NCBI RefSeq assembly: GCF_913058315.1
Contig: NZ_CAJXQY010000003.1
Location: 2,339-66,338, forward strand
Length of the DNA: 64,000 bases
Source: an uncultured Alteromonas sp.
GTDB lineage: Bacteria; Pseudomonadota; Gammaproteobacteria; Enterobacterales; Alteromonadaceae
Direction: 5' to 3'
Part shown: one piece after another, positions 1 through 64,000 of the stretch
Layout of the letters: each line of letters starts with the position of its first letter
Position numbering within the stretch: position 1 is the stretch's first letter
The notes under the pieces: model-generated
Databases searched by the model: none
Told to the model about the DNA's origin: nothing
What the model saw: only the letters and a program-made list of their open reading frames with translations
Made by a program: the position numbers and the translations under genes

Positions 1-123
1 TCTTCTTCTTTTTGTCGTCAGGTGGCGATGAACTGCGGAACCAACCCTGACCCAACTCGCCGGGGATATTATTCAGAGTGGGTTAATCCCGACGGCTCCG
101 TGGGATGTACGTGTAACTACTAA
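1..123 (+). CDS. Possible 3' end of a small Cys-rich protein (partial, runs off the left edge)
   Basis: Frame +1 is open from base 1 to TAA at 121-123 (SSSFCRQVAMNCGTNPDPTRRGYYSEWVNPDGSVGCTCNY). It converges on the next gene with palindromes between; the start is not visible. Confidence 0.3.
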   Translation, partial: SSSFCRQVAMNCGTNPDPTRRGYYSEWVNPDGSVGCTCNY

Positions 124-133
124 AGGCTGTTTG

Positions 134-191
134 CCGGGATTCGTAACGCGCTTAGGCGAATTACCCGGATAACGCCGGTGGCGTTTCCGGG
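134..191. repeat. REP-like palindrome pair in a convergent intergenic gap
   Basis: CCCGGA-T-AACGCC-GGT-GGCGTT-TCCGGG (164-191), plus an overlapping imperfect CCGGG-ATTCG...CGAAT-TA-CCCGG stem (134-168). Confidence 0.4.
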
Positions 192-221
192 ACAAAGAAA
201 GTGCTTAGGCACTTTCTTTGT
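192..221 (-). terminator. Perfect 13-bp hairpin with the symporter stop codon in the loop
   Basis: ACAAAGAAAGTGC-TTAG-GCACTTTCTTTGT; the minus-strand TAA (205-207) lies in the loop. Confidence 0.5.
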
Positions 222-1560
222 TCTTATCAAAGTGTTCGAAGTCTACGTCTTCCTGTTGTTGACCGGCGTCCGGGTCGTTAAATACGGCCTCATCCAGTTC
301 GCCTTCAGATTTGGCGATAATAGTGGCCACGGTGCAGTCACCGGTGATATTGACTGCGGTACGGGTCATATCCAGTAAGCGGTCTACACCGATAATCAGA
401 GCAATCCCTTCAACCGGCAGATTAACCTGCTGCAACACCATGGCGAGCATGATTAGTCCCACGCCGGGCACACCGGCGGTACCTACTGAAGCTAAAGTGG
501 CGGTTAACACAACCATCACGTAATCGCCCAAAGATAAATCCACACCGTAGACCTGGGCGATAAAAACCGTGGCAACCCCTTGCATAATCGCCGTGCCATC
601 CATATTGATAGTCGCGCCAAGTGGCAGGGTAAAAGACGAAACTGACTTACCAATGCCCAGCTTATTGCGGGCGGTTTCCATAGTTACCGGGAGCGTGGCG
701 CTACTGCTTGAGGTACTGAAGGCAAATAACGCCGCATCACGCATTTTTCGCAACAGAATGAGCGGGCTCATGCCGCTGAATACTTTTAACAGAACCGGGT
801 AGGTCACCAGCGCATGGATAACCAGTACCGCCAGCACCAGGAAGAAATACCACAGCAAGCCGCCAATGGTCTCCAGGCCTATGGTGGCAAACAGTTTGGC
901 CATCAGCACAAACACACCGTAAGGGGCCAGGTTCATAATGATGGTCACCAGGCGCATGATTACGGTATTAACGTCTTCAAAGAACGCTGCCAGACGTTTA
1001 CCAGCGTCACCGGTCATTGCCATGGCAATGCCAAGCAACACGGCAAAGACTATGATTTGCAACATGTTACCTTCGGCCATCGAATTAATTGGATTAGACG
1101 GGAACATATCCACGATCACCTGCGACAGGGAAGGCGCTTCTTTTGCTACATAAGTCGTTTCGCTTTGCAGGTTCAGCCCTTCGCCGGGTGATACCAACAG
1201 GCCGCCCATAATCGCCAGTGTGACCGCGATAGCCGTGGTCAGAATGTACAGACCAATGGATTTTGCGCCAAGCCGACCCAGTTTAGAGGGCTCTGATAAC
1301 GTGCTGGTACCACAGATTAATGAAACAAAAACCAACGGCACAACCAGCATTTTCAGGCTCGATATAAATATTTGTCCGAGCGTTGAAAATATACCTTCGA
1401 CCAGAATGCTATACGTGGAAACTTCCACCGAGAATATCGAAAACCGCAAATCTCCGCTATCATCAAAGAGAAATTGAAGCAGTGCGCCGATAATGATTCC
1501 GGCGATCATGCCGATAAAGATTCGTGCAGTTAAACTGTACTTGTGTGAAGACTGAGACAT
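205..1560 (-). CDS. Dicarboxylate/amino acid:cation symporter (DAACS/SDF family, GltP-like)
   Basis: 451 aa polytopic protein with family motifs FSTSSSSATLP, GATINMDGTA, AGVPG and GVDRLLDMTRTAVN. Confidence 0.93.
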   Translation of the reverse strand: MSQSSHKYSLTARIFIGMIAGIIIGALLQFLFDDSGDLRFSIFSVEVSTYSILVEGIFSTLGQIFISSLKMLVVPLVFVSLICGTSTLSEPSKLGRLGAKSIGLYILTTAIAVTLAIMGGLLVSPGEGLNLQSETTYVAKEAPSLSQVIVDMFPSNPINSMAEGNMLQIIVFAVLLGIAMAMTGDAGKRLAAFFEDVNTVIMRLVTIIMNLAPYGVFVLMAKLFATIGLETIGGLLWYFFLVLAVLVIHALVTYPVLLKVFSGMSPLILLRKMRDAALFAFSTSSSSATLPVTMETARNKLGIGKSVSSFTLPLGATINMDGTAIMQGVATVFIAQVYGVDLSLGDYVMVVLTATLASVGTAGVPGVGLIMLAMVLQQVNLPVEGIALIIGVDRLLDMTRTAVNITGDCTVATIIAKSEGELDEAVFNDPDAGQQQEDVDFEHFDKNKESA

Positions 1561-1672
1561 GTAAATTCCCTGAAATGTTATTTTATTTATAGTTCTTAGT
1601 TAGTGTGCCAGATTCATAGCAGTTTTAAATACTTAAAATGACCCAATAACGGTAAAGAGGTCCGGGAAGACG

Positions 1673-3895
1673 ATGAAAATGCAATCTCTACGCTTAATAG
1701 CCGCCACATGGGCACTATTATTACTAGTTGCCTGCGGAGGCGGTGGTTCTGTCTCCAGAGAAGAAAACACCGGGGGCACTACGCCCGATCCCACGTCTTC
1801 AGTGAGTCTAGCACTAACCGACAGTGACGGTAATACCAGTACGTCACTGACCGGTGAATCGCCACTCACCCTGTCGGCAACAGTGACCGACAGCAGTGGC
1901 AGCCCGGTTGCCAATACCGTGGTGACATTCAGCTTTACGGTTGCCAGCCTGGCGCGTTTTTCGAACGATACAGGTACGGCTCTGACCAACGCTGAGGGGG
2001 TGGCCACTATTACTCTTATCGTTGGGGACCTGTCAGGCTCCGGTGCCGTTGAAGCGGCGCTGGAAAGTGGCGAGACCGCCAGCATCGGCTTTAGCTCCAG
2101 TGGTACTACCGCGAATGTGGAAACGCCTGAGTCGCTCGAACTGTTTGCCAGTCAGTCTCAGTTGTCTTCCAGTGGCTCTGATGAAGTCGAAGTCTGGGCG
2201 GTGGTGAAAAATGCACAAAATATTCTGCTCGACGGTGTCAACGTGACATTCGCAGCCGACAGCAATGCAGCTATTGCTGAAACCCAGCCGGTAACTGATG
2301 AAAATGGCACGGCAATTGTGCTGCTTCGGACTGGCGGCGACAAAGAAAACCGCACAATAAACGTTACCGCGACGGTAAGTGGCGAACAAACGCTCACAGA
2401 AACGCTGACGATTAACGTTGTGGGCACTGAAATTGAAATTAACGGCACCACCTCGGCCATTATCGGTGACAGCGTGAACCTGACCGTTAGTTTGCAAGAC
2501 TCCGATAATGTGGGCATTGCCAGTGAAACACTGACGTTACGGGTGGAAGATGAATCAGGTACTGATGTAACGGCGAGCACGCTGGATAACGCTGCGCCTC
2601 AAACCAGTGCTGAAGGCCGCGCGACAGTGGCCTTCACTGCACCCGCCGCAGGCACCTTTACAGTATTTGCTGATGCGCTGAACACGCAAAGTACCTTCGC
2701 CATTGAAGTACAGCAGGATGAATTTGTGTTTGTGGATCCGCCTGATGTGAATAATGTTGACCAGGATATCCCGCTGAATACCGATTATAACCTGCAGGTT
2801 AGCTGGTTACGTGACGCGGCACCGTTTGCCGGCGGTTCAATCAGCTTCGCTATCTCGCGTGGTACTGTGGTAAGCGCAGATGCGGTAACCGATGGCAGCG
2901 GCATTGCAGATCTTACGGTAAGTTCAGGTAATGCCGGACTGGCAACTATCTCGGCAACCGGGACTGACGGTGCCGGTGTAGAGGTTTCTACCCAAATTGA
3001 GATTGCCTTTATCGCCACCGATGCAGACACCATCATTGTGGATGCCACGCCAGACTCGATTGGCCCTGACGGTCAAACCAGTACCATTTCTGCTGTGGTG
3101 CTGGATGCCGACGGTAACCGGGTGCGTAACAAGCTGGTTAACTTTGAAGTCAATGATGTGTCTAACGGTAACCTGACCGACGCTCAGAGCCGCACAGACC
3201 GCCGTGGTATTGCCACCACCGTTTATGAGTCTAACGCAGTCAGTACCTATCAAAGTGTTGAAGTGCGTGCCTACGTAAACGATGAGCCAGCGGTTGAGGA
3301 TTCTACTTTACTGACAGTGGGTGACCGTCCTTTTGATATCTCTTTAGGTACTGGTAATCTGATTGAAGCACCGCAGCAGTCTTCTTACCGCAAAGAGTTC
3401 TCCGTGTTTGTGACCGATGCCGATGCTAATCCGGTGACCGGTGCGGCCCTGACATTTAGTGCTACACCTGTTGCCGAAACCAGCAATGATGCAGCCTATG
3501 CCAAAGGTTACTGGCTTTGGGATGAAGATGATTCTATCTATTACTCAGTGACTACCGCTGTCTGTGCTAATGAAGATTTGAACGGCAATGGTCGACTGGA
3601 CGTGGGTGAAGATTTTAATGGTGACGGACAGTTAACGCCGGGTAATGTAGGCGCTATTGATGCGGATGCCAACACCGATGAAAACGGTCAGGCACTGATT
3701 AACCTTAACTATCCGAAACAGTACGGTGCCTGGGTTCAACTTACTATAAGTGCCCGCGGTGAGTCATCAGGCACGGAATCAGTGGATAAAATGAATTACT
3801 GGTTAAGTGTGTCAACTGCAGATCGCACCACTCAGGGGGCGCCACCGCCTTCCAGCCCGTGGGGTACCAGCGCCAGTTGTGCTGATACGCAGTAA
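1673..3895 (+). CDS. Lipoprotein with tandem bacterial Ig-like (Big_1/invasin-type) domains and a C-terminal Ca-binding-like motif pair
   Basis: Lipobox LLVA-C followed by GGGGS; six T-D/N/S-x-x-G-x-A strand motifs; EDLNGNGRLD and EDFNGDGQL repeats; Thr/Ser/Asp-rich composition. Confidence 0.8.
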   Translation: MKMQSLRLIAATWALLLLVACGGGGSVSREENTGGTTPDPTSSVSLALTDSDGNTSTSLTGESPLTLSATVTDSSGSPVANTVVTFSFTVASLARFSNDTGTALTNAEGVATITLIVGDLSGSGAVEAALESGETASIGFSSSGTTANVETPESLELFASQSQLSSSGSDEVEVWAVVKNAQNILLDGVNVTFAADSNAAIAETQPVTDENGTAIVLLRTGGDKENRTINVTATVSGEQTLTETLTINVVGTEIEINGTTSAIIGDSVNLTVSLQDSDNVGIASETLTLRVEDESGTDVTASTLDNAAPQTSAEGRATVAFTAPAAGTFTVFADALNTQSTFAIEVQQDEFVFVDPPDVNNVDQDIPLNTDYNLQVSWLRDAAPFAGGSISFAISRGTVVSADAVTDGSGIADLTVSSGNAGLATISATGTDGAGVEVSTQIEIAFIATDADTIIVDATPDSIGPDGQTSTISAVVLDADGNRVRNKLVNFEVNDVSNGNLTDAQSRTDRRGIATTVYESNAVSTYQSVEVRAYVNDEPAVEDSTLLTVGDRPFDISLGTGNLIEAPQQSSYRKEFSVFVTDADANPVTGAALTFSATPVAETSNDAAYAKGYWLWDEDDSIYYSVTTAVCANEDLNGNGRLDVGEDFNGDGQLTPGNVGAIDADANTDENGQALINLNYPKQYGAWVQLTISARGESSGTESVDKMNYWLSVSTADRTTQGAPPPSSPWGTSASCADTQ

Positions 3896-3914
3896 TTAGC
3901 GGCAAACAGTAACG

Positions 3915-3945
3915 AAAACGCCGGCAAGATGCCGGCGTTTTTTTT
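3915..3945. terminator. Bidirectional intrinsic terminator
   Basis: AAAACGCCGGCA-AGA-TGCCGGCGTTTTTTTT between convergent genes. Confidence 0.85.
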
Positions 3946-3959
3946 ATCGTACTGAACAA

Positions 3960-5300
3960 TTAGCCTTGCTGAAACGGATACACCGAACCCAGCTTTAAGA
4001 TTTGCGTCAGTTCATCCAGAGCGGTGCGTGATTCAACCAACAGTTGTGGGTCGCACAAATCCTGCTCGGTTAACTGGTCGCGGTAATGTTTATCTACCCA
4101 GCCGTTGAGTCGTGAAAACAGCGCATTGTTCATCAGAGTGTTGGGATTAACTGCGCCAAGTTCGGCATCGGTAAGTGCTACGCGTAAGCGCAGACAAGCG
4201 GGACCACCGCCATTACGCATACTCTGTTTCACGTCGAAATAGTTTACGCTTTTAATGGGCGTGTCGCGGGTCACCAGTTCAGCCAGGTAGTTAGCAACAA
4301 CCGGATTTTCTTGACACTCAGACGGCGCAATAATTGTCATATTACCGTCAGGCAGGGTGAGTAACTGGGTGTTAAAAAGATACGTTTTAATGGCGTCATT
4401 CAGGCCCACTTCATCGCTTTTCACTTCGATAAAATGAAGTGGTTTGTCACCGAATTTAGCCCGGATTTCAGCCACGGCAGACTCACTGTTATGAAACGCA
4501 AGCTCATGATAGAAAAGTACATTCTGGTTACCAACGGCAATTACATCGTTGTGAAAAACCCCCTGGTCAATCACGTTCGGGTTTTGTTGGATGTACACCA
4601 CGCTTTCGTCGCTAAGACCGTGCAAGCGCGCAACCGCCTGACAAGCCTCGAAAGTTTGTCGGGCAGGGTAACGAGTGGGTTGTGGTAAATCATGGCGAAA
4701 CGCATGACGACCGTATACAAATACCTCAACGCCGGCGTGACCGTAGGCACTGCACAGACGGGTATGATTAGCCGCGCCTTCATCACCAAAATGATCGTTA
4801 TCGGGCAGGTGGCCATGGTGGGCAAAATATTTACTGTTGGCAAAGGTAGCCTTCAGAATATTGCCGGTCACCTGAGGTTCCAGCGAACGGTGAAATTTGT
4901 TGGTCAGGTTAGCCGGAGTAAAGTGCACGCGACCATCAGCCGTGTCGGCACTGGGCGATACGGTGGCGGCGTTGGCTGTCCACATACTGGACGCTGAGCA
5001 ACACGCCAGAAATACTTCTCGGGCCTGGGCTGCTGCCTGTTCCAGCACCTTAGCATCGCTGCCTGCGAAGCCGAGGCGACGCAGGGTTGCCAGATCAGGG
5101 CGTTCCTGGGGAGCCAGTACTCCCTGTACCATGCCCATGTCGGCCAGCGCTTTCATTTTCTGCAGGCCCTGTTTGGCGGCTTCTTTAGGGTTGCTGATAG
5201 CATTCGCATTGGAGAAAGAGGCGACATTGCCAAAAGACAATCCGGCATAGTTATGGGTCGGGCCAACCAGCCCGTCAAAATTCGCTTCACAATATTGCAT
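3960..5300 (-). CDS. astB: N-succinylarginine dihydrolase
   Basis: [22 protein letters not shown]-terminus, [15 protein letters not shown] and [15 protein letters not shown] motifs. Confidence 0.96.
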
Positions 5301-5682
5301 GACAACCTGCCTTAAATTTGAGTCATTCGGTAAACATATTGTCGAGCAAAAGGGCAGAATAACCGGACAGCGCCTATGATTACGCTATATATAAGTACAA
5401 CTTTTTTTTATTTAAGTGTTGTAATTTCTGCCGTTATTTGCGACAACCCGGCGCATTATACGTGTTTTAACTACGCTGCCAATCAGGGTGGTTAAAAAAT
5501 GCGCTATTTTGGGTGGGTGAAAAATAAACTTTGCGAATAAGTATGAAGAAGAACTTGTTTTCCATTCACTTTGTAGATATATGTTAAAAAAAGAAGCGCC
5601 AGACTATGTGAGTGTAATTGCCTTATTTTCTTCCTGGTTTGCTATCGAAAATTTAATTTATTCAAAGGTTTAATTCTTATTT

Positions 5683-8316
5683 ATGACAAAATCACTAGTC
5701 ATAGTCGAGTCACCGGCCAAAGCCAAAACAATAAATAAATATCTTGGCAAAAATTTTATTGTTAAATCTTCCGTGGGTCACGTACGCGACCTGCCAACCA
5801 AGGCGCTTGGTAAGGTGGAGCCGAAAAAACCGGCCAAAGAACTGAAAACGTTATCGGATGAAGCGAAGGCTAAATACCTGCGCGAGTACGAATATAAAAA
5901 GCTGGTTGACCGCATGGGGGTAGACCCTCAACACGACTGGAAAGCCCACTATCAGGTGCTGGAAGGCAAAGAGAAAGTGGTTAATGAGCTTAAAAAACTG
6001 GCCAAAGACGCCGACACCATTTATCTCGCAACGGATTTGGACCGCGAAGGGGAAGCGATTGCCTGGCATTTGCAGGAAATTCTTGGCCAGAAGGGCAAAA
6101 CTTACCAGCGGGTAGTGTTTAACGAGATCACGAAAAACGCCATTAAGGAAGCCTTTGAGCATCCCGGTGATGTGAATCAGGACCGGGTGGAAGCCCAACA
6201 GGCCCGTCGTTTTCTCGACCGGGTAGTGGGGTTCATGGTATCGCCGCTGCTTTGGAAAAAGATTGCCCGTGGCTTGTCTGCCGGTCGGGTACAGTCGGTG
6301 GCGGTGCGTCTGGTGGTCGAACGGGAACGTGAAATCAAAGCCTTTGTGCCCGAAGAATTCTGGGATGTCCATGCTGACCTGACCACTGGGGCCAGTGATG
6401 CTCTGCGGATGCAGGTGGTGAAGGAAAGCGATAAACCCTTCAAGCCGGTGAATAAAGCACAAACCGATGCTGCACTGGCCGTACTGAAGCCTGCTGACTA
6501 TGAAGTGGTGAGCCGCGAGTCGAAGCCGACCCAGAGTCGTCCTTCTGCGCCTTTCATCACCTCAACCTTGCAACAGGCCGCCAGTACCCGTCTGGGATTT
6601 GGGGTGAAGAAAACCATGATGATGGCCCAGCGCTTGTATGAAGCCGGTCACATTACCTATATGCGTACCGACTCGACCAACCTGAGCCAGGAGGCTCTGG
6701 AGGCTTGTCGTGGATACATTGGCGATAACTTTGGTGGCAAGTATTTACCGGAGTCACCTATTCGTTACGGCAGTAAGGAAGGCGCGCAAGAAGCTCACGA
6801 AGCCATCAGGCCGTCAAACGTAACAACCCTTGCTGCGACACTAAAAGACATGGAACGTGACGCACAGCGTCTCTACGAGCTTATTTGGCGCCAATTTGTA
6901 GCCTGTCAGATGACAGCTGCGAAATATGATGCCACTACGGTGAAAGTCAAAGCCGGTGATTTTGAGCTGGTTGCCAAGGGCCGGGTACTGAAATTTGATG
7001 GTTGGACTAAAGTGCAGCCGCAGAAAAGTAAAAAGGGTGAAGAGGATAAGTTGCTGCCAGATGTGAATCCGGGCGACAAACTCAATCTTAAGCAACTCGA
7101 TCCGAAACAGCATTTCACCAAGCCAGTGGCCCGTTTTAACGAAGCCTCGCTGGTAAAAGAACTGGAAAAGCGTGGCATCGGCCGGCCTTCTACCTACGCC
7201 AGCATTATCTCCACGATTCAGGACCGCGGTTATGTGCGGCTGGAGAACAAGCGTTTCTATGCAGAAAAAATGGGTGAGATAGTTACCGATCGCCTGATGG
7301 AAAATTTTGACGGCCTGATGAGCTACGACTTTACCGCCAACATGGAACAGCGCCTCGATGAAATCGCCGAAGGCCATGATAACTGGAAAGCGGTGCTCGA
7401 TAAGTTCTACAGCGATTTTTACAGCAAGTTACTGCTGGCCGAGCAGGAAGCTGAACAAGGCGGAATGCGGCCTAATCAGGCAGTACCGGTAGAAATTAAC
7501 TGTGATAAGTGCGGTCGTCATATGAACGTGCGTACAGCCAGTACCGGGGTATTTTTAGGCTGTACAGGCTACAACCTGCCGCCTAAAGAGCGTTGTACCA
7601 ACACCATGAACCTCACGCCTGGTGAAGAAGTGGTGCAGGTCGACAACGATGACGAGCAGGAGACCGAGGATTTACGCGCCAAACGCCGTTGCCCGGAATG
7701 TGGTACGGCCATGGACAGCTACCTGGTTGATGAAACACGCAAGCTACATGTGTGCGGTAACTCACCTGCTTGTCCGGGCACTTATGTGGAAGCGGGAACC
7801 TTCAAAATTAAAGGTTATGACGGGCCACTGATAGAGTGCGATAAGTGTGGCAGCGACATGGAGCTTAAAAACGGTCGGTTTGGAAAATACTTCGACTGTA
7901 CTAACAGCGAATGCAAAAACACCCGTAAGTTACTGCGGAACGGCGAGGCAGCGCCACCTAAAGAAGATCCGGTGGATTTACCTGAATTACCCTGTGAGAA
8001 AAGTGATGCCCACTTTATGCTCAGGGACGGGGCTTCCGGCATTTTCCTGGCAGCGCACAATTTCCCTAAATCACGGGAGACACGTGCGCCCAAGGTTGAG
8101 GAACTGGCCCGCTTCAGGGATCGTATATCGCCTAAGTTTTACTATCTGGCTGATGCGCCGAAAACCGATCCGGACGGTAACCCGGCTATTGTGCGCTTCA
8201 GTCGTAAGACTAAGCAACAATATGTCATGACCGAAGATGCTAAAGGCAAGGCCACTGGCTGGTCTGCGTGGTATCAGGACGGAAAATGGCAAGCCAAAGA
8301 CACTAAGAAGAAGTAA
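5683..8316 (+). CDS. topA: DNA topoisomerase I
   Basis: [21 protein letters not shown] start, [19 protein letters not shown], catalytic ITYMRTD, C-terminal zinc ribbons. Confidence 0.98.
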
Positions 8317-8327
8317 GCGAACAGATT

Positions 8328-8876
8328 ATGGCATCGTTACAGGATCAGTTGCTCAAAGCCGGTTTGGCCGATAAATCGAAAGCCAAACAGGCAAGAGCCG
8401 ATAAACGTAAAAAACAAAAGCTCAAAAATAAAGGCACCGCCGTTGAGCAGGACGAAAATAAACTGGCGGCACAACAGGCCGCGGAAGCGAAAAAGCAACG
8501 CGATCTGGAGCTTAATCAGCAACGCCAGGCGGAGCTTGAGAAAAAAGCCGTAGTTGCGCAAATTCGTCAGTTAATTACCGTTAACCAGCAGCCGAAAGGC
8601 AAGGGTGACACAGTGCTTAACTTTACCGACGAAAATGTGGTTAAACGCATGTACGTAAGTGATGCGGTGCATAAACTGGTGGTTGATGCCCGTCTGGCTG
8701 TGGTAAAACTGGATGAGGACTATTTGCTTATTCCAACGCCTGTTGCGGATAAAATCGCCGAACGTGACGCAAAGATGGTGATATATCGCGCCGATCTGCG
8801 AGAAGAGAACAAAGAAAAATCCGCCGAAGATGACTGGTATGCTGAGTATGAAATACCGGATGATTTAACCTGGTAA
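8328..8876 (+). CDS. DUF2058 family (YaiL-like) nucleoprotein-associated protein
   Basis: SLQDQLLKAGL start and Y..Y.IPDDLxW end are typical of this family; lies 11 nt after topA. Confidence 0.8.
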   Translation: MASLQDQLLKAGLADKSKAKQARADKRKKQKLKNKGTAVEQDENKLAAQQAAEAKKQRDLELNQQRQAELEKKAVVAQIRQLITVNQQPKGKGDTVLNFTDENVVKRMYVSDAVHKLVVDARLAVVKLDEDYLLIPTPVADKIAERDAKMVIYRADLREENKEKSAEDDWYAEYEIPDDLTW

Positions 8877-8896
8877 TGCCGATGAATGAAATTAAT

Positions 8897-8924
8897 AAGC
8901 CCGCCTGAACAGGCGGGCTTTTTT
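8897..8924 (+). terminator. Intrinsic terminator after topA-DUF2058
   Basis: AAGCCCGCCTGAACAGGCGGGCTTTTTT. Confidence 0.85.
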
Positions 8925-8935
8925 ACAGCCTCAGA

Positions 8936-9988
8936 TTACTGCAGTGAGTTGCCTACACCGATGAGTATGGTCGACATCACCAGTAGCGATATGCCTGCCA
9001 GCAGCAACAATCTGCTCTTGCGGTTGGCTCCTTTCCATTCGAGCAATGCCAGTCCCCACAGCGTTGAGAAAATAATGATACTGGCCATATGAATGGTCCA
9101 GCTCGAAAATTCATAGTCGCCCATGTGGCTTTCGCCCATGGTATAAAAGAAAAACTGAAAGTACCAAAATGATCCACCCAGCGCAGCTAACAGGTAATTT
9201 TTTATCATTCTGTCTGAGCCGAGGCGTTGCGATTGATTGTGTGTATAGCCACTAAATTCGGCTGCTGAGCGATTCTTATGGATAAGCCAGGCGCACCACA
9301 GGGCATTGGTGGTTAACCCGCCAGCCAATACCACACACAGTACTGGCAGACCCTGCCACAAATGGTCGGTACCAGCGGCCAGGGTGAGTTCCCGAATGGG
9401 CTTGCCGGCGGCAATACCAAAAGCAAAGCAGGAAGACATCACGCCTGAAAAAAGCGCAATTAACAGCCCTTTTTTCATATCGATCGCGCCTTCGGACTGA
9501 GCGCCGGTACTGCGGTTCTTTTCTGCGGTGGCTCGGGCCACCAGAATCACGCCCAGTAAGGTTAGAAAAGTACCCAGAATGGCAAACTGTCCACTTGGCG
9601 TTGCCAGTACTTTACCGATAGTACCGTCGAATACCGGTGGGCCGAGAGTGCCTAATACGGTGGTCAGGCCCAGTACAATCGCCATGCCTGAGGAAATGCC
9701 CATATACCGAACAGCCAAACCAAAAGTCAGACCACCCAACCCCCAGCCCAGGCCCCAAAGAAAACACTGCTGTAATACACTGAATGAGGTGGTACTTAAT
9801 ACATCAAACAGTTGTTGGGTTTGGATCCAGGCAAATAACCACGGACAAATAAGCCAACTGAACACCCCGCCGGTTAGCCAGAATATTTCCCACGACCAGC
9901 CTTTTATTTGTTTATAGGGTACATAAAAGCTGGCAGAGAATAACCCGCCCAACCAATGAAAAAACACCCCAAGCAATGGATTCTGCAT
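8936..9988 (-). CDS. rhaT: L-rhamnose/H+ symporter family (RhaT-like) sugar transporter
   Basis: GVFFHWLGG..SASFYVPYKQIKGWSWE and WGLGGLTFGLAVRYMGIS, about 10 TM segments, resembling E. coli RhaT. The substrate is not proven. Confidence 0.75.
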   Translation of the reverse strand: MQNPLLGVFFHWLGGLFSASFYVPYKQIKGWSWEIFWLTGGVFSWLICPWLFAWIQTQQLFDVLSTTSFSVLQQCFLWGLGWGLGGLTFGLAVRYMGISSGMAIVLGLTTVLGTLGPPVFDGTIGKVLATPSGQFAILGTFLTLLGVILVARATAEKNRSTGAQSEGAIDMKKGLLIALFSGVMSSCFAFGIAAGKPIRELTLAAGTDHLWQGLPVLCVVLAGGLTTNALWCAWLIHKNRSAAEFSGYTHNQSQRLGSDRMIKNYLLAALGGSFWYFQFFFYTMGESHMGDYEFSSWTIHMASIIIFSTLWGLALLEWKGANRKSRLLLLAGISLLVMSTILIGVGNSLQ

Positions 9989-10014
9989 TATTCCTTACTC
10001 CTGCTGTAAACCTG

Positions 10015-10048
10015 TTTTTGTAATTTTTAGGTGAACAATTTACAAAAA
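10015..10048. promoter_or_regulatory. Inverted repeat (9-16-9), candidate regulator site upstream of rhaT
   Basis: TTTTTGTAA-N16-TTACAAAAA in an AT-rich gap; a direct repeat CAAAAATAAT x2 lies at about 10094-10113. Confidence 0.35.
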
Positions 10049-10215
10049 ATACACATACAGGGAGAGAATACACAATTAATAAACATATATATACAAAAAT
10101 AATCAAAAATAATCATTTTTTTGGTTGCGTATGATTGATAGTGATTGATGTTGCCGGGGAAAAGGGGGGAGCTGGTGAGTTCAGCCAGCTCCGGTGTGGG
10201 GCAAATAAACGTCGA

Positions 10216-10938
10216 TTAAGGGACTATCTTGTGGGCGGCCAGCTGCTCGTAAAAAGGCAGGGCCTGATTGAGCACACCGAGGAGCGCATCGGGCAGCTCT
10301 GGCACTGGGGGCTCAGCCGGGGCGAAGCCGGTACTTTTCCAAACTTCCGGATACCAGTGCTCTGCCCAGGCGCCGTCGTTGGGATGGCCGCCTTCAGACC
10401 AACTCAGCATGGCAGGGTCCCAGGGGATACCAATAGCGTTGCAGAGCTTTTCCAGCATGGCCGGTGGATTCTGACGAATATCAGAAGAGTCGACGACGAT
10501 GGGATGTTGTCCTGACTCGTTAACGATCCGGTCAAACAACTGACACTGGGCACGAATGCCAATATCTTCCAGGCAGGGTTCACCATTTTTTTTATGGTAG
10601 CTGGCAATCACCCGTGCCGGGTGACGGATCAAAAACACATTACATACGTCTCCAAGCCAGTCCAGGGGAAAACCCTCGAGCATGTGATGAGGCATGTGTT
10701 TTTGATAAAAAACCGGTTTATTCTGTGGTGTAGGGCCAATACAGCGTTTGGCTACCGCCACCGGATCGGTCTCTTCGCGGGCAAATATTTCATCCTGCAT
10801 TGGGTGCACACGGTCGCTGTGCTTTAAAAACGGCGCATAAAATGGCTCGTCCCATACCGTACAATCGGCGCGAGCGCCAAATGCATACATCATGGCGGTA
10901 GAGAGATTGCGCGGGCCTGACCACATGGCTATTCGCAT
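10216..10938 (-). CDS. Sulfotransferase-like P-loop protein (family often paired or fused with class IV aminotransferase-like proteins)
   Basis: 5'-PSB-like loop WSGPRNLST and 3'-PB-like FLIRHPARVIASY; start MRIAM at 10938 with an AAGGAAG RBS. Confidence 0.78.
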   Translation of the reverse strand: MRIAMWSGPRNLSTAMMYAFGARADCTVWDEPFYAPFLKHSDRVHPMQDEIFAREETDPVAVAKRCIGPTPQNKPVFYQKHMPHHMLEGFPLDWLGDVCNVFLIRHPARVIASYHKKNGEPCLEDIGIRAQCQLFDRIVNESGQHPIVVDSSDIRQNPPAMLEKLCNAIGIPWDPAMLSWSEGGHPNDGAWAEHWYPEVWKSTGFAPAEPPVPELPDALLGVLNQALPFYEQLAAHKIVP

Positions 10939-11241
10939 GGGTGACTTCCTTATTATCGTGTTACCTGACACTGAGTAAGCTGACCGGTAGTGAATGCTCA
11001 TTAATGGCAAGCATAATCGGCCTGGTGGTGTTATTTCAAGTCTATTGTTAATATTTTATACTATATAATATTTTGTTTTGCGAGTAGGAAAATGCTAGGG
11101 TAACGCCGTGATTTATTTACTTTTAATAATTAGTGTTGGCGCGGATATTTTTAAACACCTGGACTCTAGGTTAAAACACACGGGCTGAAGTATACTTTTA
11201 TAGTGACCTATAAAAGCCAGTAACAACGTAATGAGGAAGCC

Positions 11242-12159
11242 ATGCAGGAACATAAAGCGGGCGGCGCACATGCGTCCATCGATGACGAACGTAATCAGGA
11301 TATTTTAATTTATATTAATGGCGATCTGGTGCCCCGGGCAGAAGCGAAGGTGTCTGTTTATGACAGCGGTTTTATGCTCGGTGACGGCGTGTGGGAAGGC
11401 TTGCGGTTGCATAAAGGCCGATTTTCTTTTATCGACGACCATCTCGACCGGTTATTTGCCGGCGCGAAAGCACTGGACATGGATATCGGTAAAACCCGTG
11501 ATGAGTTAAAAGCCGCTTTACAGGAAACAGTCGATGCGAATGGCATGACCGATGGAGTGCATGCCAGACTGATGGTAACCAGAGGCCCGAAGAAAACCCC
11601 TTATCAGGATCCCAGACTGAGTCTGTGGGGCCCGACTATTGTGATCATTGCTGAATATAAGTCCCAGGATTTGGTGCCGGTAGAACGCGGAATTAATCTG
11701 TTTACCGTGCATGTGCGACGTGGCCATCCTGATGTTCAGGATCCGCGCTTGAATTCTCACAGCAAAATTAACTGCATCACGGCGATGATTCAGTCTTATA
11801 AGGCCGGGGCCGATGAGGCACTGATGCTAGATCCCCATGGTTTTGTCAGCACCTGTAACTCAACCAACTTCTTTATTGTGCGTAAGGGTGAGGTGTGGAC
11901 GTCTACCGGTGACTATGCCATGAAAGGCATTACACGCCAGAAAACCATTGATGTCTGTAAAGCCCATGGTATTGCGGTAATGGAAAAGAATTTTTCACTG
12001 GTGGATGTTTACAGTGCGGATGAGGCCTTTGTTACCGGTACCTTCGGTGCCCAAACGCCGGTCGTTGATGTCGACGGCAGATCCATCGGTGAAGGCAAAC
12101 CTGGTCCCATGGTGAAGAAAATTCGTGAGTTGTACCATGCCATGGCAGAAGCTCAGTAA
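11242..12159 (+). CDS. Fold-type IV PLP-enzyme-like protein (IlvE/DAAT/PabC superfamily) with a non-canonical active site
   Basis: SVYDSGFMLGDGVWEGLR, HLDRL, GITRQ and TGT motifs; the canonical Lys position is N171 and the canonical Glu position is T204 (see findings). Confidence 0.85.
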   Translation: MQEHKAGGAHASIDDERNQDILIYINGDLVPRAEAKVSVYDSGFMLGDGVWEGLRLHKGRFSFIDDHLDRLFAGAKALDMDIGKTRDELKAALQETVDANGMTDGVHARLMVTRGPKKTPYQDPRLSLWGPTIVIIAEYKSQDLVPVERGINLFTVHVRRGHPDVQDPRLNSHSKINCITAMIQSYKAGADEALMLDPHGFVSTCNSTNFFIVRKGEVWTSTGDYAMKGITRQKTIDVCKAHGIAVMEKNFSLVDVYSADEAFVTGTFGAQTPVVDVDGRSIGEGKPGPMVKKIRELYHAMAEAQ

Positions 12160-12172
12160 CACGGTTTTGCAC

Positions 12173-13090
12173 CTAATGCTGGGATAAACAGTTATCCCAG
12201 TAAGGCTTGTCACCGTAAAAATCGGCAGCGAAATTGATAAAGGCTCTGACCTTACTTGCCAATAGCTGCCGGTGGGCGTAAACCGCGTATAAATGCAGTG
12301 GCTCGGGCTCGTTATCCCGCATAATGAGCCGGAGCCGGCCTGCATTGACCTCATCGAAACAAATAAAGGTGGGTTGCAAAACAATCCCCTGGCCGAGCAC
12401 CGCTGACTGGCACAGGAACTCACCGTGATTACAACTGACGGTGCCAATAATGTGATGATGGCGCTGGTTCAGATACTGATGGGCAGCCGGGCTGTTGTCA
12501 TTATCCAGTAAGCTGTAGCGCAGATAGTTGTGATTGATTAAGTCTTCCATAGTGTGCGGTTCGCCGTATTTGCTAAGATAGTCTGGCGCTGCACACATAA
12601 CGAGATTGATGGCGGTCAGGCGCTTGGCTATCATCGACGAGCTTTTCAGATGGCCAATCCGTAATGCCACATCAAAGCCTTCCTCAACAATATCCACTTT
12701 ACGATCATTGAGATGTAAATCCACGTCAATGTCGGGGTAGAGCTGTTGGAATTCGTTAATGAGAGGTGCCAGATGACGGGTGGAAAATGCTACCGGTGCA
12801 CTGATCCGCAATAAGCCATGGGCTTTATGCTGCAAATCACCTAACTGATTTTCCATGGCATCAATTTCATCGAGAACCTGACTGGCGCGAGGCAGATACT
12901 GTTGCCCGGCCTCGGTCAAATGCACCTTGCGCGTTGTGCGGTTAAGCAGGCGCGTAGCCAGATGGGCCTCAAGCTGAGAGACATACTTACTAATTAACTG
13001 CGGGGATTTATCGAGCTTATCCGCCGCGGCACTAAATGAACCGCTTCGCGCAACAATCACAAATGCCCGCATTGCCTCTATTCTGTCCAT
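12173..13090 (-). CDS. LysR-family transcriptional regulator
   Basis: N-terminal HTH (GSFSAAADKL...LLNRTTRKVHLTEAG) and a CrgA-like substrate domain. Confidence 0.95.
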   Translation of the reverse strand: MDRIEAMRAFVIVARSGSFSAAADKLDKSPQLISKYVSQLEAHLATRLLNRTTRKVHLTEAGQQYLPRASQVLDEIDAMENQLGDLQHKAHGLLRISAPVAFSTRHLAPLINEFQQLYPDIDVDLHLNDRKVDIVEEGFDVALRIGHLKSSSMIAKRLTAINLVMCAAPDYLSKYGEPHTMEDLINHNYLRYSLLDNDNSPAAHQYLNQRHHHIIGTVSCNHGEFLCQSAVLGQGIVLQPTFICFDEVNAGRLRLIMRDNEPEPLHLYAVYAHRQLLASKVRAFINFAADFYGDKPYWDNCLSQH

Positions 13091-13101
13091 GCGAATTCCA
13101 T

Positions 13102-13120
13102 TATCAACAAAATGTTGATA
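13102..13120. promoter_or_regulatory. LysR-type recognition site
   Basis: TATCAACA-AAA-TGTTGATA perfect 8-3-8 dyad containing T-N11-A, just upstream of the LysR start in the divergent gap. Confidence 0.7.
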
Positions 13121-13237
13121 GTTACTCTATTTTAACCCTCTTAATAAATCAATATGTGGATAGTAAAGTATCACCATCGATTCGAAACAGCGCAGGGCTG
13201 TTTCTCTATTCACCCATTAAGACGAGAGAGATTTAGT

Positions 13238-13687
13238 ATGAAAGCATTAGTAGCAAAGTTAATCAGTTCAAATGCAGGTGTGGCCGCGCTGATATTAAGA
13301 GTGCCCATTGGTCTTACGCTGGCGGCGCATGGCGCACAAAAGTTATTTGCCTGGTTTGGCGGCTACGGCCTCGAAGGTACCGGCCAGTACATGGCTAGTA
13401 TAGGTCTTGAGCCGGGTTATCTGATGGCACTGCTGGCCGGGAGTGCGGAATTTTTTGGTGGACTGGCCCTGGTTCTCGGTTTATTGACCCGTCCGGCCGC
13501 CGCAGTGACTGCATTTACTATGCTGATTGCTATTTTCACTGCGCATATCCAAAACGGTTTGTTTCTGTCTAACGGCGGTTATGAGTATGCACTGGCACTT
13601 TTCGCGGTAACGGTCTCATTGGCCATCACTGGTGCCGGCCGGCTTGCATTAGACAACGTTATTGCCCGGTCTTTGGCCGCAGAATAA
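13238..13687 (+). CDS. DoxX family membrane protein (YqjF/CatD-like)
   Basis: AHGAQKLFAWFGGYGLEGTG, AEFFGG and NGGYEYAL; start at ATG 13238, not the ORF-track 13154. Confidence 0.9.
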   Translation: MKALVAKLISSNAGVAALILRVPIGLTLAAHGAQKLFAWFGGYGLEGTGQYMASIGLEPGYLMALLAGSAEFFGGLALVLGLLTRPAAAVTAFTMLIAIFTAHIQNGLFLSNGGYEYALALFAVTVSLAITGAGRLALDNVIARSLAAE

Positions 13688-13749
13688 CCCGTTAATCACC
13701 AATGGTGCCTGTCAGGTTGGTCCTGGCCGGCAGCCCGGGAGGAAACACA

Positions 13750-14694
13750 ATGTTAGTCAATGGAAAATGGGATGCCGACTGGCAGCCCGTGCAGAAAAAA
13801 GATAAAGAGGGTCGGTTTATTCGTCAGGTGTCGTCCTTTCGTCATTGGATCACGCCCGATGGTTCTGCCGGCCCCACCGGTGCTGCGGGCTTTAAAGCCG
13901 AAGCGGGCCGCTATCATTTATATGTGGCGTATATTTGTCCGTGGGCATCCCGGGCGCTTGCAGTACGCGCACTGAAAGGCTTAACTGATATTATTACGGT
14001 CAGTGTGGTTAACCCACGGTTAAGCGAGCAGGGCTGGCAGTTTGGTGGTTACCCTGGCAGCACTGCAGATGAATTGAATCAGGCCACATACCTGCACGAG
14101 CTCTATACGCAGGTGGATCCGGATTACACTGGCCGGGCAACAGTGCCGGTGTTGTGGGATAAAAAGCAGCAAACCATTGTGAACAATGAGTCGGCTGATA
14201 TTTTACGAATGTTGAATACGGCATTTTGTGAGTTGGTCAATACCGGCCCGGATCTTTATCCCTCAGCCCTGGCTGAGCAAATAGACGAGCTTAATGAAGC
14301 CATTTACAGCACCCTCAATAATGGTGTCTACCAGGCTGGTTTTGCCTCGAGTCAGACTGCCTATGATGAGGCTTACAGCCATGTTTTTACAACATTGGAT
14401 CGATTGGAAGCCAGACTGGCAGACGGTGGGCCTTATTTATTGGGAGATAATCTGACCGAAACCGACATTCGATTGTTTGTCACCCTGATCAGATTTGATG
14501 CAGCTTATTACGGATTATTTAAATGTAATCGTCAGTTAATTCGTGAGTTTACCCATCTTAATGCCTATATGCATCGGATATGGGCCCTTGACGGGATAGC
14601 TGAAACGGTCAACATTGACCATATTAAAGCGGGGTATTATTCCATTAAGTCGTTGAATCCGGGCGGCATCGTGCCCCGTGGACCACAATTTTAG
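13750..14694 (+). CDS. Glutathionyl-hydroquinone reductase (GST omega-like, YqjG family)
   Basis: RYHLYVAYICPWASR, TVPVLWDKK..IVNNESADI and NNGVYQAGFA; start MLVNG at 13750. Confidence 0.9.
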   Translation: MLVNGKWDADWQPVQKKDKEGRFIRQVSSFRHWITPDGSAGPTGAAGFKAEAGRYHLYVAYICPWASRALAVRALKGLTDIITVSVVNPRLSEQGWQFGGYPGSTADELNQATYLHELYTQVDPDYTGRATVPVLWDKKQQTIVNNESADILRMLNTAFCELVNTGPDLYPSALAEQIDELNEAIYSTLNNGVYQAGFASSQTAYDEAYSHVFTTLDRLEARLADGGPYLLGDNLTETDIRLFVTLIRFDAAYYGLFKCNRQLIREFTHLNAYMHRIWALDGIAETVNIDHIKAGYYSIKSLNPGGIVPRGPQF

Positions 14695-14702
14695 GAGGTT
14701 TT

Positions 14703-15515
14703 ATGCAAGCGTCACAACAAGCATTGTTTATCTCCCATGGCGGCGGGCCTATGCCGTTACTGGGAGACCCAGGTCACCGTGCTTTAACCGAGCACCTTGC
14801 GCAGCTGGCTGCCACCATTCGCCGGCCGAAAGCTATCTTGATCATCAGTGCACACTGGGAAGAGTCGGTCGCTACAGTAACCTCCAACCCAACCCCTGAG
14901 TTGATTTACGATTACTATGGCTTTCCAGCAGAAAGTTACGCAATTAAATACCCTTGTGCCGGGGAGCCTGAGCTCGCACGCCAGGTCACTCAGGCCATCC
15001 GGGCAAGTGGCATTGAGGTGGCTGAAGACGCGAAGCGTGGCCTCGACCACGGTGTATTTGTGCCGCTGAAGATTATGTATCCGGACGCCGATATTCCATG
15101 TGTACAGCTATCACTGGTTAATACGCTGGATGCCGCAGCGCATATACGCATCGGTCAGGCTCTGGCAGATTTAGATTATGATGACCTGCTTATCCTTGGC
15201 TCAGGGTTTTCTTTTCACAATATGCGATCATTCTTTGCCCCTGATACTGCGCAGAGTCAGGCTATGAACCAGGGCTTTGAAGACTGGTTGAAAAACGTAT
15301 TATCTAATCCGTCGATGACCGAAGCGGAGCGTCAGAAGCAACTCATCGGCTGGGAACAGGCGCCGGGAGCGCGTTATTGTCATCCCCGCGAAGAACATCT
15401 GGTGCCGCTTCATGTGTGTTACGGGGTAGCGGGCCGCGCTGCTGACGTAGCCGACTCGGTAGTCGTACTTAATAAACAGGCCGGGACGTTTGGCTGGTTT
15501 AGCCAAAACGCCTGA
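14703..15515 (+). CDS. DODA-type extradiol ring-cleavage dioxygenase (YgiD/LigB family)
   Basis: FISHGGGP, ISAHWE, RGLDHGVFVPL, GSGFSFHN and CHPREEHL motifs. Confidence 0.9.
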   Translation: MQASQQALFISHGGGPMPLLGDPGHRALTEHLAQLAATIRRPKAILIISAHWEESVATVTSNPTPELIYDYYGFPAESYAIKYPCAGEPELARQVTQAIRASGIEVAEDAKRGLDHGVFVPLKIMYPDADIPCVQLSLVNTLDAAAHIRIGQALADLDYDDLLILGSGFSFHNMRSFFAPDTAQSQAMNQGFEDWLKNVLSNPSMTEAERQKQLIGWEQAPGARYCHPREEHLVPLHVCYGVAGRAADVADSVVVLNKQAGTFGWFSQNA

Positions 15516-15525
15516 TAAACGGTTT

Positions 15526-15561
15526 AGCCGGGCGACTTCCTACTTCAATAGTTGCCCGGCT
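15526..15561. terminator. Hairpin between convergent genes, one arm inside the kinase CDS
   Basis: AGCCGGGCGAC-N14-GTTGCCCGGCT (11 bp, one G-U pair). Confidence 0.45.
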
Positions 15562-16550
15562 GATACCGTGTCAATGGCCTGTGCCGTCTGCAATTGCAAC
15601 GCGCGGTTAATTTTTAAATGGGCGGGACTCCAGCCCGCTAAAAAGCGGTGAAAGTCGGCGTTAGCCACACAATACAATTTTCGCCAGCTATCACAAATAG
15701 CCAGACATTCCTGGTGACTAACACGTTTGCCCAGTGCGCTGCTTAACTGCTCAAAATAAAAATCCAGACAGTCTTCGCTGCGCTCGAGCAGTGCTTGCTC
15801 TGACAGTGCGCTCCCCAAAAAGTACGCCACATCCTGGACACCAATACCACCACCGACATACTGAAAATCCACGGCGGCTACTTCCTGGCCATCGGCACTG
15901 AAACAGAAGTTAGCGACTTTGGCATCACCGTGAACCAGAGTGCGATAGGGACATTGCTGTAATGCCTGATCAAAAGCCGCCGCAAACTGTTTGAGGGGGC
16001 TTTGGGCCATTTTATTGAATTCGTCCGGGCGGGTTGCCAGATGCCAGTAACACCCCTGGTCCCACAAGCCTTGTGGCGGCTGATGAATATAGCAGGCATG
16101 AAATGCCGCCAGCCACGCCAACACGGGTTTACAACCTTCAGGGCTAAGTTGTTGATGTCGATAATCAAAACCGGCTTGATTCAGATCGCTCAGCACCAGC
16201 GCCAGCCGTTTAGTGACAGCACTGTCTTCGGCATCCGAGGCTATCAGTTGCGCCAGATTTCCGCAGTGAGTAAAGCGTGGGGCGTAATGGGTGTAGAAAG
16301 CCTGCTCTACAACATAGGAACGCCATTTGCGCTGCAAGCTGTGCTGACTGCTCCAGCCTCTTGGATGAGCGAAGTTTTCTGGTTGGCTGATGAGCTTTAT
16401 AATTACACGGGACTGCCTGGCCGGCGAGTAGCAACGTAGCAACTGACCAAAATCACTCCACAGCGACTGGACCTGCTCAAACTGGTCTGCATTCGGGTCC
16501 TGCAAAAGACCTTTGAGCCATAAAAGCGGTAGAGGCTTAGATGAATTCAT
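15540..16550 (-). CDS. APH/choline-kinase-like phosphotransferase (EcKinase/DUF1679-like)
   Basis: VQSLWS N-lobe motif, Brenner-type HGDAKVANF and VDFQYVG. Confidence 0.8.
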   Translation of the reverse strand: MNSSKPLPLLWLKGLLQDPNADQFEQVQSLWSDFGQLLRCYSPARQSRVIIKLISQPENFAHPRGWSSQHSLQRKWRSYVVEQAFYTHYAPRFTHCGNLAQLIASDAEDSAVTKRLALVLSDLNQAGFDYRHQQLSPEGCKPVLAWLAAFHACYIHQPPQGLWDQGCYWHLATRPDEFNKMAQSPLKQFAAAFDQALQQCPYRTLVHGDAKVANFCFSADGQEVAAVDFQYVGGGIGVQDVAYFLGSALSEQALLERSEDCLDFYFEQLSSALGKRVSHQECLAICDSWRKLYCVANADFHRFLAGWSPAHLKINRALQLQTAQAIDTVSAGQLLK

Positions 16551-16569
16551 ATTCTTACCGGGCTTCAAC

Positions 16570-16598
16570 AAAAAAGGCCAGCAATGCTGGCCCTTTTT
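16570..16598 (-). terminator. rne intrinsic terminator
   Basis: Minus strand GGCCAGCATTGCTGGCCTTTTTT, about 15 nt after the rne stop. Confidence 0.85.
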
Positions 16599-16612
16599 CC
16601 ATTTTTACACTG

Positions 16613-19600
16613 TTACAGACTGGCAGGACGCGTGGTCGGTGCCGAGGCTGTTGCTGTCGCATTTGCCATCGTTGCCAGACGGCCTGAAGCGGTCAGGGCG
16701 GGGCGCTGATCGTCGGCGCGGCTGATCACGGTGATTTCAACCGTTGACGCTGCCACTTTGGCTGGGCTGGTCATCGGGTGAGTCGCCGTAAATTTACCTA
16801 AACTGCTGGCCATTGCTACCTTAACCGGCGCCGCGGGGGCTGCCTTTTCTGCCGTTTGCGGGGCAGGTGCTTGTTCTGCCTCAGCAACAGGCTCTGGCGT
16901 GCTTTCCAGCGCTGCGGGTTTTTCCTCAACCTTAGGTTCAGGCGCTTGGTCTAGGGGCGCCGCAGTGGTTTCAGCGTTAACTGGCTGCTCTTGTGTGGCC
17001 GTTGATTCAACGGTTTGGGGAGCGGCTGGCTCTTCAGCTTGTGGCGCCACAGCTTCGGTCTGTGCGCTCGTTTCGGAACCCGCTTGCTTCGAGGTTTGTT
17101 CCTCGGTTGCCGGGCTTTGGGCTTCGGCGTCGAGGTTTATTTCTACCTGTTTTGGCTCATCAGTTTCTGCTGTCTGTGCCACTTCACTGCCAGAGGTCTC
17201 GCTATCTTCTACAGTGCTCGCATCCTTTGGCTCAGGCGCATCAAACTGAAGTTCATCCTGTTGCGCAGGCTGGGCCGGGGCGTCATCATCAGATTTTTCC
17301 TTCTTACGACGCTGACCAGCGGCGCGGGCATGACGAGGTGAACGTCGACTGCGGCTGCGCGATCCTTTTTCTGAACGGGCTTTGTCGTCCTCGTCCTGAG
17401 CATTATCGTCGTTGCTGTCCGCCGCATTGTCAGCCTTTTCATTAACGTCATCTGATGACGCCTCTGAACCTGATGCCGCCGGGGTAGCCTGATTTGGCTC
17501 TTCAACTACCTCAGGAGTCTGCTGTGACTGGCTGCCAGTTTCCTGAACCGCTACTGCAGTTGCCGGTTGTTCAGCGATTGGCTGTTCAGTTTCTGATGCC
17601 GCCTCGCTAGCTGTTTGATCGGCTTTATCCTTAACCGCCTGAGTACGTACAGGATGTTTGTCAGTGCCGCCTTCAGCACGTACGCTGCCTTTTAATTCGC
17701 GACGCTGACGACGCTCTTTAACCGGCTTTTTACGCACAGGCTTGTCGGTGTCATTGGCACCATCGTTCTGTTGCGCTTGTGGTTGCTGTTGTTTTTGCGG
17801 TTGCTGTTGTGTTTGCGGTTGCTCAGCAGCCTCGTCTTTAACCTTGTCGGATTTTTCCGTCTGGTTTCTGTTACGCGAGCGATTACGGCCACGGGTTTGC
17901 TTAGGCTTATCCTGGCTTTTGTTATCACTGCTATCAGATGACTTTTCGCTAGTTGGCGCTGTAGTTTTCTCGTCGCTATCGTTACGACGATTTTTGTTAT
18001 TACCCGAACGATTGTTTCGACGTCTGTCGTTATTACGGCGACGGTTGTTCTGGTTATTGTTGTTGCGTGGTTTTTCTTTTGGCTTCGGTTTTTCCTCAAC
18101 CTCTTCCTCGCTGGCAAATAAGCCGGATAACCATTTGCCGATTCCGGCTAATAAACCCGTTTGCTTTTCTACGGGCTTCTCTTCCGCTTTCGGTGGTACT
18201 ACCGGTGCCTGGCTAGGTGCTATCAGTCCTTGTAAGGCTGGTTCTTCACGCTTTGCCGGAGCCGTTACGCCGGGTGATGCTTCTTTGGTTTCTACCTCTG
18301 CCAGGCTGATATTGTAGCTGGCATCAGTCACCACATCGTCAGCACGGTGACGTAAAATCTGATAATGAGGTGTATCCAGATTTGGGTTCGGGATGATGAT
18401 CAAACTGACATCGTGACGCTTTTCAACATTCTGTACGGCTTTGCGCTTTTCATTCAGCAAATAGGTTGCTACAGGTACAGGCAACTGGGCTTCAATCTGA
18501 CCGGTATTATCCTTGATGCTTTCTTCTTCAAGAATACGCAGGATTGACAACGCCAGTGATTCGGTACCACGGATAGTGCCATGACCAGAACAGCGTGGGC
18601 AGACATTATGCGCAGACTCACCCAGTGACGGGCGCAGACGCTGACGGGACATCTCCAGCAAACCAAAGCGTGAAATGCGGCCTAGTTGCACTCTTGCACG
18701 GTCGGGACGCACAGCATCTTTCATGCGGTTTTCCACTTCGCGCTGGTGTTTTACCGGTGTCATATCGATAAAGTCGATAACCACCAGACCACCAAGGTCA
18801 CGCAAGCGTAACTGACGCGCAATCTCATCGGCTGCTTCAAGGTTAGTGTTTAGCGCCGTTTCCTCAATATCACCGCCTTTGGTTGCGCGGGCTGAGTTAA
18901 TGTCAATAGAGGTTAATGCTTCTGTGGGATCAATCACAATTGAACCACCGGAAGGCAGGCGTACTTCACGCTCAAAAGCCGACTCAATCTGACTTTCAAT
19001 CTGATAGTGACTGAACAGCGGCACGTCGCCTTTATAAAGCTTGACGCGGCTGGCGAAGTCCGGGCGAACCAGTTCAATGTGCTGCAATGCCTGTTCGTAA
19101 ACACGCTGTTTATCGATTAGGATTTCACCCACATCGCGACGTAAATAGTCGCGAATGGCGCGCACAATAACATTACTTTCCTGGTGAATCAGGAAGGGGG
19201 CTGAGCGTTCTTCTGCAACTTTTGAAACTGCTTCCCAGTGGGTTAACAGAACCCGTAAATCCCAGTCCAGTTCTTCATAGGATTTACCCACACCAGCGGT
19301 ACGAACAATCAGACCCATGCCATCAGGCAGGTCGAGTTTCGACAGTGCGGCTTTCAGATCAGTACGTTCGTCGCCTTCGATACGGCGGGAAATGCCTCCG
19401 GCACGAGGATTGTTTGGCATTAATACCAGGTAGCTGCCAGCCAGCGACAGGAAAGTGGTTAACGCTGCGCCTTTCTGGCCGCGTTCTTCCTTATCGATTT
19501 GAACGATAACTTCCTGGCCTTCTTTGATAACGTCCTTGATATTAGGACGACCTTCGAGCTTGTAATTTTTTGGAAAGTAGGTGCGGGCAATTTCTTTGAG

Positions 19601-19807
19601 AGGAAGGAAACCGTGGCGATCGGCGCCGTAGTCAACAAAGGCAGCTTCTAAACTGGGCTCTACGCGGGTAATTTTACCTTTGTAGATATTCGCTTTCTTT
19701 TGCTCGTGTCCGGGACTTTCTATATCTAAATCATACAAGCGTTGCCCGTCTACCAGGGCAACCCGCAACTCTTCTTGTTGAGTTGCATTGATTAGCATTC
19801 TTTTCAT
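16613..19807 (-). CDS. rne: Ribonuclease E
   Basis: [24 protein letters not shown] start, [18 protein letters not shown] catalytic region, Zn-link CPRC, disordered C-terminal scaffold. Confidence 0.98.
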
Positions 19808-20170
19808 TGTATCTAACTCTGTTATTGCTTACAGCCGTTCAGATACACAATTAAAGTGACTGTGCAAAACCTCACCGCGCAACCTCACGTTGGGCAGGGA
19901 TCCTGTTGTATTGTCGCATTACCCTTGATTTTATTCGCTTTTTACTACATCAAAAAAGCGTTTCTGTCTTTATTGGGTGTCGGGAACGACGGCCCTGTAC
20001 AAGTTTTATGTATCTGTTCACCAACCTGAACTTCGCGGGTCAGTGAACTATGTCAATTCAATTCTGTATAACTAAACGGCAAATTATTTTTGCCATTGTC
20101 GCAAGTTTTCAGCTACGTGATTGTTCATCAACGCACGTTGTATTACCTACTCAATTGATAAATCCGCAAT
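19808..20170 (-). promoter_or_regulatory. Long rne 5' leader, candidate autoregulatory element
   Basis: About 660-nt rne-rluC gap with no ORF. It contains CGTGAGGTTG, which resembles a conserved segment of the enterobacterial rne leader as I recall it. Boundaries are approximate. Confidence 0.45.
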
Positions 20171-20467
20171 GGGGTAGTTTGGTGGTAATACAGACTCTGC
20201 GACCGGTTGTTTAACTTTTTAGTTTAACGTTATTTTAACAACGAGTCTGACGATAACCTTTCGGTGTCGTTTCGGTTAAAACAGTTTGATTATCGCACCA
20301 AAGCATTGAAATAGGCAAGCCATACCCGTAATTAGGTGTTAATTAACCGTGTTGAGGTCGCTTTCAGCGCAAAATACCGTCATACCGACCTTGCCAATGT
20401 CGGTTTTTAGCCATACCTGGCTGGAGTTAAGTGAATGTCCTGTGGAAATACGTTAGAATCGCAGCCT

Positions 20468-21463
20468 ATGAAAACAGCCGACGCAATGCCCGTGACATCA
20501 TCAGACAATACTAAAGCCACCTCCCAGGTCCAATTCGTTGAAGTTGAACCTGATTTAGACGGTCAGCGCATCGACAATTTTTTGCGTACCTTTTTAAAGG
20601 GCGTGCCGAAAAGCCTTATTTACCGAATTTTACGCAAAGGTGAGGTCAGGGTGAATAAGAAACGGGTGAAACCTGAATATAAGCTGGTTGCCGGCGATCT
20701 CATTCGTGTGCCCCCGGTCAGAGTCAGTGAGACGCCTGAATTACCTTCTCCGAAACTCGACAAAATCGCCAGCCTTGAACAGCATATTCTGTTTGAGGAC
20801 TCGCACCTTATTGTTTTTAACAAACCTTCTGGTTTGGCAGTACATGGCGGTAGTGGCTTAAGTTTCGGGTTGATTGAGGGGCTACGCGCGCTGCGGCCCG
20901 AGGCAAAATTTATGGAACTGGTGCATCGCCTGGACCGTGATACCTCCGGCTGTATCTTAGTGGCTAAAAAGCGTTCGGCACTGCGACATATGCATGAGCA
21001 GTTGCGTAACAGCCAGATGGATAAACGTTACCACGCACTGGTTGCCGGTCAGTGGCCGCCAAACCGGTTTAAAGTGAAAGCCCCATTACAGAAAAATATT
21101 CTGCAATCCGGTGAGCGTCTGGTCAGTGTTTCTGAGCAGGGCAAGCCCTCAGAAACCCGTTATCGCATACTGGAGCAGTTCGATGATGCCACGCTGGTTG
21201 AAGCGTCACCGATCACCGGCCGTACCCATCAAATCAGGGTGCATTGTTTACATGCCGGCCATCCGATTGCCTGTGATGACAAATACGGCGATGCAGACTT
21301 TGATAAACAAATGAAACGACTGGGTTTGAACCGATTGTTTTTACATGCCTCGAGTTTACGCCTGATGCACCCGCAAACTGAACAAATGGTGACATTTAAC
21401 GCGCCTTACGATGAGCTACTTACCAAAGCCGTTAACACCTTAAAGACGCTTACTAACGGATAA
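20468..21463 (+). CDS. rluC: 23S rRNA pseudouridine synthase C
   Basis: S4 domain GQRIDNFL...IYRILRKGEVRVN, catalytic HRLDRDTSG, GRTHQIRVH; divergent from rne. Confidence 0.95.
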   Translation: MKTADAMPVTSSDNTKATSQVQFVEVEPDLDGQRIDNFLRTFLKGVPKSLIYRILRKGEVRVNKKRVKPEYKLVAGDLIRVPPVRVSETPELPSPKLDKIASLEQHILFEDSHLIVFNKPSGLAVHGGSGLSFGLIEGLRALRPEAKFMELVHRLDRDTSGCILVAKKRSALRHMHEQLRNSQMDKRYHALVAGQWPPNRFKVKAPLQKNILQSGERLVSVSEQGKPSETRYRILEQFDDATLVEASPITGRTHQIRVHCLHAGHPIACDDKYGDADFDKQMKRLGLNRLFLHASSLRLMHPQTEQMVTFNAPYDELLTKAVNTLKTLTNG

Positions 21464-21477
21464 ACACGCGGGATACT

Positions 21478-22137
21478 ATGACCAAGCAGTACGAACTGAT
21501 CATTTTTGACTGGGATGGCACGTTGATGGATTCAGCGGCCAAAATTGTGAGCTGTATGCAAAAGGCTGCAGCACATTGCCAGGTGACTATTCCCTCCGCT
21601 GCCGCAGTCAGCCATATCATTGGTATTAGTCTGAAGCCTGCAATTAAGCAGTTGTTTAATACCGATGATGATGAATTGGCCGAGCGGTTAACCCTGGCCT
21701 ATAAAGAAGTGTATCTTGGTGCCGATACCACGCCATGCCCGTTATTTGACGGGGTAACAGATATGCTGAGTGCGCTAACCGATGCGGGAAATGTATTGGC
21801 CGTGGCAACTGGCAAGGCCCGGCGTGGGCTAAATCGGGCCTGGCAACAAACTGACACCGGGCATTTCTTTACAACCTCACGCTGTGCTGATGAAGCCGAT
21901 TCCAAACCATCACCGGACATGCTGTTACAGCTGCTGGAAGAACGCGGCCTGACCGCTGGTCAAGCGCTCATGATTGGCGATACTACCTACGATATGCTAA
22001 TGGCTCAGGCTATTGGCATGGACAGAGTAGGGGTTAGCTATGGTGTACACGCACCGGTTAATTTAGCGAAGCATCATCCAAAAGCTATTGTGCATTCCAT
22101 TACTGAGCTGCATGCGCTGTTAATGACGCAGGGTTAA
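21478..22137 (+). CDS. HAD-IA family phosphatase (Gph-like)
   Basis: FDWDGTLMDS motif I, ATGK, KPSP and IGDTTYD. Confidence 0.9.
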   Translation: MTKQYELIIFDWDGTLMDSAAKIVSCMQKAAAHCQVTIPSAAAVSHIIGISLKPAIKQLFNTDDDELAERLTLAYKEVYLGADTTPCPLFDGVTDMLSALTDAGNVLAVATGKARRGLNRAWQQTDTGHFFTTSRCADEADSKPSPDMLLQLLEERGLTAGQALMIGDTTYDMLMAQAIGMDRVGVSYGVHAPVNLAKHHPKAIVHSITELHALLMTQG

Positions 22138-22737
22138 ATCGAGTAAATTAATCTGCCAGTTGGCCAGCATGTCCCGTAACAGCATAACCGGCAGGCCAAT
22201 TAAGGTATTCGGGTCCCTCGAGTCGATGCGGTCAAACAGCAATACGCCGGCGCCCTCCGCTTTAAAGCTACCGGCGCAGTCATAGGGCTGCTCTTTGAGT
22301 AAGTAACGCTCTATCACCGAATCCGATAATGCCGAAAAAGTTACGTAGACGTCTTCATACTGAGTTTGTTCACGCTGATGGGCCTGGTGTACCAGACTAA
22401 GCGCGGTAATAAAGCGCACCTTATTACCTGAACACAGTTGGAGTTGTTCGATGGCTTTATCCAGAGTGCCCGGTTTACCGAGAATATGGCACTGACCCTG
22501 TTTGTCTGTCACGGTAGCCACCTGGTCGCCACCGATGATCACGGCATCGGGATAGTCAGCCGCCACGGCGCGGGCTTTTTCTGTAGCGAGCCGGCATGCC
22601 AGGCTATCAGGCGCTTCGCCGGGAACCGGAGTTTCGTCAATATTGGGGCTGATGCCTGGTACCTGAAAGCCAATATTGGCCAGTTGTGCTCTGCGGTATG
22701 CTGAAGATGAGGCGAGAATAATTCTTGGTGATGTCAT
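22120..22737 (-). CDS. yceF: Maf family nucleotide pyrophosphatase (YceF type)
   Basis: ILASSSAYRR, NIDETP, GGDQV and PYDCAGSFKAEG; divergent from yceD. Confidence 0.88.
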   Translation of the reverse strand: MTSPRIILASSSAYRRAQLANIGFQVPGISPNIDETPVPGEAPDSLACRLATEKARAVAADYPDAVIIGGDQVATVTDKQGQCHILGKPGTLDKAIEQLQLCSGNKVRFITALSLVHQAHQREQTQYEDVYVTFSALSDSVIERYLLKEQPYDCAGSFKAEGAGVLLFDRIDSRDPNTLIGLPVMLLRDMLANWQINLLDLTLRH

Positions 22738-22840
22738 CGTTATTATATTTCTGTCGTCGCTTTATTTACCCCTTTATAGCAAGGGAATTGAAAAAGAGTT
22801 TAGCGGATTTTGCCACATTGGTAAAAAAACGATTAATCCT

Positions 22841-22878
22841 TTGACAGTAAAGGGCTGACGCTATATTATGCGCGCCCT
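22841..22878 (+). promoter_or_regulatory. Sigma70 promoter with a GC-rich discriminator for yceD-rpmF
   Basis: TTGACA (22841-46), 17 bp, TATTAT (22864-69), then GCGCGCCCT and ATG. Confidence 0.7.
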
Positions 22879-23406
22879 ATGCAGAAAGTGAAATTACCGC
22901 ACCAGGTTGAACCGGTCAAAAGCGCGCTAAATCGCTCAGATTATGAGGGAGTTATCGCGACCAAAGACATGGCGAGATTAATGGGTTCCGTCGTCAGCAG
23001 TGACGAATGGGTTGAAGTGAAAGTGCAGTTCGAAAAAGACGCGCAGGGTCTTACTGTTTTTCATGGCACTCTGGACACCGCAGTAGTTTTACTCTGTCAA
23101 CGGTGTAACGAGGCATTTGATTGTCCGCTTCATGTTGATTTTTGTTATAGTCCGGTGCAGGGACAACAAGACGCAGAAGCATTACCCGAAGCCTATGATC
23201 CGGTAGAGGTCGGCGACCACGGAGAAGTCAATCTTCTTCAATTACTTGAAGACGAGCTGATTTTGTCGTTACCGATTGTGCCCCTTCATGCAGAGGAAGC
23301 GTGTGCAGTCACCAGTGACGATATGCAGTTCGGCGAGATTGAACCGGAACAGAAGCAACCAAACCCTTTCGCGGTTTTGAAAGAACTTAAGCGAGACCAG
23401 GAGTAA
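22879..23406 (+). CDS. yceD: 23S rRNA accumulation protein YceD (DUF177)
   Basis: MQKVKLP start, CQRC, EDELILSLP and NPFAVLKELK. Confidence 0.92.
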   Translation: MQKVKLPHQVEPVKSALNRSDYEGVIATKDMARLMGSVVSSDEWVEVKVQFEKDAQGLTVFHGTLDTAVVLLCQRCNEAFDCPLHVDFCYSPVQGQQDAEALPEAYDPVEVGDHGEVNLLQLLEDELILSLPIVPLHAEEACAVTSDDMQFGEIEPEQKQPNPFAVLKELKRDQE

Positions 23407-23409
23407 GTT

Positions 23410-23580
23410 ATGGCAGTACAACAAAATCGTAAAACGCGTAGTAAGCGCGGCATGCGTCGTTCACACGATGCGTTGACAGGCGAGACTTTGTCTGTCGATG
23501 CAACGTCGGGTGAAACACACCGCCGTCACCACGTGACAGCTGATGGTTACTACAAAGGCAAAAAAGTCATCGGTAACTAA
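23410..23580 (+). CDS. rpmF: 50S ribosomal protein L32 (Cys-free form); absent from the ORF track
   Basis: My translation: [56 protein letters not shown] (56 aa). Confidence 0.97.
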
Positions 23581-23598
23581 GTTACTGGTGCCGACATT

Positions 23599-24624
23599 TT
23601 GTCTAAACTAACCATTGCGTTAGATATCATGGGGGGCGATCATGGTCCCCCTGTTATCCTTTCTGCTGTCCAAAAAGCCATTCAGTCCATTACCGATGCA
23701 CAGTTTATTTTGTGTGGTGATGAGAACGTTATTCTTCCCGCTCTGGAAACCCTGACCGACGACCAACGTCAACGTACTGCAGTGCATCACTGCGAGCAAA
23801 TCGTTGAAATGGGCGAGCCTCCAACTTCGGCACTGCGTAATAAAAAACAATCTTCCATGTGGAAAGCACTGCAACTGGTTGAGACCGGTGAAGCGGATGC
23901 GTGCGTTAGCGCAGGCAATACCGGTGCGTTACTGACCATGGCGTTTTACCTGCTTAAAACCCTGCCGGGTATTGATCGTCCGGCATTGGTTTCTGATATG
24001 CCAACCGCCAGCCATCACCGTGTTTTTCTGCTCGACCTGGGGGCAAATGTTAATTGTACCTCCGAGATTTTATTCCAATATGGCGTGATGGCCTCAGTGC
24101 TGGCTGAACAAATCAGTGGTATTGACTCACCAAGAGTGGCACTTCTCAATGTAGGCGAAGAAGATATAAAGGGTAATGCCCAGGTTAAGTACGCCGATCA
24201 GTTGTTTAAGAATGCCAAAGGGATTAACTACATTGGCTATGTGGAGGGTGATGACATCTTCACTGACTATGCCGATGTGGTGGTGACCGACGGGTTTACC
24301 GGCAATATTGCACTTAAATCCTGTGAGGGCCTGGCCAAACTCGTTATAAATGAAGTGAAACGACAGTCCCAGGCTAACTTTTTCAGTCGCTTAATGGCCC
24401 GAATCGCTTTGCCCTTACTAAAAACAGTTTACAATCGTGTGAACCCCGACCAGTATAATGGTGCCAGTCTGTTAGGATTGCGCGGCATTGTGATCAAGAG
24501 TCACGGCAATGCCTCGGCAGAAGCGTTTTATTACGCCATATTGCAGGCCAAGCAAGAAGCTGAGATGAACGTGCCTGAAAAAATAAAAAGTAAAATAGAA
24601 ACCGTTTTATTGGAGCAACTTTGA
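23599..24624 (+). CDS. plsX: Phosphate acyltransferase PlsX
   Basis: [25 protein letters not shown] and KSHG; TTG start. Confidence 0.96.
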
Positions 24625-25586
24625 GCAAATACTCTCGTATAATAGGTACAGGTAGCTACTATCCTAGCGACATACGTACCAATGCCGATTTAGAGTTGAT
24701 GGTGGACACCAGTGACGAATGGATCACGGACCGAACCGGCATTAAAGAACGCAGAATTATTGGTCCGGATGAGACCGCTGCAACCATGGGGGCAGAAGCC
24801 AGCAAGAAAGCCATTGAAGCGGCCGGTATTGACGCATCTTCTATCGACATGATTGTTTGTGCGACCACTTCTGGTCGTCACGCCTTACCCAGCACTGCCT
24901 GTGAAATTCAAAATATTCTCAACATTGATAACATCCCGGCCTTCGACGTAGCGGCAGCCTGTGCCGGTTACTGCTATGCATTAAGCATTGCCGACCAGTA
25001 TGTTAAAAGTGGAATGGCTAAACGGGTTCTGGTGGTGGGTTCTGATTGCCTGAGCCGGCATATCAATCCGGCCGATCGTACCATGGTGATTCTGTTTGGC
25101 GATGCCGCTGGTGCAACCGTTATAGAAGCCAGTGACGAGCCGGGAATTCTGTCTACCCATATCAATGCTGCGGGGTCTTACAGTGACCTGCTGAAAATTG
25201 GCAATCCGGATAAAATGAATCCTGCCTCTATTGATGAAAACTGGGGCTCGATGAAGGGCAACGAAGTCTTCAAGGTAGCAGTCACCAAGTTGTCTGAAAT
25301 TGTTGAGCAGACGTTATCTGCCAATAATATGCAAAAAAGTGATCTGGACTGGCTGGTACCACACCAGGCCAATTTCAGAATTATAAAAGCAACAGCCAGA
25401 AAGCTGGACATGTCGCTGGACCAGGTTGTACTGACACTGGAGAAGTATGGTAATACTTCTGCGGCTACGGTACCTACAGCGCTCGACGAAGCCATTCGTG
25501 ATGGTCGAATCAAGCGTGGTCAACATTTATTGCTGGAAGCATTCGGTGGTGGTTTTGCCTGGGCTTCTGCTTTAGTTAGGTATTAA
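24621..25586 (+). CDS. fabH: 3-oxoacyl-ACP synthase III
   Basis: AACAGY, VPHQAN and GNTSAA catalytic triad motifs; TTG start overlapping the plsX stop. Confidence 0.97.
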
Positions 25587-25648
25587 CAAATGCCATGGTG
25601 AGTTGGCAGCCAACATCACCTGAATTAGAACAATTATAAGGATGCTTT

Positions 25649-26581
25649 ATGACTCGTATCGCCTGTGTGTTCCCTGGACAGGGCTCTCAAGCGGTTGGCA
25701 TGCTCAAAGAGCTGGCCGACGTTCATCCGTCAATTCTCGATACCTTTGCGCAAGCCTCTGAAGCGCTGGGGTATGATCTGTGGGACGTGGTGCAAAACGA
25801 CCCTGATAACAAACTCAATGAAACGCAGGTGACTCAACCGGCGTTGTTAACTGCCAGTGTTGCTATTTACCGTTTGCTTGAAGAGCAGGGTATTGCACCA
25901 GAATACATGGCCGGTCATAGCCTGGGCGAATATTCGGCGCTGGTGTGCGCGGGTGCGCTGGACTTTGCTGCTGCGGTTAAGCTGGTAGAGGCCCGTGGTG
26001 AGTTTATGCAACAGGCAGTACCTGCCGGTGCCGGCGCTATGTATGCTATTATCGGCCTCGACGATGACAGCATTGCAGAAATTTGTCAGGACACGGCTGT
26101 CGCCACGGGAGACGTGGTTTCTCCGGTCAATTTTAACTCGCCCGGTCAGGTGGTTATTGCCGGTGAGAAAAACGCCGCAGAACAAGCCGCCAATGCTTGT
26201 AAAGAAGCCGGTGCGAAGCGTGCTTTACCGCTGGCGGTAAGCGTACCTTCACACTGTGAATTAATGCGCCCGGCGGCTGACGACCTCGATGACAAGCTGG
26301 AAACCATTGCGCTGGCCACACCGTCAGTCAAAGTGGTTAATAATGTCGATGTAGCGGTTGAATCAGATCCTGCCGGTATTCGTAATGCGCTGGTGCGTCA
26401 GTTATATTGCCCGGTACAATGGACTAAAACGGTAGAGTTTCTGGCTGCAGAAGGCATCGATACCATTATTGAAGTCGGTCCGGGTAAAGTGTTAACCGGA
26501 CTGGGCAAACGGATTGTTAAATCTGTCAATTATATTGCTGTCAACACACCGGATTCGGTGGCGTCCTGGCAGGCAGAATAA
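25649..26581 (+). CDS. fabD: Malonyl-CoA:ACP transacylase
   Basis: FPGQGSQ, GHSLGEY and VPSHC. Confidence 0.97.
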   Translation: MTRIACVFPGQGSQAVGMLKELADVHPSILDTFAQASEALGYDLWDVVQNDPDNKLNETQVTQPALLTASVAIYRLLEEQGIAPEYMAGHSLGEYSALVCAGALDFAAAVKLVEARGEFMQQAVPAGAGAMYAIIGLDDDSIAEICQDTAVATGDVVSPVNFNSPGQVVIAGEKNAAEQAANACKEAGAKRALPLAVSVPSHCELMRPAADDLDDKLETIALATPSVKVVNNVDVAVESDPAGIRNALVRQLYCPVQWTKTVEFLAAEGIDTIIEVGPGKVLTGLGKRIVKSVNYIAVNTPDSVASWQAE

Positions 26582-26597
26582 TAGGAATATTTGTTAA

Positions 26598-27338
26598 ATG
26601 AGCGATTTACAAGGTAAAATTGCCCTGGTAACGGGTGCCAGTCGTGGCATTGGTAAAGCGATTGCTACGCTGCTGGCGTCGCAGGGAGCTGTGGTTATCG
26701 GTACGGCAACCAGCGAGGGTGGTGCGCAAGCTATCACTGAGTATCTGGCTGCCTCTGGTGGTAAAGGAATGAAACTCAACGTTACCGAAGAAGGTGCCGT
26801 TGATACCCTGGTCAAAGCCATCAGTGATGAATTTGGTCCTGTTGAGATCTTGATCAATAATGCAGGTATCACACGTGATAATCTGCTAATGAGAATGAAA
26901 GACGAAGAGTGGCAGGCGATTATTGATACTAACCTGACTGCTATCTTTTCATTGTCAAAAGCCGTTTTGCGTGGAATGATGAAGAAACGCTGTGGTCGCA
27001 TTGTGAATGTTGGGTCAGTAGTGGGTAGTTCGGGTAATGCCGGACAGGCTAATTATGCGGCGGCGAAAGCCGGTGTCATTGGTTTTTCTAAATCACTGGC
27101 TCGCGAAGTAGCCTCTCGTGGCATTACGGTAAACGTTGTTGCGCCTGGTTTTATCGATACCGATATGACCAAGGCTTTAAGTGATGAGCAACGTGAAGCC
27201 ATTTTCAAAGATATTCCGGCGAATCGTTTGGGTCAGCCAGAAGAAGTTGCTGCAACGGTTGCGTTCCTGGTGAGCGACGGTGCGGCATATATCTCTGGTG
27301 AGACTATCCATGTAAATGGTGGGATGTACATGGGCTAA
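26598..27338 (+). CDS. fabG: 3-oxoacyl-ACP reductase
   Basis: TGASRGIG, NNAGITRD and YAAAK. Confidence 0.97.
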   Translation: MSDLQGKIALVTGASRGIGKAIATLLASQGAVVIGTATSEGGAQAITEYLAASGGKGMKLNVTEEGAVDTLVKAISDEFGPVEILINNAGITRDNLLMRMKDEEWQAIIDTNLTAIFSLSKAVLRGMMKKRCGRIVNVGSVVGSSGNAGQANYAAAKAGVIGFSKSLAREVASRGITVNVVAPGFIDTDMTKALSDEQREAIFKDIPANRLGQPEEVAATVAFLVSDGAAYISGETIHVNGGMYMG

Positions 27339-27430
27339 CTCTACTTTGTGTGAATTTTTGCAGTTTTGCATTGACACACAGACAGAGAAAGCCTTGAATG
27401 TTAAAATCTTGTTGATTAAACTTGGTTCGT

Positions 27431-27447
27431 TGCTGGTTTGACCAGAT
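27431..27447. promoter_or_regulatory. Candidate FadR site upstream of acpP
   Basis: TGCTGGTTTGACCAGAT matches the CTGGTCnGACCAG core at all but one position. Confidence 0.55.
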
Positions 27448-27541
27448 AGATAGTTCTAGCTGGTCGCTTGCAAGCGATAATATTGCAAAATAAACTAGCG
27501 ACAATTTTTGTATCTAGTGACGTTAAGGGAAACCTAGAATT

Positions 27542-27781
27542 ATGAGTAACATTGAAGAGCGCGTAAAAAAAATCATCGTTGAGCAGCTTGGTGTTAAAGA
27601 AGAAGAAGTAAAATCCGAAGCATCTTTTGTTGATGATCTGGGCGCTGATTCACTTGACACTGTTGAGTTAGTAATGGCGTTGGAAGAAGAATTCGACACT
27701 GAAATTCCAGACGAAGAAGCAGAGAAAATCACTACTGTTCAGTCTGCAGTTGACTACATCAACGCTAATAAAGACGCGTAA
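27542..27781 (+). CDS. acpP: Acyl carrier protein
   Basis: [14 protein letters not shown] phosphopantetheine site. Confidence 0.98.
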
Positions 27782-27800
27782 GCCTCTTTTTTAGATTGTG

Positions 27801-27830
27801 AAAAAACGGCTCTGTAACGGAGCCGTTTTT
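27801..27830 (+). terminator. Intrinsic terminator after acpP
   Basis: AAAAAACGGCTCTGTAACGGAGCCGTTTTT. Confidence 0.85.
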
Positions 27831-27912
27831 GTATGTATTGTGATAGCTCAACGCTTGTTTCTTAGCTGAAACCGTTGGGCTGTTTTGATTAGTTCCAATG
27901 CGAGGACATTCT

Positions 27913-29151
27913 GTGACAAAACGTCGCGTAGTGGTTACTGGCTTGGGTACGTTGTCCCCTTTAGGTTTGTCGACAGACAAAACCTGGCGCCGAATTCTGG
28001 CTGGCGAAAGCGGGATTGGCGAGATTACCCATTTCGATTGCAGTAACTATTCCACTCGGTTTGCCGGTCAAATCAACGATTTTGATCCGCAAGACTATAT
28101 CGATAAAAAAGAAACCAAAAAAATGGACCGCTTTATCCAGTTAGGGATAGCTGCGGGTAAGCAGGCTTTACAGGATTCCGGTCTTGAAATTACTGCCGAT
28201 AACGCACCTCGTGTGGGTATTGCCATTGGTTCAGGGATAGGCGGTCTGGAACTTATCGAAGAAAACCACAGTAAGCTGGTTAACAGCGGCCCACGCCGGG
28301 TTTCGCCGTTCTTCGTCCCTTCCACTATCACGAATATGATTTCAGGTTTTCTGTCGATTATGGCAGGACTGAAAGGGCCAAACCTGAATATTGTCACGGC
28401 CTGTACAACCGGTGTGCACAATATTGGTGTAGCAGCACGCACAATTGCTTACGGTGATGCCGATGCCATGCTGGCTGGCGGTGCCGAAGCGTCAATTACT
28501 CCGCTGGGTATGGCTGGCTTTGCGTCTGCCCGGGCACTGTCTTCGCGTAATGATTCACCACAACAGGCAAGTCGCCCGTGGGATAAAGACCGCGACGGTT
28601 TCGTTATGGGCGAAGGTGCCGGTGTGGTTATGCTCGAAGAATACGAAGCAGCCAAAGCGCGCGGCGCGACTATTTATGCTGAGCTGGTAGGCTTTGGCAT
28701 GAGTGGCGATGCGTACCATATGACGTCGCCACCAGAGAATGGTGAAGGCGCTGCAGCGTCGATGGTAAATGCCATTAACGATGCCAAAATTGACCCAACC
28801 CTGATTGGTTACATCAACGCTCACGGGACTTCAACGCCGGCTGGTGATATTGCTGAAGTGTCGGCCGTTAAGAGCGTGTTTGGTGAGCATGCGAAGAAAG
28901 TGCTGGTGAGTTCGACCAAGTCAATGACCGGTCACTTGCTGGGTGCCGCAGGTTCAGTTGAGGCCATCTTTACTATTCTGGCGCTACGCGACAGACTGGC
29001 TCCGCCGACCATTAACCTGGATGAGCCGGGTGAAGGATGCGATCTGGACTTTGTTCCCCATAAAGCCAAGGCCTTTGAGGAAGAGTATGCATTATGTAAC
29101 TCTTTTGGTTTTGGTGGCACCAATGGCAGCTTGATCTTTAAGCGCCCATAA
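27913..29151 (+). CDS. fabF: 3-oxoacyl-ACP synthase II
   Basis: GTG start (TKRRVVVTG) with a GAGGA RBS; TACTTG, NAHGTST, GHLLGA and NSFGFGG. Confidence 0.97.
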
Positions 29152-29171
29152 GCCGATATCCAACAAAGTAT

Positions 29172-29196
29172 AAAGGGAGCCCGGTGCTCCCTTTTT
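29172..29196 (+). terminator. Intrinsic terminator after fabF
   Basis: AAAGGGAGCCCGGTGCTCCCTTTTT. Confidence 0.85.
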
Positions 29197-29299
29197 GTTT
29201 GCCGAAAAAACCATCCGCTGCTGCGGCTTGGTATTAACAGAATTACTGATACAATACCCGACTGAAACTGACTAACCCGGTAACTGCCGAACGCGCTGT

Positions 29300-30127
29300 A
29301 TGACTGATACCCATGGACTGGCTCCACTGCAACAATTTGCCCTCAATGACCGGCTGGCCAACTATGGTGACGGTACGTTTACCACTATGCAGGTGTCCGA
29401 TGGTAAGGTTGCCCTGTTAAATCGACACATTGATCGTCTGGTAAATGACAGCCAGGCACTTGGCTTAACGGTTGCCGCTGACGCCATTCGTAAGGTCATA
29501 GTGGCCGCTTTAGCAGCGCGCAGCGACGGCGTGCTAAAGGTGTTAATTGGCGCTGGGCAGGGGGGGCGTGGCTATGCGCGACTGGCCGAACCAACAGTAA
29601 ACGTTGCGGTAAGCTGGCACGACGTGCCTGCTGTTTATCAAAGCTGGCAACATCAGGGTATTCATGTAGGTACTGTGCCTGTGACCTTAGCCAGGCAACC
29701 TTTGCTGGCCGGGTTAAAACATGCCAACCGCTTAGAGCAGGTGTTGATTAAACAGGCTCTGGTGCGAACCGATTTCGACGACGCCATTGTGACCGACACT
29801 GAGCAAAATGTTATTGAAGCCAGTGCCGCTAATCTCTTCTGGCAGACCGGCAATCAGTGGTTTACCTCTTCGCTGGCGCTGGCTGGCGTTAATGGCGTTA
29901 TGCGGCAGTTTATCCTCGACCACCGTCCGGATATCAACATTATCGAACAACAGTTAACTGAGATAGCACACGTAGACGCGATGTTTTTATCCAATGCACT
30001 GATGCAAATTGTGCCGGTGAAAACCCTCACGCTGGGTGAGTCCAGACGGGAACTGGCTATTGCGCCGGTACTGTCGTTACAGAGTGCTCTGGCGGCGGCT
30101 TATGCAGGAGAATACGGTGCTGCGTAA
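29300..30127 (+). CDS. pabC: 4-amino-4-deoxychorismate lyase
   Basis: YGDGTFTT, GGRGY, GLKHANRLEQ (Schiff-base K140) and IEASAANLF (E173); conserved fabF-pabC-mltG order. Confidence 0.9.
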   Translation: MTDTHGLAPLQQFALNDRLANYGDGTFTTMQVSDGKVALLNRHIDRLVNDSQALGLTVAADAIRKVIVAALAARSDGVLKVLIGAGQGGRGYARLAEPTVNVAVSWHDVPAVYQSWQHQGIHVGTVPVTLARQPLLAGLKHANRLEQVLIKQALVRTDFDDAIVTDTEQNVIEASAANLFWQTGNQWFTSSLALAGVNGVMRQFILDHRPDINIIEQQLTEIAHVDAMFLSNALMQIVPVKTLTLGESRRELAIAPVLSLQSALAAAYAGEYGAA

Positions 30128-31148
30128 ACTGGCGTTAGGGTTAATTATTGTAGTGGGCGGCGCTATGGCAGCCATGGGCTGGTTGCACCAGCAATTTGGC
30201 AAACCGCTTAAGCTCGAAGAGCCCAGGTTATTTACACTCGTTGCCGGGCAAGGCGCTATTGAAACCCTGCAGCGGTTTGATCAGCAGGGCTGGCTTCCCA
30301 TGCCAAAGCTTGCTGCCCGTCTGTGGCTAAAATTTGCTTATAGTGGCCAGCCTATTCTGGCCGGAACATATGCTTTTGAGCCGCCCTTAACGCTGGCTGA
30401 TGCGTTTGAGTTGCTCTCCCGTGGTGAGGAAGTGCAGTTTGATATCAGCCTGATTGAAGGACAAACCTACCCGCAGTGGCTGGCAACGCTTAGCGCACAT
30501 CCACGCCTCAAAAACGATCTGGAAGCCAAAGAGCAGGCACTGGTAAAAAGCTTACTTACCGGGTGGCAACAATACAGCACCACGCCGTTAACCCACCTTG
30601 AAGGGTTATTATTGGCAGATACTTATCATTTCACCAATCAGACACCCGCCAGTGAAATTTTAAAAAGGGCTTCTGCTGCTATGCAGACCTATTTGCTGAA
30701 AAAATGGGCTAAACGTGAGCCCGGTTTGCCTTATGAGGCGCCGGTTGATGTATTAACCATGGCATCGATTATCGAAAAGGAAACCGCCCTGGCGTCAGAG
30801 CGCGCCCGCATAGCCGGAGTGTTTGTTAATCGTCTTGAACAGAACATGCGGCTGCAAACCGACCCAACGGTGATCTATGGATTAGGAGATCGTTTCGACG
30901 GCAACCTGACCCGGCAGCACCTGCGAGAAGATACGCCCTACAATACGTATGTACACAAAGGGTTACCTCCCGGGCCTATTGCCATGATTGGCCGGGTGGC
31001 TATTGATGCGGCCTTGCAGCCCGCACTGACCTCGGAGCTGTATTTTGTCGCCCGGGGGGATGGCAGTCATCAGTTTTCCAATACATTAGAAGAACATAAT
31101 CAAGCGGTACGAGAGTTCCAGCTAAACCGAAAGGACGGACAACCATAG
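30117..31148 (+). CDS. mltG: Endolytic transglycosylase MltG (YceG)
   Basis: SIIEKET, NRLEQNMRLQTDPT, PYNTY and PPGPI; GTG start at 30117 with a GGAG RBS. Confidence 0.93.
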   Translation: MLRKLALGLIIVVGGAMAAMGWLHQQFGKPLKLEEPRLFTLVAGQGAIETLQRFDQQGWLPMPKLAARLWLKFAYSGQPILAGTYAFEPPLTLADAFELLSRGEEVQFDISLIEGQTYPQWLATLSAHPRLKNDLEAKEQALVKSLLTGWQQYSTTPLTHLEGLLLADTYHFTNQTPASEILKRASAAMQTYLLKKWAKREPGLPYEAPVDVLTMASIIEKETALASERARIAGVFVNRLEQNMRLQTDPTVIYGLGDRFDGNLTRQHLREDTPYNTYVHKGLPPGPIAMIGRVAIDAALQPALTSELYFVARGDGSHQFSNTLEEHNQAVREFQLNRKDGQP

Positions 31149-31769
31149 ATGGCAGGTAAGTTTATTGTCGTTGAAGGCCTCGAAGGGGCCGGCAAAAGTT
31201 CAGTGATAGCACTGGTAGAACAAGCGGTTAAGTCCAGGGGCTTTGCTACTGTCACGACACGCGAGCCCGGCGGCACGCCCATGGCAGAAGCAATCCGCAA
31301 TTGCGTAAAGCAAAACTGGCAGGAAAATGTGGTTGAAGAAACCGAACTGATGCTGATGTATGCTGCGCGCGCTCAGTTGCTGGCCAATGTGATTAAACCT
31401 GCCATGGCGGCAGACACCTGGGTTATTGGCGATCGGCACGACTTGTCTTCACAGGCTTATCAGGGCGGTGGCCGCGGCATTGACCAGACCACGCTGGCCG
31501 CGCTTAGTGATATTACGCTAAAGGGCTTTAAGCCCGATCTGACCCTGTACCTGGACGTGGAGCCGGCGGTGGGCCTGGAGCGCGCCCGAGGCCGTGGCGA
31601 ACTGGATCGTATAGAGCTTGCCGGGCTGGGCTTTTTTGAGCGCACCCGGGCTCGCTACCGCGAATTGGCTGCAGCTGACAGCAGTATTATGACTATTGAT
31701 GCCATGCAATCTATGGCGGCTGTGCATCGTGATGTGCAGCGCACTCTGGAGCAGTATTTTTCATGCTAG
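31149..31769 (+). CDS. tmk: Thymidylate kinase
   Basis: [19 protein letters not shown] and [15 protein letters not shown]. Confidence 0.97.
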
Positions 31770-32647
31770 CGTTGCCTTGGTTAACCGAGCGTTATCAACA
31801 ATTGGTCCGGCGTTTCCAGTCGAGTTCGCTGCACCACGGTATTTTGCTTAGTGGCCCGCAGGGCGTGGGCAAACGGCAATTGGCGGATGCGCTGATGCAG
31901 GCCGTGTTATGTTTGCAACCAACAGCCCAGGGGCCTTGTGGGCAATGCCAGAGTTGTAAGCTCATTGACGCGGGAACCCACCCGGATCGGTATGTGCTGG
32001 AAAGCGAAAAACAGCTTGGGGTGGATGCCATTCGTGAAGCTATTGGTAAATTAAATACCACTGCGCAGATAGGCCGGCATAAAGTTTTAATTATCCCGGC
32101 CGCCGAGCGCATGACCGAGTCAGCCTCCAATGCGTTGCTGAAAACACTGGAAGAACCCACTGATAATACCTATTTGCTGTTGCTTACTCACCGTGTTGCA
32201 GGATTACTACCTACTATTCTGAGCCGCTGTGAAAAGCACGTTATCGCCACGCCTTCTGCCAGTCAAAGTCTTCAATGGCTGGCTTCCCAGGGCCATGATG
32301 AAGTTGACCAGGCGTTACTCAATGCCTATGGTAATGCGCCTTTGCGGGTTGCTCAGGCGTTAACCGACGACAGCACCCTGAGCTATCGTGATTTTCTAAC
32401 CGGCCTGGAAGCGTTGCTGGGGAATAATCAGGATGTTACGGAAGTGGCATCGAAGTGGCAGGAGCATGCAGAGCAGGTGATTTACTGGTGTCAGCAGTAT
32501 TATCATGATCAATACTGTAAAACTCAGCGTAAAGAAGACTGGCAGCGCTATCAGCATTGCATTGATTATGCTGTCAGGGTACGCCATCCCGGCGTGAACA
32601 AGGTTTTACTGCTGAGTCAGATTTTTTCATTATTAAAACAAGCCTAA
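31763..32647 (+). CDS. holB: DNA polymerase III subunit delta'
   Basis: [23 protein letters not shown] and [10 protein letters not shown]. Confidence 0.92.
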
Positions 32648-32657
32648 GGAGCTTTTT

Positions 32658-33434
32658 TTGTTTGTAGATTCCCACTGTCATCTCGACCGCTTAAAGCAAA
32701 ATACTGAAGAGCTGGCGCAAACGCTGGCCTTTGCCCGTCAACGCGGGGTAGAGCACTTCCTGTGTGTATCGGTATCGGTGAAAGATTACCCACAAATGCT
32801 TAGTACGGTGAGTGGTTTTGATGATGTGTCTGTCTCTTGCGGCGTGCATCCGTTACACCAGGAAGATGCCTGTGACTATGACACCTTACTGGCCGCTGCC
32901 AGCAGCGATAAAGTGATCGCGATTGGCGAAACCGGGCTGGATTACTATTACAGTGAAGATACCCGCGAGGTCCAGATTCAGTCGTTTATCGATCATATCA
33001 AAGTGGCCAATGATACGCACAAGCCGCTTATTATTCACACCCGGGATGCTCGCGAAGACACCATTGCATTGCTTAAACAATATAAAGCGGAACACACCAT
33101 TGGTGTACTGCATTGTTTTACCGAAGATCTGCCAATGGCTCAGGCGGCCATGGAACTGGGCTTCTATATTTCGATTTCCGGCATTGTTACCTTTAAGTCT
33201 GCGGCTGAATTACAGGCCGTAACCAAGGCGATTCCTCTTGAACGACTGCTGATCGAAACTGATTCACCCTGGCTGGCACCGGTGCCCCATCGTGGTAAGC
33301 CAAACCAACCCGGCTATGTGGTGGAAGTCGCAGAGTTTATAGCTGAGTTGCGCGGCATCAGTGTGAGCGAGCTGGCCAAAGCCACCACTGCCAATTTTTA
33401 CCGCTTGTTTTCCGGTATTAAGGTTAATGGTTAA
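32658..33434 (+). CDS. TatD-family nuclease (YcfH type)
   Basis: DSHCHLD, GETGLDY, IHTRDA, HCFT and IETDSPWLAP; TTG start with an AAGGAG RBS. Confidence 0.93.
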   Translation: MFVDSHCHLDRLKQNTEELAQTLAFARQRGVEHFLCVSVSVKDYPQMLSTVSGFDDVSVSCGVHPLHQEDACDYDTLLAAASSDKVIAIGETGLDYYYSEDTREVQIQSFIDHIKVANDTHKPLIIHTRDAREDTIALLKQYKAEHTIGVLHCFTEDLPMAQAAMELGFYISISGIVTFKSAAELQAVTKAIPLERLLIETDSPWLAPVPHRGKPNQPGYVVEVAEFIAELRGISVSELAKATTANFYRLFSGIKVNG

Positions 33435-33439
33435 ACACC

Positions 33440-34003
33440 ATGTGTGACTGGGCAGCGTTATTGCTAAAAAGCCTGGATAAGACCCGGGATATGCCGGAAA
33501 GTCGTTACTTTCAACTGGCCACGGTTGACGAAGATGGCCTGCCGCATAACCGCACTGTGGTATGTCGCGGGTTTGATGAACAGCAGTCGGTACTGTGGGT
33601 GGTAACCGATACCCGCAATAAAAAGATCGCCGAACTCCAGGCTAGTCCCCACGCTGCGGTATGCTGGTATTTTGCCAAAACCCGCGAGCAATACCGAATG
33701 GCGGTGCGTTGCAGGGTAGATACTCCGGATACCGATGAGTCGTTATGTGAACAGCACTGGCAGCGCCTGTCGGTGGCAGCCCGGCAACAGTTTTTATGGG
33801 GCGAGCCCGGCAGCGAGCGCACCGCCCCGAAAAAGTCTCTCATTGATCACGGTGCTAATACGGATGTCTTGCCCGATCATTTCTGTGTGCTCACCTTACT
33901 GGTGGAAAGCGTGGATTACCTTAATCTGCGCGGCAACCCGCAGCAGCGGCAGTTTTTTGAAAAACAGCAGGGGCAGTGGCATAGTAAAGCGCTTATTCCC
34001 TAA
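33440..34003 (+). CDS. Pyridoxamine-5'-phosphate-oxidase-like FMN-binding protein (alr4036-like)
   Basis: YFQLATV..G.PHNRTVVCRGF, TDTRNKK, WYFAKTREQYR and VDYLNL. Confidence 0.75.
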   Translation: MCDWAALLLKSLDKTRDMPESRYFQLATVDEDGLPHNRTVVCRGFDEQQSVLWVVTDTRNKKIAELQASPHAAVCWYFAKTREQYRMAVRCRVDTPDTDESLCEQHWQRLSVAARQQFLWGEPGSERTAPKKSLIDHGANTDVLPDHFCVLTLLVESVDYLNLRGNPQQRQFFEKQQGQWHSKALIP

Positions 34004-34016
34004 TCGGTAAACACTA

Positions 34017-34544
34017 ATGGCTATTCGCTTTGTGCTGGGCGATATCACCCGCGCCACCACCGACGCTATTGTTAATGCGGCAAACCCCGCTATGCTCGGT
34101 GGCGGCGGTGTCGATGGCGCTATTCATCAGGCCGCCGGTGCGGCGTTGCTGAAAGCCTGTGAAGCGGTTGCGGCGACGAATGGAGTGCGTTGTCCACCGG
34201 GTGAAGCGCGCATTACCGGCAGCGGTCGCCTGGCCGCGAAACACGTTATTCATACCGTTGGCCCGGTATATCACAGCGATCCGCATCCGGCGGAAACACT
34301 GGCCAGCGCCTATCAGCAAAGTTGCCGGCTGGCGCTGGCAAATGGCTGTCAGTCGGTGGCCTTCCCGGCAATATCCTGTGGTGTGTATGGTTACCCTCAT
34401 CCGGAAGCGGCGCAGGTGGCCATTAATGCTTGTTTACAATTTGCCGGCACCCTTGAGATTGATTTTTACCTCTTCGACCAGACACTATACGACTGTTTTG
34501 TTTCTCAGTGGCAAACCATCAGGCAACATCAGCAACAACAATAG
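34017..34544 (+). CDS. Macrodomain O-acetyl-ADP-ribose deacetylase (YmdB-like)
   Basis: [30 protein letters not shown] and [13 protein letters not shown]. Confidence 0.92.
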
Positions 34545-34600
34545 AACTTTTTGCGCTGCCCTGACGACTATTATAAAAATCACCAGAAATGGAGTTTGTG

Positions 34601-36064
34601 ATGCGTTTATTTAAAACTGTCATAGCTGTGCTGCTGTTATTTAGCAGCCAGTGGGGCCTGGCTGCAGAAAGCCGCGAGTTGAAACAATTGGATCGATATC
34701 TGACGGCCTCGGTAACCAATGGGTTTAGCGGCGCTGTATTAATTGCCGAACAGGGCGAGGTTCGCTTTAAGCAAGGATATGGAAAGGTCGACCGTAAAGA
34801 GACTGTCACTATCTCTGCTGATACCCTGTTTGATATTGGCTCGGTGTCAAAACAGTTCACCGCGGCAGCCGTGATGCATTTGGTGCAAGAAGGTAAACTC
34901 ACCACCAACATGTCTCTCAGCGAGTTTTTTGACGATGTGCCACAAGACAAACAGGCCATTACTTTACATCATTTGCTGACGCACTCGGCGGGGGTGGCTA
35001 ACGGCATGGGTGAAGGCGATTTCAGTCACGTGCCTACCGATGCATTTTTTAACCGGTTGTTTGCACTTCCGCTGTATTTTGCGCCAGGCGAGGGCTATGC
35101 CTATTCAAATGCCGGTTACAGTATTCTGGCCCGGGTGATCGAACTGACCAGTGGCATGCCTTATGAAGCCTATATTCAGCAAGCGCTGTTTGAACCTGCC
35201 GGTATGCACCACACTGGTTACCTGAAACCGCTGCTGACTGAACTGCCTGCGGCAGTGGGCTATTTATACGGCGAAGCTGAAACCGGCAGTACCCGTGACC
35301 AGTACTTTGAGGATGGGGCTATCGCATGGCCACTGAAAGGGAATGGCGGGATCCTGTCCACCATGAACGATATGTACCTATGGGCTCAGGCGCTGCAGAA
35401 TGATTCCGTACTGGCGGCGAAATACCGCAACCGGCTTTTTCAGCCACATGTAGCAGAAAACGAGGAGGGCACCAGCCATTATGGTTATGGTTGGGCGGTA
35501 ATGACCACCCCACGAGAAACGCCCTTTATCGGTCACAATGGCTCAAACGGCACCTACTATTTTGACTTTCGCTGGTTTCCGGACGAACAGACGCTGATCC
35601 TGTTTGCGTCGAATGCACTGGTAGAAAGTACCATGGCTTTGCCGTATTTCATTGAACAGTTTTTATTTGAGAGTGAACCTTTGCCAGCGTTTGAGAGCGG
35701 TCTCACCAGCGACATTGTGCGACTGTCGCTGCAGACCAGCGGAGCACCTGAACATAAAAAAGCACAGGTGCAGAAAACCTTTGCCAGTGTTATTGACGAA
35801 AAACGCACGCTTAATCGTGCCGGGCTACGGTTAATGGATCAGGGGTTTTATAATGACGCGATTGCGCTGTTGTTACTCAATGTAGAGCTGTATGGTGACG
35901 ATGGGAATTTATGGGACAGCCTGGGAGAAGCCTATTACGTGAGCCAGCACTATGAGCAGGCAAAACAAGCATTCAACCAGGCAATAAAGCGTCGCCCCGC
36001 AGAAAATTGCTTTTGGTGCGAGAATAGCCACGCCAGATTGCTGCAACTGGGTGATACGCAGTAA
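34601..36064 (+). CDS. Secreted serine hydrolase (beta-lactamase/AmpC-like) with a C-terminal TPR
   Basis: Signal peptide; SVSK (SxxK), YSN and GHNG; TPR-like NLWDSLGEAYYVSQHYEQAKQAFNQA. Confidence 0.85.
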   Translation: MRLFKTVIAVLLLFSSQWGLAAESRELKQLDRYLTASVTNGFSGAVLIAEQGEVRFKQGYGKVDRKETVTISADTLFDIGSVSKQFTAAAVMHLVQEGKLTTNMSLSEFFDDVPQDKQAITLHHLLTHSAGVANGMGEGDFSHVPTDAFFNRLFALPLYFAPGEGYAYSNAGYSILARVIELTSGMPYEAYIQQALFEPAGMHHTGYLKPLLTELPAAVGYLYGEAETGSTRDQYFEDGAIAWPLKGNGGILSTMNDMYLWAQALQNDSVLAAKYRNRLFQPHVAENEEGTSHYGYGWAVMTTPRETPFIGHNGSNGTYYFDFRWFPDEQTLILFASNALVESTMALPYFIEQFLFESEPLPAFESGLTSDIVRLSLQTSGAPEHKKAQVQKTFASVIDEKRTLNRAGLRLMDQGFYNDAIALLLLNVELYGDDGNLWDSLGEAYYVSQHYEQAKQAFNQAIKRRPAENCFWCENSHARLLQLGDTQ

Positions 36065-36196
36065 AAAGAGAGGGGGAGCCTTACCTGTCTTCAACCGTCA
36101 TTTGCCCGGTATTAAGTCACCGGAGATAGCACTCTGCACCACTTTGAAGCGGTCAGTCTGGCGCCGAAAGACAAAAATTCAGGTTTCCTCGGTAAA

Positions 36197-36212
36197 ATGT
36201 TACGTGTAACAT
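36197..36212. promoter_or_regulatory. GntR (gluconate repressor) operator upstream of gntR
   Basis: ATGTTA-CGTG-TAACAT, an exact ATGTTA-N4-TAACAT. Confidence 0.85.
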
Positions 36213-36247
36213 GTTTGTCCGACTTGTTTGTACATCTGTTAACATTT

Positions 36248-37243
36248 ATGACCAATCGCGCTTCACTACAAGATATCGCCGATCAGCTGGGCATTACCAA
36301 AATGACGGTATCCCGTTATTTTCGTTCACCTGAAAAGGTAGCGCCAGCCACGCGCGAAAAAATTGCTCAGGCGGTAAAAAGCGCCGGTTATATTCATAAT
36401 CGCGCGCCTGCATTGATGTCAAAGTCTCTGAGTCACACCATTGGCGTGGTGATCCCGTCATTATCCAACCAGGTCTTTTCCGCTTTGGTGGATGGCATCG
36501 AAACCATCACCAATTCAGAATCCTTCGACATTTTACTCGCCCACTCAGGCTACGACCCTAAAGTAGAAGAACGTAAAATTGAAATGCTGCTGTCTTATCA
36601 GGTGGATGGCCTGATTCTTTGTGAAACCGAACACACCGATCGAACCCGAACCATGTTAAAACAGGCAGGTATTCCGGTGGTGGAATGTATGGAGTTGCCG
36701 GAAGCGCCTATAGATATGGTGGTAGGACTGGATCATAAAGCGGCAGCTTTTAATGCAGTAAGCCGGATGATTGCCAGCAACAAACAACATATTGTGTATC
36801 TGGCGGCCCGGCTGGACCGACGAACCATGCTGCGTCAGCAGGGGTATGAGCAGGCGATGTGGGAGGCGGGGTTGACTCCGCAAACGGTCGCAACCCCTTT
36901 TCAGTCGAGTTTTTCGCAAGGTATGAAACTGCTACAGCAGGCGCTGGATACCTTTGATAGGGTGGATGGTATTTTTTGTACTAACGATGATTTAGCCGTT
37001 GGGGCAATGCAATATTGCAATAATGAAGGGATACGGGTACCGGATGATTTGGCGGTAATGGGCTATAACGGCCTGGATATCGGGCTGACTATGCAGCCTA
37101 AACTGACCAGTGTGGTCACCCCTCGTCAGGCAATCGGGATTAAAAGTGCCCGCCTGCTAATTGACGTGATAAACGGTAAGGTACCCTCAGACAAACTGTT
37201 TGATCTGGGGTATTCCTATACCGAGGGTGAATCGCTCAGTTAA
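36248..37243 (+). CDS. gntR: LacI-family gluconate repressor
   Basis: SLQDIADQLGITKMTVSR HTH; neighbouring gntK/gntP and matching operators. True start is 36248. Confidence 0.88.
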   Translation: MTNRASLQDIADQLGITKMTVSRYFRSPEKVAPATREKIAQAVKSAGYIHNRAPALMSKSLSHTIGVVIPSLSNQVFSALVDGIETITNSESFDILLAHSGYDPKVEERKIEMLLSYQVDGLILCETEHTDRTRTMLKQAGIPVVECMELPEAPIDMVVGLDHKAAAFNAVSRMIASNKQHIVYLAARLDRRTMLRQQGYEQAMWEAGLTPQTVATPFQSSFSQGMKLLQQALDTFDRVDGIFCTNDDLAVGAMQYCNNEGIRVPDDLAVMGYNGLDIGLTMQPKLTSVVTPRQAIGIKSARLLIDVINGKVPSDKLFDLGYSYTEGESLS

Positions 37244-37779
37244 CCCTGTGCATTGAAGGGCAGGTGACGCTGAATATCCGCAACCAGGTCAGCGATGGGT
37301 AATTCCACATCAGCAGTGTAAACATCGGGTTCCCGCTCGTCGGGGCGTTCCAGGGTGGTGAACTGGCTGGTCAGCATGCGGGCTTTCATAAAATGTGCCT
37401 GGCGCGCTTCCATACGGCGCTTAATCAAGTCAAAACTCCCCTCCAGAAACACAAATTGCACACGGCTGATATGTTGTCTGAATACATCGCGGTATTGTTT
37501 TTTTAACGCTGAGCAAACAATGACCACCGGAATGTTGGCGGCCAGGCTCTTTTCAGCTGTGGCGGCAATGAGTTTAAGCCAGGGCGCACGGTCGTCATCA
37601 TTGAGCGCTTCACCGCGTGACATTTTGGCAATATTTTCGGCCGGGTGCAGGTCATCGCCGTCAACAAACCGAGCCCCGCTAGCCTCAGCCAGACGTTCTC
37701 CAACCGTACTTTTACCACTGCCGCTGACGCCCATTACTATAATGCAACTGGGCGCAGCGTTTTTATCGATTGTTGTCAT
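37240..37779 (-). CDS. gntK: Gluconokinase (GntK/IdnK family)
   Basis: MGVSGSGKST P-loop, DGDDLHP..N..KM, DDDRAPWL, CSALKKQYRD and SQFTTLE. Confidence 0.93.
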   Translation of the reverse strand: MTTIDKNAAPSCIIVMGVSGSGKSTVGERLAEASGARFVDGDDLHPAENIAKMSRGEALNDDDRAPWLKLIAATAEKSLAANIPVVIVCSALKKQYRDVFRQHISRVQFVFLEGSFDLIKRRMEARQAHFMKARMLTSQFTTLERPDEREPDVYTADVELPIADLVADIQRHLPFNAQG

Positions 37780-37819
37780 AGAGTCTGCTTGCGTTCTTGT
37801 TAAAAAAATGTTCTGCTAA

Positions 37820-37835
37820 ATGTTATGCGTAACAT
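37820..37835. promoter_or_regulatory. GntR operator between divergent gntK and gntP
   Basis: ATGTTA-TGCG-TAACAT. Confidence 0.85.
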
Positions 37836-37891
37836 TTTAGCCCGGGTTTCGACCTGTGTGAATAGTAAATTTAAGAATAAACTGAGATTCC

Positions 37892-39268
37892 ATGGATATT
37901 GCGAGCAATCAAACTGACAATATTGTCTTACTGTTAACCGGTCTGACTATGGTGTTAGTCCTGATGGGACTGATTATTGTGGCCCGGGTGCATGCCCTAA
38001 TTGCGTTAATTCTGGTGAGTCTGATCACCGCCCTGGTGACCGGTATCGGTGCCGCTGACGTGTTACCCGTGATGATGCAGGGCTTTGGTAGTACGCTGGC
38101 TGCAGTGGCCCTGCTGGTAGGCCTTGGCGGTATGATTGGTAAGTTACTTGAGAGTAGCGGCGGGGCAGATGTACTGGCTCAGCGGATGATCAGTCTGTTT
38201 GGTCTGGAACGTGCGCCGCTGGCGCTGGGTATTACTTCGCTGTTGTTCGGATTTCCCATCTTTTTTGATGCCGGCTTAATCGTCATGATGCCGATTCTAC
38301 TGAGCGTGGCGAGACGTTTACAGCAATCAACCTTAATAACCGTGTTACCCGCTGCGGGCGCATTTGCGGTAATGCACGCCTTTGTTCCACCTCATCCCGG
38401 GCCGGTGGCAGCGGCTGATTTACTGGGCGCTAATATCGGGCTGTTGCTGATTATTGGTACGCTCATCGCCATCCCCACGTGGTTTTTGGGGAGCTACCTT
38501 TATGCCATGTATGCCGGTAAACGATTTACTATCGAATTGCCAGCGTGGTTTACCAACAACGATAGCCACGGTACTGGCCAGTGGCAGCCTTCGTTTGCCA
38601 GGGTTATTGCGGTGCTGCTACTGCCGTTTGGTCTGATATGTCTTGATACGGTGGTTAATACGTTGCAGGTGGCCGGAATGTTACCGGAACAATCCTCACT
38701 GTTAAGTGGACTGCGGTTACTCGGCAAAACGCCGGTGGCACTGCTGTTAACGTTACTGATGGCGTTTGGTTTATTTCGTAAACAGTTCTCCCGTAAGCAA
38801 TACGAGGCACTCTGCAATGATGCCCTCGGACCGCTTAGCGCAGTCATTCTGGTTACCGGCGCCGGGGGAATGTTTGGTGGCGTTTTGCGGGCCGGGGGAA
38901 TTGGCGATGCCTTTGCTCAGTTACTGGTGGATAACGGTTTACCGGTAATCGTGGCGGCATTTGTGATTTCTGTTTGTTTGCGCGTTGCACAAGGCTCAGC
39001 CACGGTGGCCCTTACCACTACCGCTGCATTGATTGCGCCGGTCGTGACTCAGGTCCCCGGCCTCAGCGCCGTGGATTTATGCTGTATTGTGATTGCCATT
39101 GCCGGTGGTGCGACAGTGCTGTCGCATTTTAATGATTCTGGCTTTTGGCTGGTGTCGAGGTTACTGCAAATGGATGAAAAGACGACGTTAAAAACCTGGA
39201 CAGTAATGGAAACCTTATTAGGCTCAATCGCGTTTGTACTGGCGCTCCTGCTGAGCGCCGTATTCTAA
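37892..39268 (+). CDS. GntP-family gluconate:H+ symporter
   Basis: FVPPHPGP, LRVAQGSATVA and SHFNDSGFWLV motifs. Confidence 0.9.
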   Translation: MDIASNQTDNIVLLLTGLTMVLVLMGLIIVARVHALIALILVSLITALVTGIGAADVLPVMMQGFGSTLAAVALLVGLGGMIGKLLESSGGADVLAQRMISLFGLERAPLALGITSLLFGFPIFFDAGLIVMMPILLSVARRLQQSTLITVLPAAGAFAVMHAFVPPHPGPVAAADLLGANIGLLLIIGTLIAIPTWFLGSYLYAMYAGKRFTIELPAWFTNNDSHGTGQWQPSFARVIAVLLLPFGLICLDTVVNTLQVAGMLPEQSSLLSGLRLLGKTPVALLLTLLMAFGLFRKQFSRKQYEALCNDALGPLSAVILVTGAGGMFGGVLRAGGIGDAFAQLLVDNGLPVIVAAFVISVCLRVAQGSATVALTTTAALIAPVVTQVPGLSAVDLCCIVIAIAGGATVLSHFNDSGFWLVSRLLQMDEKTTLKTWTVMETLLGSIAFVLALLLSAVF

Positions 39269-39275
39269 GGCTGGC

Positions 39276-40385
39276 TTATTCTGACTCGGGGGGCGAGGGC
39301 AGGCCAAATGAGCTTAAAGCGAGTTCGTAAGTGCCGGCCTGAACACCGTTTAAAGGCGCATAGTTAGGGGCATTGCTGGGAATAAAGCTGACTTTATTAA
39401 ACAGCAGCGGCTGAATTTGTTTAATAATCGCCGGAATAAACTGCGGGTACTTGGTCATTGGTCCACCCAATACAAACATTTTGGGGTTGATGACCGCGGC
39501 AATGGTGGCCAATGTACTGCCGATTTGTGCAATAGCGGGGTGTTGGCTTAACTCCACGCCTTCCTCCAGCGCTTGCTGTAAGTGATGATTAGAAACAAAG
39601 TCCTGCAGGTTCTCGTCTTTATTGACCATAATATGCCCAATTTCGCCGGAGATGCCCGTAGAGCCTCTAATCAGATGATTATCCAGATAAATCCCGGCGC
39701 CAATACCTTCGCCAAAATAAATGAAAACGAAATCGGATACATTTTTAGCGATGCCCAGAGTTTTCTCGGCCAGTGTGGCCCAGTTTACATCGTTATCCAA
39801 AGTGACCGGGCATTCAAAATGCTCTTGCAGCAGCGTTTTGAAGTTAATGCCATGAATAATACTGAATTTAGAGTAGGGCAACGCCAGGATCTCACCGGTT
39901 TGAGAATTCACCGGCACCGCCACTGAAACACCAATCGCCAGTAGCGGGGATGACTGGTCTTGTACTGCAAGGCCAATAAAGCGCAGGATGGCGTTGGCGA
40001 GTTCCGCCTGCTGCCATCCGGGGTCAATATAAAAACACTGGTCCCGGATCACTTTAAGCGATAAATCAGTCAGCCTTAACTGGATCTGCTTCACATCAAT
40101 AGCAATGGCGAGTGTCAGCCCTTTTGCGGCGTTAATTTCGTAAATAACACCGGCGCGGCCCTGCTTGTTCTTGGTCTTTCTGGTGGTTTCTACTACCAGG
40201 CCGCTTTTTTCCAGTCGCTGCGCAGATTCAGAAATCGTCGGGCGGGAAATACCGGTTTTCTTGGCTATGGCGGCTCGCGTCATTGGACCATGTTCTTTCA
40301 GACAATGAAAAAATTGCCTGTCGGTCATCAGAGCGAGTGGTGTGCCTTGTTGTAGGGGGTCTGTTTGTTTCATTTTTATTAACAC
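39276..40385 (-). CDS. ROK-family transcriptional regulator lacking the Cys-rich Zn loop
   Basis: N-terminal wHTH (TRAAIAKKTGISRPTIS...GRAG), DNDVNWATLAE, GIGAGI and GEIGH; GTG 40385 or ATG 40373 start. Confidence 0.85.
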   Translation of the reverse strand: MLIKMKQTDPLQQGTPLALMTDRQFFHCLKEHGPMTRAAIAKKTGISRPTISESAQRLEKSGLVVETTRKTKNKQGRAGVIYEINAAKGLTLAIAIDVKQIQLRLTDLSLKVIRDQCFYIDPGWQQAELANAILRFIGLAVQDQSSPLLAIGVSVAVPVNSQTGEILALPYSKFSIIHGINFKTLLQEHFECPVTLDNDVNWATLAEKTLGIAKNVSDFVFIYFGEGIGAGIYLDNHLIRGSTGISGEIGHIMVNKDENLQDFVSNHHLQQALEEGVELSQHPAIAQIGSTLATIAAVINPKMFVLGGPMTKYPQFIPAIIKQIQPLLFNKVSFIPSNAPNYAPLNGVQAGTYELALSSFGLPSPPESE

Positions 40386-40906
40386 ATTTCTCTACTGATT
40401 CGCTCAGTTTGATTATTATTTCATTAGGCAACAAATGGTTCCGTTAGCGGTATGTTAAATCATCGTTGCAAAATGTTTTGTTAATATACCTGCTTTTTAA
40501 ATTCTTAAAAGGCTTTTCCAGCAAATGAGTGCTGCTTTGCACTAATTGATAATAAGTCAGGCACAAAATCCAGTATTGTACAAATTAACACTATGCTTAA
40601 ACCATAAATAGTAAATATAAGCTTCTGAAATATAATAATAAATTAAATTCCTTTTTGGGCGTTCTGCATTCAAAGGCTCAATTTTACCTTTAAACACCTG
40701 TTTAATATACACAGAATTGATAGCCGATATTCATCAGTTTTGTACATTTTATCGATTAGAATGACGGTGTTTCATTAACTTTTTAGTGACTAAGTACAAA
40801 GCAAAGATCACACCACATAAGGTAAAAGTGTTAAAATCTTATCAATTAGTTAAGGTGCTTTACAAAAAGCTTGCATTGTTACGAAAATGTAACTATACAT
40901 ATGGGG

Positions 40907-41110
40907 CGTTACAAACGGTTAACCTGATTTACCGCTTGTAACGGTTCAATACGGATTGAGAGAACTGTATTGAATTTAGCACTGCGTTTAGGCAATAGCG
41001 GGTCAGCCTGCACTTAATTACCGGTTAATCGGTTGGGTATCAGATAAGCGATGATTAAGGCCAACAGCGCAAATAATTAAAAAAGTGTTAATCTCATTGG
41101 AAACCAAATT
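40907..41110 (+). other. Structured 5' leader of the TonB receptor operon (candidate cis-regulatory RNA)
   Basis: Tandem hairpins CGTTACAA/TTGTAACG (40907-40943) and TTCAATAC/GTATTGAA (40945-40974), downstream of a TTGCAT-17-TATACA promoter-like element (40871-40899). Confidence 0.35.
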
Positions 41111-44100
41111 ATGTTTTATAAAAGCAAGCTAGCAACTGCTGTATCCGGGGCACTATATGTGATGGTCGCCACAGGCGTTCAGGCACAACAAGCGGAAACA
41201 GTTGAAAAGATCGAAGTACGCGGCGTTCGTGGCAGTCTGTCACAATCAATGAACGTAAAACGTCAGTCTACAGGTGTTGTTGACGCCATCTCTGCTGAAG
41301 ACATGGGTAAATTCCCGGATACTAACCTGGCTGAGTCATTACAGCGTATCACTGGTGTATCGATTAACCGTGTAAACGGTGAAGGTTCTGAAGTAACCGT
41401 TCGTGGTTTTGGTGGTAACTTTAACCTTATCACTCTGAACGGTCGTCAGATGCCAGCCGCTAACGTTGCCTCTATTACAGGTAACCCGCTCGACCAGGGC
41501 GCGTCTGGTACCACTCGTTCATTCGACTTCTCTAACCTGGCATCAGAAGGTGTTAGCGGCATTGAAGTTTATAAAACAGGTCGCGCAGCGGTACCTTCAG
41601 GTGGTATCGGTGCAACAATCAACATTAATACATTAAAGCCACTGGCACAGGGTGATAACCGTGCGTCGGTAGGGGTTAAAGCCGTTAAAGACGAAAGTGG
41701 TGATGGCGTAACACCTGAGATGAGCGGTGTGGCCAACTGGGTTAACGATAACGGTAACTTCGGTGTGTCTGTATTCGGTTCTTACCAGGAGCGTGATTCT
41801 GGTAGCCGTCACATGAGTGTTGAAAACTATCAGTTATATAACTGGGACGTAAACTCACCAGGTACTTTTGGTCTGGTGCAGGGCGCTAACGTCACCAATG
41901 CACCAAATCAGGGACAGTTGGTTGCTATGCCATCTAACCTGGGTTTAGGTGTTAACCACGATAACCGTGAACGTGTCAACGGTATGCTGACTGTTCAGTA
42001 TGCTCCAAGTGATGAAATGACGATCACTGCCGATGCGACTTATGCCAGCAACGAAATTCAGTCAACTTCAGTGGTTGACGGTATCTGGTTTGCACGTCAG
42101 TTCACTGATATGGAATTTGACGGTAACCCGGTAGTGGCTACGCCTATTCGTTTTACCGAAGACATTGATGGCGGTAAAGACTTCTTCTTCCAAAACCTGG
42201 TTATGGGTGCAAAAGATGAGTTGTCATCATTTGGCTTTAACGTTGACTGGTGGGCAAATGATTCACTGAACCTGCGTTTTGACGCGAACGTTGCGGAAGC
42301 AAAAAGTGGCGGTGCTGGTCCCTATGGTAAAAACGTAATTCGTTTCAACGTAGCGGGTGCAACCGCGGGTTGGCAGACTGTTGACTTCGGTCAGCGCATG
42401 CCACAGGCGAGCATCGTGGTTGACGATTCTCAGAAAGGTAACGATAACGGTATCTTCGACCTGCCAGACGTAGGTCCTCAGGTTACCCGTGCGATTTCTT
42501 CTGACCAGACGTCTGACGTTGCTCAGTTCCGTTTAGACGGTACCTGGGATCAGGGTTCAGATATCAAACTTGATTTCGGTGTGGGTTACATGAGCACTGA
42601 AATGAACCAGGTTCGTTACGAAACTGAAGCACAGCTGGGTGGCTGGGGTGTATCTGATGTAGGTAACATTCCTGAAGGTCTGCTGGAAATCGGTTGTACA
42701 GCCTGTGCATTTGAAGATCATGACATGAGCGGCGTTGCCGGTGCAGACGCTATGGCTGTTCCCGCTGGCGCGACCACTATCTCTCTGGGTAGCGTATCGT
42801 TCGTTGGTAACGCAGTACACCTGTTAGAAGGCGTTGCTCCGGCATACGGTTTCACTCCAGGCGATCTGCCAGCCGTTGCGTCTGACAACAACACTGTTAA
42901 AGAAGACATCATGTCACTTTACGGTATGGCAACAATGGACGGCGAAATTGGTGGCTTTGAAGCTAACCTGGTAGTGGGTTTACGTTATGAGAAGACAGAC
43001 GTTGAGTCTATCTCTCTGCAATCAGTACCTGAGCAAATCATCTGGTTATCAGATAACGATTTCCGTATCCAGCTGGGTAGCGGTACCGATGCATTGTCAG
43101 AGAAGCACTCTTATGAGGCACTGCTGCCGAACATCGATTTGTCAGTTAACCTGACCGATGATTTAAAAGCCCGTTTCTCTTACAGCATGACCCTGGCTCG
43201 TCCTGCTTACAACCAGATGTACACTGCAACCAGCATTGGCGCGCCTAGCCGCCCAACTTACCTGGGTGGTCAGGGTTCTGGTAGTCGCGGTAACGCAGCA
43301 CTGGATCCGCTGGAGTCAAACAACTTCGACCTGTCACTGGAATACTACTACGGTGAGTCGAGCATGGTGTCTGTGGGTTACTACCGTAAAGACGTAGATA
43401 ACTTCGTAGGTACTCAACAGGTATCACAAAACCTGTTTGGCTTACTTGACCCAACTTCAGGTCAGGCTGGCACCGTTTCTGGCGATGCGATTGCTGAACT
43501 GGAATCACGTGGTATCGAAGTTACAGAACGTAACTACTTCACCATGACAGCACTGCTGTCTAACCCGGATGCATTCCCGGGTGGCGCAGATGACTTCGAG
43601 GAAGGTCAGGCGTTTGCAGATGACGTATTTGCAAACTACAGTGTTGGTCCGGTAGCGGGCGATCCAAACATGCTGTTTGAGGTAACTCAGCCAGTGAACA
43701 ACCAAAGCGCTCGTATCTCTGGTTACGAGTTAGCATGGCAGCACTTCTTCGGTGAGTCAGGCTTTGGTTATCAGGCTAACTTCACCATCGTAGACGGTGA
43801 TATCGGTTACGACGTAGGTGCTGATCCAGCCCTTGACCAGTTTGCTCTGGAAGGTCTGTCAGACAGTGCTAACATCGTTCTGATTTACGAAATGGACGGT
43901 TTGTCTGCGCGTGTTGCTTACAACTGGCGTGACTCGTTCCTGAGCGAAGTTAACCGTGGCGTATCTTCTGTTCGTAACCCGCTGTTTATCGACGAGTACG
44001 AGCAAGTAGACGTTAACGTAAGCTACGAGTTCAGCGAAAATCTGACTGTCAGCATGGATATCATCAACCTGACTGAAGAAGGCCAGCGCCAGTATGGACG

Positions 44101-44173
44101 CAGCTACAACAACACCTTCTTTATCCAGGAACTGGACAGACGCTACGTTCTGAACGCGCGTTACACGTTCTAA
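41111..44173 (+). CDS. TonB-dependent receptor (sugar/Xanthomonas-Caulobacter type)
   Basis: Signal peptide, TonB box VEKIEVRG, plug DAISAEDMGKFPDTNLAESLQRITGV, C-terminal NARYTF. Confidence 0.95.
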   Translation: MFYKSKLATAVSGALYVMVATGVQAQQAETVEKIEVRGVRGSLSQSMNVKRQSTGVVDAISAEDMGKFPDTNLAESLQRITGVSINRVNGEGSEVTVRGFGGNFNLITLNGRQMPAANVASITGNPLDQGASGTTRSFDFSNLASEGVSGIEVYKTGRAAVPSGGIGATININTLKPLAQGDNRASVGVKAVKDESGDGVTPEMSGVANWVNDNGNFGVSVFGSYQERDSGSRHMSVENYQLYNWDVNSPGTFGLVQGANVTNAPNQGQLVAMPSNLGLGVNHDNRERVNGMLTVQYAPSDEMTITADATYASNEIQSTSVVDGIWFARQFTDMEFDGNPVVATPIRFTEDIDGGKDFFFQNLVMGAKDELSSFGFNVDWWANDSLNLRFDANVAEAKSGGAGPYGKNVIRFNVAGATAGWQTVDFGQRMPQASIVVDDSQKGNDNGIFDLPDVGPQVTRAISSDQTSDVAQFRLDGTWDQGSDIKLDFGVGYMSTEMNQVRYETEAQLGGWGVSDVGNIPEGLLEIGCTACAFEDHDMSGVAGADAMAVPAGATTISLGSVSFVGNAVHLLEGVAPAYGFTPGDLPAVASDNNTVKEDIMSLYGMATMDGEIGGFEANLVVGLRYEKTDVESISLQSVPEQIIWLSDNDFRIQLGSGTDALSEKHSYEALLPNIDLSVNLTDDLKARFSYSMTLARPAYNQMYTATSIGAPSRPTYLGGQGSGSRGNAALDPLESNNFDLSLEYYYGESSMVSVGYYRKDVDNFVGTQQVSQNLFGLLDPTSGQAGTVSGDAIAELESRGIEVTERNYFTMTALLSNPDAFPGGADDFEEGQAFADDVFANYSVGPVAGDPNMLFEVTQPVNNQSARISGYELAWQHFFGESGFGYQANFTIVDGDIGYDVGADPALDQFALEGLSDSANIVLIYEMDGLSARVAYNWRDSFLSEVNRGVSSVRNPLFIDEYEQVDVNVSYEFSENLTVSMDIINLTEEGQRQYGRSYNNTFFIQELDRRYVLNARYTF

Positions 44174-44184
44174 GTGATGTAAAA

Positions 44185-44213
44185 CCTGACCGGCGCCCCC
44201 TGTGCCGGTCAGG
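44185..44213 (+). other. GC-rich hairpin without a U-tract after the TBDR gene
   Basis: CCTGACCGGC-N9-GCCGGTCAGG followed by CATTTCC. Confidence 0.55.
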
Positions 44214-44312
44214 CATTTCCCTGTTGTATTCCAGTCAGCATTTGCCTGTCATCACAGCTAAGGGTAGGATGCAGACTGACAGTTTCTTCTTAGCTATTTA
44301 GCGAATTTTCCT

Positions 44313-45038
44313 ATGTCTAATATTGCCGTTTTAAACAACGTTGATCACGCCGATATCAAAATCAGTGTCAGTGATACCCACAGCGTTAGCGATAACGTAA
44401 ATCGTTGTCAGATCTATGCCTCTGAGATCACTGAATTACAAAAAGAATTCCCCATCCTCATTTATCGCGCCGAAGGCTCTGAGCTGCTGCAGCTGCACGC
44501 GATTCTGGGGCTGGAAAAAAATGAAAACCTGTTCTTATCCGCGACCGGATGGACGACTCGTTATGTACCGGCATTACTGGCCCGCGGCCCGTTTAGCATT
44601 GGTTATAGTAAAAATGACAATGGTGAACCGACCGATCCGAAAATATGCCTGGATATGGACGATGCCCGGGTTAATACTTCTCAAGGGGAGGCGGTGTTTA
44701 TGCCCATGGGCGGCGAATCGCAATATTTACAGTATGTGAAAACAGCCCTGCAAACCATCGAAACCGGCGCGCAATTCAACCATACGTTGTTTACTTTAAT
44801 CAATGAGCTGGACTTACTTGAGCCGGTGTCTATACAGATCAAACTGAGTAACGTTGAGCAGGTAAACCTGAATAATTACTACACGATTAATCAGCAAAAG
44901 CTTAGCGCACTTGACAACAATCAACTCGCCAGGCTCAATCAGTACGGTATGCTTAGTGCCTTATTTTTTATTCTGTCTTCAATGGGTAACTTCCAGCGTC
45001 TCATCGAACTGAAGAATGCTAAATCGGCAGTACTGTAA
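44313..45038 (+). CDS. SapC-family (Pass1-like) protein of unknown function
   Basis: EITELQKEFPILIYR, AILGLEKNENLF, W..RYVPALLARGPF and SMGNFQRLI; typical position after a TBDR. Confidence 0.85.
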   Translation: MSNIAVLNNVDHADIKISVSDTHSVSDNVNRCQIYASEITELQKEFPILIYRAEGSELLQLHAILGLEKNENLFLSATGWTTRYVPALLARGPFSIGYSKNDNGEPTDPKICLDMDDARVNTSQGEAVFMPMGGESQYLQYVKTALQTIETGAQFNHTLFTLINELDLLEPVSIQIKLSNVEQVNLNNYYTINQQKLSALDNNQLARLNQYGMLSALFFILSSMGNFQRLIELKNAKSAVL

Positions 45039-45058
45039 TTAACTAAGGACGCATTACC

Positions 45059-46084
45059 ATGACGGCCAATCAGGTACTTGTGTTAGAGGGCATTTCACCC
45101 GACAACATTCCTTTTGACGATCTTTTTGCGTTAAATAAACCGGTCATTCTAAAAGGGCTGGTAAAACACTGGCCATTGGTTGAGGCCGGAATGCAATCGC
45201 CGGAGCAGGTGATGGACTTGCTCGGTGAACATGACGCCGGTAATCCTTTGCTGGTGTATCGGGCGCCAGCCACCATAAACGCCAGGTTTGGCTACAACGA
45301 AACCTGCACGGGATTTAATTACCAAAGTGAAAAAGCCCGTCTGCGCGACGTGCTGGCCGAGATCAAAGCTGGCCTCAGCAGTGAGGAGCACGAATACCTC
45401 TACATAAACTCCCTGCGCTTTGACCACGGTTTGCCAACACTTAACCAAATGAATACGCTTAATTTTGAGCATCCGGAATTTGCCGGTAACCAGCCGGTCC
45501 CCAAAATCTGGATCGGCACCGAATCGGTGGCCGCCGCGCATTTCGACCAACCTAAAAATATTGCCTGTTGTGTGCTCGGTAAACGCCGGTTTACGTTATT
45601 TCCGCCTGAACAGGTAGACAATCTGTATCCCGGTCCGCTGTCACCAACGCCCGGTGGGCAGGTGGTTACCACCGCTAATCTTGATGAGCCCGACTTTGAA
45701 AAATTCCCACGCTTAAAAACAGCGCTGGAAAATGCCTACATTGCTGATCTACAACCCGGTGACGGACTGTATTACCCCAGCATGTGGTGGCATGAAGTCA
45801 GGGCTTTCGACCGCTTTAATGTGATGGTTAACTTTTGGTGGATGACCGCTAAACCTTATTTGGGCAACCCGATGGATGTGTTGATGCATGGCATGCTGAC
45901 GCTGCGTGATAAACCGGCACAGGAAAAAGCCGCGTGGCGGGCATTGTTTGACTATTATGTGTTTGGTGACGGCGAAAAAGTCATCGAGCATTTGCCGGTG
46001 GAATGTCATGGCCCCCTGGCGCAGATGGATGAATTATCGGCGCGCCGTTTACGCGCAATGTTACTGAATAACCTTAATCGATAA
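45059..46084 (+). CDS. Cupin-like JmjC/2OG-Fe(II) oxygenase-type protein
   Basis: IWIG, HFD (HxD), GKRRFTLFPP, PSMWWHEV (distal His) and NVMVNFWW. Confidence 0.88.
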   Translation: MTANQVLVLEGISPDNIPFDDLFALNKPVILKGLVKHWPLVEAGMQSPEQVMDLLGEHDAGNPLLVYRAPATINARFGYNETCTGFNYQSEKARLRDVLAEIKAGLSSEEHEYLYINSLRFDHGLPTLNQMNTLNFEHPEFAGNQPVPKIWIGTESVAAAHFDQPKNIACCVLGKRRFTLFPPEQVDNLYPGPLSPTPGGQVVTTANLDEPDFEKFPRLKTALENAYIADLQPGDGLYYPSMWWHEVRAFDRFNVMVNFWWMTAKPYLGNPMDVLMHGMLTLRDKPAQEKAAWRALFDYYVFGDGEKVIEHLPVECHGPLAQMDELSARRLRAMLLNNLNR

Positions 46085-46095
46085 ATAGGCTTAAA

Positions 46096-47595
46096 TTGAT
46101 GGCGCAAAAGAAAACCCGTGTTGTTGTAGCCGGCGGCGGCACTGCCGGATGGTTAACCGCGTTTAGTTTAGTGACCCGTTTAGGTAACGTGCTGGATATC
46201 ACGTTAGTTGAGTCTGATCAGATTGGCACCGTGGGAGTAGGGGAAGCGACTATTCCTACCATGTGCAATTTTCATCAACTGATGGGCATCAACGAACAAG
46301 AGTTTATGGCCGCAACAAACGCCACCTTTAAGCTGGGTATTCAGTTTGATAACTGGGCAAACGACGGTGACAGTTATATTCACTCTTTTGGCGAAATCGG
46401 CCAGCGTTCATGGATGGCCGAATTTCACGAGTTCTGGATGGAAGCCGCGGCTAATGGTCAGCAGGATAGTCTGGAAGACTATTGCCTGGAATTAAAAGCT
46501 GCCAAAGCCAATAAGTTTGCTACTAAGATTGGTAATCGGCCGCTTAACTTTGCCTACCACCTCGACGCTACGGCCTATGCTGCTTACCTTAGAAAGAAAT
46601 CCGAAGCCGCCGGTGTTACCCGTTGTGAGGGTAAAATTCAGTCGGTGGATACCGATCCTCAAAGTGGTAACTTAACCCGCCTGACACTGGATACGGGTAT
46701 TGCGATCGAAGGGGATGTGTTTATTGATTGCACCGGTTTCCGCGGGCTGTTAATAGGCGAACATCTTGGTGTCGGATATGAAGACTGGAGTCACTGGCTG
46801 GCTGCCGATCGGGCGATTGCTATTCAAACCCAATCTACCGAAGCGCCCAAACCATACACTATCGCCACGGCTCATAAAGCCGGTTGGCAGTGGCGCATTC
46901 CGCTACAGTCACGGGTGGGCAACGGGATTGTTTATAGCAGTCGCTTTTTAAGTGACGAGGAAGCACTGGCAACCCTTAAGCAAAACCTCGACGGCGAAAT
47001 GCTTACCGAGCCCCGTTATCTTAAATTTAAGACCGGCCGACGGGAAAAAGCCTGGCATAAGAACTGTATTTCCGTTGGATTGGCCAGTGGCTTTTTAGAG
47101 CCGCTGGAGTCAACCAGTATACATCTGGTTACCACCGCGCTTATCCGACTAATGAAGTTATTCCCATTCAGCAGCGATCACGAACTACTGGCAGAGCAGT
47201 ACAATCGTGAAACGCAGAAAGAAATGGAGACTATTCGCGATTTTATTATTCTGCACTACAACCTGACCAAACGTGATGACAGTGATTTCTGGGATCATTA
47301 CCGCACCATGGATATTCCGGAACCCTTAGCCCATCGCATGGCTATCTTTGCACAAAATGGCTATGTGTGGCCAGACGACGTGGCGCTGTTCAGAGTCGAT
47401 TCCTGGGTGCAGGTAATGATGGGCCAGGGCCTGATGCCAGCACAGCATCACGGGGCAAGTCGAATGTTACCCACCGACGGCTTAAAACAGCAACTCAGTG
47501 CATTTAAGCAATCGGTTAATAATGCACTGGGCCAGTTACCCGCCCATGCCGACTTTATTGCCCGGTATTGTCCTGCCGGCGAGCAGGTTAAGTAA
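46096..47595 (+). CDS. Flavin-dependent halogenase family protein 1 (tryptophan-halogenase-like)
   Basis: GGGTAG, GVGEAT, ATFKLGI (catalytic Lys), GWQWRIP and FLEPLEST. Confidence 0.92.
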   Translation: MMAQKKTRVVVAGGGTAGWLTAFSLVTRLGNVLDITLVESDQIGTVGVGEATIPTMCNFHQLMGINEQEFMAATNATFKLGIQFDNWANDGDSYIHSFGEIGQRSWMAEFHEFWMEAAANGQQDSLEDYCLELKAAKANKFATKIGNRPLNFAYHLDATAYAAYLRKKSEAAGVTRCEGKIQSVDTDPQSGNLTRLTLDTGIAIEGDVFIDCTGFRGLLIGEHLGVGYEDWSHWLAADRAIAIQTQSTEAPKPYTIATAHKAGWQWRIPLQSRVGNGIVYSSRFLSDEEALATLKQNLDGEMLTEPRYLKFKTGRREKAWHKNCISVGLASGFLEPLESTSIHLVTTALIRLMKLFPFSSDHELLAEQYNRETQKEMETIRDFIILHYNLTKRDDSDFWDHYRTMDIPEPLAHRMAIFAQNGYVWPDDVALFRVDSWVQVMMGQGLMPAQHHGASRMLPTDGLKQQLSAFKQSVNNALGQLPAHADFIARYCPAGEQVK

Positions 47596-47604
47596 GGGCC
47601 AGGC

Positions 47605-49155
47605 ATGCAAAAGAATATTACCCGGGTTGTGGTTGTAGGCGGTGGTACCGCCGGTTGGCTTACCGCTGGCATTATTGCGGCCAAGAACCCACTGGTTGGC
47701 GAGAACCGTCACACTGAAGTCATACTGGTGGAATCGCCTGACGTTAAAAACCTTGGCGTGGGTGAAGGAACCTGGCCTACTATGCGCGATACGCTGCGTT
47801 TGCTGGGCATTGCCGAAAAGCAGTTCCTCAGTGAATGTGAGGCCAGTTTTAAGCAGGCTTCAAAGTTTGTTGGCTGGCAGCAGGGCGGTGAGGATAAGTA
47901 TTACCATCCCTTTACAGCTCCTGCAGGTTTTGGTGCGGTTAATCTGGTTGAAGCCTGGCACGATGAAGGCTGTCCGGGCGACTTTGAATCCTGGGTTTGT
48001 GCCCAGGGCATGGCATGCGAGCGCTATCAGGCGCCGAAAATGCCCCAATTACCCGAATACGCTTACAACTTTAATTACGGCTATCATTTAAGCGCCGATA
48101 AATTTGTTGCGCTCCTTCATCGTCATTGCACGGAGCAACTCGGTGTGCAGTATAAAAGCGCCCATGTTGCCGGCATCCAGAGTCATCCCGATGGCGCAAT
48201 AGCCGCTGTTGAACTGGCGCAAGGCGAGCCGTTGGCAGGTGACTTATTTATTGATTGCAGCGGTTTTAGTGCGCGCTTAATCGGGCAGCATTACAACGTT
48301 CCCTTTGTTTCTAAACGGCATATTTTATTTAACGACACGGCAGTGGCAGCCCAGGTGAACCATGCCAGTGACCAAACGCCAATCGCCTCGTGTACGGTTG
48401 CTACGGCAAAACCTCACGGCTGGGTATGGGATATCGCGTTACAGTCGCGCCGCGGTATCGGCCATGTATTTGCCAGCGAGTTAACTACCGAGACCCAGGC
48501 CGAAGACGCGTTAAGAGCTTATATCAGCAGTGACGAGTCTTTAAGCCAGAAAGCGATAATGTCGCGGACCATCCGTTTCGACCCCGGCCACCGGGCGCGA
48601 TTCTGGGAACAAAACTGCGTTGCAATCGGGGTGTCCGCTGGTTTTGTTGAACCGCTGGAAGCCACGGCGCTGGTACTGATTGAAAAGTCGGCAGAATGGA
48701 TAGCCGACCAACTGCCACGCAGCCGGGCTGCCATGGCGGTGCTTCGTAAACGCTACAATGAAATGACGGACGCACGGTGGGGCGAGATTATTGACTTCAT
48801 CAAACTGCATTATGTGTTAAGTGAGCGCCGCGACAGCCCCTATTGGCAGGCCCATGCCGATCCTGCATCCTGGACGGACAGCCTGCAGGAAGCGTTGCAG
48901 TTATGGCAAAGTCAGCCGCCTGGCCTGTTAGAAACTAATCTGCGCCAGGAGCTTTTTTCCTCCGCCAGTAAACAATACGTATTGTATGGTATGGGGTTTC
49001 GCTCCCATGACTGGCAGCCGGGTGGCACTACCAGCCTGCGCAAACCACTAATCGAACGGGTGCGCCGGGAGTTTTTGCATAACGGCGATAAACTGTTAGC
49101 GCAGTTGCCAACAAACCGGGAGTATTTTAACCGGCTTAAAGCGGCTAGCGCTTAG
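47605..49155 (+). CDS. Flavin-dependent halogenase family protein 2 (variant motif)
   Basis: GGGTAG, GVGEGT, ASFKQA, GWVWDIA (in place of WxWxIP) and FVEPLEAT. Confidence 0.88.
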   Translation: MQKNITRVVVVGGGTAGWLTAGIIAAKNPLVGENRHTEVILVESPDVKNLGVGEGTWPTMRDTLRLLGIAEKQFLSECEASFKQASKFVGWQQGGEDKYYHPFTAPAGFGAVNLVEAWHDEGCPGDFESWVCAQGMACERYQAPKMPQLPEYAYNFNYGYHLSADKFVALLHRHCTEQLGVQYKSAHVAGIQSHPDGAIAAVELAQGEPLAGDLFIDCSGFSARLIGQHYNVPFVSKRHILFNDTAVAAQVNHASDQTPIASCTVATAKPHGWVWDIALQSRRGIGHVFASELTTETQAEDALRAYISSDESLSQKAIMSRTIRFDPGHRARFWEQNCVAIGVSAGFVEPLEATALVLIEKSAEWIADQLPRSRAAMAVLRKRYNEMTDARWGEIIDFIKLHYVLSERRDSPYWQAHADPASWTDSLQEALQLWQSQPPGLLETNLRQELFSSASKQYVLYGMGFRSHDWQPGGTTSLRKPLIERVRREFLHNGDKLLAQLPTNREYFNRLKAASA

Positions 49156-49303
49156 CAATAATATAAACCGCGTGCACAATGCCCGGGATATAGCCCAGCA
49201 GCGTCAGTAAAATATTGATCCAGAATTGCGCGCCAATACCGACTTGCAGAAACACGCCCAGCGGTGGCAGTAAAATTGACAATAATATGCGTAGAATATC
49301 CAT
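49145..49303 (-). CDS. YqaE/Pmp3 family small membrane protein
   Basis: 52 aa MDILRILLSILLPPLGVFL...LGYIPGIVHAVYII; overlaps the halogenase stop by 11 nt. Confidence 0.92.
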   Translation of the reverse strand: MDILRILLSILLPPLGVFLQVGIGAQFWINILLTLLGYIPGIVHAVYIIAKR

Positions 49304-49366
49304 GGTTTTCACCTTATTTGTGTAGAAAACCATAGATGTTGCAAGGGCCTTGCCAGTTAGTGGTCA

Positions 49367-50599
49367 TTAGTGACAGCAACTGGCCTGGGAAGACTTAGTC
49401 ATTTTTTGCTGCAGTGCCTGCCAGCCATTTCTAATCATTAAAGCTCCGAGGAGCACAGCGCACAGTGCGTAGATCGGTGAAATCTCACCGTGTTCGTGGG
49501 TTGACTGACCAAGCGCAATCCACGACTGCAGTGAAAAATGACTCACCAGCAGGTTCAGGGTGTAACCCAGCAAAATACTGGCGCTCATCACACTTGTGAT
49601 ATACAGCATGAGGGTTCGTTTGCCCATTTCCTTAGCAATCATCCCCATGGTTGAAATATTCGTGGCCGGGCCGGCCAGTAAAAATACCAGCACGGCACCA
49701 GGAGATAAGCCGGCACTTAAAAAGCCTACTGCAATAGGCGTCGATGCTGTGGCACAGATATACATCGGAATCCCAATCACCGCCATAACCAGCATGGCCA
49801 CCAGACCATCGCCCCAGCTGGTCAGAAAGTCGGTGGGTACCCAGGTTTGAATTGCTGCGGCGAGCGCCAGACCTATCAACAACCAGACGGTAATATCAAT
49901 AAGCAGTTTGCCACTGGAAAATTGCCAGATAGCGGCGACTTTATCTGTAAAGCCGGGTTTATTTGCATGTGAGGCTGAGCTGCTTTCGCTGTCGCAGCAA
50001 GAAGATGTACTCGCTGGTGTCGGCTGTGCTTTTTCAGTGCTGCAGCAGGATGGCGTGCTGACCGGCTCAGCTGGCTTGCTGCTACAACAGGATGATGATG
50101 TTTCTTCTACGGCAGGTTTACTGCTACAGCAGCTTTGGGGGGCTTCGGCCGGTGTAGCAGGTGACTCATTGCTGGTTGCTGATGCTTCTTTATCGAACCA
50201 TTTCACCATCATACCGGCGTAGATAGCGCTGATGATGGCACAAAATGGACGGACTATGGCGAACAGCGGGCCAAGCAGCGCATAGGACACAGAAACGGAA
50301 TCCACACCGGTTTCCGGGGTCGACACCAGAAACGATACGGTGGCGGGCTTTGAGGCACCGCTACGGCGTAAGCCCACCGCTGCAGGAATCACCCCACAGG
50401 AACACAGAGGCAGAGGCGCGCCAATCACCGCTGCTTTACCAACGGCGCCGGCACTGGCACTGCCCATGTGTTTTTGTAACATACTGATGGGGACGAGTTC
50501 ATGCATTACGCCGGCTACCAGCAGGCCGAGCAATAACCACGGCGCTGACTCCATAAACAGTAATAAAAAGTTTTGTGCTAACAGGGCGATATCGCTCAT
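49367..50599 (-). CDS. SO_0444-family Cu/Zn efflux permease (DUF318 type)
   Basis: ESAPWLLLG, PLPLCSCGVIP, PETGVDS, PMYICATASTP and AGPATN; ATGA overlap with zntR. Confidence 0.88.
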   Translation of the reverse strand: MSDIALLAQNFLLLFMESAPWLLLGLLVAGVMHELVPISMLQKHMGSASAGAVGKAAVIGAPLPLCSCGVIPAAVGLRRSGASKPATVSFLVSTPETGVDSVSVSYALLGPLFAIVRPFCAIISAIYAGMMVKWFDKEASATSNESPATPAEAPQSCCSSKPAVEETSSSCCSSKPAEPVSTPSCCSTEKAQPTPASTSSCCDSESSSASHANKPGFTDKVAAIWQFSSGKLLIDITVWLLIGLALAAAIQTWVPTDFLTSWGDGLVAMLVMAVIGIPMYICATASTPIAVGFLSAGLSPGAVLVFLLAGPATNISTMGMIAKEMGKRTLMLYITSVMSASILLGYTLNLLVSHFSLQSWIALGQSTHEHGEISPIYALCAVLLGALMIRNGWQALQQKMTKSSQASCCH

Positions 50600-51018
50600 G
50601 ATGCCTCCATGGAATCGAGGGCCTGCAGGATAGAGCAGTGTTCGGCGCTTTCAGGGCCGCCACAACAGGCCGTATGCAGGGTTTTTAATGACATGCGTAT
50701 TTTCTCCAGCTCCGCAATCTTTTCATCCAGCTCCTGAACCTTGCGCGCTGTTACCTGTTTCACTTCTTCGCAGGTGTGCGCATCGGGGTGCAGGCGCAGT
50801 TCCAGTAACTCGCTGATTTCATCGAGTGTAAATCCAACCGCTTTGGCTCGCTTAATAAATTGCAAGCGGGCGAGGTCGGTGCTTGAAAACAACCGGTAGC
50901 CGGCATCCGAGCGCAGTGACGCGTGCACCAGCCCTTTGTTTTCATAGAAACGCACGGTATCGACGGTTAGTCCGGTAAGCTTAGCCAACTGGCCAATTTT
51001 GTAATGTTTTGTCTTCAT
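50596..51018 (-). CDS. zntR: Zn(II)-responsive MerR-family regulator
   Basis: YKIGQLAK...DTVRFYE, HTC, and ACCG...HCSIL metal loop; true start MKTKH at 51018. Confidence 0.88.
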   Translation of the reverse strand: MKTKHYKIGQLAKLTGLTVDTVRFYENKGLVHASLRSDAGYRLFSSTDLARLQFIKRAKAVGFTLDEISELLELRLHPDAHTCEEVKQVTARKVQELDEKIAELEKIRMSLKTLHTACCGGPESAEHCSILQALDSMEAS

Positions 51019-51024
51019 GCTGTT

Positions 51025-51056
51025 AGTGTAAACCCTGGAGTTAGCTCCAGAGTCAA
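51025..51056 (-). promoter_or_regulatory. ZntR-type promoter/operator (20-bp spacer with dyad)
   Basis: Minus strand TTGACT-ctggagctaactccagggtt-TACACT with the dyad CTGGAG-N4-CTCCAG, closely like the E. coli zntA promoter. Confidence 0.85.
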
Positions 51057-51076
51057 GCATAGCAAAAAAACCGCAG

Positions 51077-51937
51077 TTACACAGTCGCTGCGATATCCCC
51101 GGTGCAGGTAATAAAGGCGTGAATGGCACTGGAGGGATTGTCCTTGCGCGACACCAGATAGGTCGGCGCACTGGCAATATCCGGTTCAACGGTTGCGACT
51201 TTAAGCCCGTCGGTTTGGTGCAGGGCCAGCAGGGAGCGCGGGACCATACCAATACCCATACCGGCTATAACACAGCCTATCATGGTAAAGTGGCTGGGGA
51301 TTTCTATTACTCGCTCGCAAGTATGCCCATGCTTTTTAAACCAGGTTTCCAGGCGGTGCCGGTAAGAGCAGCCTTTTTGATAGCCTACCATGGTCAGTGA
51401 GGCGGGTAAGTCGTTTAGGTCTGGCCAGTCTGAGGGCATGATAAGGACCAACTCCTCGTCGAAACACCGCACGCTGTTGAGACGGGGATCGTCGGGTGGA
51501 TCCGAAGCCATTGCCACATCCAGTTCGCCATCGATCACCTTGTCAATAAGCGGCATCGATGCCATGGTGAGTAATTCAATCTGAACGGCGTGATAATGCT
51601 GATGAAACGCCGATAGAATAAGCGGCAGTCGTGAGGCAGCACTACTTTCCATAGAGCCGAGGCGGAGTAATCCTGAGGGCTCTCCCTGGGTTAATTCGGC
51701 CAGGGCACTTTTGTGTAAGTGTAGTATCTGGTTGGCGTAATCGAGCAGCCGGAGTCCTGCGGAAGTAACGGTGAGACGGTTATTCGTGCGCAGAAAAAGC
51801 TCAACATTCAGTTCCTGTTCCAGTTTTTTGATACGAGCGGTCACGTTAGAGGGTACACGGTGCAGCGACTCAGCTGCCCGGCTAACACTATTATGCTCAA
51901 TGACTGCTTTAAAAACGGTAAGGTCGGCTATATCCAT
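51077..51937 (-). CDS. LysR-family transcriptional regulator
   Basis: SVSRAAESLHRVPSNVTARIKKLE HTH and LRLGSMES; start MDIADL at 51937. Confidence 0.92.
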   Translation of the reverse strand: MDIADLTVFKAVIEHNSVSRAAESLHRVPSNVTARIKKLEQELNVELFLRTNNRLTVTSAGLRLLDYANQILHLHKSALAELTQGEPSGLLRLGSMESSAASRLPLILSAFHQHYHAVQIELLTMASMPLIDKVIDGELDVAMASDPPDDPRLNSVRCFDEELVLIMPSDWPDLNDLPASLTMVGYQKGCSYRHRLETWFKKHGHTCERVIEIPSHFTMIGCVIAGMGIGMVPRSLLALHQTDGLKVATVEPDIASAPTYLVSRKDNPSSAIHAFITCTGDIAATV

Positions 51938-51964
51938 CTGGGCTTCCGGAATTAAAATGAGGTC

Positions 51965-51993
51965 GGTTTCTTTCATAAATAATGAAAGAAACC
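51965..51993. promoter_or_regulatory. LysR recognition site (perfect 12-5-12 palindrome)
   Basis: GGTTTCTTTCAT-AAATA-ATGAAAGAAACC. Confidence 0.75.
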
Positions 51994-52072
51994 TTCTTTA
52001 TTATTCATTATAAGTGAATGGTTGGATAGCTTATACTTATCGACAATGAAATCAAGAAGGGAATGTAACCTA

Positions 52073-53014
52073 ATGAGTGAGACTAACGGGCAACCGCAAC
52101 CCCACGCAGGCAGTAGCCTGCCCAAAGCGGGGTTGGCCTACGCATTGTGTGCGGTCATGATTTGGACTGGATTCATTTTAGTCTCAAAGGCGGGCGCATT
52201 GGCAGCGCTTGCGATCCCGGACATGATTATGGTGCGTTTTGGCACGGCCTTTGTGTTGTTCTCACCTTTCATCTGGCAGCATCGCAAGGTCATTTGTCAG
52301 TGGCGCATGGCCGTTTTGGGCGGTATTGGCGGATTAGCCTATGCCTTGTCGGTATTTACCGGCTTTGCCAATGCGCCGGCAACCCATGCCGCACTATTAT
52401 TACCGGGCCTGATGCCGATTATGATTGCGGTCTTTGCGTATTTTATTGCCGGTGAACGTCATACTTTGTCTTCCTGGCTTGGTATTGCGGTAAGCAGCCT
52501 GGGCATTGCTGCATTGTTAACTGAAACGTTGCTGGTTGATAACCGGTACTGGTCCGGTGATGTGAGTTTTGTATTTGCGTGCGTGTGCTGGGGAATATTT
52601 ACGGTGTTATTGCGACGTTGGCAGTTTGCGCCATGGCACGCAACGCTGGGGATTATTGCCGTGACGACGCTGTTGTTTACGCCCGTTTATGTGTTGTGGT
52701 TACCACATAATCTCAGCGAAGCTTCCTGGCAAATGCTGGGGTTACAGGCTTTTTATCAGGGCGTAATGGCAACCACTATTCAGATGGTATTGTACGGTCG
52801 GGCGGTTCATCTGATTGGAGCAACGAGAATGGGCGGACTGATGGCGTTAGTGCCGGTTTTTGCCAGTGTTCTGGCTGTGCCCTTGTTTAACGAGCAGTGG
52901 ACGCCAGGGCTAACTATTGCGTTATTGCTAATTCTTGCCGGTACGCTGATCAGTAATTTTCCGGTACGGTTGGTCATTGGGAAGTGGCGCCGAAAGTCAT
53001 CCTGTACGGCGTAA
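52073..53014 (+). CDS. DMT/EamA family exporter
   Basis: About 10 TM segments in two EamA-like repeats; divergent from the LysR gene. Confidence 0.85.
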   Translation: MSETNGQPQPHAGSSLPKAGLAYALCAVMIWTGFILVSKAGALAALAIPDMIMVRFGTAFVLFSPFIWQHRKVICQWRMAVLGGIGGLAYALSVFTGFANAPATHAALLLPGLMPIMIAVFAYFIAGERHTLSSWLGIAVSSLGIAALLTETLLVDNRYWSGDVSFVFACVCWGIFTVLLRRWQFAPWHATLGIIAVTTLLFTPVYVLWLPHNLSEASWQMLGLQAFYQGVMATTIQMVLYGRAVHLIGATRMGGLMALVPVFASVLAVPLFNEQWTPGLTIALLLILAGTLISNFPVRLVIGKWRRKSSCTA

Positions 53015-53028
53015 CCCTACTTACAAAA

Positions 53029-53060
53029 AAGCCGCTGGAGGGTAAACCTGCCAGCGGCTT
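53029..53060 (-). terminator. Intrinsic terminator of the M2 peptidase gene
   Basis: AAGCCGCTGG...CCAGCGGCTT with an A-run on the plus strand (U-tract on the minus strand). Confidence 0.75.
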
Positions 53061-53104
53061 GTTACAGTCAGTGAATATTTGTCAGCCTTTATAAGGCTAA
53101 GGGC

Positions 53105-54937
53105 TTACCAGCCACACTGACGGTCTTTATTTTGCTCATCCAGCCAGGTTTTAAGTGGCTGGAAGTAATTAACAATGGTGCTTGCGTCCATTTTATCCGT
53201 GCCGGTAAGCGTTTGCAGTGCTTCCTGCCAGGGTTTGCTCTGGCCCATCTCCAGCATGGCATTCAGGGCGTCACCCGCCTCTTTACTGCCGTAAATCGAG
53301 CAGCGGTTCAGCGGACCTTCGTCGCCAGCTACATCACATAAGGCTTTGTGGAACTGGAACTGCAGAATGTGAGCAAGGAAATAGCGGGTGTAGGGCACAT
53401 TGGCCGGAACATGGTACTTTGCACCAGGATCGAAAGCGTTTGCATCACGGTCTACCGGGGCCATGACCCCCTGATACTTCTGACGTAAATTCCACCATAG
53501 CTCGTTGTAATCATCGGGTCCGACTTCACCGGCCATGACTTTCCAGCGCCATTGGTCAACCATCAGGCCAAATGGAATAAAAGCAATTTTATCCAGTGCC
53601 GTTTGTAATAACATACCCACATCATTGGAAGGATCCGGAATTTCATCAATCAGACCAATTTCTCTAAGGTATTTCGGGGTAATCGACAGGGCAATGGTAT
53701 CGCCAATGGCTTCGTGAAAACCGTCGTTGGCAGACGTGCGGTATAACAGGGGTTCCTGATTGTAGGCACGCTGGTAATAGTTATGACCGAGTTCATGGTG
53801 AATAACGTTAAATTCTTCGCCGGTGATCTGAATACACATTTTGATGCGCAAGTCGTCTTTATCGTCAACATTCCAGGCCGAAGCGTGGCATTGTACGTCC
53901 CGATCGGCAGGTTTACTGAACTGTGAACGCTCCCAGAATGTTGCTGGCAATTCTTCAAAGCCCAGCGAGGAGAAGAACGACTCAGCTTGCCTGACCATTT
54001 TGATTTCGTCGTAATCCTGATCACGCAGTGCGCCTGTTACATCGGGGACTTCCATGGGCTCGTCCGGTTTGACCAAATCGTAAATGTTGCCCCAGCTTTG
54101 CGCCCACATATTACCCAGTAAATGGGCTGGGATCGGTTTGTCCTGAGGCACGATATCTTCACCGTAATATTCTCCCAGCTCAGCACGAACATGACAGTGC
54201 AGGGCGTCATACAAGGGTTTTACCTGGCCCCATAAGCGGTCCAGCTCTACCGGAAAGTCATCGGCGGGCATATCATATTTACTGCGCCACAGTTCACTGA
54301 CATTCGCAAATCCCAGTTCCGCCGCCCCCTCATTGGCGATAACCACTTGTTCGGCATACAAGTCTTTCATCGGCACAGACACTTCGCGCCAGCCTTGCCA
54401 GTATTCCAGTAGCAAATCGGCATCACGGGAAGTGGCCATTTCAGCACTCATGTCGACCAGACCAATGCAGTCATCTTCAGAGCGACAGTATTTACCTTTA
54501 CCGTACATGCCATCCAGCTCAGAACTGATTTTTGCTAAACGTTCCGACTTCTTTGGGCTCGCCGGCGGTGGCATGGTCAGGGACGTTCGCATCAGATTGA
54601 GCTTTCGACGCAGATCGGCATCAACCTCGACTTCGTTATATTCTGCTGCCTGTTTGGCCAGTTCCGATGCCCGGTTTGAAAAAAGCTCAGAAATATAGGC
54701 ATTTACTGTAGCGGTATCTTCATTGATATTGGTGGCATACAACCAGGCCGCCTTTGCTGCGGGGACCTGCATTTTTTCCATTTCACGCTGGGCAGATTCG
54801 ACAAACATGGCGGCATCTTCAGCGGTGTACATGGGCGTGGTTTCGGTGGTTTCCTGTGCTGGATCACTGGCTGGCTGACAGCCGCCTAATGCGGCAAGCA
54901 GGCCCAGTGAAACTAAAGAAAGTCGGGTCATTTTCAT
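53105..54937 (-). CDS. M2 family metallopeptidase (ACE-like peptidyl-dipeptidase), lipoprotein
   Basis: Lipobox LGG-C; HLLGNMWAQSW, CHASAW, HHELGH, GFHEAIGD and FDPGAKYHVP. Confidence 0.93.
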   Translation of the reverse strand: MKMTRLSLVSLGLLAALGGCQPASDPAQETTETTPMYTAEDAAMFVESAQREMEKMQVPAAKAAWLYATNINEDTATVNAYISELFSNRASELAKQAAEYNEVEVDADLRRKLNLMRTSLTMPPPASPKKSERLAKISSELDGMYGKGKYCRSEDDCIGLVDMSAEMATSRDADLLLEYWQGWREVSVPMKDLYAEQVVIANEGAAELGFANVSELWRSKYDMPADDFPVELDRLWGQVKPLYDALHCHVRAELGEYYGEDIVPQDKPIPAHLLGNMWAQSWGNIYDLVKPDEPMEVPDVTGALRDQDYDEIKMVRQAESFFSSLGFEELPATFWERSQFSKPADRDVQCHASAWNVDDKDDLRIKMCIQITGEEFNVIHHELGHNYYQRAYNQEPLLYRTSANDGFHEAIGDTIALSITPKYLREIGLIDEIPDPSNDVGMLLQTALDKIAFIPFGLMVDQWRWKVMAGEVGPDDYNELWWNLRQKYQGVMAPVDRDANAFDPGAKYHVPANVPYTRYFLAHILQFQFHKALCDVAGDEGPLNRCSIYGSKEAGDALNAMLEMGQSKPWQEALQTLTGTDKMDASTIVNYFQPLKTWLDEQNKDRQCGW

Positions 54938-55216
54938 AATGCTTCTCTCGTTGTTGAGAATTGAAGAGCCTGATGCTATTCATTCCCTTGTTGTTATCTT
55001 GCAATGATTCAGGCAGTTCTATCAGTAACCCCACAGGGGCCACTTATCGCTGCGTTGTTACACTGTAATCACATTCCCAGCTAAAGCCAAGTGGCATGCA
55101 GCAATAAGGGCTGACGTGCTTTCATCAGTGATATTTAGGGCGGGGCATTAATCAGTACGGAAATAAAATGAGAAGGGGTTTAGCTCATAAGTAACACTGC
55201 GATTGTGGTGAAAGCG

Positions 55217-55702
55217 TTATAATCGCTTCAAACAGCACTGCTTATATTTTTTGTTACTGCCACAAAAACAGGGGTCGTTTCGGCCAGTTTTCAGCAAGCC
55301 TGAATCGCTGTGCATAGTACCTGTGGTATAACGCCATTCACCGTCTTCTACAATAAAGTCACTGGTTTCATGCATCAGGTAAGGTTTGTGGTGCAGTGTA
55401 TAGTAGGCTTTAAATTCCACCTGGTCTGTTGTTCTGCCACCCTGATGTGGTTTGGATGGTGGTGTGACTACCGACAAGCTCAACCATTTGGTTCCCTGAG
55501 CGCTGTCTTCGAGCGTTTGTTCATTTAATGCCTTACGCTGACTTTTAGCGTAGGTCTTTAAAATATACGCCCAGTTATTTATGCAGTAAGCACTAAAGCG
55601 TGAGCGCATTAACGCTTCGGCTGTCTCAGCAATAGCTACCCCGGTATGTTTGGGTTCGCAACATTCACTGTACAGCTTCTTACTACAACAATAACACAAC
55701 AC
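55217..55702 (-). CDS. YchJ family protein with a SEC-C motif
   Basis: TAEALMRSRFSAY, VEFKAYY, HETSDF, WRYTTG and GRNDPCFCGSNKKYKQCC. Confidence 0.9.
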   Translation of the reverse strand: MLCYCCSKKLYSECCEPKHTGVAIAETAEALMRSRFSAYCINNWAYILKTYAKSQRKALNEQTLEDSAQGTKWLSLSVVTPPSKPHQGGRTTDQVEFKAYYTLHHKPYLMHETSDFIVEDGEWRYTTGTMHSDSGLLKTGRNDPCFCGSNKKYKQCCLKRL

Positions 55703-55755
55703 CGGCTTATTCCGTTTTCAGGGTAATGCCGATAGTGTAAGGCCTGTCGTTTGGT

Positions 55756-56115
55756 TTACCAAGGACCTTGTAAAATATTACCGGCCACTTTGTCGTTAAC
55801 GGATACCGCTACCAACGACACTGCATATTGTTCACACAGTTGTTTAATGGAAACCCGCTCCTGAGGCGTCAGGATAAGATCTTCCACGTAAATTGAACGG
55901 CACTGACCACTGGTAATGAGCCGGCGGATCCAGGCAGGTACTTTTTCCTGATCAGGTTTCTGTATACGTATGGCGTAGTCGATATCTTTCTGAAACGCCA
56001 CGGAGTTAGACAACAAATATGACCAGCCTTTTTGTGCCGGTACGCGTTTTGCCACGCGCTGAGGAAATTGAAGTATGTTGCTTTCAGTTTCAAATGTAGT
56101 GGTTGCCAATGTCAT
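55756..56115 (-). CDS. SulA-like SOS cell-division-inhibitor homolog
   Basis: 119 aa; WIRRLITSGQCRSI resembles the SulA/RecA-like core; three LexA boxes upstream. Confidence 0.6.
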   Translation of the reverse strand: MTLATTTFETESNILQFPQRVAKRVPAQKGWSYLLSNSVAFQKDIDYAIRIQKPDQEKVPAWIRRLITSGQCRSIYVEDLILTPQERVSIKQLCEQYAVSLVAVSVNDKVAGNILQGPW

Positions 56116-56124
56116 TTTGCTTTC

Positions 56125-56180
56125 CTGTTAATATATACAGTGTATGGATATACAGTAATACTGTATAAAACAACATGCAA
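56125..56180 (-). promoter_or_regulatory. Three LexA (SOS) boxes overlapping a sigma70 promoter
   Basis: CTGTTAATATATACAG (56125-40, perfect), GTGTATGGATATACAG (56140-55) and CTGTATAAAACAACAT (56161-76); minus-strand TTGCAT-17-TACTGT. Confidence 0.85.
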
Positions 56181-56348
56181 GTTTTTTTGCTACTTTTTTA
56201 ATCGATCTGTTTGTGCAGTAAATGCAGGGCAAACAGGAAAACCCAGCTATACACTCTGACTATGTCACCCCCGGTTACATTTTCTTTATTGCGTAAAGGG
56301 CGTCTCAGCGCTTTACTCAGTAGAGTCAAACTAATAGGAGCGGCTTTT

Positions 56349-56534
56349 ATGGCTATGATTAAACGTATTTTGTTACTGGCAGCACTGCTGTTAGGTGCCT
56401 TGCTTTGTTATCAGGCCGGGTTTGCCACCGGCACTTTTATTCTGGTTATCTCAGGAATGCTGCTGGAGTTAGGGTTTTGGTTGGGTATCTATAAGTGGGA
56501 AAAGGCCAGGCCGCTGTCTCAACAGCCTAAGTGA
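56349..56534 (+). CDS. Small two-TM membrane protein, hypothetical
   Basis: AGGAG RBS; 61 aa with two hydrophobic segments. Confidence 0.55.
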   Translation: MAMIKRILLLAALLLGALLCYQAGFATGTFILVISGMLLELGFWLGIYKWEKARPLSQQPK

Positions 56535-57477
56535 TCGGCTTAACGTTTTGAAATGTCTGACGGTATTTCGACGGTGATACCGAAAGATACTTATTAAAAT
56601 TGTGTCTCAGGGTTACGGCACTTTCAAAGCCTGCCCGTTCAGCAATTTGCTCAATGGGTAAATGAGTGGATTCCAGTAACTGGCGGGCAACTTCCAGTTT
56701 ACGTTCGCACAACCACTGATGGGGGGTCATATTAAACTGGCGGATAAAGTGCCGGTCAAAGGTTCGTCGGGTCATATTCGCTTTATTGGCAATTTGCGCC
56801 ACCGTTAAGCCCGGTCCGCTGTGTTTAACCGCCCAGTCGAGCACTTTCGCCAACGCCGAATTGGTCCTGGCCAGAGGTGTTTGGACAAACTGAGACTGCC
56901 CACCGTCTCTGTGAGCCGGTAAAACCAATCTGCGCGCTACCGCATTGGCGTGCTCGTAGCCGTAATCGTCGCGGATCACTGCCACGCCCAAATCAATAGC
57001 GGCGGCACTGCCTGCCGAACAACCTATTTTGCCGTCATACCAGTACAAACTGTCATCCCGGTAGGTAATGTGGGGGAACCGCTGCTTAAATTGGCCTGCA
57101 TAGCGCCAGTGCGTTATGGCTGTACGCTGGTTGAGTAGCCCGAGAGCTGCCAACAAAAATGAGCCGGAGCAAAAACTGATAATCCGGCCGCCCTGTTCGT
57201 AATGACGAAGTACTTCACTGGCCAGCAATGGGTCAATGGTCCCGATATTTACCGGAAAGCTGGGGATCACCAGCAAATCAGTGTCAGGCAGCTTAACGAC
57301 ACGAGGGCACTTAAACACCGTGTTACCGGGGCCCGTAAACGTATTATCACTCAAAGTGACTGTTTGGGTCTGGTACCAGTCTTCAAACTCGGGCCGGGGC
57401 AGGGCGAAGAGTTCGGTAGCGCAGCCGAGTTCAAACAAAGAGAGCGTCTCACACAGCAAAATGGTGACTTTTATCAT
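56527..57477 (-). CDS. GlxA/FtrA-type AraC regulator with a DJ-1/PfpI domain
   Basis: SFCSGSF, TSAG-like CSAGSAAAIDL, HRDGGQSQF and a C-terminal AraC HTH. Confidence 0.9.
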   Translation of the reverse strand: MIKVTILLCETLSLFELGCATELFALPRPEFEDWYQTQTVTLSDNTFTGPGNTVFKCPRVVKLPDTDLLVIPSFPVNIGTIDPLLASEVLRHYEQGGRIISFCSGSFLLAALGLLNQRTAITHWRYAGQFKQRFPHITYRDDSLYWYDGKIGCSAGSAAAIDLGVAVIRDDYGYEHANAVARRLVLPAHRDGGQSQFVQTPLARTNSALAKVLDWAVKHSGPGLTVAQIANKANMTRRTFDRHFIRQFNMTPHQWLCERKLEVARQLLESTHLPIEQIAERAGFESAVTLRHNFNKYLSVSPSKYRQTFQNVKPIT

Positions 57478-57599
57478 ACTATTTTGCGCTATCTGCGCTT
57501 TAGGTTGTCTATATATTATCGATAATAGTCATTTTAGACAGTTGGGGCAACGCGAATCGGCGGTGATAATTAATTTACCGTTATCAAAGGAGCTTTATT

Positions 57600-57998
57600 A
57601 TGCCATCTACTGTTATTCGCCCCAGACCCGCTGCCAGCGCAGAAGCCCTGGCCCATTTTCAAAACTTGCTGAAGTTTGAAACCGATTGTTGGGATGTACA
57701 CTATGCACTGCACAATGACCTCACCGATTTTGTATTGCTCGATGTGCGTGCTGAAGAGGTTGCCCGTCTGGGATACATCGCAGGCGCAACGTTTATGCCT
57801 CATGCCCAGATAAACGAAGACAGATTATCGGCTTATCCTGCAGAAACGGTCTTTGTGGTGTATTGCGCCGGACCGCACTGCAACGCTACCGAAAAAGCCG
57901 CTATCAGACTGGCGCGCTTAGGTCGTCCGGTTAAAAAAATGATTGGCGGGGTTACCGGCTGGCTCGATGAAGGCTTTGAGTTAGCCAGTGATGAATAA
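57600..57998 (+). CDS. Single-domain rhodanese
   Basis: FVLLDVR, VYCAGPHCN and VKKMIGGVTGWLDEG; AAGGAG RBS. Confidence 0.9.
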   Translation: MPSTVIRPRPAASAEALAHFQNLLKFETDCWDVHYALHNDLTDFVLLDVRAEEVARLGYIAGATFMPHAQINEDRLSAYPAETVFVVYCAGPHCNATEKAAIRLARLGRPVKKMIGGVTGWLDEGFELASDE

Positions 57999-58446
57999 AG
58001 TGACTGTCCGCCAGGCTGTTCAAAGCGACCTTGATGCAGTATTGACGTTAATGGAAGCGCTGGCAGAATTTGAAGGTTATCACCACCATTTTAAAGTGGA
58101 TCGTCACAGCCTGGCGCAGCTCATTACGGATAACCGGCATACCGGTGTGCTGGTAGCGGAGAGTCCGTCAGCCGTCACGGGCATTCTGGTGTACTTCTAT
58201 CAGCCGTTTACTTACGACCTCAAACCGTGGCTGGTGATCAAAGAGTTAATTGTGACGCCACATGCCAGAGGTCAAGGCGTGGGTGAAGCGTTATTTAACG
58301 AAGCTAAAGCCCTTTGTAAAGCTGTGGGAGGGAGCAAACTAAAGTGGGAGGTGCTGGCTGCCAACCATCAGGCTAAACGGTTTTATCAGCGCCAGGGGGG
58401 GCGGGTTGAAGATCGCTGGCAGTTAATGACACTCACTCTTAACTAA
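57991..58446 (+). CDS. GNAT N-acetyltransferase (SSAT-like)
   Basis: LAEFE, ELIVTPHARGQGVG acetyl-CoA loop and N..AKRFYQRQG; overlaps the rhodanese stop. Confidence 0.88.
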   Translation: MNKVTVRQAVQSDLDAVLTLMEALAEFEGYHHHFKVDRHSLAQLITDNRHTGVLVAESPSAVTGILVYFYQPFTYDLKPWLVIKELIVTPHARGQGVGEALFNEAKALCKAVGGSKLKWEVLAANHQAKRFYQRQGGRVEDRWQLMTLTLN

Positions 58447-58451
58447 CAGCT

Positions 58452-58490
58452 TCCAGGTGTATACCGAAGCCAACGTTCGCTTACACCTGG
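58452..58490. terminator. Hairpin between convergent genes spanning the orphan gene's stop codon
   Basis: CCAGGTGTA...CGAA-N7-TTCG..TACACCTGG. Confidence 0.45.
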
Positions 58491-58864
58491 CTACTTTCAC
58501 AGTTTAGCGGTTCACCGTTACTGTTTTGAGAAATGACTTTTTTATCACTAACGAGAAATATCACCCGTTTGCTGATTTCAAAGCTTTTGAAGTTGCCACA
58601 CTTACCGGTTAGCACGATGTTATTACTGAGTCTGAAGTAATAGGTATATTCGCCGCTGCCCGACAGTAATGAATAAGACAGCTCTTTGTCCTCACCATCT
58701 TCCAGCGCGCCAAAAGATAATTTGTTGTCGCTCAGACTAATGCTGGCCTGAATAATTTCGCTGTCGGAACTGTTGAGTAAGCTGATGCTTGGCGAGCTGA
58801 TATGGTATGCCCAGTAGAGTATTGCTGCAATAACACAGCCCGTAGTGAGTCTTTTCAGATACAT
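58481..58864 (-). CDS. Hypothetical exported/membrane-anchored small beta-rich protein
   Basis: N-terminal hydrophobic segment, two Cys, alternating beta-strand pattern; visibly more AT-rich than its neighbours. Confidence 0.6.
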   Translation of the reverse strand: MYLKRLTTGCVIAAILYWAYHISSPSISLLNSSDSEIIQASISLSDNKLSFGALEDGEDKELSYSLLSGSGEYTYYFRLSNNIVLTGKCGNFKSFEISKRVIFLVSDKKVISQNSNGEPLNCESSQV

Positions 58865-59093
58865 AACCACCCCCAACAGTGAAAGGACTGGCCTGGAGGG
58901 AGTAAAGAGAATGTGTGGTCTGCCATGTTTTCAATCCGTGAAATCTGGTAAATGGAGTAACGATAAGTCCTTGTTACCTGAATAATATTGCAGTGTTCTG
59001 CTTATAAAGCAAGCAGAGCAGCATGAAGGGGCAACACATCCGGCCTCCTTGCCAGCTGTGTTTTTCATGTTCTTAAGACCTGTGCAGACTGTC

Positions 59094-60461
59094 TTACTGG
59101 TAGCGTTGCCAGGCCTGCATCGAACCAATAAAGATATCGACCTGTTCAAATCCCTGTGCCAGTAAATAACTGGCAGCCGCGGTGGCGCGCTTACCACTGC
59201 CACAAGCCACTGTGTAATGACATGACTTGTCCAGTTGATGATGCCTGTCAGGTAAATAGCCTAAATAAAGATGCTGTGCATCAGCAAACCCGGCGTTGTC
59301 GAGTTCTTCGTGCTTACGCACATCCAGCAGTTGCCAGTTGGCTGGCGATGCTTTAATGCGTTGGTCCACGATATCTGCGGTGACAGATTTAACATGCTGA
59401 TGCTGATAATCCTCAACGGTCACCGGAGCCGGTACTATGGTCAGGTAGCCAGCAATCTGGTGATAACCCATCCGCCATAATTGGCGGGCACTGTCGGCGG
59501 CCTGAGCTGCGGAATCAGCAACCAGCGCTACCGGTGTGGAATAATCAAGAAACCAGCCGCCATAGGCGCTTAGCAGGCCCCCTGGTAAGTTCAGACTGCC
59601 CGGATAATGACCGTCGCGAAACTGGGCATGACTCCTCACATCTATTAAAACGCCGGGGCGCTCTGCGCTTTGTTGCCATGCAGACTGCCATTCAGGCGTC
59701 AGTAACTGACAGGCGGCAGACGGTACAGGGGTATCCAGGCCGGTAAGGTTAGACTGCTCCATTTTCTTAAAATACGGGGCTATGTAATGCTTTTCGGCTA
59801 GTTTTCGTTCTATAAACGCCTTTTTAGAGGCGCACTGATAGCCGGGGTTTTGCCGTCTCTCAATACCAATCGTAGTAAACTCCCGTTCAGCCATGCCAGA
59901 CCCGCACACAGAGCCGGCACCGTGAGCAGGGTAGACGATGATATCGTCGCCAAGCGCGGCGAGTGTTTGCAGGCTGTCATAAAGCAGGCCCGCCATCTCT
60001 GCCATTTGTTCGGGGTAAAAATCCGTGCGGCCGACTTCACTGACAAATAAGGTATCGCCGGTAAATACGCCAATGGGCTGACCATCCTGTTCATTGTCGA
60101 TAGCCAGCAGGCATATGCTGTCTTTCGTATGGCCGGGGGTGGCGATGACCTCCAGTGTCCATTTACCCACTTCAACTGTGTCGCCGTTATTTGCCTGGCG
60201 GGCGTATTCAATGGGTTCGTCGGCGTCTTTACCATGGTAAATCTCAGCGCCGGTCTGATTGGCCAGCGCTACAGCGCCAGAGATAAAGTCTTCGTTGCGA
60301 TGGGTTTCGATGATGGTCGTTATCCGGCAGGCATGATTGTCGGCAAGCGACAGGTAATGCTGAGTATCTAACTGAGGGTCAATAACACAGGCTTCTCCGT
60401 TGCTGCCTATTACGTAAGAAAGGTGCGCAATGCCCTGTGTTTTAACCGATTCAACAAACAT
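59094..60461 (-). CDS. MBL-fold hydrolase/persulfide-dioxygenase-like protein with two rhodanese domains
   Basis: LSYVIGS, ETHRNED, TPGHT, FTGDTLF, YPAHGAG, then two rhodanese folds; the last has ACGSGKRA. Confidence 0.85.
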   Translation of the reverse strand: MFVESVKTQGIAHLSYVIGSNGEACVIDPQLDTQHYLSLADNHACRITTIIETHRNEDFISGAVALANQTGAEIYHGKDADEPIEYARQANNGDTVEVGKWTLEVIATPGHTKDSICLLAIDNEQDGQPIGVFTGDTLFVSEVGRTDFYPEQMAEMAGLLYDSLQTLAALGDDIIVYPAHGAGSVCGSGMAEREFTTIGIERRQNPGYQCASKKAFIERKLAEKHYIAPYFKKMEQSNLTGLDTPVPSAACQLLTPEWQSAWQQSAERPGVLIDVRSHAQFRDGHYPGSLNLPGGLLSAYGGWFLDYSTPVALVADSAAQAADSARQLWRMGYHQIAGYLTIVPAPVTVEDYQHQHVKSVTADIVDQRIKASPANWQLLDVRKHEELDNAGFADAQHLYLGYLPDRHHQLDKSCHYTVACGSGKRATAAASYLLAQGFEQVDIFIGSMQAWQRYQ

Positions 60462-60653
60462 AAGTGAGCTCCGCTTCGCTGTTGTGCTGTGCACAACGTG
60501 AATTTAATGTATTTCACAGGGAGCAGATTCAATTGTTATGCCGAATAAAAAATAATGGTAAAACAATTAGTTAGATTTTATAGTGCTGAGGTTATGCCAC
60601 GCGGAAAGAAATATTCACTTAATCCTATATAAAATTTACATAACGCAAACCGA

Positions 60654-61280
60654 TTAACGGGATCGCGTTACACGCTGTTTGAGGGTTTGCAGGCGGGGAA
60701 GCACTATCAGCAGGGCAATAAACCAGTAAATTAATGGCTCCTGCAGGCCGGTTTTTCGCGACCAACTGAAGTGCAACAGGGCCAGAAACACCACCAGGTA
60801 GATAGAATTGTGCAAGCGTTGCCAGCGTTTACCGAGGCGCTGGCGAACTTTATTGGGCGAAGTGGCTGTTAGAGCCGTTAGGAGTAATAGCGCCACCATG
60901 CCGACGGTGATATACGGACGCTTGATAATTTCACTCACCACCAAAGACCAGTCAAACTGCAATTCAAAGCTAATATAGGTGAGTAAATGGATGACCGCGT
61001 AAACGAACACGTAAATACCCAGCATGCGCCTGAAGCGCATTAATGCCGGCGCTGGCAGGTAGCGTGCAGCCGGACTGATAAGCAGGGTAATTAATAACAG
61101 GTTTAACGCGCCGATGCCGCTAAAATGAATCAGCGCTTTAACCGGATCGGCTCCCAGATTGTCAGTGACGCTCTGGTAAAAGGTGATGATAACCCAACCC
61201 AGGATCAGTAAATGCAAAAGTGTTTTGGTTAGCCTGATTTGCAGCGCAGACAGTTTTAACGGTTTATTTAACAGCTTCAT
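60654..61280 (-). CDS. msrQ: Protein-methionine-sulfoxide reductase heme subunit
   Basis: LGADPV, RRMLG, KRPYITVG, WQRLHNSIY and LHFSW. Confidence 0.93.
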   Translation of the reverse strand: MKLLNKPLKLSALQIRLTKTLLHLLILGWVIITFYQSVTDNLGADPVKALIHFSGIGALNLLLITLLISPAARYLPAPALMRFRRMLGIYVFVYAVIHLLTYISFELQFDWSLVVSEIIKRPYITVGMVALLLLTALTATSPNKVRQRLGKRWQRLHNSIYLVVFLALLHFSWSRKTGLQEPLIYWFIALLIVLPRLQTLKQRVTRSR

Positions 61281-61286
61281 TGACAA

Positions 61287-62288
61287 TCAGTAATACCGGG
61301 TAAGATCCATATTGTTATACAACGGGGCAACTTCCTGATAGCCATTAAATCGTTCGGTATCGATCCGGTTTTGTGAAAACAGCCCGCCTTTGGTAATGCG
61401 CCGTTCACTGGCCTGACTCCAGCGTGGATGCGCCACATCCGGATTCACATTGGCGTAAAACCCGTATTCATGCGCAGCCAACCGATTCCACGTGGTGAGT
61501 GGTTCCTGATCGGTCAGCGTAATGCGCACCACTGACTTAATGCTTTTAAAGCCATATTTCCACGGTACCACCAAGCGAATTGGCGCACCGTTCTGAGGTG
61601 GCAGGGTTTTACCATACACGCCCACCGACATCAGCGATAAGGGATGCATGGCCTCATCGAGTCGTAAACCTTCCACGTAGGGATAGTCGATGCCGCCCCC
61701 CATAAATGGATTACGTTGGCCCGGCATTTGTTTGGGATCGAAGAGGGTTTTAAAGGCTACATATTTTGCTGAACCAAGGGGATCCGCCAACTTGATCAAT
61801 TTGTTTAATTCAAACCCCAGCCAGGGGATAACCATCGACCACGCCTCAACGCATCTTAACCGGTACACCCGTTCCTCTAATGGAAATTTATTGAGGATAT
61901 CGTCATAGCTCAGGGTAATGGGGTTGCGAACCATACCGTCAATTTTTAGTGACCACGGGTCAACCTGAAAGTCCTGGGCATTTTCTACCGGATCGTCCTT
62001 GCTGGTGCCGAACTCATAAAAGTTGTTGTACGAGGTGACTTTTGCATAGGGCGTCATGGTTTCGTCGGTCGACAGGCTGTTATTACGGGTAAAGTCCAGC
62101 GGCCGGGCCTTAAAGGCTGGCTTATCATCATCGTCGAACCAACCGCGGGCTGCCGCCGAGCCACTTAGCAATGCGCCAGCGCCAACAAAGCCCATGGATT
62201 TAAGCACACTACGGCGCGATGAAAACACTGCTTCGTCGGTAATTTCACTGCTTTTGAAACGTTGTGATGGTTTGAATCGTTTAGTCAT
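61287..62288 (-). CDS. msrP: Protein-methionine-sulfoxide reductase catalytic subunit
   Basis: Tat [43 protein letters not shown] and HPRWSQA. Confidence 0.96.
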
Positions 62289-62472
62289 AATGCCTGATTT
62301 GCTAACACTTATACCTCTGGTTACGTACTAAGACCGCATTAAGCACAAAAAAATTTCATCCACGCCGGTGAGTATTCGTAGCAGTGTCGTCGGCTTGCGC
62401 TGACCTCACAAGTTGGCAAGGTATTTGTAACATCGTTGGTTCAATGCCTATAACCACAGAATATTGACACTT

Positions 62473-62658
62473 ATGAGATTACCAACAAAAAGCCTGATCG
62501 CCAAAATCGAGTCGCTGTCTGCGCAACTGAGCCCAGAGCAATTAAAGGACTTTCTCGATGTGCTGGACTCCATGGCGGTGATGGTGGAAGACGCTAAAGC
62601 TATGCCTACAACATCAGAAACCAGCGAGTTAAATGCGGTGAAACTGGCCATGCACTAA
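62473..62658 (+). CDS. Small hypothetical helical protein
   Basis: 61 aa amphipathic ORF filling the gap between msrP and the hydrolase. Confidence 0.45.
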   Translation: MRLPTKSLIAKIESLSAQLSPEQLKDFLDVLDSMAVMVEDAKAMPTTSETSELNAVKLAMH

Positions 62659-62666
62659 TACGGTTG

Positions 62667-63713
62667 CTAATCCTCTGAACCGTCATCATCAGCGGGCAGA
62701 CGGTTAAGGCATTCAGTGTCGCTGGCATCACACATTATGCCAATGATGTCGGTGTCTGCAGAGGTAATGGTGCGGCCGAGCAGGTCGGCCGTAACGTCTT
62801 CTAGCAAGTCTTGTCTGAACAAAGCGACCATCTCCACATGAGTCATCTGCGGGTAGGTTTTAAGCTGTAATCCAGCGCGCTTTATCTGCAACCATTTTGA
62901 AGCAGGGGTTACCTTATCGTCGAGTGACGCATAGATAAAGGCAGTGCCCTGCATGTGCTCAATACGTTGGACCAACGCCGTATCCTGAGCAGTTTTCCCG
63001 GCCCGCTCATAAACGATATCTACTGCTTCCTCGACGGTTTCATCGCCAATGAAAAGGGTGTAAAACTTGTTTTTATAAGCGGAATTCCAAAGCGCGTTGA
63101 CCGCTACCCGGAAATCAGTCATTGGCGCGATTAAATACAGTCGGCCATTATCGATTTGTTCCATCACTCCACGGGCTGCCAGTGCGCCCATGGAAAAGCC
63201 TACCAAATGCACTTTCTCTGGCTGTTGACGTGAGATCTCACTGACCAGCGGGGCTACATAATCCAGGCCAAAGGTAAAGTGTTCCGCCTGCTCAGCACCA
63301 GGTACCACCCACACATCTGCACCGGTGATCACCTCAAGCCATTGCTGGTGGAGAGTGAGGATTTTCGCGGGCTGATTGTAGCCGGCAAAAAGCAGGATAA
63401 GATCATTTTCCAGTGGTTTAGACTGCTGGCTATCGGTGAGCGCTTCAAAATGCCAAATTTTGTGATTTTGATTAATGTAAAAATCAAACTCCAGAGTGAG
63501 AGAAAGGCTCTCATTGTCAAGAAGCCGTGTAACGGGGACACAATGGTGAGAAGTATCACAAACTACTTCTTCAACAGTCCAGCCAAAGTTTCCGGTGACT
63601 TGCGAGCCGCCGCCTTTGGCAATCTGGCTGGCCAGCAACGAGGCACAGCCGGGCAATGTCGACATACAAAAAACAATGAGAATAATCAGGCGGATCCTGC
63701 GCATAAATGACAT
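62667..63713 (-). CDS. Alpha/beta-hydrolase-fold lipoprotein
   Basis: Lipobox-like LPG-C; nucleophile elbow GFSMG, DDKVTP (Asp) and THVE (His). Confidence 0.7.
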   Translation of the reverse strand: MSFMRRIRLIILIVFCMSTLPGCASLLASQIAKGGGSQVTGNFGWTVEEVVCDTSHHCVPVTRLLDNESLSLTLEFDFYINQNHKIWHFEALTDSQQSKPLENDLILLFAGYNQPAKILTLHQQWLEVITGADVWVVPGAEQAEHFTFGLDYVAPLVSEISRQQPEKVHLVGFSMGALAARGVMEQIDNGRLYLIAPMTDFRVAVNALWNSAYKNKFYTLFIGDETVEEAVDIVYERAGKTAQDTALVQRIEHMQGTAFIYASLDDKVTPASKWLQIKRAGLQLKTYPQMTHVEMVALFRQDLLEDVTADLLGRTITSADTDIIGIMCDASDTECLNRLPADDDGSED

Positions 63714-63747
63714 CCTGTCGGTGACAGCAGATTAACCAGAGCGGTGC

Positions 63748-64000
63748 TTAAAGTGACAAAGTATCGAGCACGCCACCACGCTTGGGGACAAACATATTAG
63801 AATAGAGGCGAGCGGCAAATTCGTCGGTCATGCCTGAAATATAATCGGCAATTACGCGGTGACCGTTGCCTTGCTCCTCGGCTTGTAACCAGCGACTGCG
63901 GGTATTTTCGGGAAGCAGACGAGTGGGATCAGAACTAAACGCTTCAAACAACTCCATCACCACCTGCTGGCCTTTATATTCCAGCAATTGCACTTCGGGT
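63748..64000 (-). CDS. 3' end of a dGTP triphosphohydrolase-like (Dgt/HD) protein, partial
   Basis: [19 protein letters not shown] is the typical Dgt C-terminal motif; runs off the right edge. Confidence 0.8.

Follow-up and report, generated by a model that had tools for sequence, protein, structure and literature searches.

In the canonical enzymes of fold type IV, among them the branched-chain aminotransferases (BCAT/IlvE; 5MQZ and 5CM0), D-amino-acid transaminase (DAAT; 1DAA), the (R)-amine transaminases (R-ATA) and aminodeoxychorismate (ADC) lyase (PabC), a Lys forms the Schiff base, a Glu holds the pyridine nitrogen (N1) of PLP and, in BCAT, a Tyr bonds the PLP O3'. A family in which the Schiff-base Lys is replaced by Asn is already on record in two PDB entries: an 'aminotransferase-like protein' of Variovorax paradoxus (7Z79, released in 2022) and its N174K mutant (9J32, released in 2025). 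A literature search found no paper on the Lys-less family, on 7Z79 or on 9J32. The plant proteins BCAL1/2 ('branched-chain-amino-acid aminotransferase-like protein 1/2', or 'BCAT-like protein 1/2'; about 555-560 residues) also have no Schiff-base Lys, and in these an aminotransferase-like domain is fused to a sulfotransferase-like one; we found no functional study of plant BCAL, in a search confounded by the BCAL locus tags of Burkholderia. In fold type I, ColD (GDP-4-keto-6-deoxymannose 3-dehydratase), E1/AscC and SpnQ are PMP/PLP-dependent dehydratases in which the Schiff-base Lys has become His.

We analyzed a window of 64,000 nucleotides from an uncultured Alteromonas sp., in which a Lys-less, Asn-type protein of this kind is encoded next to a sulfotransferase-like gene (Table 1). 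The window protein aligned with 7Z79 at 52% identity over 292 residues (E=1.8e-96), and the two are of the same family: in both, Asn takes the place of the Lys and a hydroxyl residue that of the Glu, position 175 is cationic, the motifs SHS and CNSTNFF are present and the phosphate cup is intact. They differ in that 7Z79 has Arg175 and Ser204, whereas the window protein has Lys175 and Thr204. The signature of the family, LNSHS[KR]xN together with [ST]CNSTNFF, in which Ser/Thr replaces the Glu and Lys/Arg the Tyr, is found in the window protein.

Table 1. Features of the aminotransferase-like gene, its sulfotransferase-like partner and the region between them, in window coordinates (for residue counts at columns 171-179, see the retrieval pattern given in the text)
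Feature	Position	Strand	Details
Sulfotransfer_5 sulfotransferase-like partner gene	10216..10938	-	Pfam PF19798, E=1e-77; 240 aa from ATG at 10938
R105-H-P-A-R-V-I-A-S113 of partner, R-x7-S motif of predicted 3'-phosphate-binding site (PAPS sulfotransferases)	10600..10626	-	R105 and S113 invariant
W6-S-G-P-R-N-L-S-T14 of partner, P-loop-like, predicted 5'-phosphosulfate-binding loop	10897..10923	-	invariant or nearly so in 27 homologs
Divergent intergenic region between the two genes	10939..11241	.	303 bp; same spacing in Alteromonas oceani L008
Lys-less class IV aminotransferase-like gene ('Asn-type', N171/K175/T204)	11242..12159	+	ORF, ATG start, 305 aa
N-terminal motif H10-x4-D15-x-R17-N18	11269..11295	+	H10 198, D15 201, R17 201, N18 202 of 202
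Arg70 codon (HLDR), phosphate cup element 1	11449..11451	+	R in 201/202; kept in Asn-type, His-type and canonical enzymes
Asn171 codon, at the fold-type IV Schiff-base Lys position	11752..11754	+	aligned to Lys of 5MQZ/5CM0; N in 202/202 close homologs
Lys175 codon, at the BCAT Tyr position bonding PLP O3'	11764..11766	+	K in 202/202 close homologs
Thr204 codon, at the position of the Glu holding the PLP pyridine nitrogen	11851..11853	+	aligned to Glu of 5MQZ/5CM0; T in 202/202
G229-I-T-R232, phosphate cup element 2	11926..11937	+	G 201, I 193, T 199, R 201 of 202; kept in all three groups
T265-G-T267, phosphate cup element 3	12034..12042	+	T 201, G 201, T 194 of 202

Residues at the former PLP site

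A Pfam scan matched the ORF to Aminotran_4 (PF01063; E=3e-40), and Foldseek and HMMER matched its product to dozens of BCAT, DAAT and ATA structures, which confirmed the class IV fold; with the canonical enzymes the protein shares this fold, the cup and many structural residues. The NCBIfam models for BCAT, DAAT and PabC, however, all scored far under their cut-offs, the best being PRK08320 (256 bits against a cut-off of 363), with ilvE_I at 205 (245.6), D_amino_aminoT at 158 (277) and pabC_Proteo at 83 (177).

The earlier note, made from the sequence alone, had located the active-site replacements through a gap-free alignment with the PabC encoded in the same window (29300..30127, plus strand). 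The residue numbers that it gave were correct, both for the window protein (NSHSK from 171, T204 in STCNS, R70 in HLDRL, GITR at 229-232 and TGT at 265-267) and for PabC (K140 in KHANRLEQ and E173 in IEASAAN). The alignment itself was not the best basis for the mapping, as BLAST gave 21% identity with 33 gap columns in 265 and was locally ambiguous; PabC was therefore dropped as the mapping reference in favor of the much closer BCAT structures. We take the counterparts of the Schiff-base Lys to be IlvE K159, DAAT K145 and PabC K140, and those of the N1 Glu to be IlvE E193, DAAT E177 and PabC E173. The HMMER alignment with the archaeal BCATs 5MQZ and 5CM0 (about 40% identity to the window protein) ran ungapped from about residue 145 to the C-terminus and placed the blocks rlNshsKiN...vsTcnstN of the query over niKslnyLN...vsEgsgdN. 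Moreover, 9J32 differs from 7Z79 at a single column, the one aligned to N171, where the N174K substitution was engineered. It is these comparisons, and not PabC, that support the replacement of the Lys by Asn171 and of the Glu by Thr204, and the position of K175 at the BCAT Tyr. The phosphate cup (HLDR70L, GITR and TGT), described earlier as intact, is so: its residues are conserved in the close homologs.

Besides the Lys at the O3' position, the window protein differs from the canonical enzymes in having His107 for the Tyr95 equivalent, Trp51 for the Phe36 equivalent and an extra N-terminal motif, H10-x4-D15-x-R17-N18, which is specific to the Lys-less clade and which canonical BCATs are without. 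Residue 227, at the position that stacks on the ring, is Met in the BCAT alignment and so still hydrophobic. An AlphaFold2 model of the window protein from a 21-sequence alignment had a pLDDT of 75 overall, but under 50 precisely in the active-site loops (residues 158-174 and 191-206), and no distance argument was drawn from it.

Conservation and the two Lys-less subfamilies

The earlier note had proposed a family alignment as a check on the N171..K175 and T204 pattern, and the pattern proved to be conserved. N171, H173, K175, T204 and N206 were each present in 202 of 202 unique close homologs, a count that is circular at columns 171-179 for 84 loci, as these had been retrieved with the pattern NSHSK[LI]NCI, and free of this circularity at T204 and in the 120 database homologs. 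The pocket stretches N171-S-H-S-K-x-N-C and T204-C-N-S-x-N were invariant in the family alignment, in which the active-site residues are the most conserved part of the protein. Relative to two Alteromonadaceae orthologs, 126 and 123 codons differed only synonymously and 13 and 12 non-synonymously; the gene is under purifying selection. The close homologs come from several phyla, the identical sequence of the window protein was recovered in many independent runs, and a scan of one genome per species found the family in at least 586 bacterial species. The plant version occurs in land plants and was present in all the flowering plants sampled, with 80-86% identity among the angiosperms sampled. 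We conclude that the window protein is a member of a widespread fold-type IV clade that lacks the Schiff-base Lys and is kept under purifying selection.

Two subfamilies make up this clade. In the Asn-type subfamily, to which the window protein belongs, the N1 Glu is lost as well, Thr or Ser taking its place: Thr in the close homologs of the window protein, and Ser in the subgroup of 7Z79, that entry included. The V. paradoxus subgroup (7Z79, P0241, P0253, P0264 and P0285) carries Arg at position 175, and since Arg is incapable of forming an aldimine, the property conserved at this position in the Asn-type subfamily is positive charge. The related His-type subfamily, which includes the plant proteins, has His at the Lys site, keeps Glu204 and has Leu, Met or Gln at 175. 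The two share the derived residues N18, R32, W51, H107, L110, K117, K140, N206 and T208; the eight other than L110 are in the window protein and in at least 85% of the sequences of both Lys-less subfamilies, as against less than 30% of canonical sequences, and N18, common to both subfamilies including the plant members, falls in a gap in 73% of the canonical ones. A rough neighbor-joining tree that split the Asn-type and His-type clades was not relied upon, because of the eight derived residues that they have in common. Basic or polar residues have been gained round the old active site: K/R175, R32, K117, K140, H107 in place of Tyr, W51 in place of Phe, and the N-terminal D-x-R-N.

Plant BCAL1/2 have the clade residues N18, R32, W51, H107, K117, K140, N206 and T208 and the cup, as does the window protein; unlike it, they keep Glu204 and carry His in place of the Lys, Leu or Met at 175 and Thr at 205. 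The subfamilies differ at precisely those four positions that are closest to the pyridine ring (171, 175, 204 and 205), which read N/K/T/C in the one and H/L/E/T in the other, and the Asn-type and His-type proteins may therefore not share one chemistry.

A conserved sulfotransferase-like partner

The gene adjoining that of the window protein encodes a protein of the Sulfotransfer_5 family. Its listed ORF, with a TTG start and reaching 11010, is over-extended, as the homologs have 237-244 residues and start with MRIAMWSGPRN. The AlphaFold2 model of the partner had a pLDDT of 93, and its best fold matches (E=1e-5 to 1e-4, TM 0.55-0.64) were to the PAPS sulfotransferases TPST1/2 and to the CurM and OLS sulfotransferases (ST); profile matches to solved relatives had E=3e-6, for CurM ST, and 6e-5. 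CurM ST, OLS ST (4GBM, 4GOX) and the tyrosylprotein sulfotransferases (5WRJ, 3AP1) are its closest solved relatives, at an identity of only 13-17%. The W6-T14 loop, which from general knowledge of sulfotransferases we take to be the 5'-phosphosulfate-binding (PSB) loop, is kept in the eukaryotic and plant fusions as W-S-x-P-R-S-L-S-T. The segment R105..S113 aligned to LVRHPYSVIES of CurM ST, and the motif is likewise kept in the fusions. The partner is predicted, from these motifs and the modeled fold, to be a sulfotransferase-fold protein whose PAPS-binding motifs are conserved across bacterial and plant members. Among the papers that mention PF19798, none was found to describe a member as characterized.

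In the CurM and OLS systems, sulfation creates a leaving group that is then eliminated by a neighboring domain. These sulfotransferases are polyketide synthase domains that act on carrier-protein-bound intermediates together with a thioesterase, while the TPSTs act on peptides. The likeness of the partner to such 'activating' sulfotransferases may be due only to the small number of solved bacterial sulfotransferase structures, and the tyrosylprotein sulfotransferases match it equally well.

A Sulfotransfer_5 gene adjoined the aminotransferase-like gene in 68 of the 84 loci. In 66 of them it followed directly downstream, on the same strand, with a 4-base overlap in 24; the arrangement in the window is the divergent one, with a spacing of 303 bp. 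Scanning the intergenic region for promoters and terminators turned up a single weak sigma-70-like site, on the minus strand, which is no more than expected by chance. In the X19 metatranscriptome the two genes were on separate contigs, with the break at the intergenic region, which is mildly informative; runs X4, X6 and X8, with flat coverage and adapter ends, were unable to show expression. All 10 of the long representatives were fusions of Sulfotransfer_5 with Aminotran_4, and in eukaryotes the sulfotransferase domain is fused at the N-terminus. Plant BCAL1/2 contain the same two components as the window pair, but fused, and with Sulfotransfer_5 first, so that the order is inverted relative to the bacterial genes. 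Whereas the canonical enzymes are tied to ilv or pab genes, the window protein is tied to a sulfotransferase: the conserved functional partner of the clade is a PAPS-type sulfotransferase-like protein. The operon overlap and the fusions suggest that the two proteins would act as one unit.

About one locus in seven has no adjacent sulfotransferase. Because some loci lack it, and because other neighbors are found in the V. paradoxus-type subgroup, the protein can work without a partner encoded alongside. P0401, a close relative of that subgroup, lies beside an enolase-superfamily gene, an AsnC regulator and an amino-acid ABC transporter. Loci without the sulfotransferase have an amino-acid ABC transporter, or an NhaC-type transporter with an M20 peptidase, and also a DAACS-type symporter and MFS transporters, both assigned from their ORF sequences alone. 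These amino-acid and dicarboxylate transporter neighbors hint at an amino-acid-like acid as the substrate. P0262, a bacterial single-domain protein of the His type, has no sulfotransferase next to its gene, so that the link is not universal for that subfamily. No third gene was conserved in more than 16 of the 84 loci, the next commonest neighbors being sphingomonad synteny (lipoamide dehydrogenase and E2) or shadow ORFs. An Rfam scan of the window and of eight related loci gave no hit to a riboswitch, or to any other RNA that could point to a ligand.

Possible functions of the pair

The view of the earlier note that this is no ordinary BCAT, DAAT or ADC lyase is borne out by the sub-cut-off model scores, by the family-wide replacement of both Lys and Glu, and by the PDB name 'aminotransferase-like protein' with its N-to-K mutant. 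We infer that no internal aldimine is used by the window protein for transaminase, racemase or ADC lyase activity, and that K175 is no substitute for the Schiff-base Lys. Since conservation is highest in the former PLP pocket, we take this to be a working site and not a relic. A PLP-independent protein whose cup binds a phosphate ester or a sulfate ester, as suggested before, is plausible, and the idea is strengthened by the adjoining divergent gene being sulfotransferase-like and the conserved operon and fusion partner of the family, which the earlier note had not recognized. Our tentative preference, which falls a little short of an even chance, is for a pocket that has been retooled, makes no Schiff base, accommodates an anionic sulfo- or phospho-ligand and works with the sulfotransferase. 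The sulfotransferase would move sulfate from PAPS; the cup would anchor a sulfate or phosphate ester, with the added cationic residues holding a second anionic group; and the aminotransferase-like subunit would bind and transform the sulfated small molecule, or present the acceptor. Sulfate could, for example, serve as a leaving group, as it does with the CurM/OLS sulfotransferases.

The cup, the hydrophobic Met227 and the Thr/Ser at N1 would also suit non-covalent PLP or PMP, so that B6 dependence is possible. The window protein could then still be a vitamin-B6 enzyme, with the cofactor held non-covalently in the intact cup and a non-transaminase chemistry that proceeds without an internal aldimine, an alternative that we consider unlikely but a serious contender. 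Thr/Ser at N1 would disfavor the quinonoid and transamination, as in the fold-type II enzymes of beta-elimination and replacement, and the sulfotransferase would supply or consume the substrate, for instance one bearing a sulfate ester in the beta position to the reacting carbon. The conservation of the cup, the Met at the stacking position and the concentration of invariance in the active site are all consistent with a bound cofactor. Moreover, Lys or Arg near O3' with a non-acidic N1 partner is found in alanine racemase and in fold-type II enzymes. The His-type sister subfamily, with Glu204 kept, shows the swap seen in ColD/E1, which, with SpnQ, provide a precedent for a transaminase scaffold working without the Lys. 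We nevertheless place the window protein outside the ColD/E1 type and regard the likeness as an analogy of principle only, since those enzymes are of fold type I and not IV, keep the acidic N1 residue, act on nucleotide sugars, have no sulfotransferase partner and carry His and not Asn. Against a shared cofactor, too, is the difference between the subfamilies at the very residues that contact the pyridine, and the depositors' choice of name and of the N174K mutation suggests, without proving it, that the wild type falls short of normal PLP binding.

It is slightly less probable that the protein is a dead pseudoenzyme, serving as a scaffold, oligomerization platform, acceptor-recognition module or allosteric sensor while the sulfotransferase does all the chemistry. 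Both ancestral catalytic residues are gone, the pairing looks obligate and extends to fusion with another enzyme, and the class IV aminotransferases, which form dimers or hexamers (some PDB entries have 6 chains), would suit a scaffold. The site of a scaffold should drift, yet here the pocket is invariant and lined by new, clade-specific polar and basic residues, and some genomes keep the protein amid amino-acid transport and catabolism genes with no sulfotransferase adjacent.

That K175, which lies a helical turn beyond the usual Lys, carries the Schiff base of an ordinary BCAT or D-amino-acid transaminase is very improbable. The earlier note had raised K175 as a relocated Lys; the residue is invariant among close homologs, and a PabC BLAST can place the Lys region near K140. 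This idea fails on the Arg at 175 in the V. paradoxus subgroup and the Leu, Met or Gln in the His-type clade, on the missing N1 Glu, on the curated BCAT, DAAT and ADC lyase models, all below cut-off, and on the ungapped BCAT alignments at about 40% identity, which put K175 on the Tyr. Finally, the idea of a pseudogene in decay, or of an error in sequencing or assembly at both catalytic codons, which the earlier note had listed as local degeneration or sequencing error and which has nothing in its favor beyond the oddity of the residues, has next to no chance of being right and is refuted by the invariance of N171, K175 and T204 in 202 homologs of several phyla, the roughly 10-fold excess of synonymous over non-synonymous changes, the recovery of the same sequence in many independent runs and the Asn at the Lys site in the crystal structure 7Z79.

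Automatic annotation names these proteins branched-chain or D-amino-acid aminotransferases or aminodeoxychorismate lyases in hundreds of bacterial genomes, and 'BCAT-like protein' in plants; these names cannot be right, as both of the residues that define the chemistry are missing. What is new here is the conserved sulfotransferase partner of the aminotransferase-like family, and the pairing with a PAPS-type sulfotransferase gives a concrete handle on a large and very strongly conserved family. The two-gene bacterial module, in a culturable Alteromonas, Sphingopyxis or Erythrobacter, could disclose the function of the plant fusion, and could also show whether a PLP fold has become cofactor-independent or has turned to a non-covalent cofactor. 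In a broader and more doubtful reading, though one that is conceivable, the pair would represent an uncharacterized two-enzyme system that extends from proteobacteria to flowering plants (BCAL1/2), in which a fold-type IV site that has lost the ability to form a Schiff base performs new chemistry, either on a sulfate ester derived from PAPS or with B6 bound non-covalently. If this two-enzyme reading is true, it would mean a new class of reaction for the fold and a function for a plant gene family, BCAL1/2, that has long been without annotation.

Active site of the Lys-less aminotransferase-like protein

A Pfam scan matched Aminotran_4 to residues 49-274 of the Lys-less class IV aminotransferase-like protein (E=3e-40). 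All NCBIfam models for BCATs, D-amino-acid transaminases (DAATs) and aminodeoxychorismate (ADC) lyases scored the protein far under their curated cut-offs (top score 256 bits against a cut-off of 363), in line with the view of the earlier note that it is unlikely to be an ordinary BCAT or DAAT. That note had assigned N171 (in NSHSK) and T204 (in STCNS) to the Lys and Glu sites from a supposedly gap-free alignment with the PabC of the window. The residue numbers were exact, also for the phosphate cup (R70 in HLDRL, GITR 229-232 and TGT 265-267), and the PabC was found, with its K140 and E173. By BLAST, however, the two proteins are 21% identical, with 33 gap columns and local ambiguity near the Lys. 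The assignment holds through archaeal BCAT structures rather than through PabC. HMMER alignments to 5MQZ (E about 1e-59) and 5CM0 (E about 6e-57) had no gaps from about residue 145 to the C-terminus, and paired rlN171shsK175iN with niKslnYlN and vsT204cnstN with vsEgsgdN. Thus, N171 occupies the position of the Schiff-base Lys, K175 that of the Tyr bonding PLP O3', and T204 that of the Glu at the pyridine nitrogen.

The best two PDB matches were 7Z79, an 'aminotransferase-like protein from Variovorax paradoxus' (2022; 52% identity to the window protein over 292 columns), and 9J32, its 'mutant N174K' (2025). As aligned to the window protein, the two differ solely at the column of N171, and the crystallographers therefore assigned the Lys site likewise. 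As the PDB already contains the Lys-to-Asn family, under a name conceding no normal aminotransferase, the observation itself is not new; the window protein is an additional member. An AF2 model, confident elsewhere, had a pLDDT below 50 precisely at residues 158-174 and 191-206, the segments bearing N171 and T204, which may reflect a shallow alignment or genuine loop mobility; with the active-site loops unreliable, the model served for fold confirmation only. In 29300..31500(+), the PabC ORF, canonical at both catalytic positions, precedes an ORF with the YceG/MltG-like motif and then the beginning of a thymidylate-kinase-like ORF, in the order usual for pabC-mltG-tmk. This organism thus encodes a normal ADC lyase in addition to the Lys-less protein.

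Conservation and two Lys-less subfamilies

Close homologs were aligned as 202 unique sequences, from 120 database matches and 84 genomic loci. N171, H173, K175, T204 and N206 were each found in 202 of 202, although, because the 84 loci were retrieved with the peptide patterns NSHSK[LI]NCI and DE[AG]LMLDP, the invariance at 171-179 is circular for those loci, sparing T204, positions outside 171-179 and the 120 database matches. The N..SK and T-C-N-S-T pattern, for which the earlier note had proposed a family alignment, is thus conserved, and so is the cup that it described as intact (R70, G229, T231, R232, T265, G266 and T267, each in 194 to 201 of the 202). A genome scan found the family in at least 586 confirmed species of Alpha-, Beta- and Gammaproteobacteria, Gemmatimonadota and Rubrobacteraceae; identity within it is typically 60-70%, well above that between ordinary BCATs.

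When representatives were clustered at 50% identity, those of the V. paradoxus subgroup carried the motif LNSHSR...[A/S]SCNSTNFF. Like the window protein, 7Z79 has Asn at the Lys site, but with Arg175 and Ser204 in place of Lys175 and Thr204; what these Asn-type proteins conserve is thus a positive charge at 175 and a hydroxyl group at 204. In contrast, plant-type proteins (DSKIH171HNNL175LNN...GFVAE204TNATN) have His at the Lys site, keep the Glu, and have Leu or Met at 175. A quick NJ tree set this His-type apart from the Asn-type. The two types are alike in the phosphate cup and substrate-side residues, and differ in the four residues closest to the pyridine-ring position (171, 175, 204 and 205). 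They also share derived residues missing in canonical BCATs: N18 (in an N-terminal D-x-R-N), R32, W51 for Phe, H107 for Tyr, L110, K117, K140, N206 and T208. We therefore regard them as one sulfotransferase-linked clade, and the window protein belongs to this conserved Lys-less clade. Several of the shared gains are basic, which may point to a ligand more anionic than a branched-chain amino acid. Three homologs combine a D-P-R-N-like N-terminal motif and Arg175 with differing catalytic sites (P0266, Lys171 and Thr204; P0324, Lys171 and Gly204; P0277, Gly171 and Gly204), and may be evolutionary intermediates between true transaminases and the Lys-less forms.

The sulfotransferase partner and the gene neighborhood

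The divergent neighbor of the gene encodes a Sulfotransfer_5 protein. Its mechanically called ORF, 10216..11010(-), opens with a TTG that lies 24 codons ahead of the homologs' start (ATG 10938), and the true product probably has 240 residues. The closest structural matches of its model (pLDDT 93) were PAPS sulfotransferases, namely tyrosylprotein sulfotransferases 1 and 2 and the CurM and olefin-synthase (OLS ST) sulfotransferase domains, and the partner-family profile matched the CurM sulfotransferase (E=3e-6). The P-loop-like WSGPRNLST and R105-x7-S113 are invariant in bacterial partners and retained in fusions, including those of plants.

We surveyed 84 non-redundant loci, with ORFs called mechanically and the partner sought within 6 kb. 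A partner homolog was found in 68, immediately downstream on the same strand in 66 of these; in 24 of the 66 the two ORFs overlap by 4 bases, and in a further 20 the called ORFs overlap owing to over-extended starts. Only the window and an Alteromonas relative (L008) have the divergent arrangement. Of the 16 partnerless loci, four end too near the gene to judge and a fifth, L007, lacks the upstream sequence in which a divergent partner could be sought. No third gene was conserved across the 84 loci: the next commonest recurred in at most 16/84, through shadow ORFs or synteny within a lineage. Representatives were also searched exhaustively, and each of the ten long matches (518-763 aa) was a fusion of an N-terminal Sulfotransfer_5 and a C-terminal Aminotran_4 domain. 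The contig of one also has Ras and RCC1 genes, indicating a eukaryote; a second, from land plants, is the 'branched-chain-amino-acid aminotransferase-like protein 1/2' (BCAL1/2; 555-560 aa, 80-86% identity across angiosperms), whose His171, Glu204, Leu/Met175 and fused sulfotransferase contrast with the Asn171, Thr204, Lys175 and separate gene of the window. Thus, the conserved partner of the Lys-less clade is a PAPS-type sulfotransferase-like protein. Eight plant gene models of about 930-980 aa (P0411, P0444, P0459, P0468, P0487, P0503, P0510 and P0511) add PF10294 (FAM86/EEF2KMT-type methyltransferase) to the BCAL fusion, probably by merging of a conserved neighboring gene, though this recurs in many species.

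Near the gene in partnerless loci are amino-acid ABC transporters, an NhaC-type transporter accompanied by an M20 peptidase and, judged by eye from sequence, DAACS-type symporter and MFS transporter ORFs. The V. paradoxus-type P0401 (Asn/Arg/Ser; L090 5001..5927) has no adjoining sulfotransferase; its gene overlaps two others, upstream one for MR_MLE_C (enolase superfamily) and downstream one for an AsnC-type regulator, beside amino-acid ABC transporter fragments. These surroundings hint at an amino-acid-like substrate. In a single case (L004, 10289..11953, GCA_021774795.1), the NhaC-type transporter and M20 peptidase flank the gene, with a sulfatase (PF00884) two genes off.

A plastic-associated metatranscriptome run (X19) holds a 95-99% identical relative of 8800..13300. 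The aminotransferase-like and sulfotransferase genes lie there on separate contigs, broken in the intergenic region, consistent with two divergent transcripts; contig depth, weak evidence in itself, was 24 for the sulfotransferase-like gene, 12 for the aminotransferase-like gene and 3-7 for an adjoining RhaT-like transporter gene. Rfam matched nothing in the window, nor in the sequence ahead of the gene in eight relatives. Downstream, at 12173..15515, is a convergent LysR regulator (-), syntenic in L007 and L008; DoxX, a GST with both N- and C-terminal GST domains, and a LigB-type extradiol dioxygenase follow on the plus strand. This cluster seems to serve the detoxification of quinones or aromatics and to have no connection with the Lys-less protein. 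The RNase E gene accounts for the strong AT skew (-0.28) and elevated GC of the composition profile at 16-18 kb, and a 725-bp intergenic region (40386..41110) lies where GC is low (0.43, 40-42 kb bin).

Features of the window discussed in the text
Feature	Position	Strand	Remarks
Sulfotransfer_5 (PF19798) partner	10216..10938	-	Pfam E=1e-77; 240 aa (probable); begins MRIAMWSGPRN as homologs do
Lys-less aminotransferase-like gene	11242..12159	+	ATG start; 305 aa
EcKL/APH (ecdysteroid-kinase-like/aminoglycoside phosphotransferase-like) kinase-domain protein	15540..16571	-	343 aa
RNase E	16613..19807	-	S1, RNase_E_G and thioredoxin-like domains
PabC	29300..30127	+	K140, E173
GntP permease	37892..39268		lies upstream
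ROK-family regulator	39276..40385	-	one side of the 725-bp intergenic region
TonB-dependent receptor	41111..44173	+	other side of the 725-bp intergenic region

Possible function of the protein and its partner

From the residues at these positions, we infer that the window protein is not a Schiff-base transaminase, racemase or lyase. The reading we favor, tentatively, is that the old PLP pocket is a working site and that the two proteins would function as a single unit, with a small anionic metabolite as their target. The cup would anchor a sulfate or phosphate ester and the cationic residues would hold a second anion, with the aminotransferase-like subunit either transforming the sulfated product or presenting the acceptor. 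A possible model for such a pair is CurM and OLS ST, the partner's nearest solved relatives, in which sulfate serves as a leaving group. Non-covalent PLP or PMP chemistry seems rather unlikely, although it would have a precedent in ColD and E1, fold type I dehydratases with a Lys-to-His replacement, and Thr or Ser at N1 would resemble fold-type II enzymes. Somewhat more doubtful still is a dead scaffold or sensor subunit, since the pocket is the most conserved region of the protein. An ordinary transaminase with a relocated Schiff-base Lys is very improbable, and K175, which the earlier note had considered for that role in non-transaminase PLP chemistry, very probably does not fill it: the V. 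paradoxus subgroup has Arg at 175, and arginine cannot form an aldimine. The chance of an artefact is negligible, as codon differences from two Alteromonadaceae orthologs (126 and 123 synonymous-only; 13 and 12 non-synonymous) indicate purifying selection, and so neither a pseudogene nor a sequencing error.

In the openly searchable literature, we found no description of the family's function, its near-universal sulfotransferase partnership or the link to BCAL1/2. The family is large, highly conserved and mis-annotated, and the two-gene module makes its function testable.

Follow-up and report, generated by a model that had tools for sequence, protein, structure and literature searches.

In 2010, Iyer, Abhiman, de Souza and Aravind described a TonB receptor-SapC-JmjC-tryptophan-halogenase gene neighbourhood in alpha- and gammaproteobacteria, containing one to three halogenases with an intact Rossmann fold and catalytic lysine and occasionally an extra classical 2-oxoglutarate (2OG) oxygenase, and predicted that it makes a halogenated siderophore, to be imported through a siderophore-like receptor (PMC2938197). 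Two halogenases of group C, the bromide-preferring enzymes BrvH and Xcc4156, have been both assayed and crystallised: BrvH brominates free indole at C3 with very low turnover, and its authors doubt that indole is the native substrate; Xcc4156 brominates model substrates. The TonB-dependent receptors (TBDRs) of the Xanthomonas and Caulobacter CUT loci (Blanvillain et al. 2007, PMC1790865) belong to the same paralogous family as the receptor considered here.

The Alteromonas locus and its relatives

The window (the whole 64,000-nt stretch of Alteromonas chromosome that was analysed) contains a copy of a conserved proteobacterial module, namely a carbohydrate-type TBDR, a SapC protein, a JmjC hydroxylase and one or two flavin-dependent halogenases, adjoining a ROK regulator and gluconate-uptake genes. 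The gene families are those of the neighbourhood published in 2010, so the gene set is already known and the locus adds one copy to it. Taken jointly, the identity of the module, its parts, its sugar context and its expression asymmetry are in our judgement highly probable. Five co-directional ORFs make up the locus:

41111..44173, + strand: TBDR, a 1020-aa outer-membrane transporter of the carbohydrate-type TonB-Xanth-Caul subfamily
44313..45038, + strand: SapC-family protein of 241 aa, without signal peptide (PF07277, E 7e-60)
45059..46084, + strand: JmjC/Cupin_8 Fe(II)/2-oxoglutarate oxygenase, FIH/JMJD5-like, 341 aa, cytoplasmic (Cupin_8, E 3e-68)
46096..47595, + strand: Hal1, a halogenase of the BrvH/Xcc4156 'group C' type (6Y1W, E 1.6e-173; 6FRL, E 6.7e-136)
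47605..49155, + strand: Hal2, a flavin-dependent halogenase of the 2PYX/9LTB type, 33% identical to Hal1

The intergenic gaps are 139, 20, 11 and 9 nt, so that the ORF coordinates agree with the five co-directional genes and the gaps of 20, 11 and 9 nt given in the initial annotation, and its domain assignments were confirmed by profile matches for all five proteins (for the two halogenases, Trp_halogenase at E 1e-184 and 3e-115). It had also called the set a recurring one of no established function: the recurrence is evident and a full-text literature search found no functional study of the module, although a function had already been predicted in 2010 (PMC2938197).

The order TBDR, SapC, JmjC, halogenase is found in about 70 of 80 related alpha- and gammaproteobacterial loci. 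Among the 75 related loci with a SapC ORF, the gene directly 5' of SapC is a co-directional TBDR in 71/73, and that directly 3' is a JmjC gene in 73/75, followed by a halogenase (67/70) and a second halogenase (49/69). The TBDR linkage persists as SapC identity falls from 93% to 37%, and across two proteobacterial classes, whereas the remaining flanking genes all change; a second module type, in which the gene order differs, likewise begins with a TBDR of its own. Where paralogous modules adjoin one another (loci L025, L028, L059, L062 and L075), each possesses its own TBDR, SapC, halogenase and oxygenase, and this provision of one enzyme set per transporter was counted in favour of a transporter-accessory role. 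The counterpart of the extra classical 2OG oxygenase described in 2010 is, among these relatives, DUF6445 or PhyH. JmjC, Hal2 and DUF6445 are patchily distributed among the relatives, and one SapC homologue adjoins an inner-membrane SNF symporter and lacks a TBDR; both observations count against the explanation favoured below.

Sugar context and transcription

The TBDR consists of plug and barrel domains, matches TIGR01782 at 633 bits (cut-off 310), and carries a signal peptide, a TonB-box-like EKIEVRG and a C-terminal Phe. Its codon bias is the strongest among the 52 genes of the window (Nc 38.2, versus 50-54 for the four enzyme-side genes). The profile match and the codon bias bear out its earlier description as a sugar-type receptor with the codon usage of highly expressed genes. 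The features around it are as follows:

36197..37243, + strand: LacI-family regulator (Pfam)
37240..37779, - strand: gluconokinase-like kinase (Pfam)
37892..39268, + strand: GntP permease (Pfam)
39276..40385, - strand: ROK-family transcription regulator with HTH and ROK domains, divergent from the TBDR gene (Pfam)
40871..40899, + strand: candidate sigma-70 promoter of the TBDR gene (TTGCAT, 17 nt, TATACA)
40908..40923, + strand: candidate operator GTTA-N8-TAAC (GTTACAAACGGTTAAC), just 3' of the predicted transcription start
44185..44230, + strand: conserved GC-rich hairpin with T-rich tail, 12-bp stem and 5-nt loop (RNA fold)
44242..44270, + strand: promoter-like element (TTGCCT, 17 nt, TAGGAT), conserved in loci L001-L011

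The LacI, gluconokinase (GntK) and GntP families are again found next to the module in 15-21 loci of several genera, and TGTTA-N4-TAACA operators are located at 36198 and 37821; the gluconate genes are a probable functional neighbour outside the module core. GH3 with Exop_C is present in 12 related loci and GH30 in 4, and GH1, gluconolactonase, GMC oxidoreductase and gluconate-2-dehydrogenase subunit 3 are other recurrent neighbours. The initial annotation noted the absence of any CAZyme; this is true of the 64,000-nt window, in which no glycoside hydrolase was found, but not of the related loci with GH3, GH30 and GH1, and gluconate genes lie just upstream. The locus resembles the CUT loci in its nearby sugar-type regulator, its inner-membrane sugar-acid permease and the glycoside hydrolases of its relatives, and differs from them in that the window has no such hydrolase; the text of PMC1790865 contains no halogenase, SapC or cupin partners. 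From the neighbouring genes we infer that the transported substrate would be a carbohydrate; the lack of a glycoside hydrolase in the window counts against the explanation favoured below.

An orthologue of the ROK regulator occupies the same position in loci L001-L011, L023, L032 and L036. The candidate TBDR promoter block is conserved across 12 loci, and the leftmost metatranscriptome contigs start near it, at 40905, 40940 and 40958. Both half-sites of GTTA-N8-TAAC are invariant in 12/12 ROK-linked loci and the flanks diverge, a pattern that marks the element as a candidate operator for a protein presumed to bind there.

The hairpin 3' of the TBDR gene shows compensatory changes in relatives and resembles a terminator, an attenuator or a stabiliser of the 3' end; the element that follows it could serve the four genes beyond as an internal promoter. 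No coding potential was found in the 139-nt gap between TBDR and SapC genes. In unstranded metatranscriptome contigs of related strains, among which DNA admixture is possible, depth is 30-90 in the TBDR gene versus 1-13 in the enzyme genes, a 3- to 20-fold fall past the TBDR gene; contigs span the JmjC/Hal1 and Hal1/Hal2 junctions, and one continues from the TBDR gene into SapC. The proposal of an operon needs qualifying: the bridging contigs favour co-transcription of the enzyme genes, but the locus is not a simple five-gene operon, because the conserved hairpin and possible internal promoter part the TBDR from the enzyme genes.

Catalytic equipment of the enzymes

No signal peptide was found in SapC, JmjC, Hal1 or Hal2, indicating that all four are located in the cytoplasm. 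SapC diverges fastest among the module partners and Hal1 slowest; residues H12, E38, E71, N72, W80 and P86 of SapC are nevertheless invariant in 75 orthologues, and comparison of its AF2 model (pLDDT 94.7) with the PDB and BFVD returned no structural neighbour. The JmjC protein has the full HxD...H triad that had been noticed in it (H161, D163 and H245, aligned to H199/D201/H279 of FIH), and these residues and R176 are invariant in 76 orthologues. It shares the Cupin_8 fold family and the iron triad with the JmjC protein hydroxylases FIH and JMJD5, and, like FIH, it has a basic residue at the 2OG-binding position (R176 versus K214 of FIH); the likeness does not extend beyond the catalytic core (residues 150-264, E about 1e-17), the regions N- and C-terminal to it being different.

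As was initially reported, both flavoenzymes retain GxGxxG and the catalytic lysine. Hal1 carries GGGTAG13, K79, GWQWRIP and E338-S339, and its ATIPTM and HSFGE fit the group C motifs; K79, WxWxIP and E338 are kept in at least 69 of 71 orthologues; where they are not, the alignment has gaps or, in one case, I is changed to T. BrvH (6FRL) and Xcc4156 (6Y1W) have ATIPxx, HxFGx, K79, WxWxIP and E338 in common with Hal1, the alignment with Xcc4156 covers residues 7-494 with only two single-residue gaps, and the BrvH gene is also adjoined by a second halogenase gene, as Hal1 is by Hal2. Hal2 possesses GGGTAG12, K83, E352 and a second motif GWVWDIA; K83 and E352 are invariant, and the proline of WxWxIP is replaced by A, S or G in 48/48 orthologues. 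It matches 2PYX and 9LTB (E 8e-139 and 1e-142), structures deposited as 'Tryptophan halogenase' for which no report of biochemical function was found in the searchable literature; 9LTB has the same GW-x-WDIA form of the second motif. Hal1 and Hal2 give distant matches to the LodB, GoxB and QhpG families (E 1e-8 to 1e-3, far under the family cut-offs). LodB, GoxB and QhpG are flavoproteins that modify a tryptophan of a partner protein into a quinone cofactor, and are a precedent for enzymes of this superfamily modifying the tryptophan of a protein that has yet to leave the cytoplasm. Neither Hal1 nor Hal2 belongs to these families: both retain the halogenase lysine and glutamate, and no quinoprotein partner is evident.

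Substrate and role of the module

Two options had been put forward at the outset: an imported indole-like or aromatic compound may be modified, or a protein may be, with SapC as adaptor. We favour, tentatively, a sugar-uptake locus joined to a cytoplasmic module that would oxidise or halogenate a large substrate, and assign a probability of about 35% to its mechanistic part, a protein or peptide substrate. The transporter would be expressed very strongly from a sugar-responsive promoter about 205 nt 5' of the start codon and would import a glucose-related carbohydrate, be it an oligomer (beta-glucan or beta-glucoside) or an oxidised derivative feeding the gluconate route. The hairpin would pass only a fraction of transcription, to which a weak internal promoter may add, so that the four proteins without signal peptides would be present in the cytoplasm in small, catalytic amounts. 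There the Fe/2OG hydroxylase, the open-site, bromide-preferring Hal1-type halogenase and Hal2 may act jointly, dependent on O2, on a bulky aromatic-containing substrate, not free tryptophan; a protein or peptide residue would be likeliest, the foremost candidates being SapC itself and the transporter precursor, and SapC may provide specificity or scaffolding. A large or protein substrate is favoured because the JmjC protein has its nearest relatives of solved structure in the protein hydroxylases FIH and JMJD5, and because Hal1 aligns almost without gaps to Xcc4156. A point against the transporter as target is that outer-membrane proteins pass the inner membrane unfolded, so that any modification in the cytoplasm would need to take place before they are exported.

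It is possible, if doubtful, that the target of the halogenases and hydroxylase is a free indole-like or phenolic compound, either one of the cell's own metabolites or the aglycone released from an aromatic beta-glucoside that has been imported; the outcome would be a brominated or hydroxylated signal, a product of detoxification or an intermediate in catabolism. Hal1 is closely related to BrvH and Xcc4156, whose action in vitro on free indole and other small aromatics counts against a protein substrate, and the beta-glucosidase families GH1 and GH3 recur beside the module. However, the slow and doubted indole turnover of BrvH weakens this argument; JmjC enzymes of the FIH/JMJD5 type are known to act on proteins or tRNA; the conserved companions of the module include neither an inner-membrane transporter for an aglycone nor downstream catabolic genes; and the module is frequent among lineages of fresh water and soil, habitats with little bromide.

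By analogy with FIH, the enzymes, dependent on O2, 2OG and FADH2, could together with SapC modify a regulator or signalling component and so tune transporter synthesis or activity to oxygen, carbon or redox state. The affinity of the JmjC protein to this oxygen-sensing hydroxylase, the low level of the enzymes relative to the TBDR and the constancy of the module beside regulators that vary by lineage (ROK, AraC-PAS, ECF/FecR, LacI) agree with such a role, but we consider it improbable: no regulator is conserved with the module, which leaves no obvious constant target, and we know of no precedent for halogenation as a regulatory modification. It is quite improbable that the four genes are an independent unit travelling with TBDR genes, with a function unrelated to transport. 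The terminator-like hairpin and possible separate promoter, the mosaic identity to A. oceani (TBDR 94.6%, SapC and JmjC 84%, Hal1 and Hal2 94%) and the SapC homologue without a TBDR are compatible with this, but the near-constant, co-directional TBDR immediately 5' over so wide a range of SapC identity, and the leading TBDR of the second module type, argue against it. The prediction of Iyer et al. (PMC2938197), in which the enzymes, SapC among them, make a halogenated, hydroxylated amino-acid-derived chelator that the TBDR re-imports, accords with the intact catalytic residues of all the enzymes but is very improbable here, since the receptor scores only 50-60 bits on haem/transferrin receptor models, no Fur-box match within the 725 nt upstream has fewer than 8/19 mismatches (background level), the regulator is of the ROK type, the neighbours are sugar genes, and the window has no NRPS, NIS synthetase or module-linked exporter.

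Among biosynthetic genes, the window contains primary-metabolism fab genes but neither NRPS/PKS nor a flavin reductase. An EamA-family transporter is encoded at 52022..53014, with other genes intervening, outside the conserved set. With core biosynthetic genes, a module-linked exporter and a reductase all lacking, the initial annotation was right that this is not a normal natural-product cluster. With low confidence, we regard the module not as a secondary-metabolite pathway but as an accessory to the transporter.

Five genes and their products

The module consists of five co-directional genes, lying exactly where the initial annotation had placed them, with gaps of 139, 20, 11 and 9 nt between successive open reading frames (the last three as reported there):

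41111-44173, + strand: ORF of the TonB-dependent outer-membrane transporter (TBDR)
44313-45038, + strand: ORF of SapC
45059-46084, + strand: ORF of the JmjC protein
46096-47595, + strand: ORF of Hal1, a flavin halogenase of the BrvH/Xcc4156 type
47605-49155, + strand: ORF of Hal2, of the 2PYX/9LTB type

In a PADLOC search, none of the five proteins matches any defence-system protein model. SapC, JmjC, Hal1 and Hal2 lack a signal peptide and should therefore be cytoplasmic.

The TBDR contains Plug (PF07715, E 3e-17) and barrel (PF00593, E 8e-30) domains according to Pfam and, in agreement with its earlier description as a sugar-type receptor, belongs to the TonB-Xanth-Caul subfamily (NCBIfam TIGR01782, 633 bits; cut-off 310), scoring only 50-60 bits against haem and transferrin receptor models. 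Read directly from the sequence, it begins with a signal peptide (MFYKSKLATAVSGALYVMVATGVQA/QQ) followed by ETVEKIEVRG, of which EKIEVRG resembles a TonB box, and it ends in an aromatic residue, the final Phe of ...RYTF. A search of the PDB at E up to 1e-3 returned zero relatives. Genomic context (a ROK regulator encoded divergently beside the TBDR gene, the gnt genes of the window, and GH3, GH30 and GH1 in relatives) makes carbohydrate the candidate cargo. Three tryptophans (W512, W645 and W939) show conservation among TBDRs linked to the module but not among 11 other TBDRs, a comparison set too small for the pattern to be more than a lead for proteomics.

SapC matches its Pfam family over the full length of the profile (PF07277, E 7e-60, positions 1-220 of 220), with H12, E38, E71, N72, W80 and P86 invariant among 75 orthologues. 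An AlphaFold model based on a 149-sequence alignment is confident (pLDDT 94.7, pTM 0.89) and predicts a beta-rich N-terminal half and long C-terminal helices. Comparison of this model with PDB chains and the viral models of BFVD gave no significant neighbour (best E 0.33 and 0.05, TM <0.2), and a profile search of PDB sequences gave zero matches; on these results from a confident model, identification of SapC as a cupin or 2OG oxygenase was ruled out. An earlier model from a 20-sequence alignment was poor (pLDDT 59.7), and its Foldseek matches were meaningless. The family is abundant, with 2,758 clusters at 50% identity.

The JmjC protein matches Cupin_8 (Pfam, E 3e-68), and among solved structures it comes closest to FIH and JMJD5 (E ~1e-17), both of them protein hydroxylases. 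Alignment equates H161, D163 and H245 with H199, D201 and H279 of FIH, which confirms the full HxD...H triad of the initial annotation, and places R176 opposite K214, the basic residue of FIH that binds 2OG. None of these four residues varies among 76 orthologues, and R176 would, from its position, bind the C5 carboxylate of 2OG.

Hal1 and Hal2, which are 33% identical to each other, both match the 'tryptophan halogenase' family PF04820 (E 1e-184 and 3e-115, respectively), and each retains the GxGxxG motif and catalytic lysine that had been attributed to it:

Hal1: GGGTAG13; K79; GWQWRIP; E338 (then S339)
Hal2: GGGTAG12; K83; GWVWDIA; E352

From motif position (FK..., EPLES), we take the Lys and Glu of each protein to be equivalent to K79/E346 of PrnA and K79/E357 of RebH. 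The FAD-binding GxGxxG motif is kept in orthologues of both halogenases; K79 is present in 70/71 Hal1 orthologues, the one exception being an alignment gap, and E338 of Hal1 and K83 and E352 of Hal2 are invariant. GWQWRIP of Hal1 fits the WxWxIP motif, the Pro of which gives way to A, S or G in 48/48 Hal2 orthologues and likewise in the solved homologue 9LTB.

Hal1 aligns with Xcc4156 (6Y1W, E 1.6e-173) over residues 7-494 with two single-residue gaps only, and with BrvH (6FRL, E 6.7e-136). Its ATIPTM and HSFGE match the ATIPxx and HxFGx that replace the Trp-binding motifs in group C, the 'indole / non-Trp' halogenases (table in PMC8269204); these motifs, and the near-gapless Xcc4156 alignment as a sign of the short substrate loops of that group, place Hal1 in it. 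Bromination by Xcc4156 extends to model substrates only, BrvH does not accept Trp, and both prefer bromination over chlorination. Hal2 groups with 2PYX and 9LTB (E ~1e-140), for which no functional paper was found in the full-text literature. Both halogenases have distant matches to LodB, GoxB and QhpG, far below the family cut-offs, so this similarity is one of analogy and not of membership. Both also match phrog_2928; true phage homologues (in cyanophages and a pelagiphage) are just 28-31% identical. Halogenases with 45-51% identity to Hal1 are encoded on two unannotated 'Bacteriophage sp.' contigs from human faeces (MT835646.1 and MT837902.1), whose DNA may in fact be bacterial and misfiled under phage.

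Expression architecture

Expression within the module is asymmetric. The codon usage of the TBDR gene, described initially as like that of highly expressed genes, has indeed the strongest bias of the 52 genes in the window (Nc 38.2, the next lowest being 43.9), and the other four genes have Nc values of 50-54. Related strains provided three metatranscriptome runs, whose contigs are unstranded and may contain DNA; depth in them is 30-90 over the TBDR gene and 1-13 over the downstream genes. Runs X1-X3, labelled 'RNA?', had Nextera ends and a flat depth across both strands and intergenic DNA; they were therefore taken as DNA-like and left out of the expression data. Four elements accompany the genes:

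40871-40899, + strand: candidate TBDR promoter, TTGCAT-17-TATACA, conserved
40908-40923, + strand: candidate operator GTTA-N8-TAAC, GTTACAAACGGTTAAC, invariant in 12/12 loci with a divergent ROK gene
44185-44230, + strand: GC-rich hairpin with a 12-bp stem and a T-rich tail, with compensatory changes in relatives
44242-44270, + strand: promoter-like element, TTGCCT-17-TAGGAT, conserved, 3' of the hairpin

The leftmost RNA contigs begin at 40905, 40940 and 40958. A scan of 40300-49400 against Rfam with E up to 1 found zero RNA families, so the TBDR leader of ~205 nt is not a known riboswitch. The proposal of a five-gene operon has to be qualified: RNA contigs span the TBDR>SapC, JmjC>Hal1 and Hal1>Hal2 junctions, but the hairpin directly 3' of the TBDR stop codon, the promoter-like element and the fall in depth after the TBDR gene speak against a uniform unit. 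From the junction-spanning contigs, SapC, JmjC, Hal1 and Hal2 probably form one transcription unit, fed by read-through and perhaps also by a weak promoter of its own.

The gnt genes of the window come with two palindromic operators of GntR type (LacI family), TGTTA-N4-TAACA. The one at 36198-36211 coincides with the annotated start of the LacI gene, a position suggesting that this gene is autoregulated or that its true start codon is further downstream; that at 37821-37834 lies between the divergent gluconokinase and GntP permease genes. A palindrome in the TBDR promoter, TGTTAC-N6-GTAAC, has half-sites identical to those of these operators, but was not taken as a GntR site, given its spacing (N8 versus N4 between TGTTA and TAACA) and its lack of conservation in relatives.

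Conservation and genomic context

The organism is an Alteromonas, and the region is ~88% identical in DNA sequence to A. oceani S35 and A. alba. With the SapC alignment as query, a scan limited to one genome for each species yielded 80 loci, whose SapC proteins are between 93% and 37% identical and which span Alteromonadaceae, Colwellia, Paraglaciecola, Porticoccaceae/SAR92, Steroidobacteraceae, Caulobacterales, Sphingomonadales and Hyphomonas. Gene order, counted over the 75 loci with a SapC ORF, upholds the claim that the gene set recurs in proteobacteria: a co-directional TBDR gene is immediately upstream of SapC in 71/73 loci, and JmjC immediately downstream in 73/75; a halogenase follows JmjC in 67/70, and a second halogenase is present in 49/69. 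Compared across loci, conservation is highest for Hal1 and lowest for SapC.

The flanks of the module vary by lineage. Genes for LacI, GntP permease and gluconokinase, located at 36197-39268 in the window, are neighbours in 15-21 loci from several genera, GH3 with an Exop_C domain in 12 loci, and GH30 in 4; other recurrent neighbours are gluconolactonase, a GMC oxidoreductase, gluconate-2-dehydrogenase subunit 3, GFO/IDH/MocA, sugar-isomerase TIM barrels, and an ECF sigma factor with FecR and a second TBDR. The 2OG-oxygenase-like DUF6445 is a neighbour in 25 loci; it weakly matches 2OG-FeII_Oxy_3 and phrog_1644, whose label, 'minor coat protein', is probably a misnomer. More distant SapC homologues occur in TBDR-SapC-Cupin_8-halogenase arrays beside GH3, or beside GH1 and an MFS transporter. 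A second type of module, often adjoining the first, consists of a TBDR, a Hal2-like halogenase and SapC, followed by DUF6445 or JmjC, and is found in these related loci of other genomes:

L025, 14967-20629
L028, 15041-20676
L059, 3-5808
L062, 16-6159
L075, 1325-6208

A distant SapC homologue, P0249 (L086 9334-11971; L087 5794-8431), is encoded directly 3' of an SNF-family inner-membrane symporter and hydantoinase A/B; two ORFs without a Pfam match come next, and genes for a TBDR, JmjC or halogenase are lacking from these loci. SapC is thus not exclusively TBDR-linked.

Comparison of 40386-49155 with the corresponding loci of A. oceani and A. alba (L002 and L004 in the scan) gave a mosaic of DNA identities: ~84% for the ROK gene, the upstream intergenic region, SapC and JmjC, and values some ten points higher for the TBDR gene (94.6%), the non-coding TBDR-SapC gap (95.7%), Hal1 (93.9%) and Hal2 (94.5%). 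In the DNA-like runs, strain-level SNPs are concentrated at 44476-45145. The mosaic and the SNP cluster suggest recombination or cassette exchange within the module.

Several other genes of the window were characterized. Converging on Hal2, with its 3' end overlapping the Hal2 stop codon, is a small hydrophobic ORF (49145-49333, - strand; 62 aa, or 52 aa from an internal Met; MDILRILLSILLPPLGVFLQVGIGAQFWINILLTLLGYIPGIVHAVYIIAKR), presumably resembling a membrane peptide of the Pmp3/YqaE type. An ArsP_1-family permease (49367-51252, - strand) with a Cys/Ser-rich low-complexity insert (CCSSKP... repeats) and CCH at its end is encoded downstream of a gene for a MerR-family regulator, an arrangement suggesting that the two form a pair responding to a metal or metalloid. 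A full-length, angiotensin-converting-enzyme-like Peptidase_M2 (E 8.5e-224) is encoded at 53105-54937 (- strand), and a 740-aa protein with five Big_1 bacterial Ig-like repeats and weak macroglobulin MG2/MG4 matches, probably surface or adhesin-like, at 1673-3895 (+ strand).

Possible functions of the module

The locus is a further copy of an already described module and not a new kind of system; established for it are which genes it contains, the conservation of their catalytic residues, their linkage and context, and the asymmetry of their expression. Iyer et al. (2010; PMC2938197) reported the same neighbourhood, comprising a TonB-class receptor, SapC, JmjC, one to three tryptophan halogenases and sometimes a classical 2OG oxygenase, and predicted a siderophore-like, halogenated metabolite as its product, taking SapC for an enzyme still to be characterised. 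The initial statement that the gene set has no established function holds, a search of the full-text literature having found no experimental one. In two Colwellia metatranscriptome studies the TBDR and halogenase were upregulated, and the halogenase was taken as antibiotic-related.

The reading that we favour, at a probability of roughly one in three, is that the substrate of the module is bulky, probably a protein or peptide. It is favoured by the protein-hydroxylase type of the JmjC protein, the open active sites of the closest Hal1 relatives, the catalytic amounts of the enzymes beside an abundant transporter, and the possession of its own enzyme set by each paralogous transporter. Candidate targets of the modification would be SapC or the precursor of the transporter; LodB, GoxB and QhpG offer a precedent for modification of protein tryptophan before export by members of the halogenases' flavoprotein superfamily. 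In the main rival reading, which we consider somewhat less likely, the enzymes would tailor a small compound of indole-like or phenolic nature, such as the aglycone of an imported beta-glucoside; the recurrence of GH1 and GH3 as neighbours and in-vitro indole activity argue for it.

The siderophore-like metabolite predicted in PMC2938197 fits poorly, because the receptor is of carbohydrate type (TIGR01782), the best upstream Fur-box match has 8/19 mismatches and is at background level, the regulators and neighbours are sugar-related, and neither a scaffold synthetase nor an exporter linked to the module is present. The same four grounds rule out a classical natural-product cluster. As initially observed, the 64-kb window contains no biosynthetic core of the NRPS/PKS or another type, precursor peptide, linked exporter or dedicated flavin reductase, the exceptions being primary-metabolism fab genes and an EamA transporter unlinked to the module; a precursor peptide in the 139-nt gap was rejected, as the gap has no start-to-stop ORF and relatives differ there by indels of lengths not divisible by three. 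The module is thus left as an accessory with a one-to-one tie to a sugar-type transporter.

In a more specific form of the protein-substrate reading, which we regard as quite improbable, the four cytoplasmic proteins would be a maturation system that halogenates (Br/Cl) and hydroxylates specific residues of the TBDR precursor or SapC, with SapC as specificity factor; were SapC the target, the product would be a protein-derived cofactor. If true, this would be the first post-translational modification by a flavin halogenase tied to nutrient uptake, and would explain thousands of aquatic-proteobacterial 'tryptophan halogenases' with no natural product.

The analysis adds to the earlier description evidence against the siderophore prediction, a glucose/beta-glucan/gluconate context, a transcription architecture, and a confident SapC fold with no solved relative. 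The locus, ordinary in distribution yet part of a long-standing and directly testable question, provides a clean single-copy test case in a culturable genus, with a candidate promoter, operator and attenuator. Marine and freshwater heterotrophs very commonly carry homologues of the module, and these make up a large share of the 'tryptophan halogenase' annotations in aquatic proteobacterial genomes and metatranscriptomes, where such halogenases are regularly taken for antibiotic or secondary-metabolite genes. If they are accessories of carbohydrate transporters, ocean 'halogenase' signals would need another interpretation, and TonB-dependent sugar uptake in proteobacteria would include an extra step.
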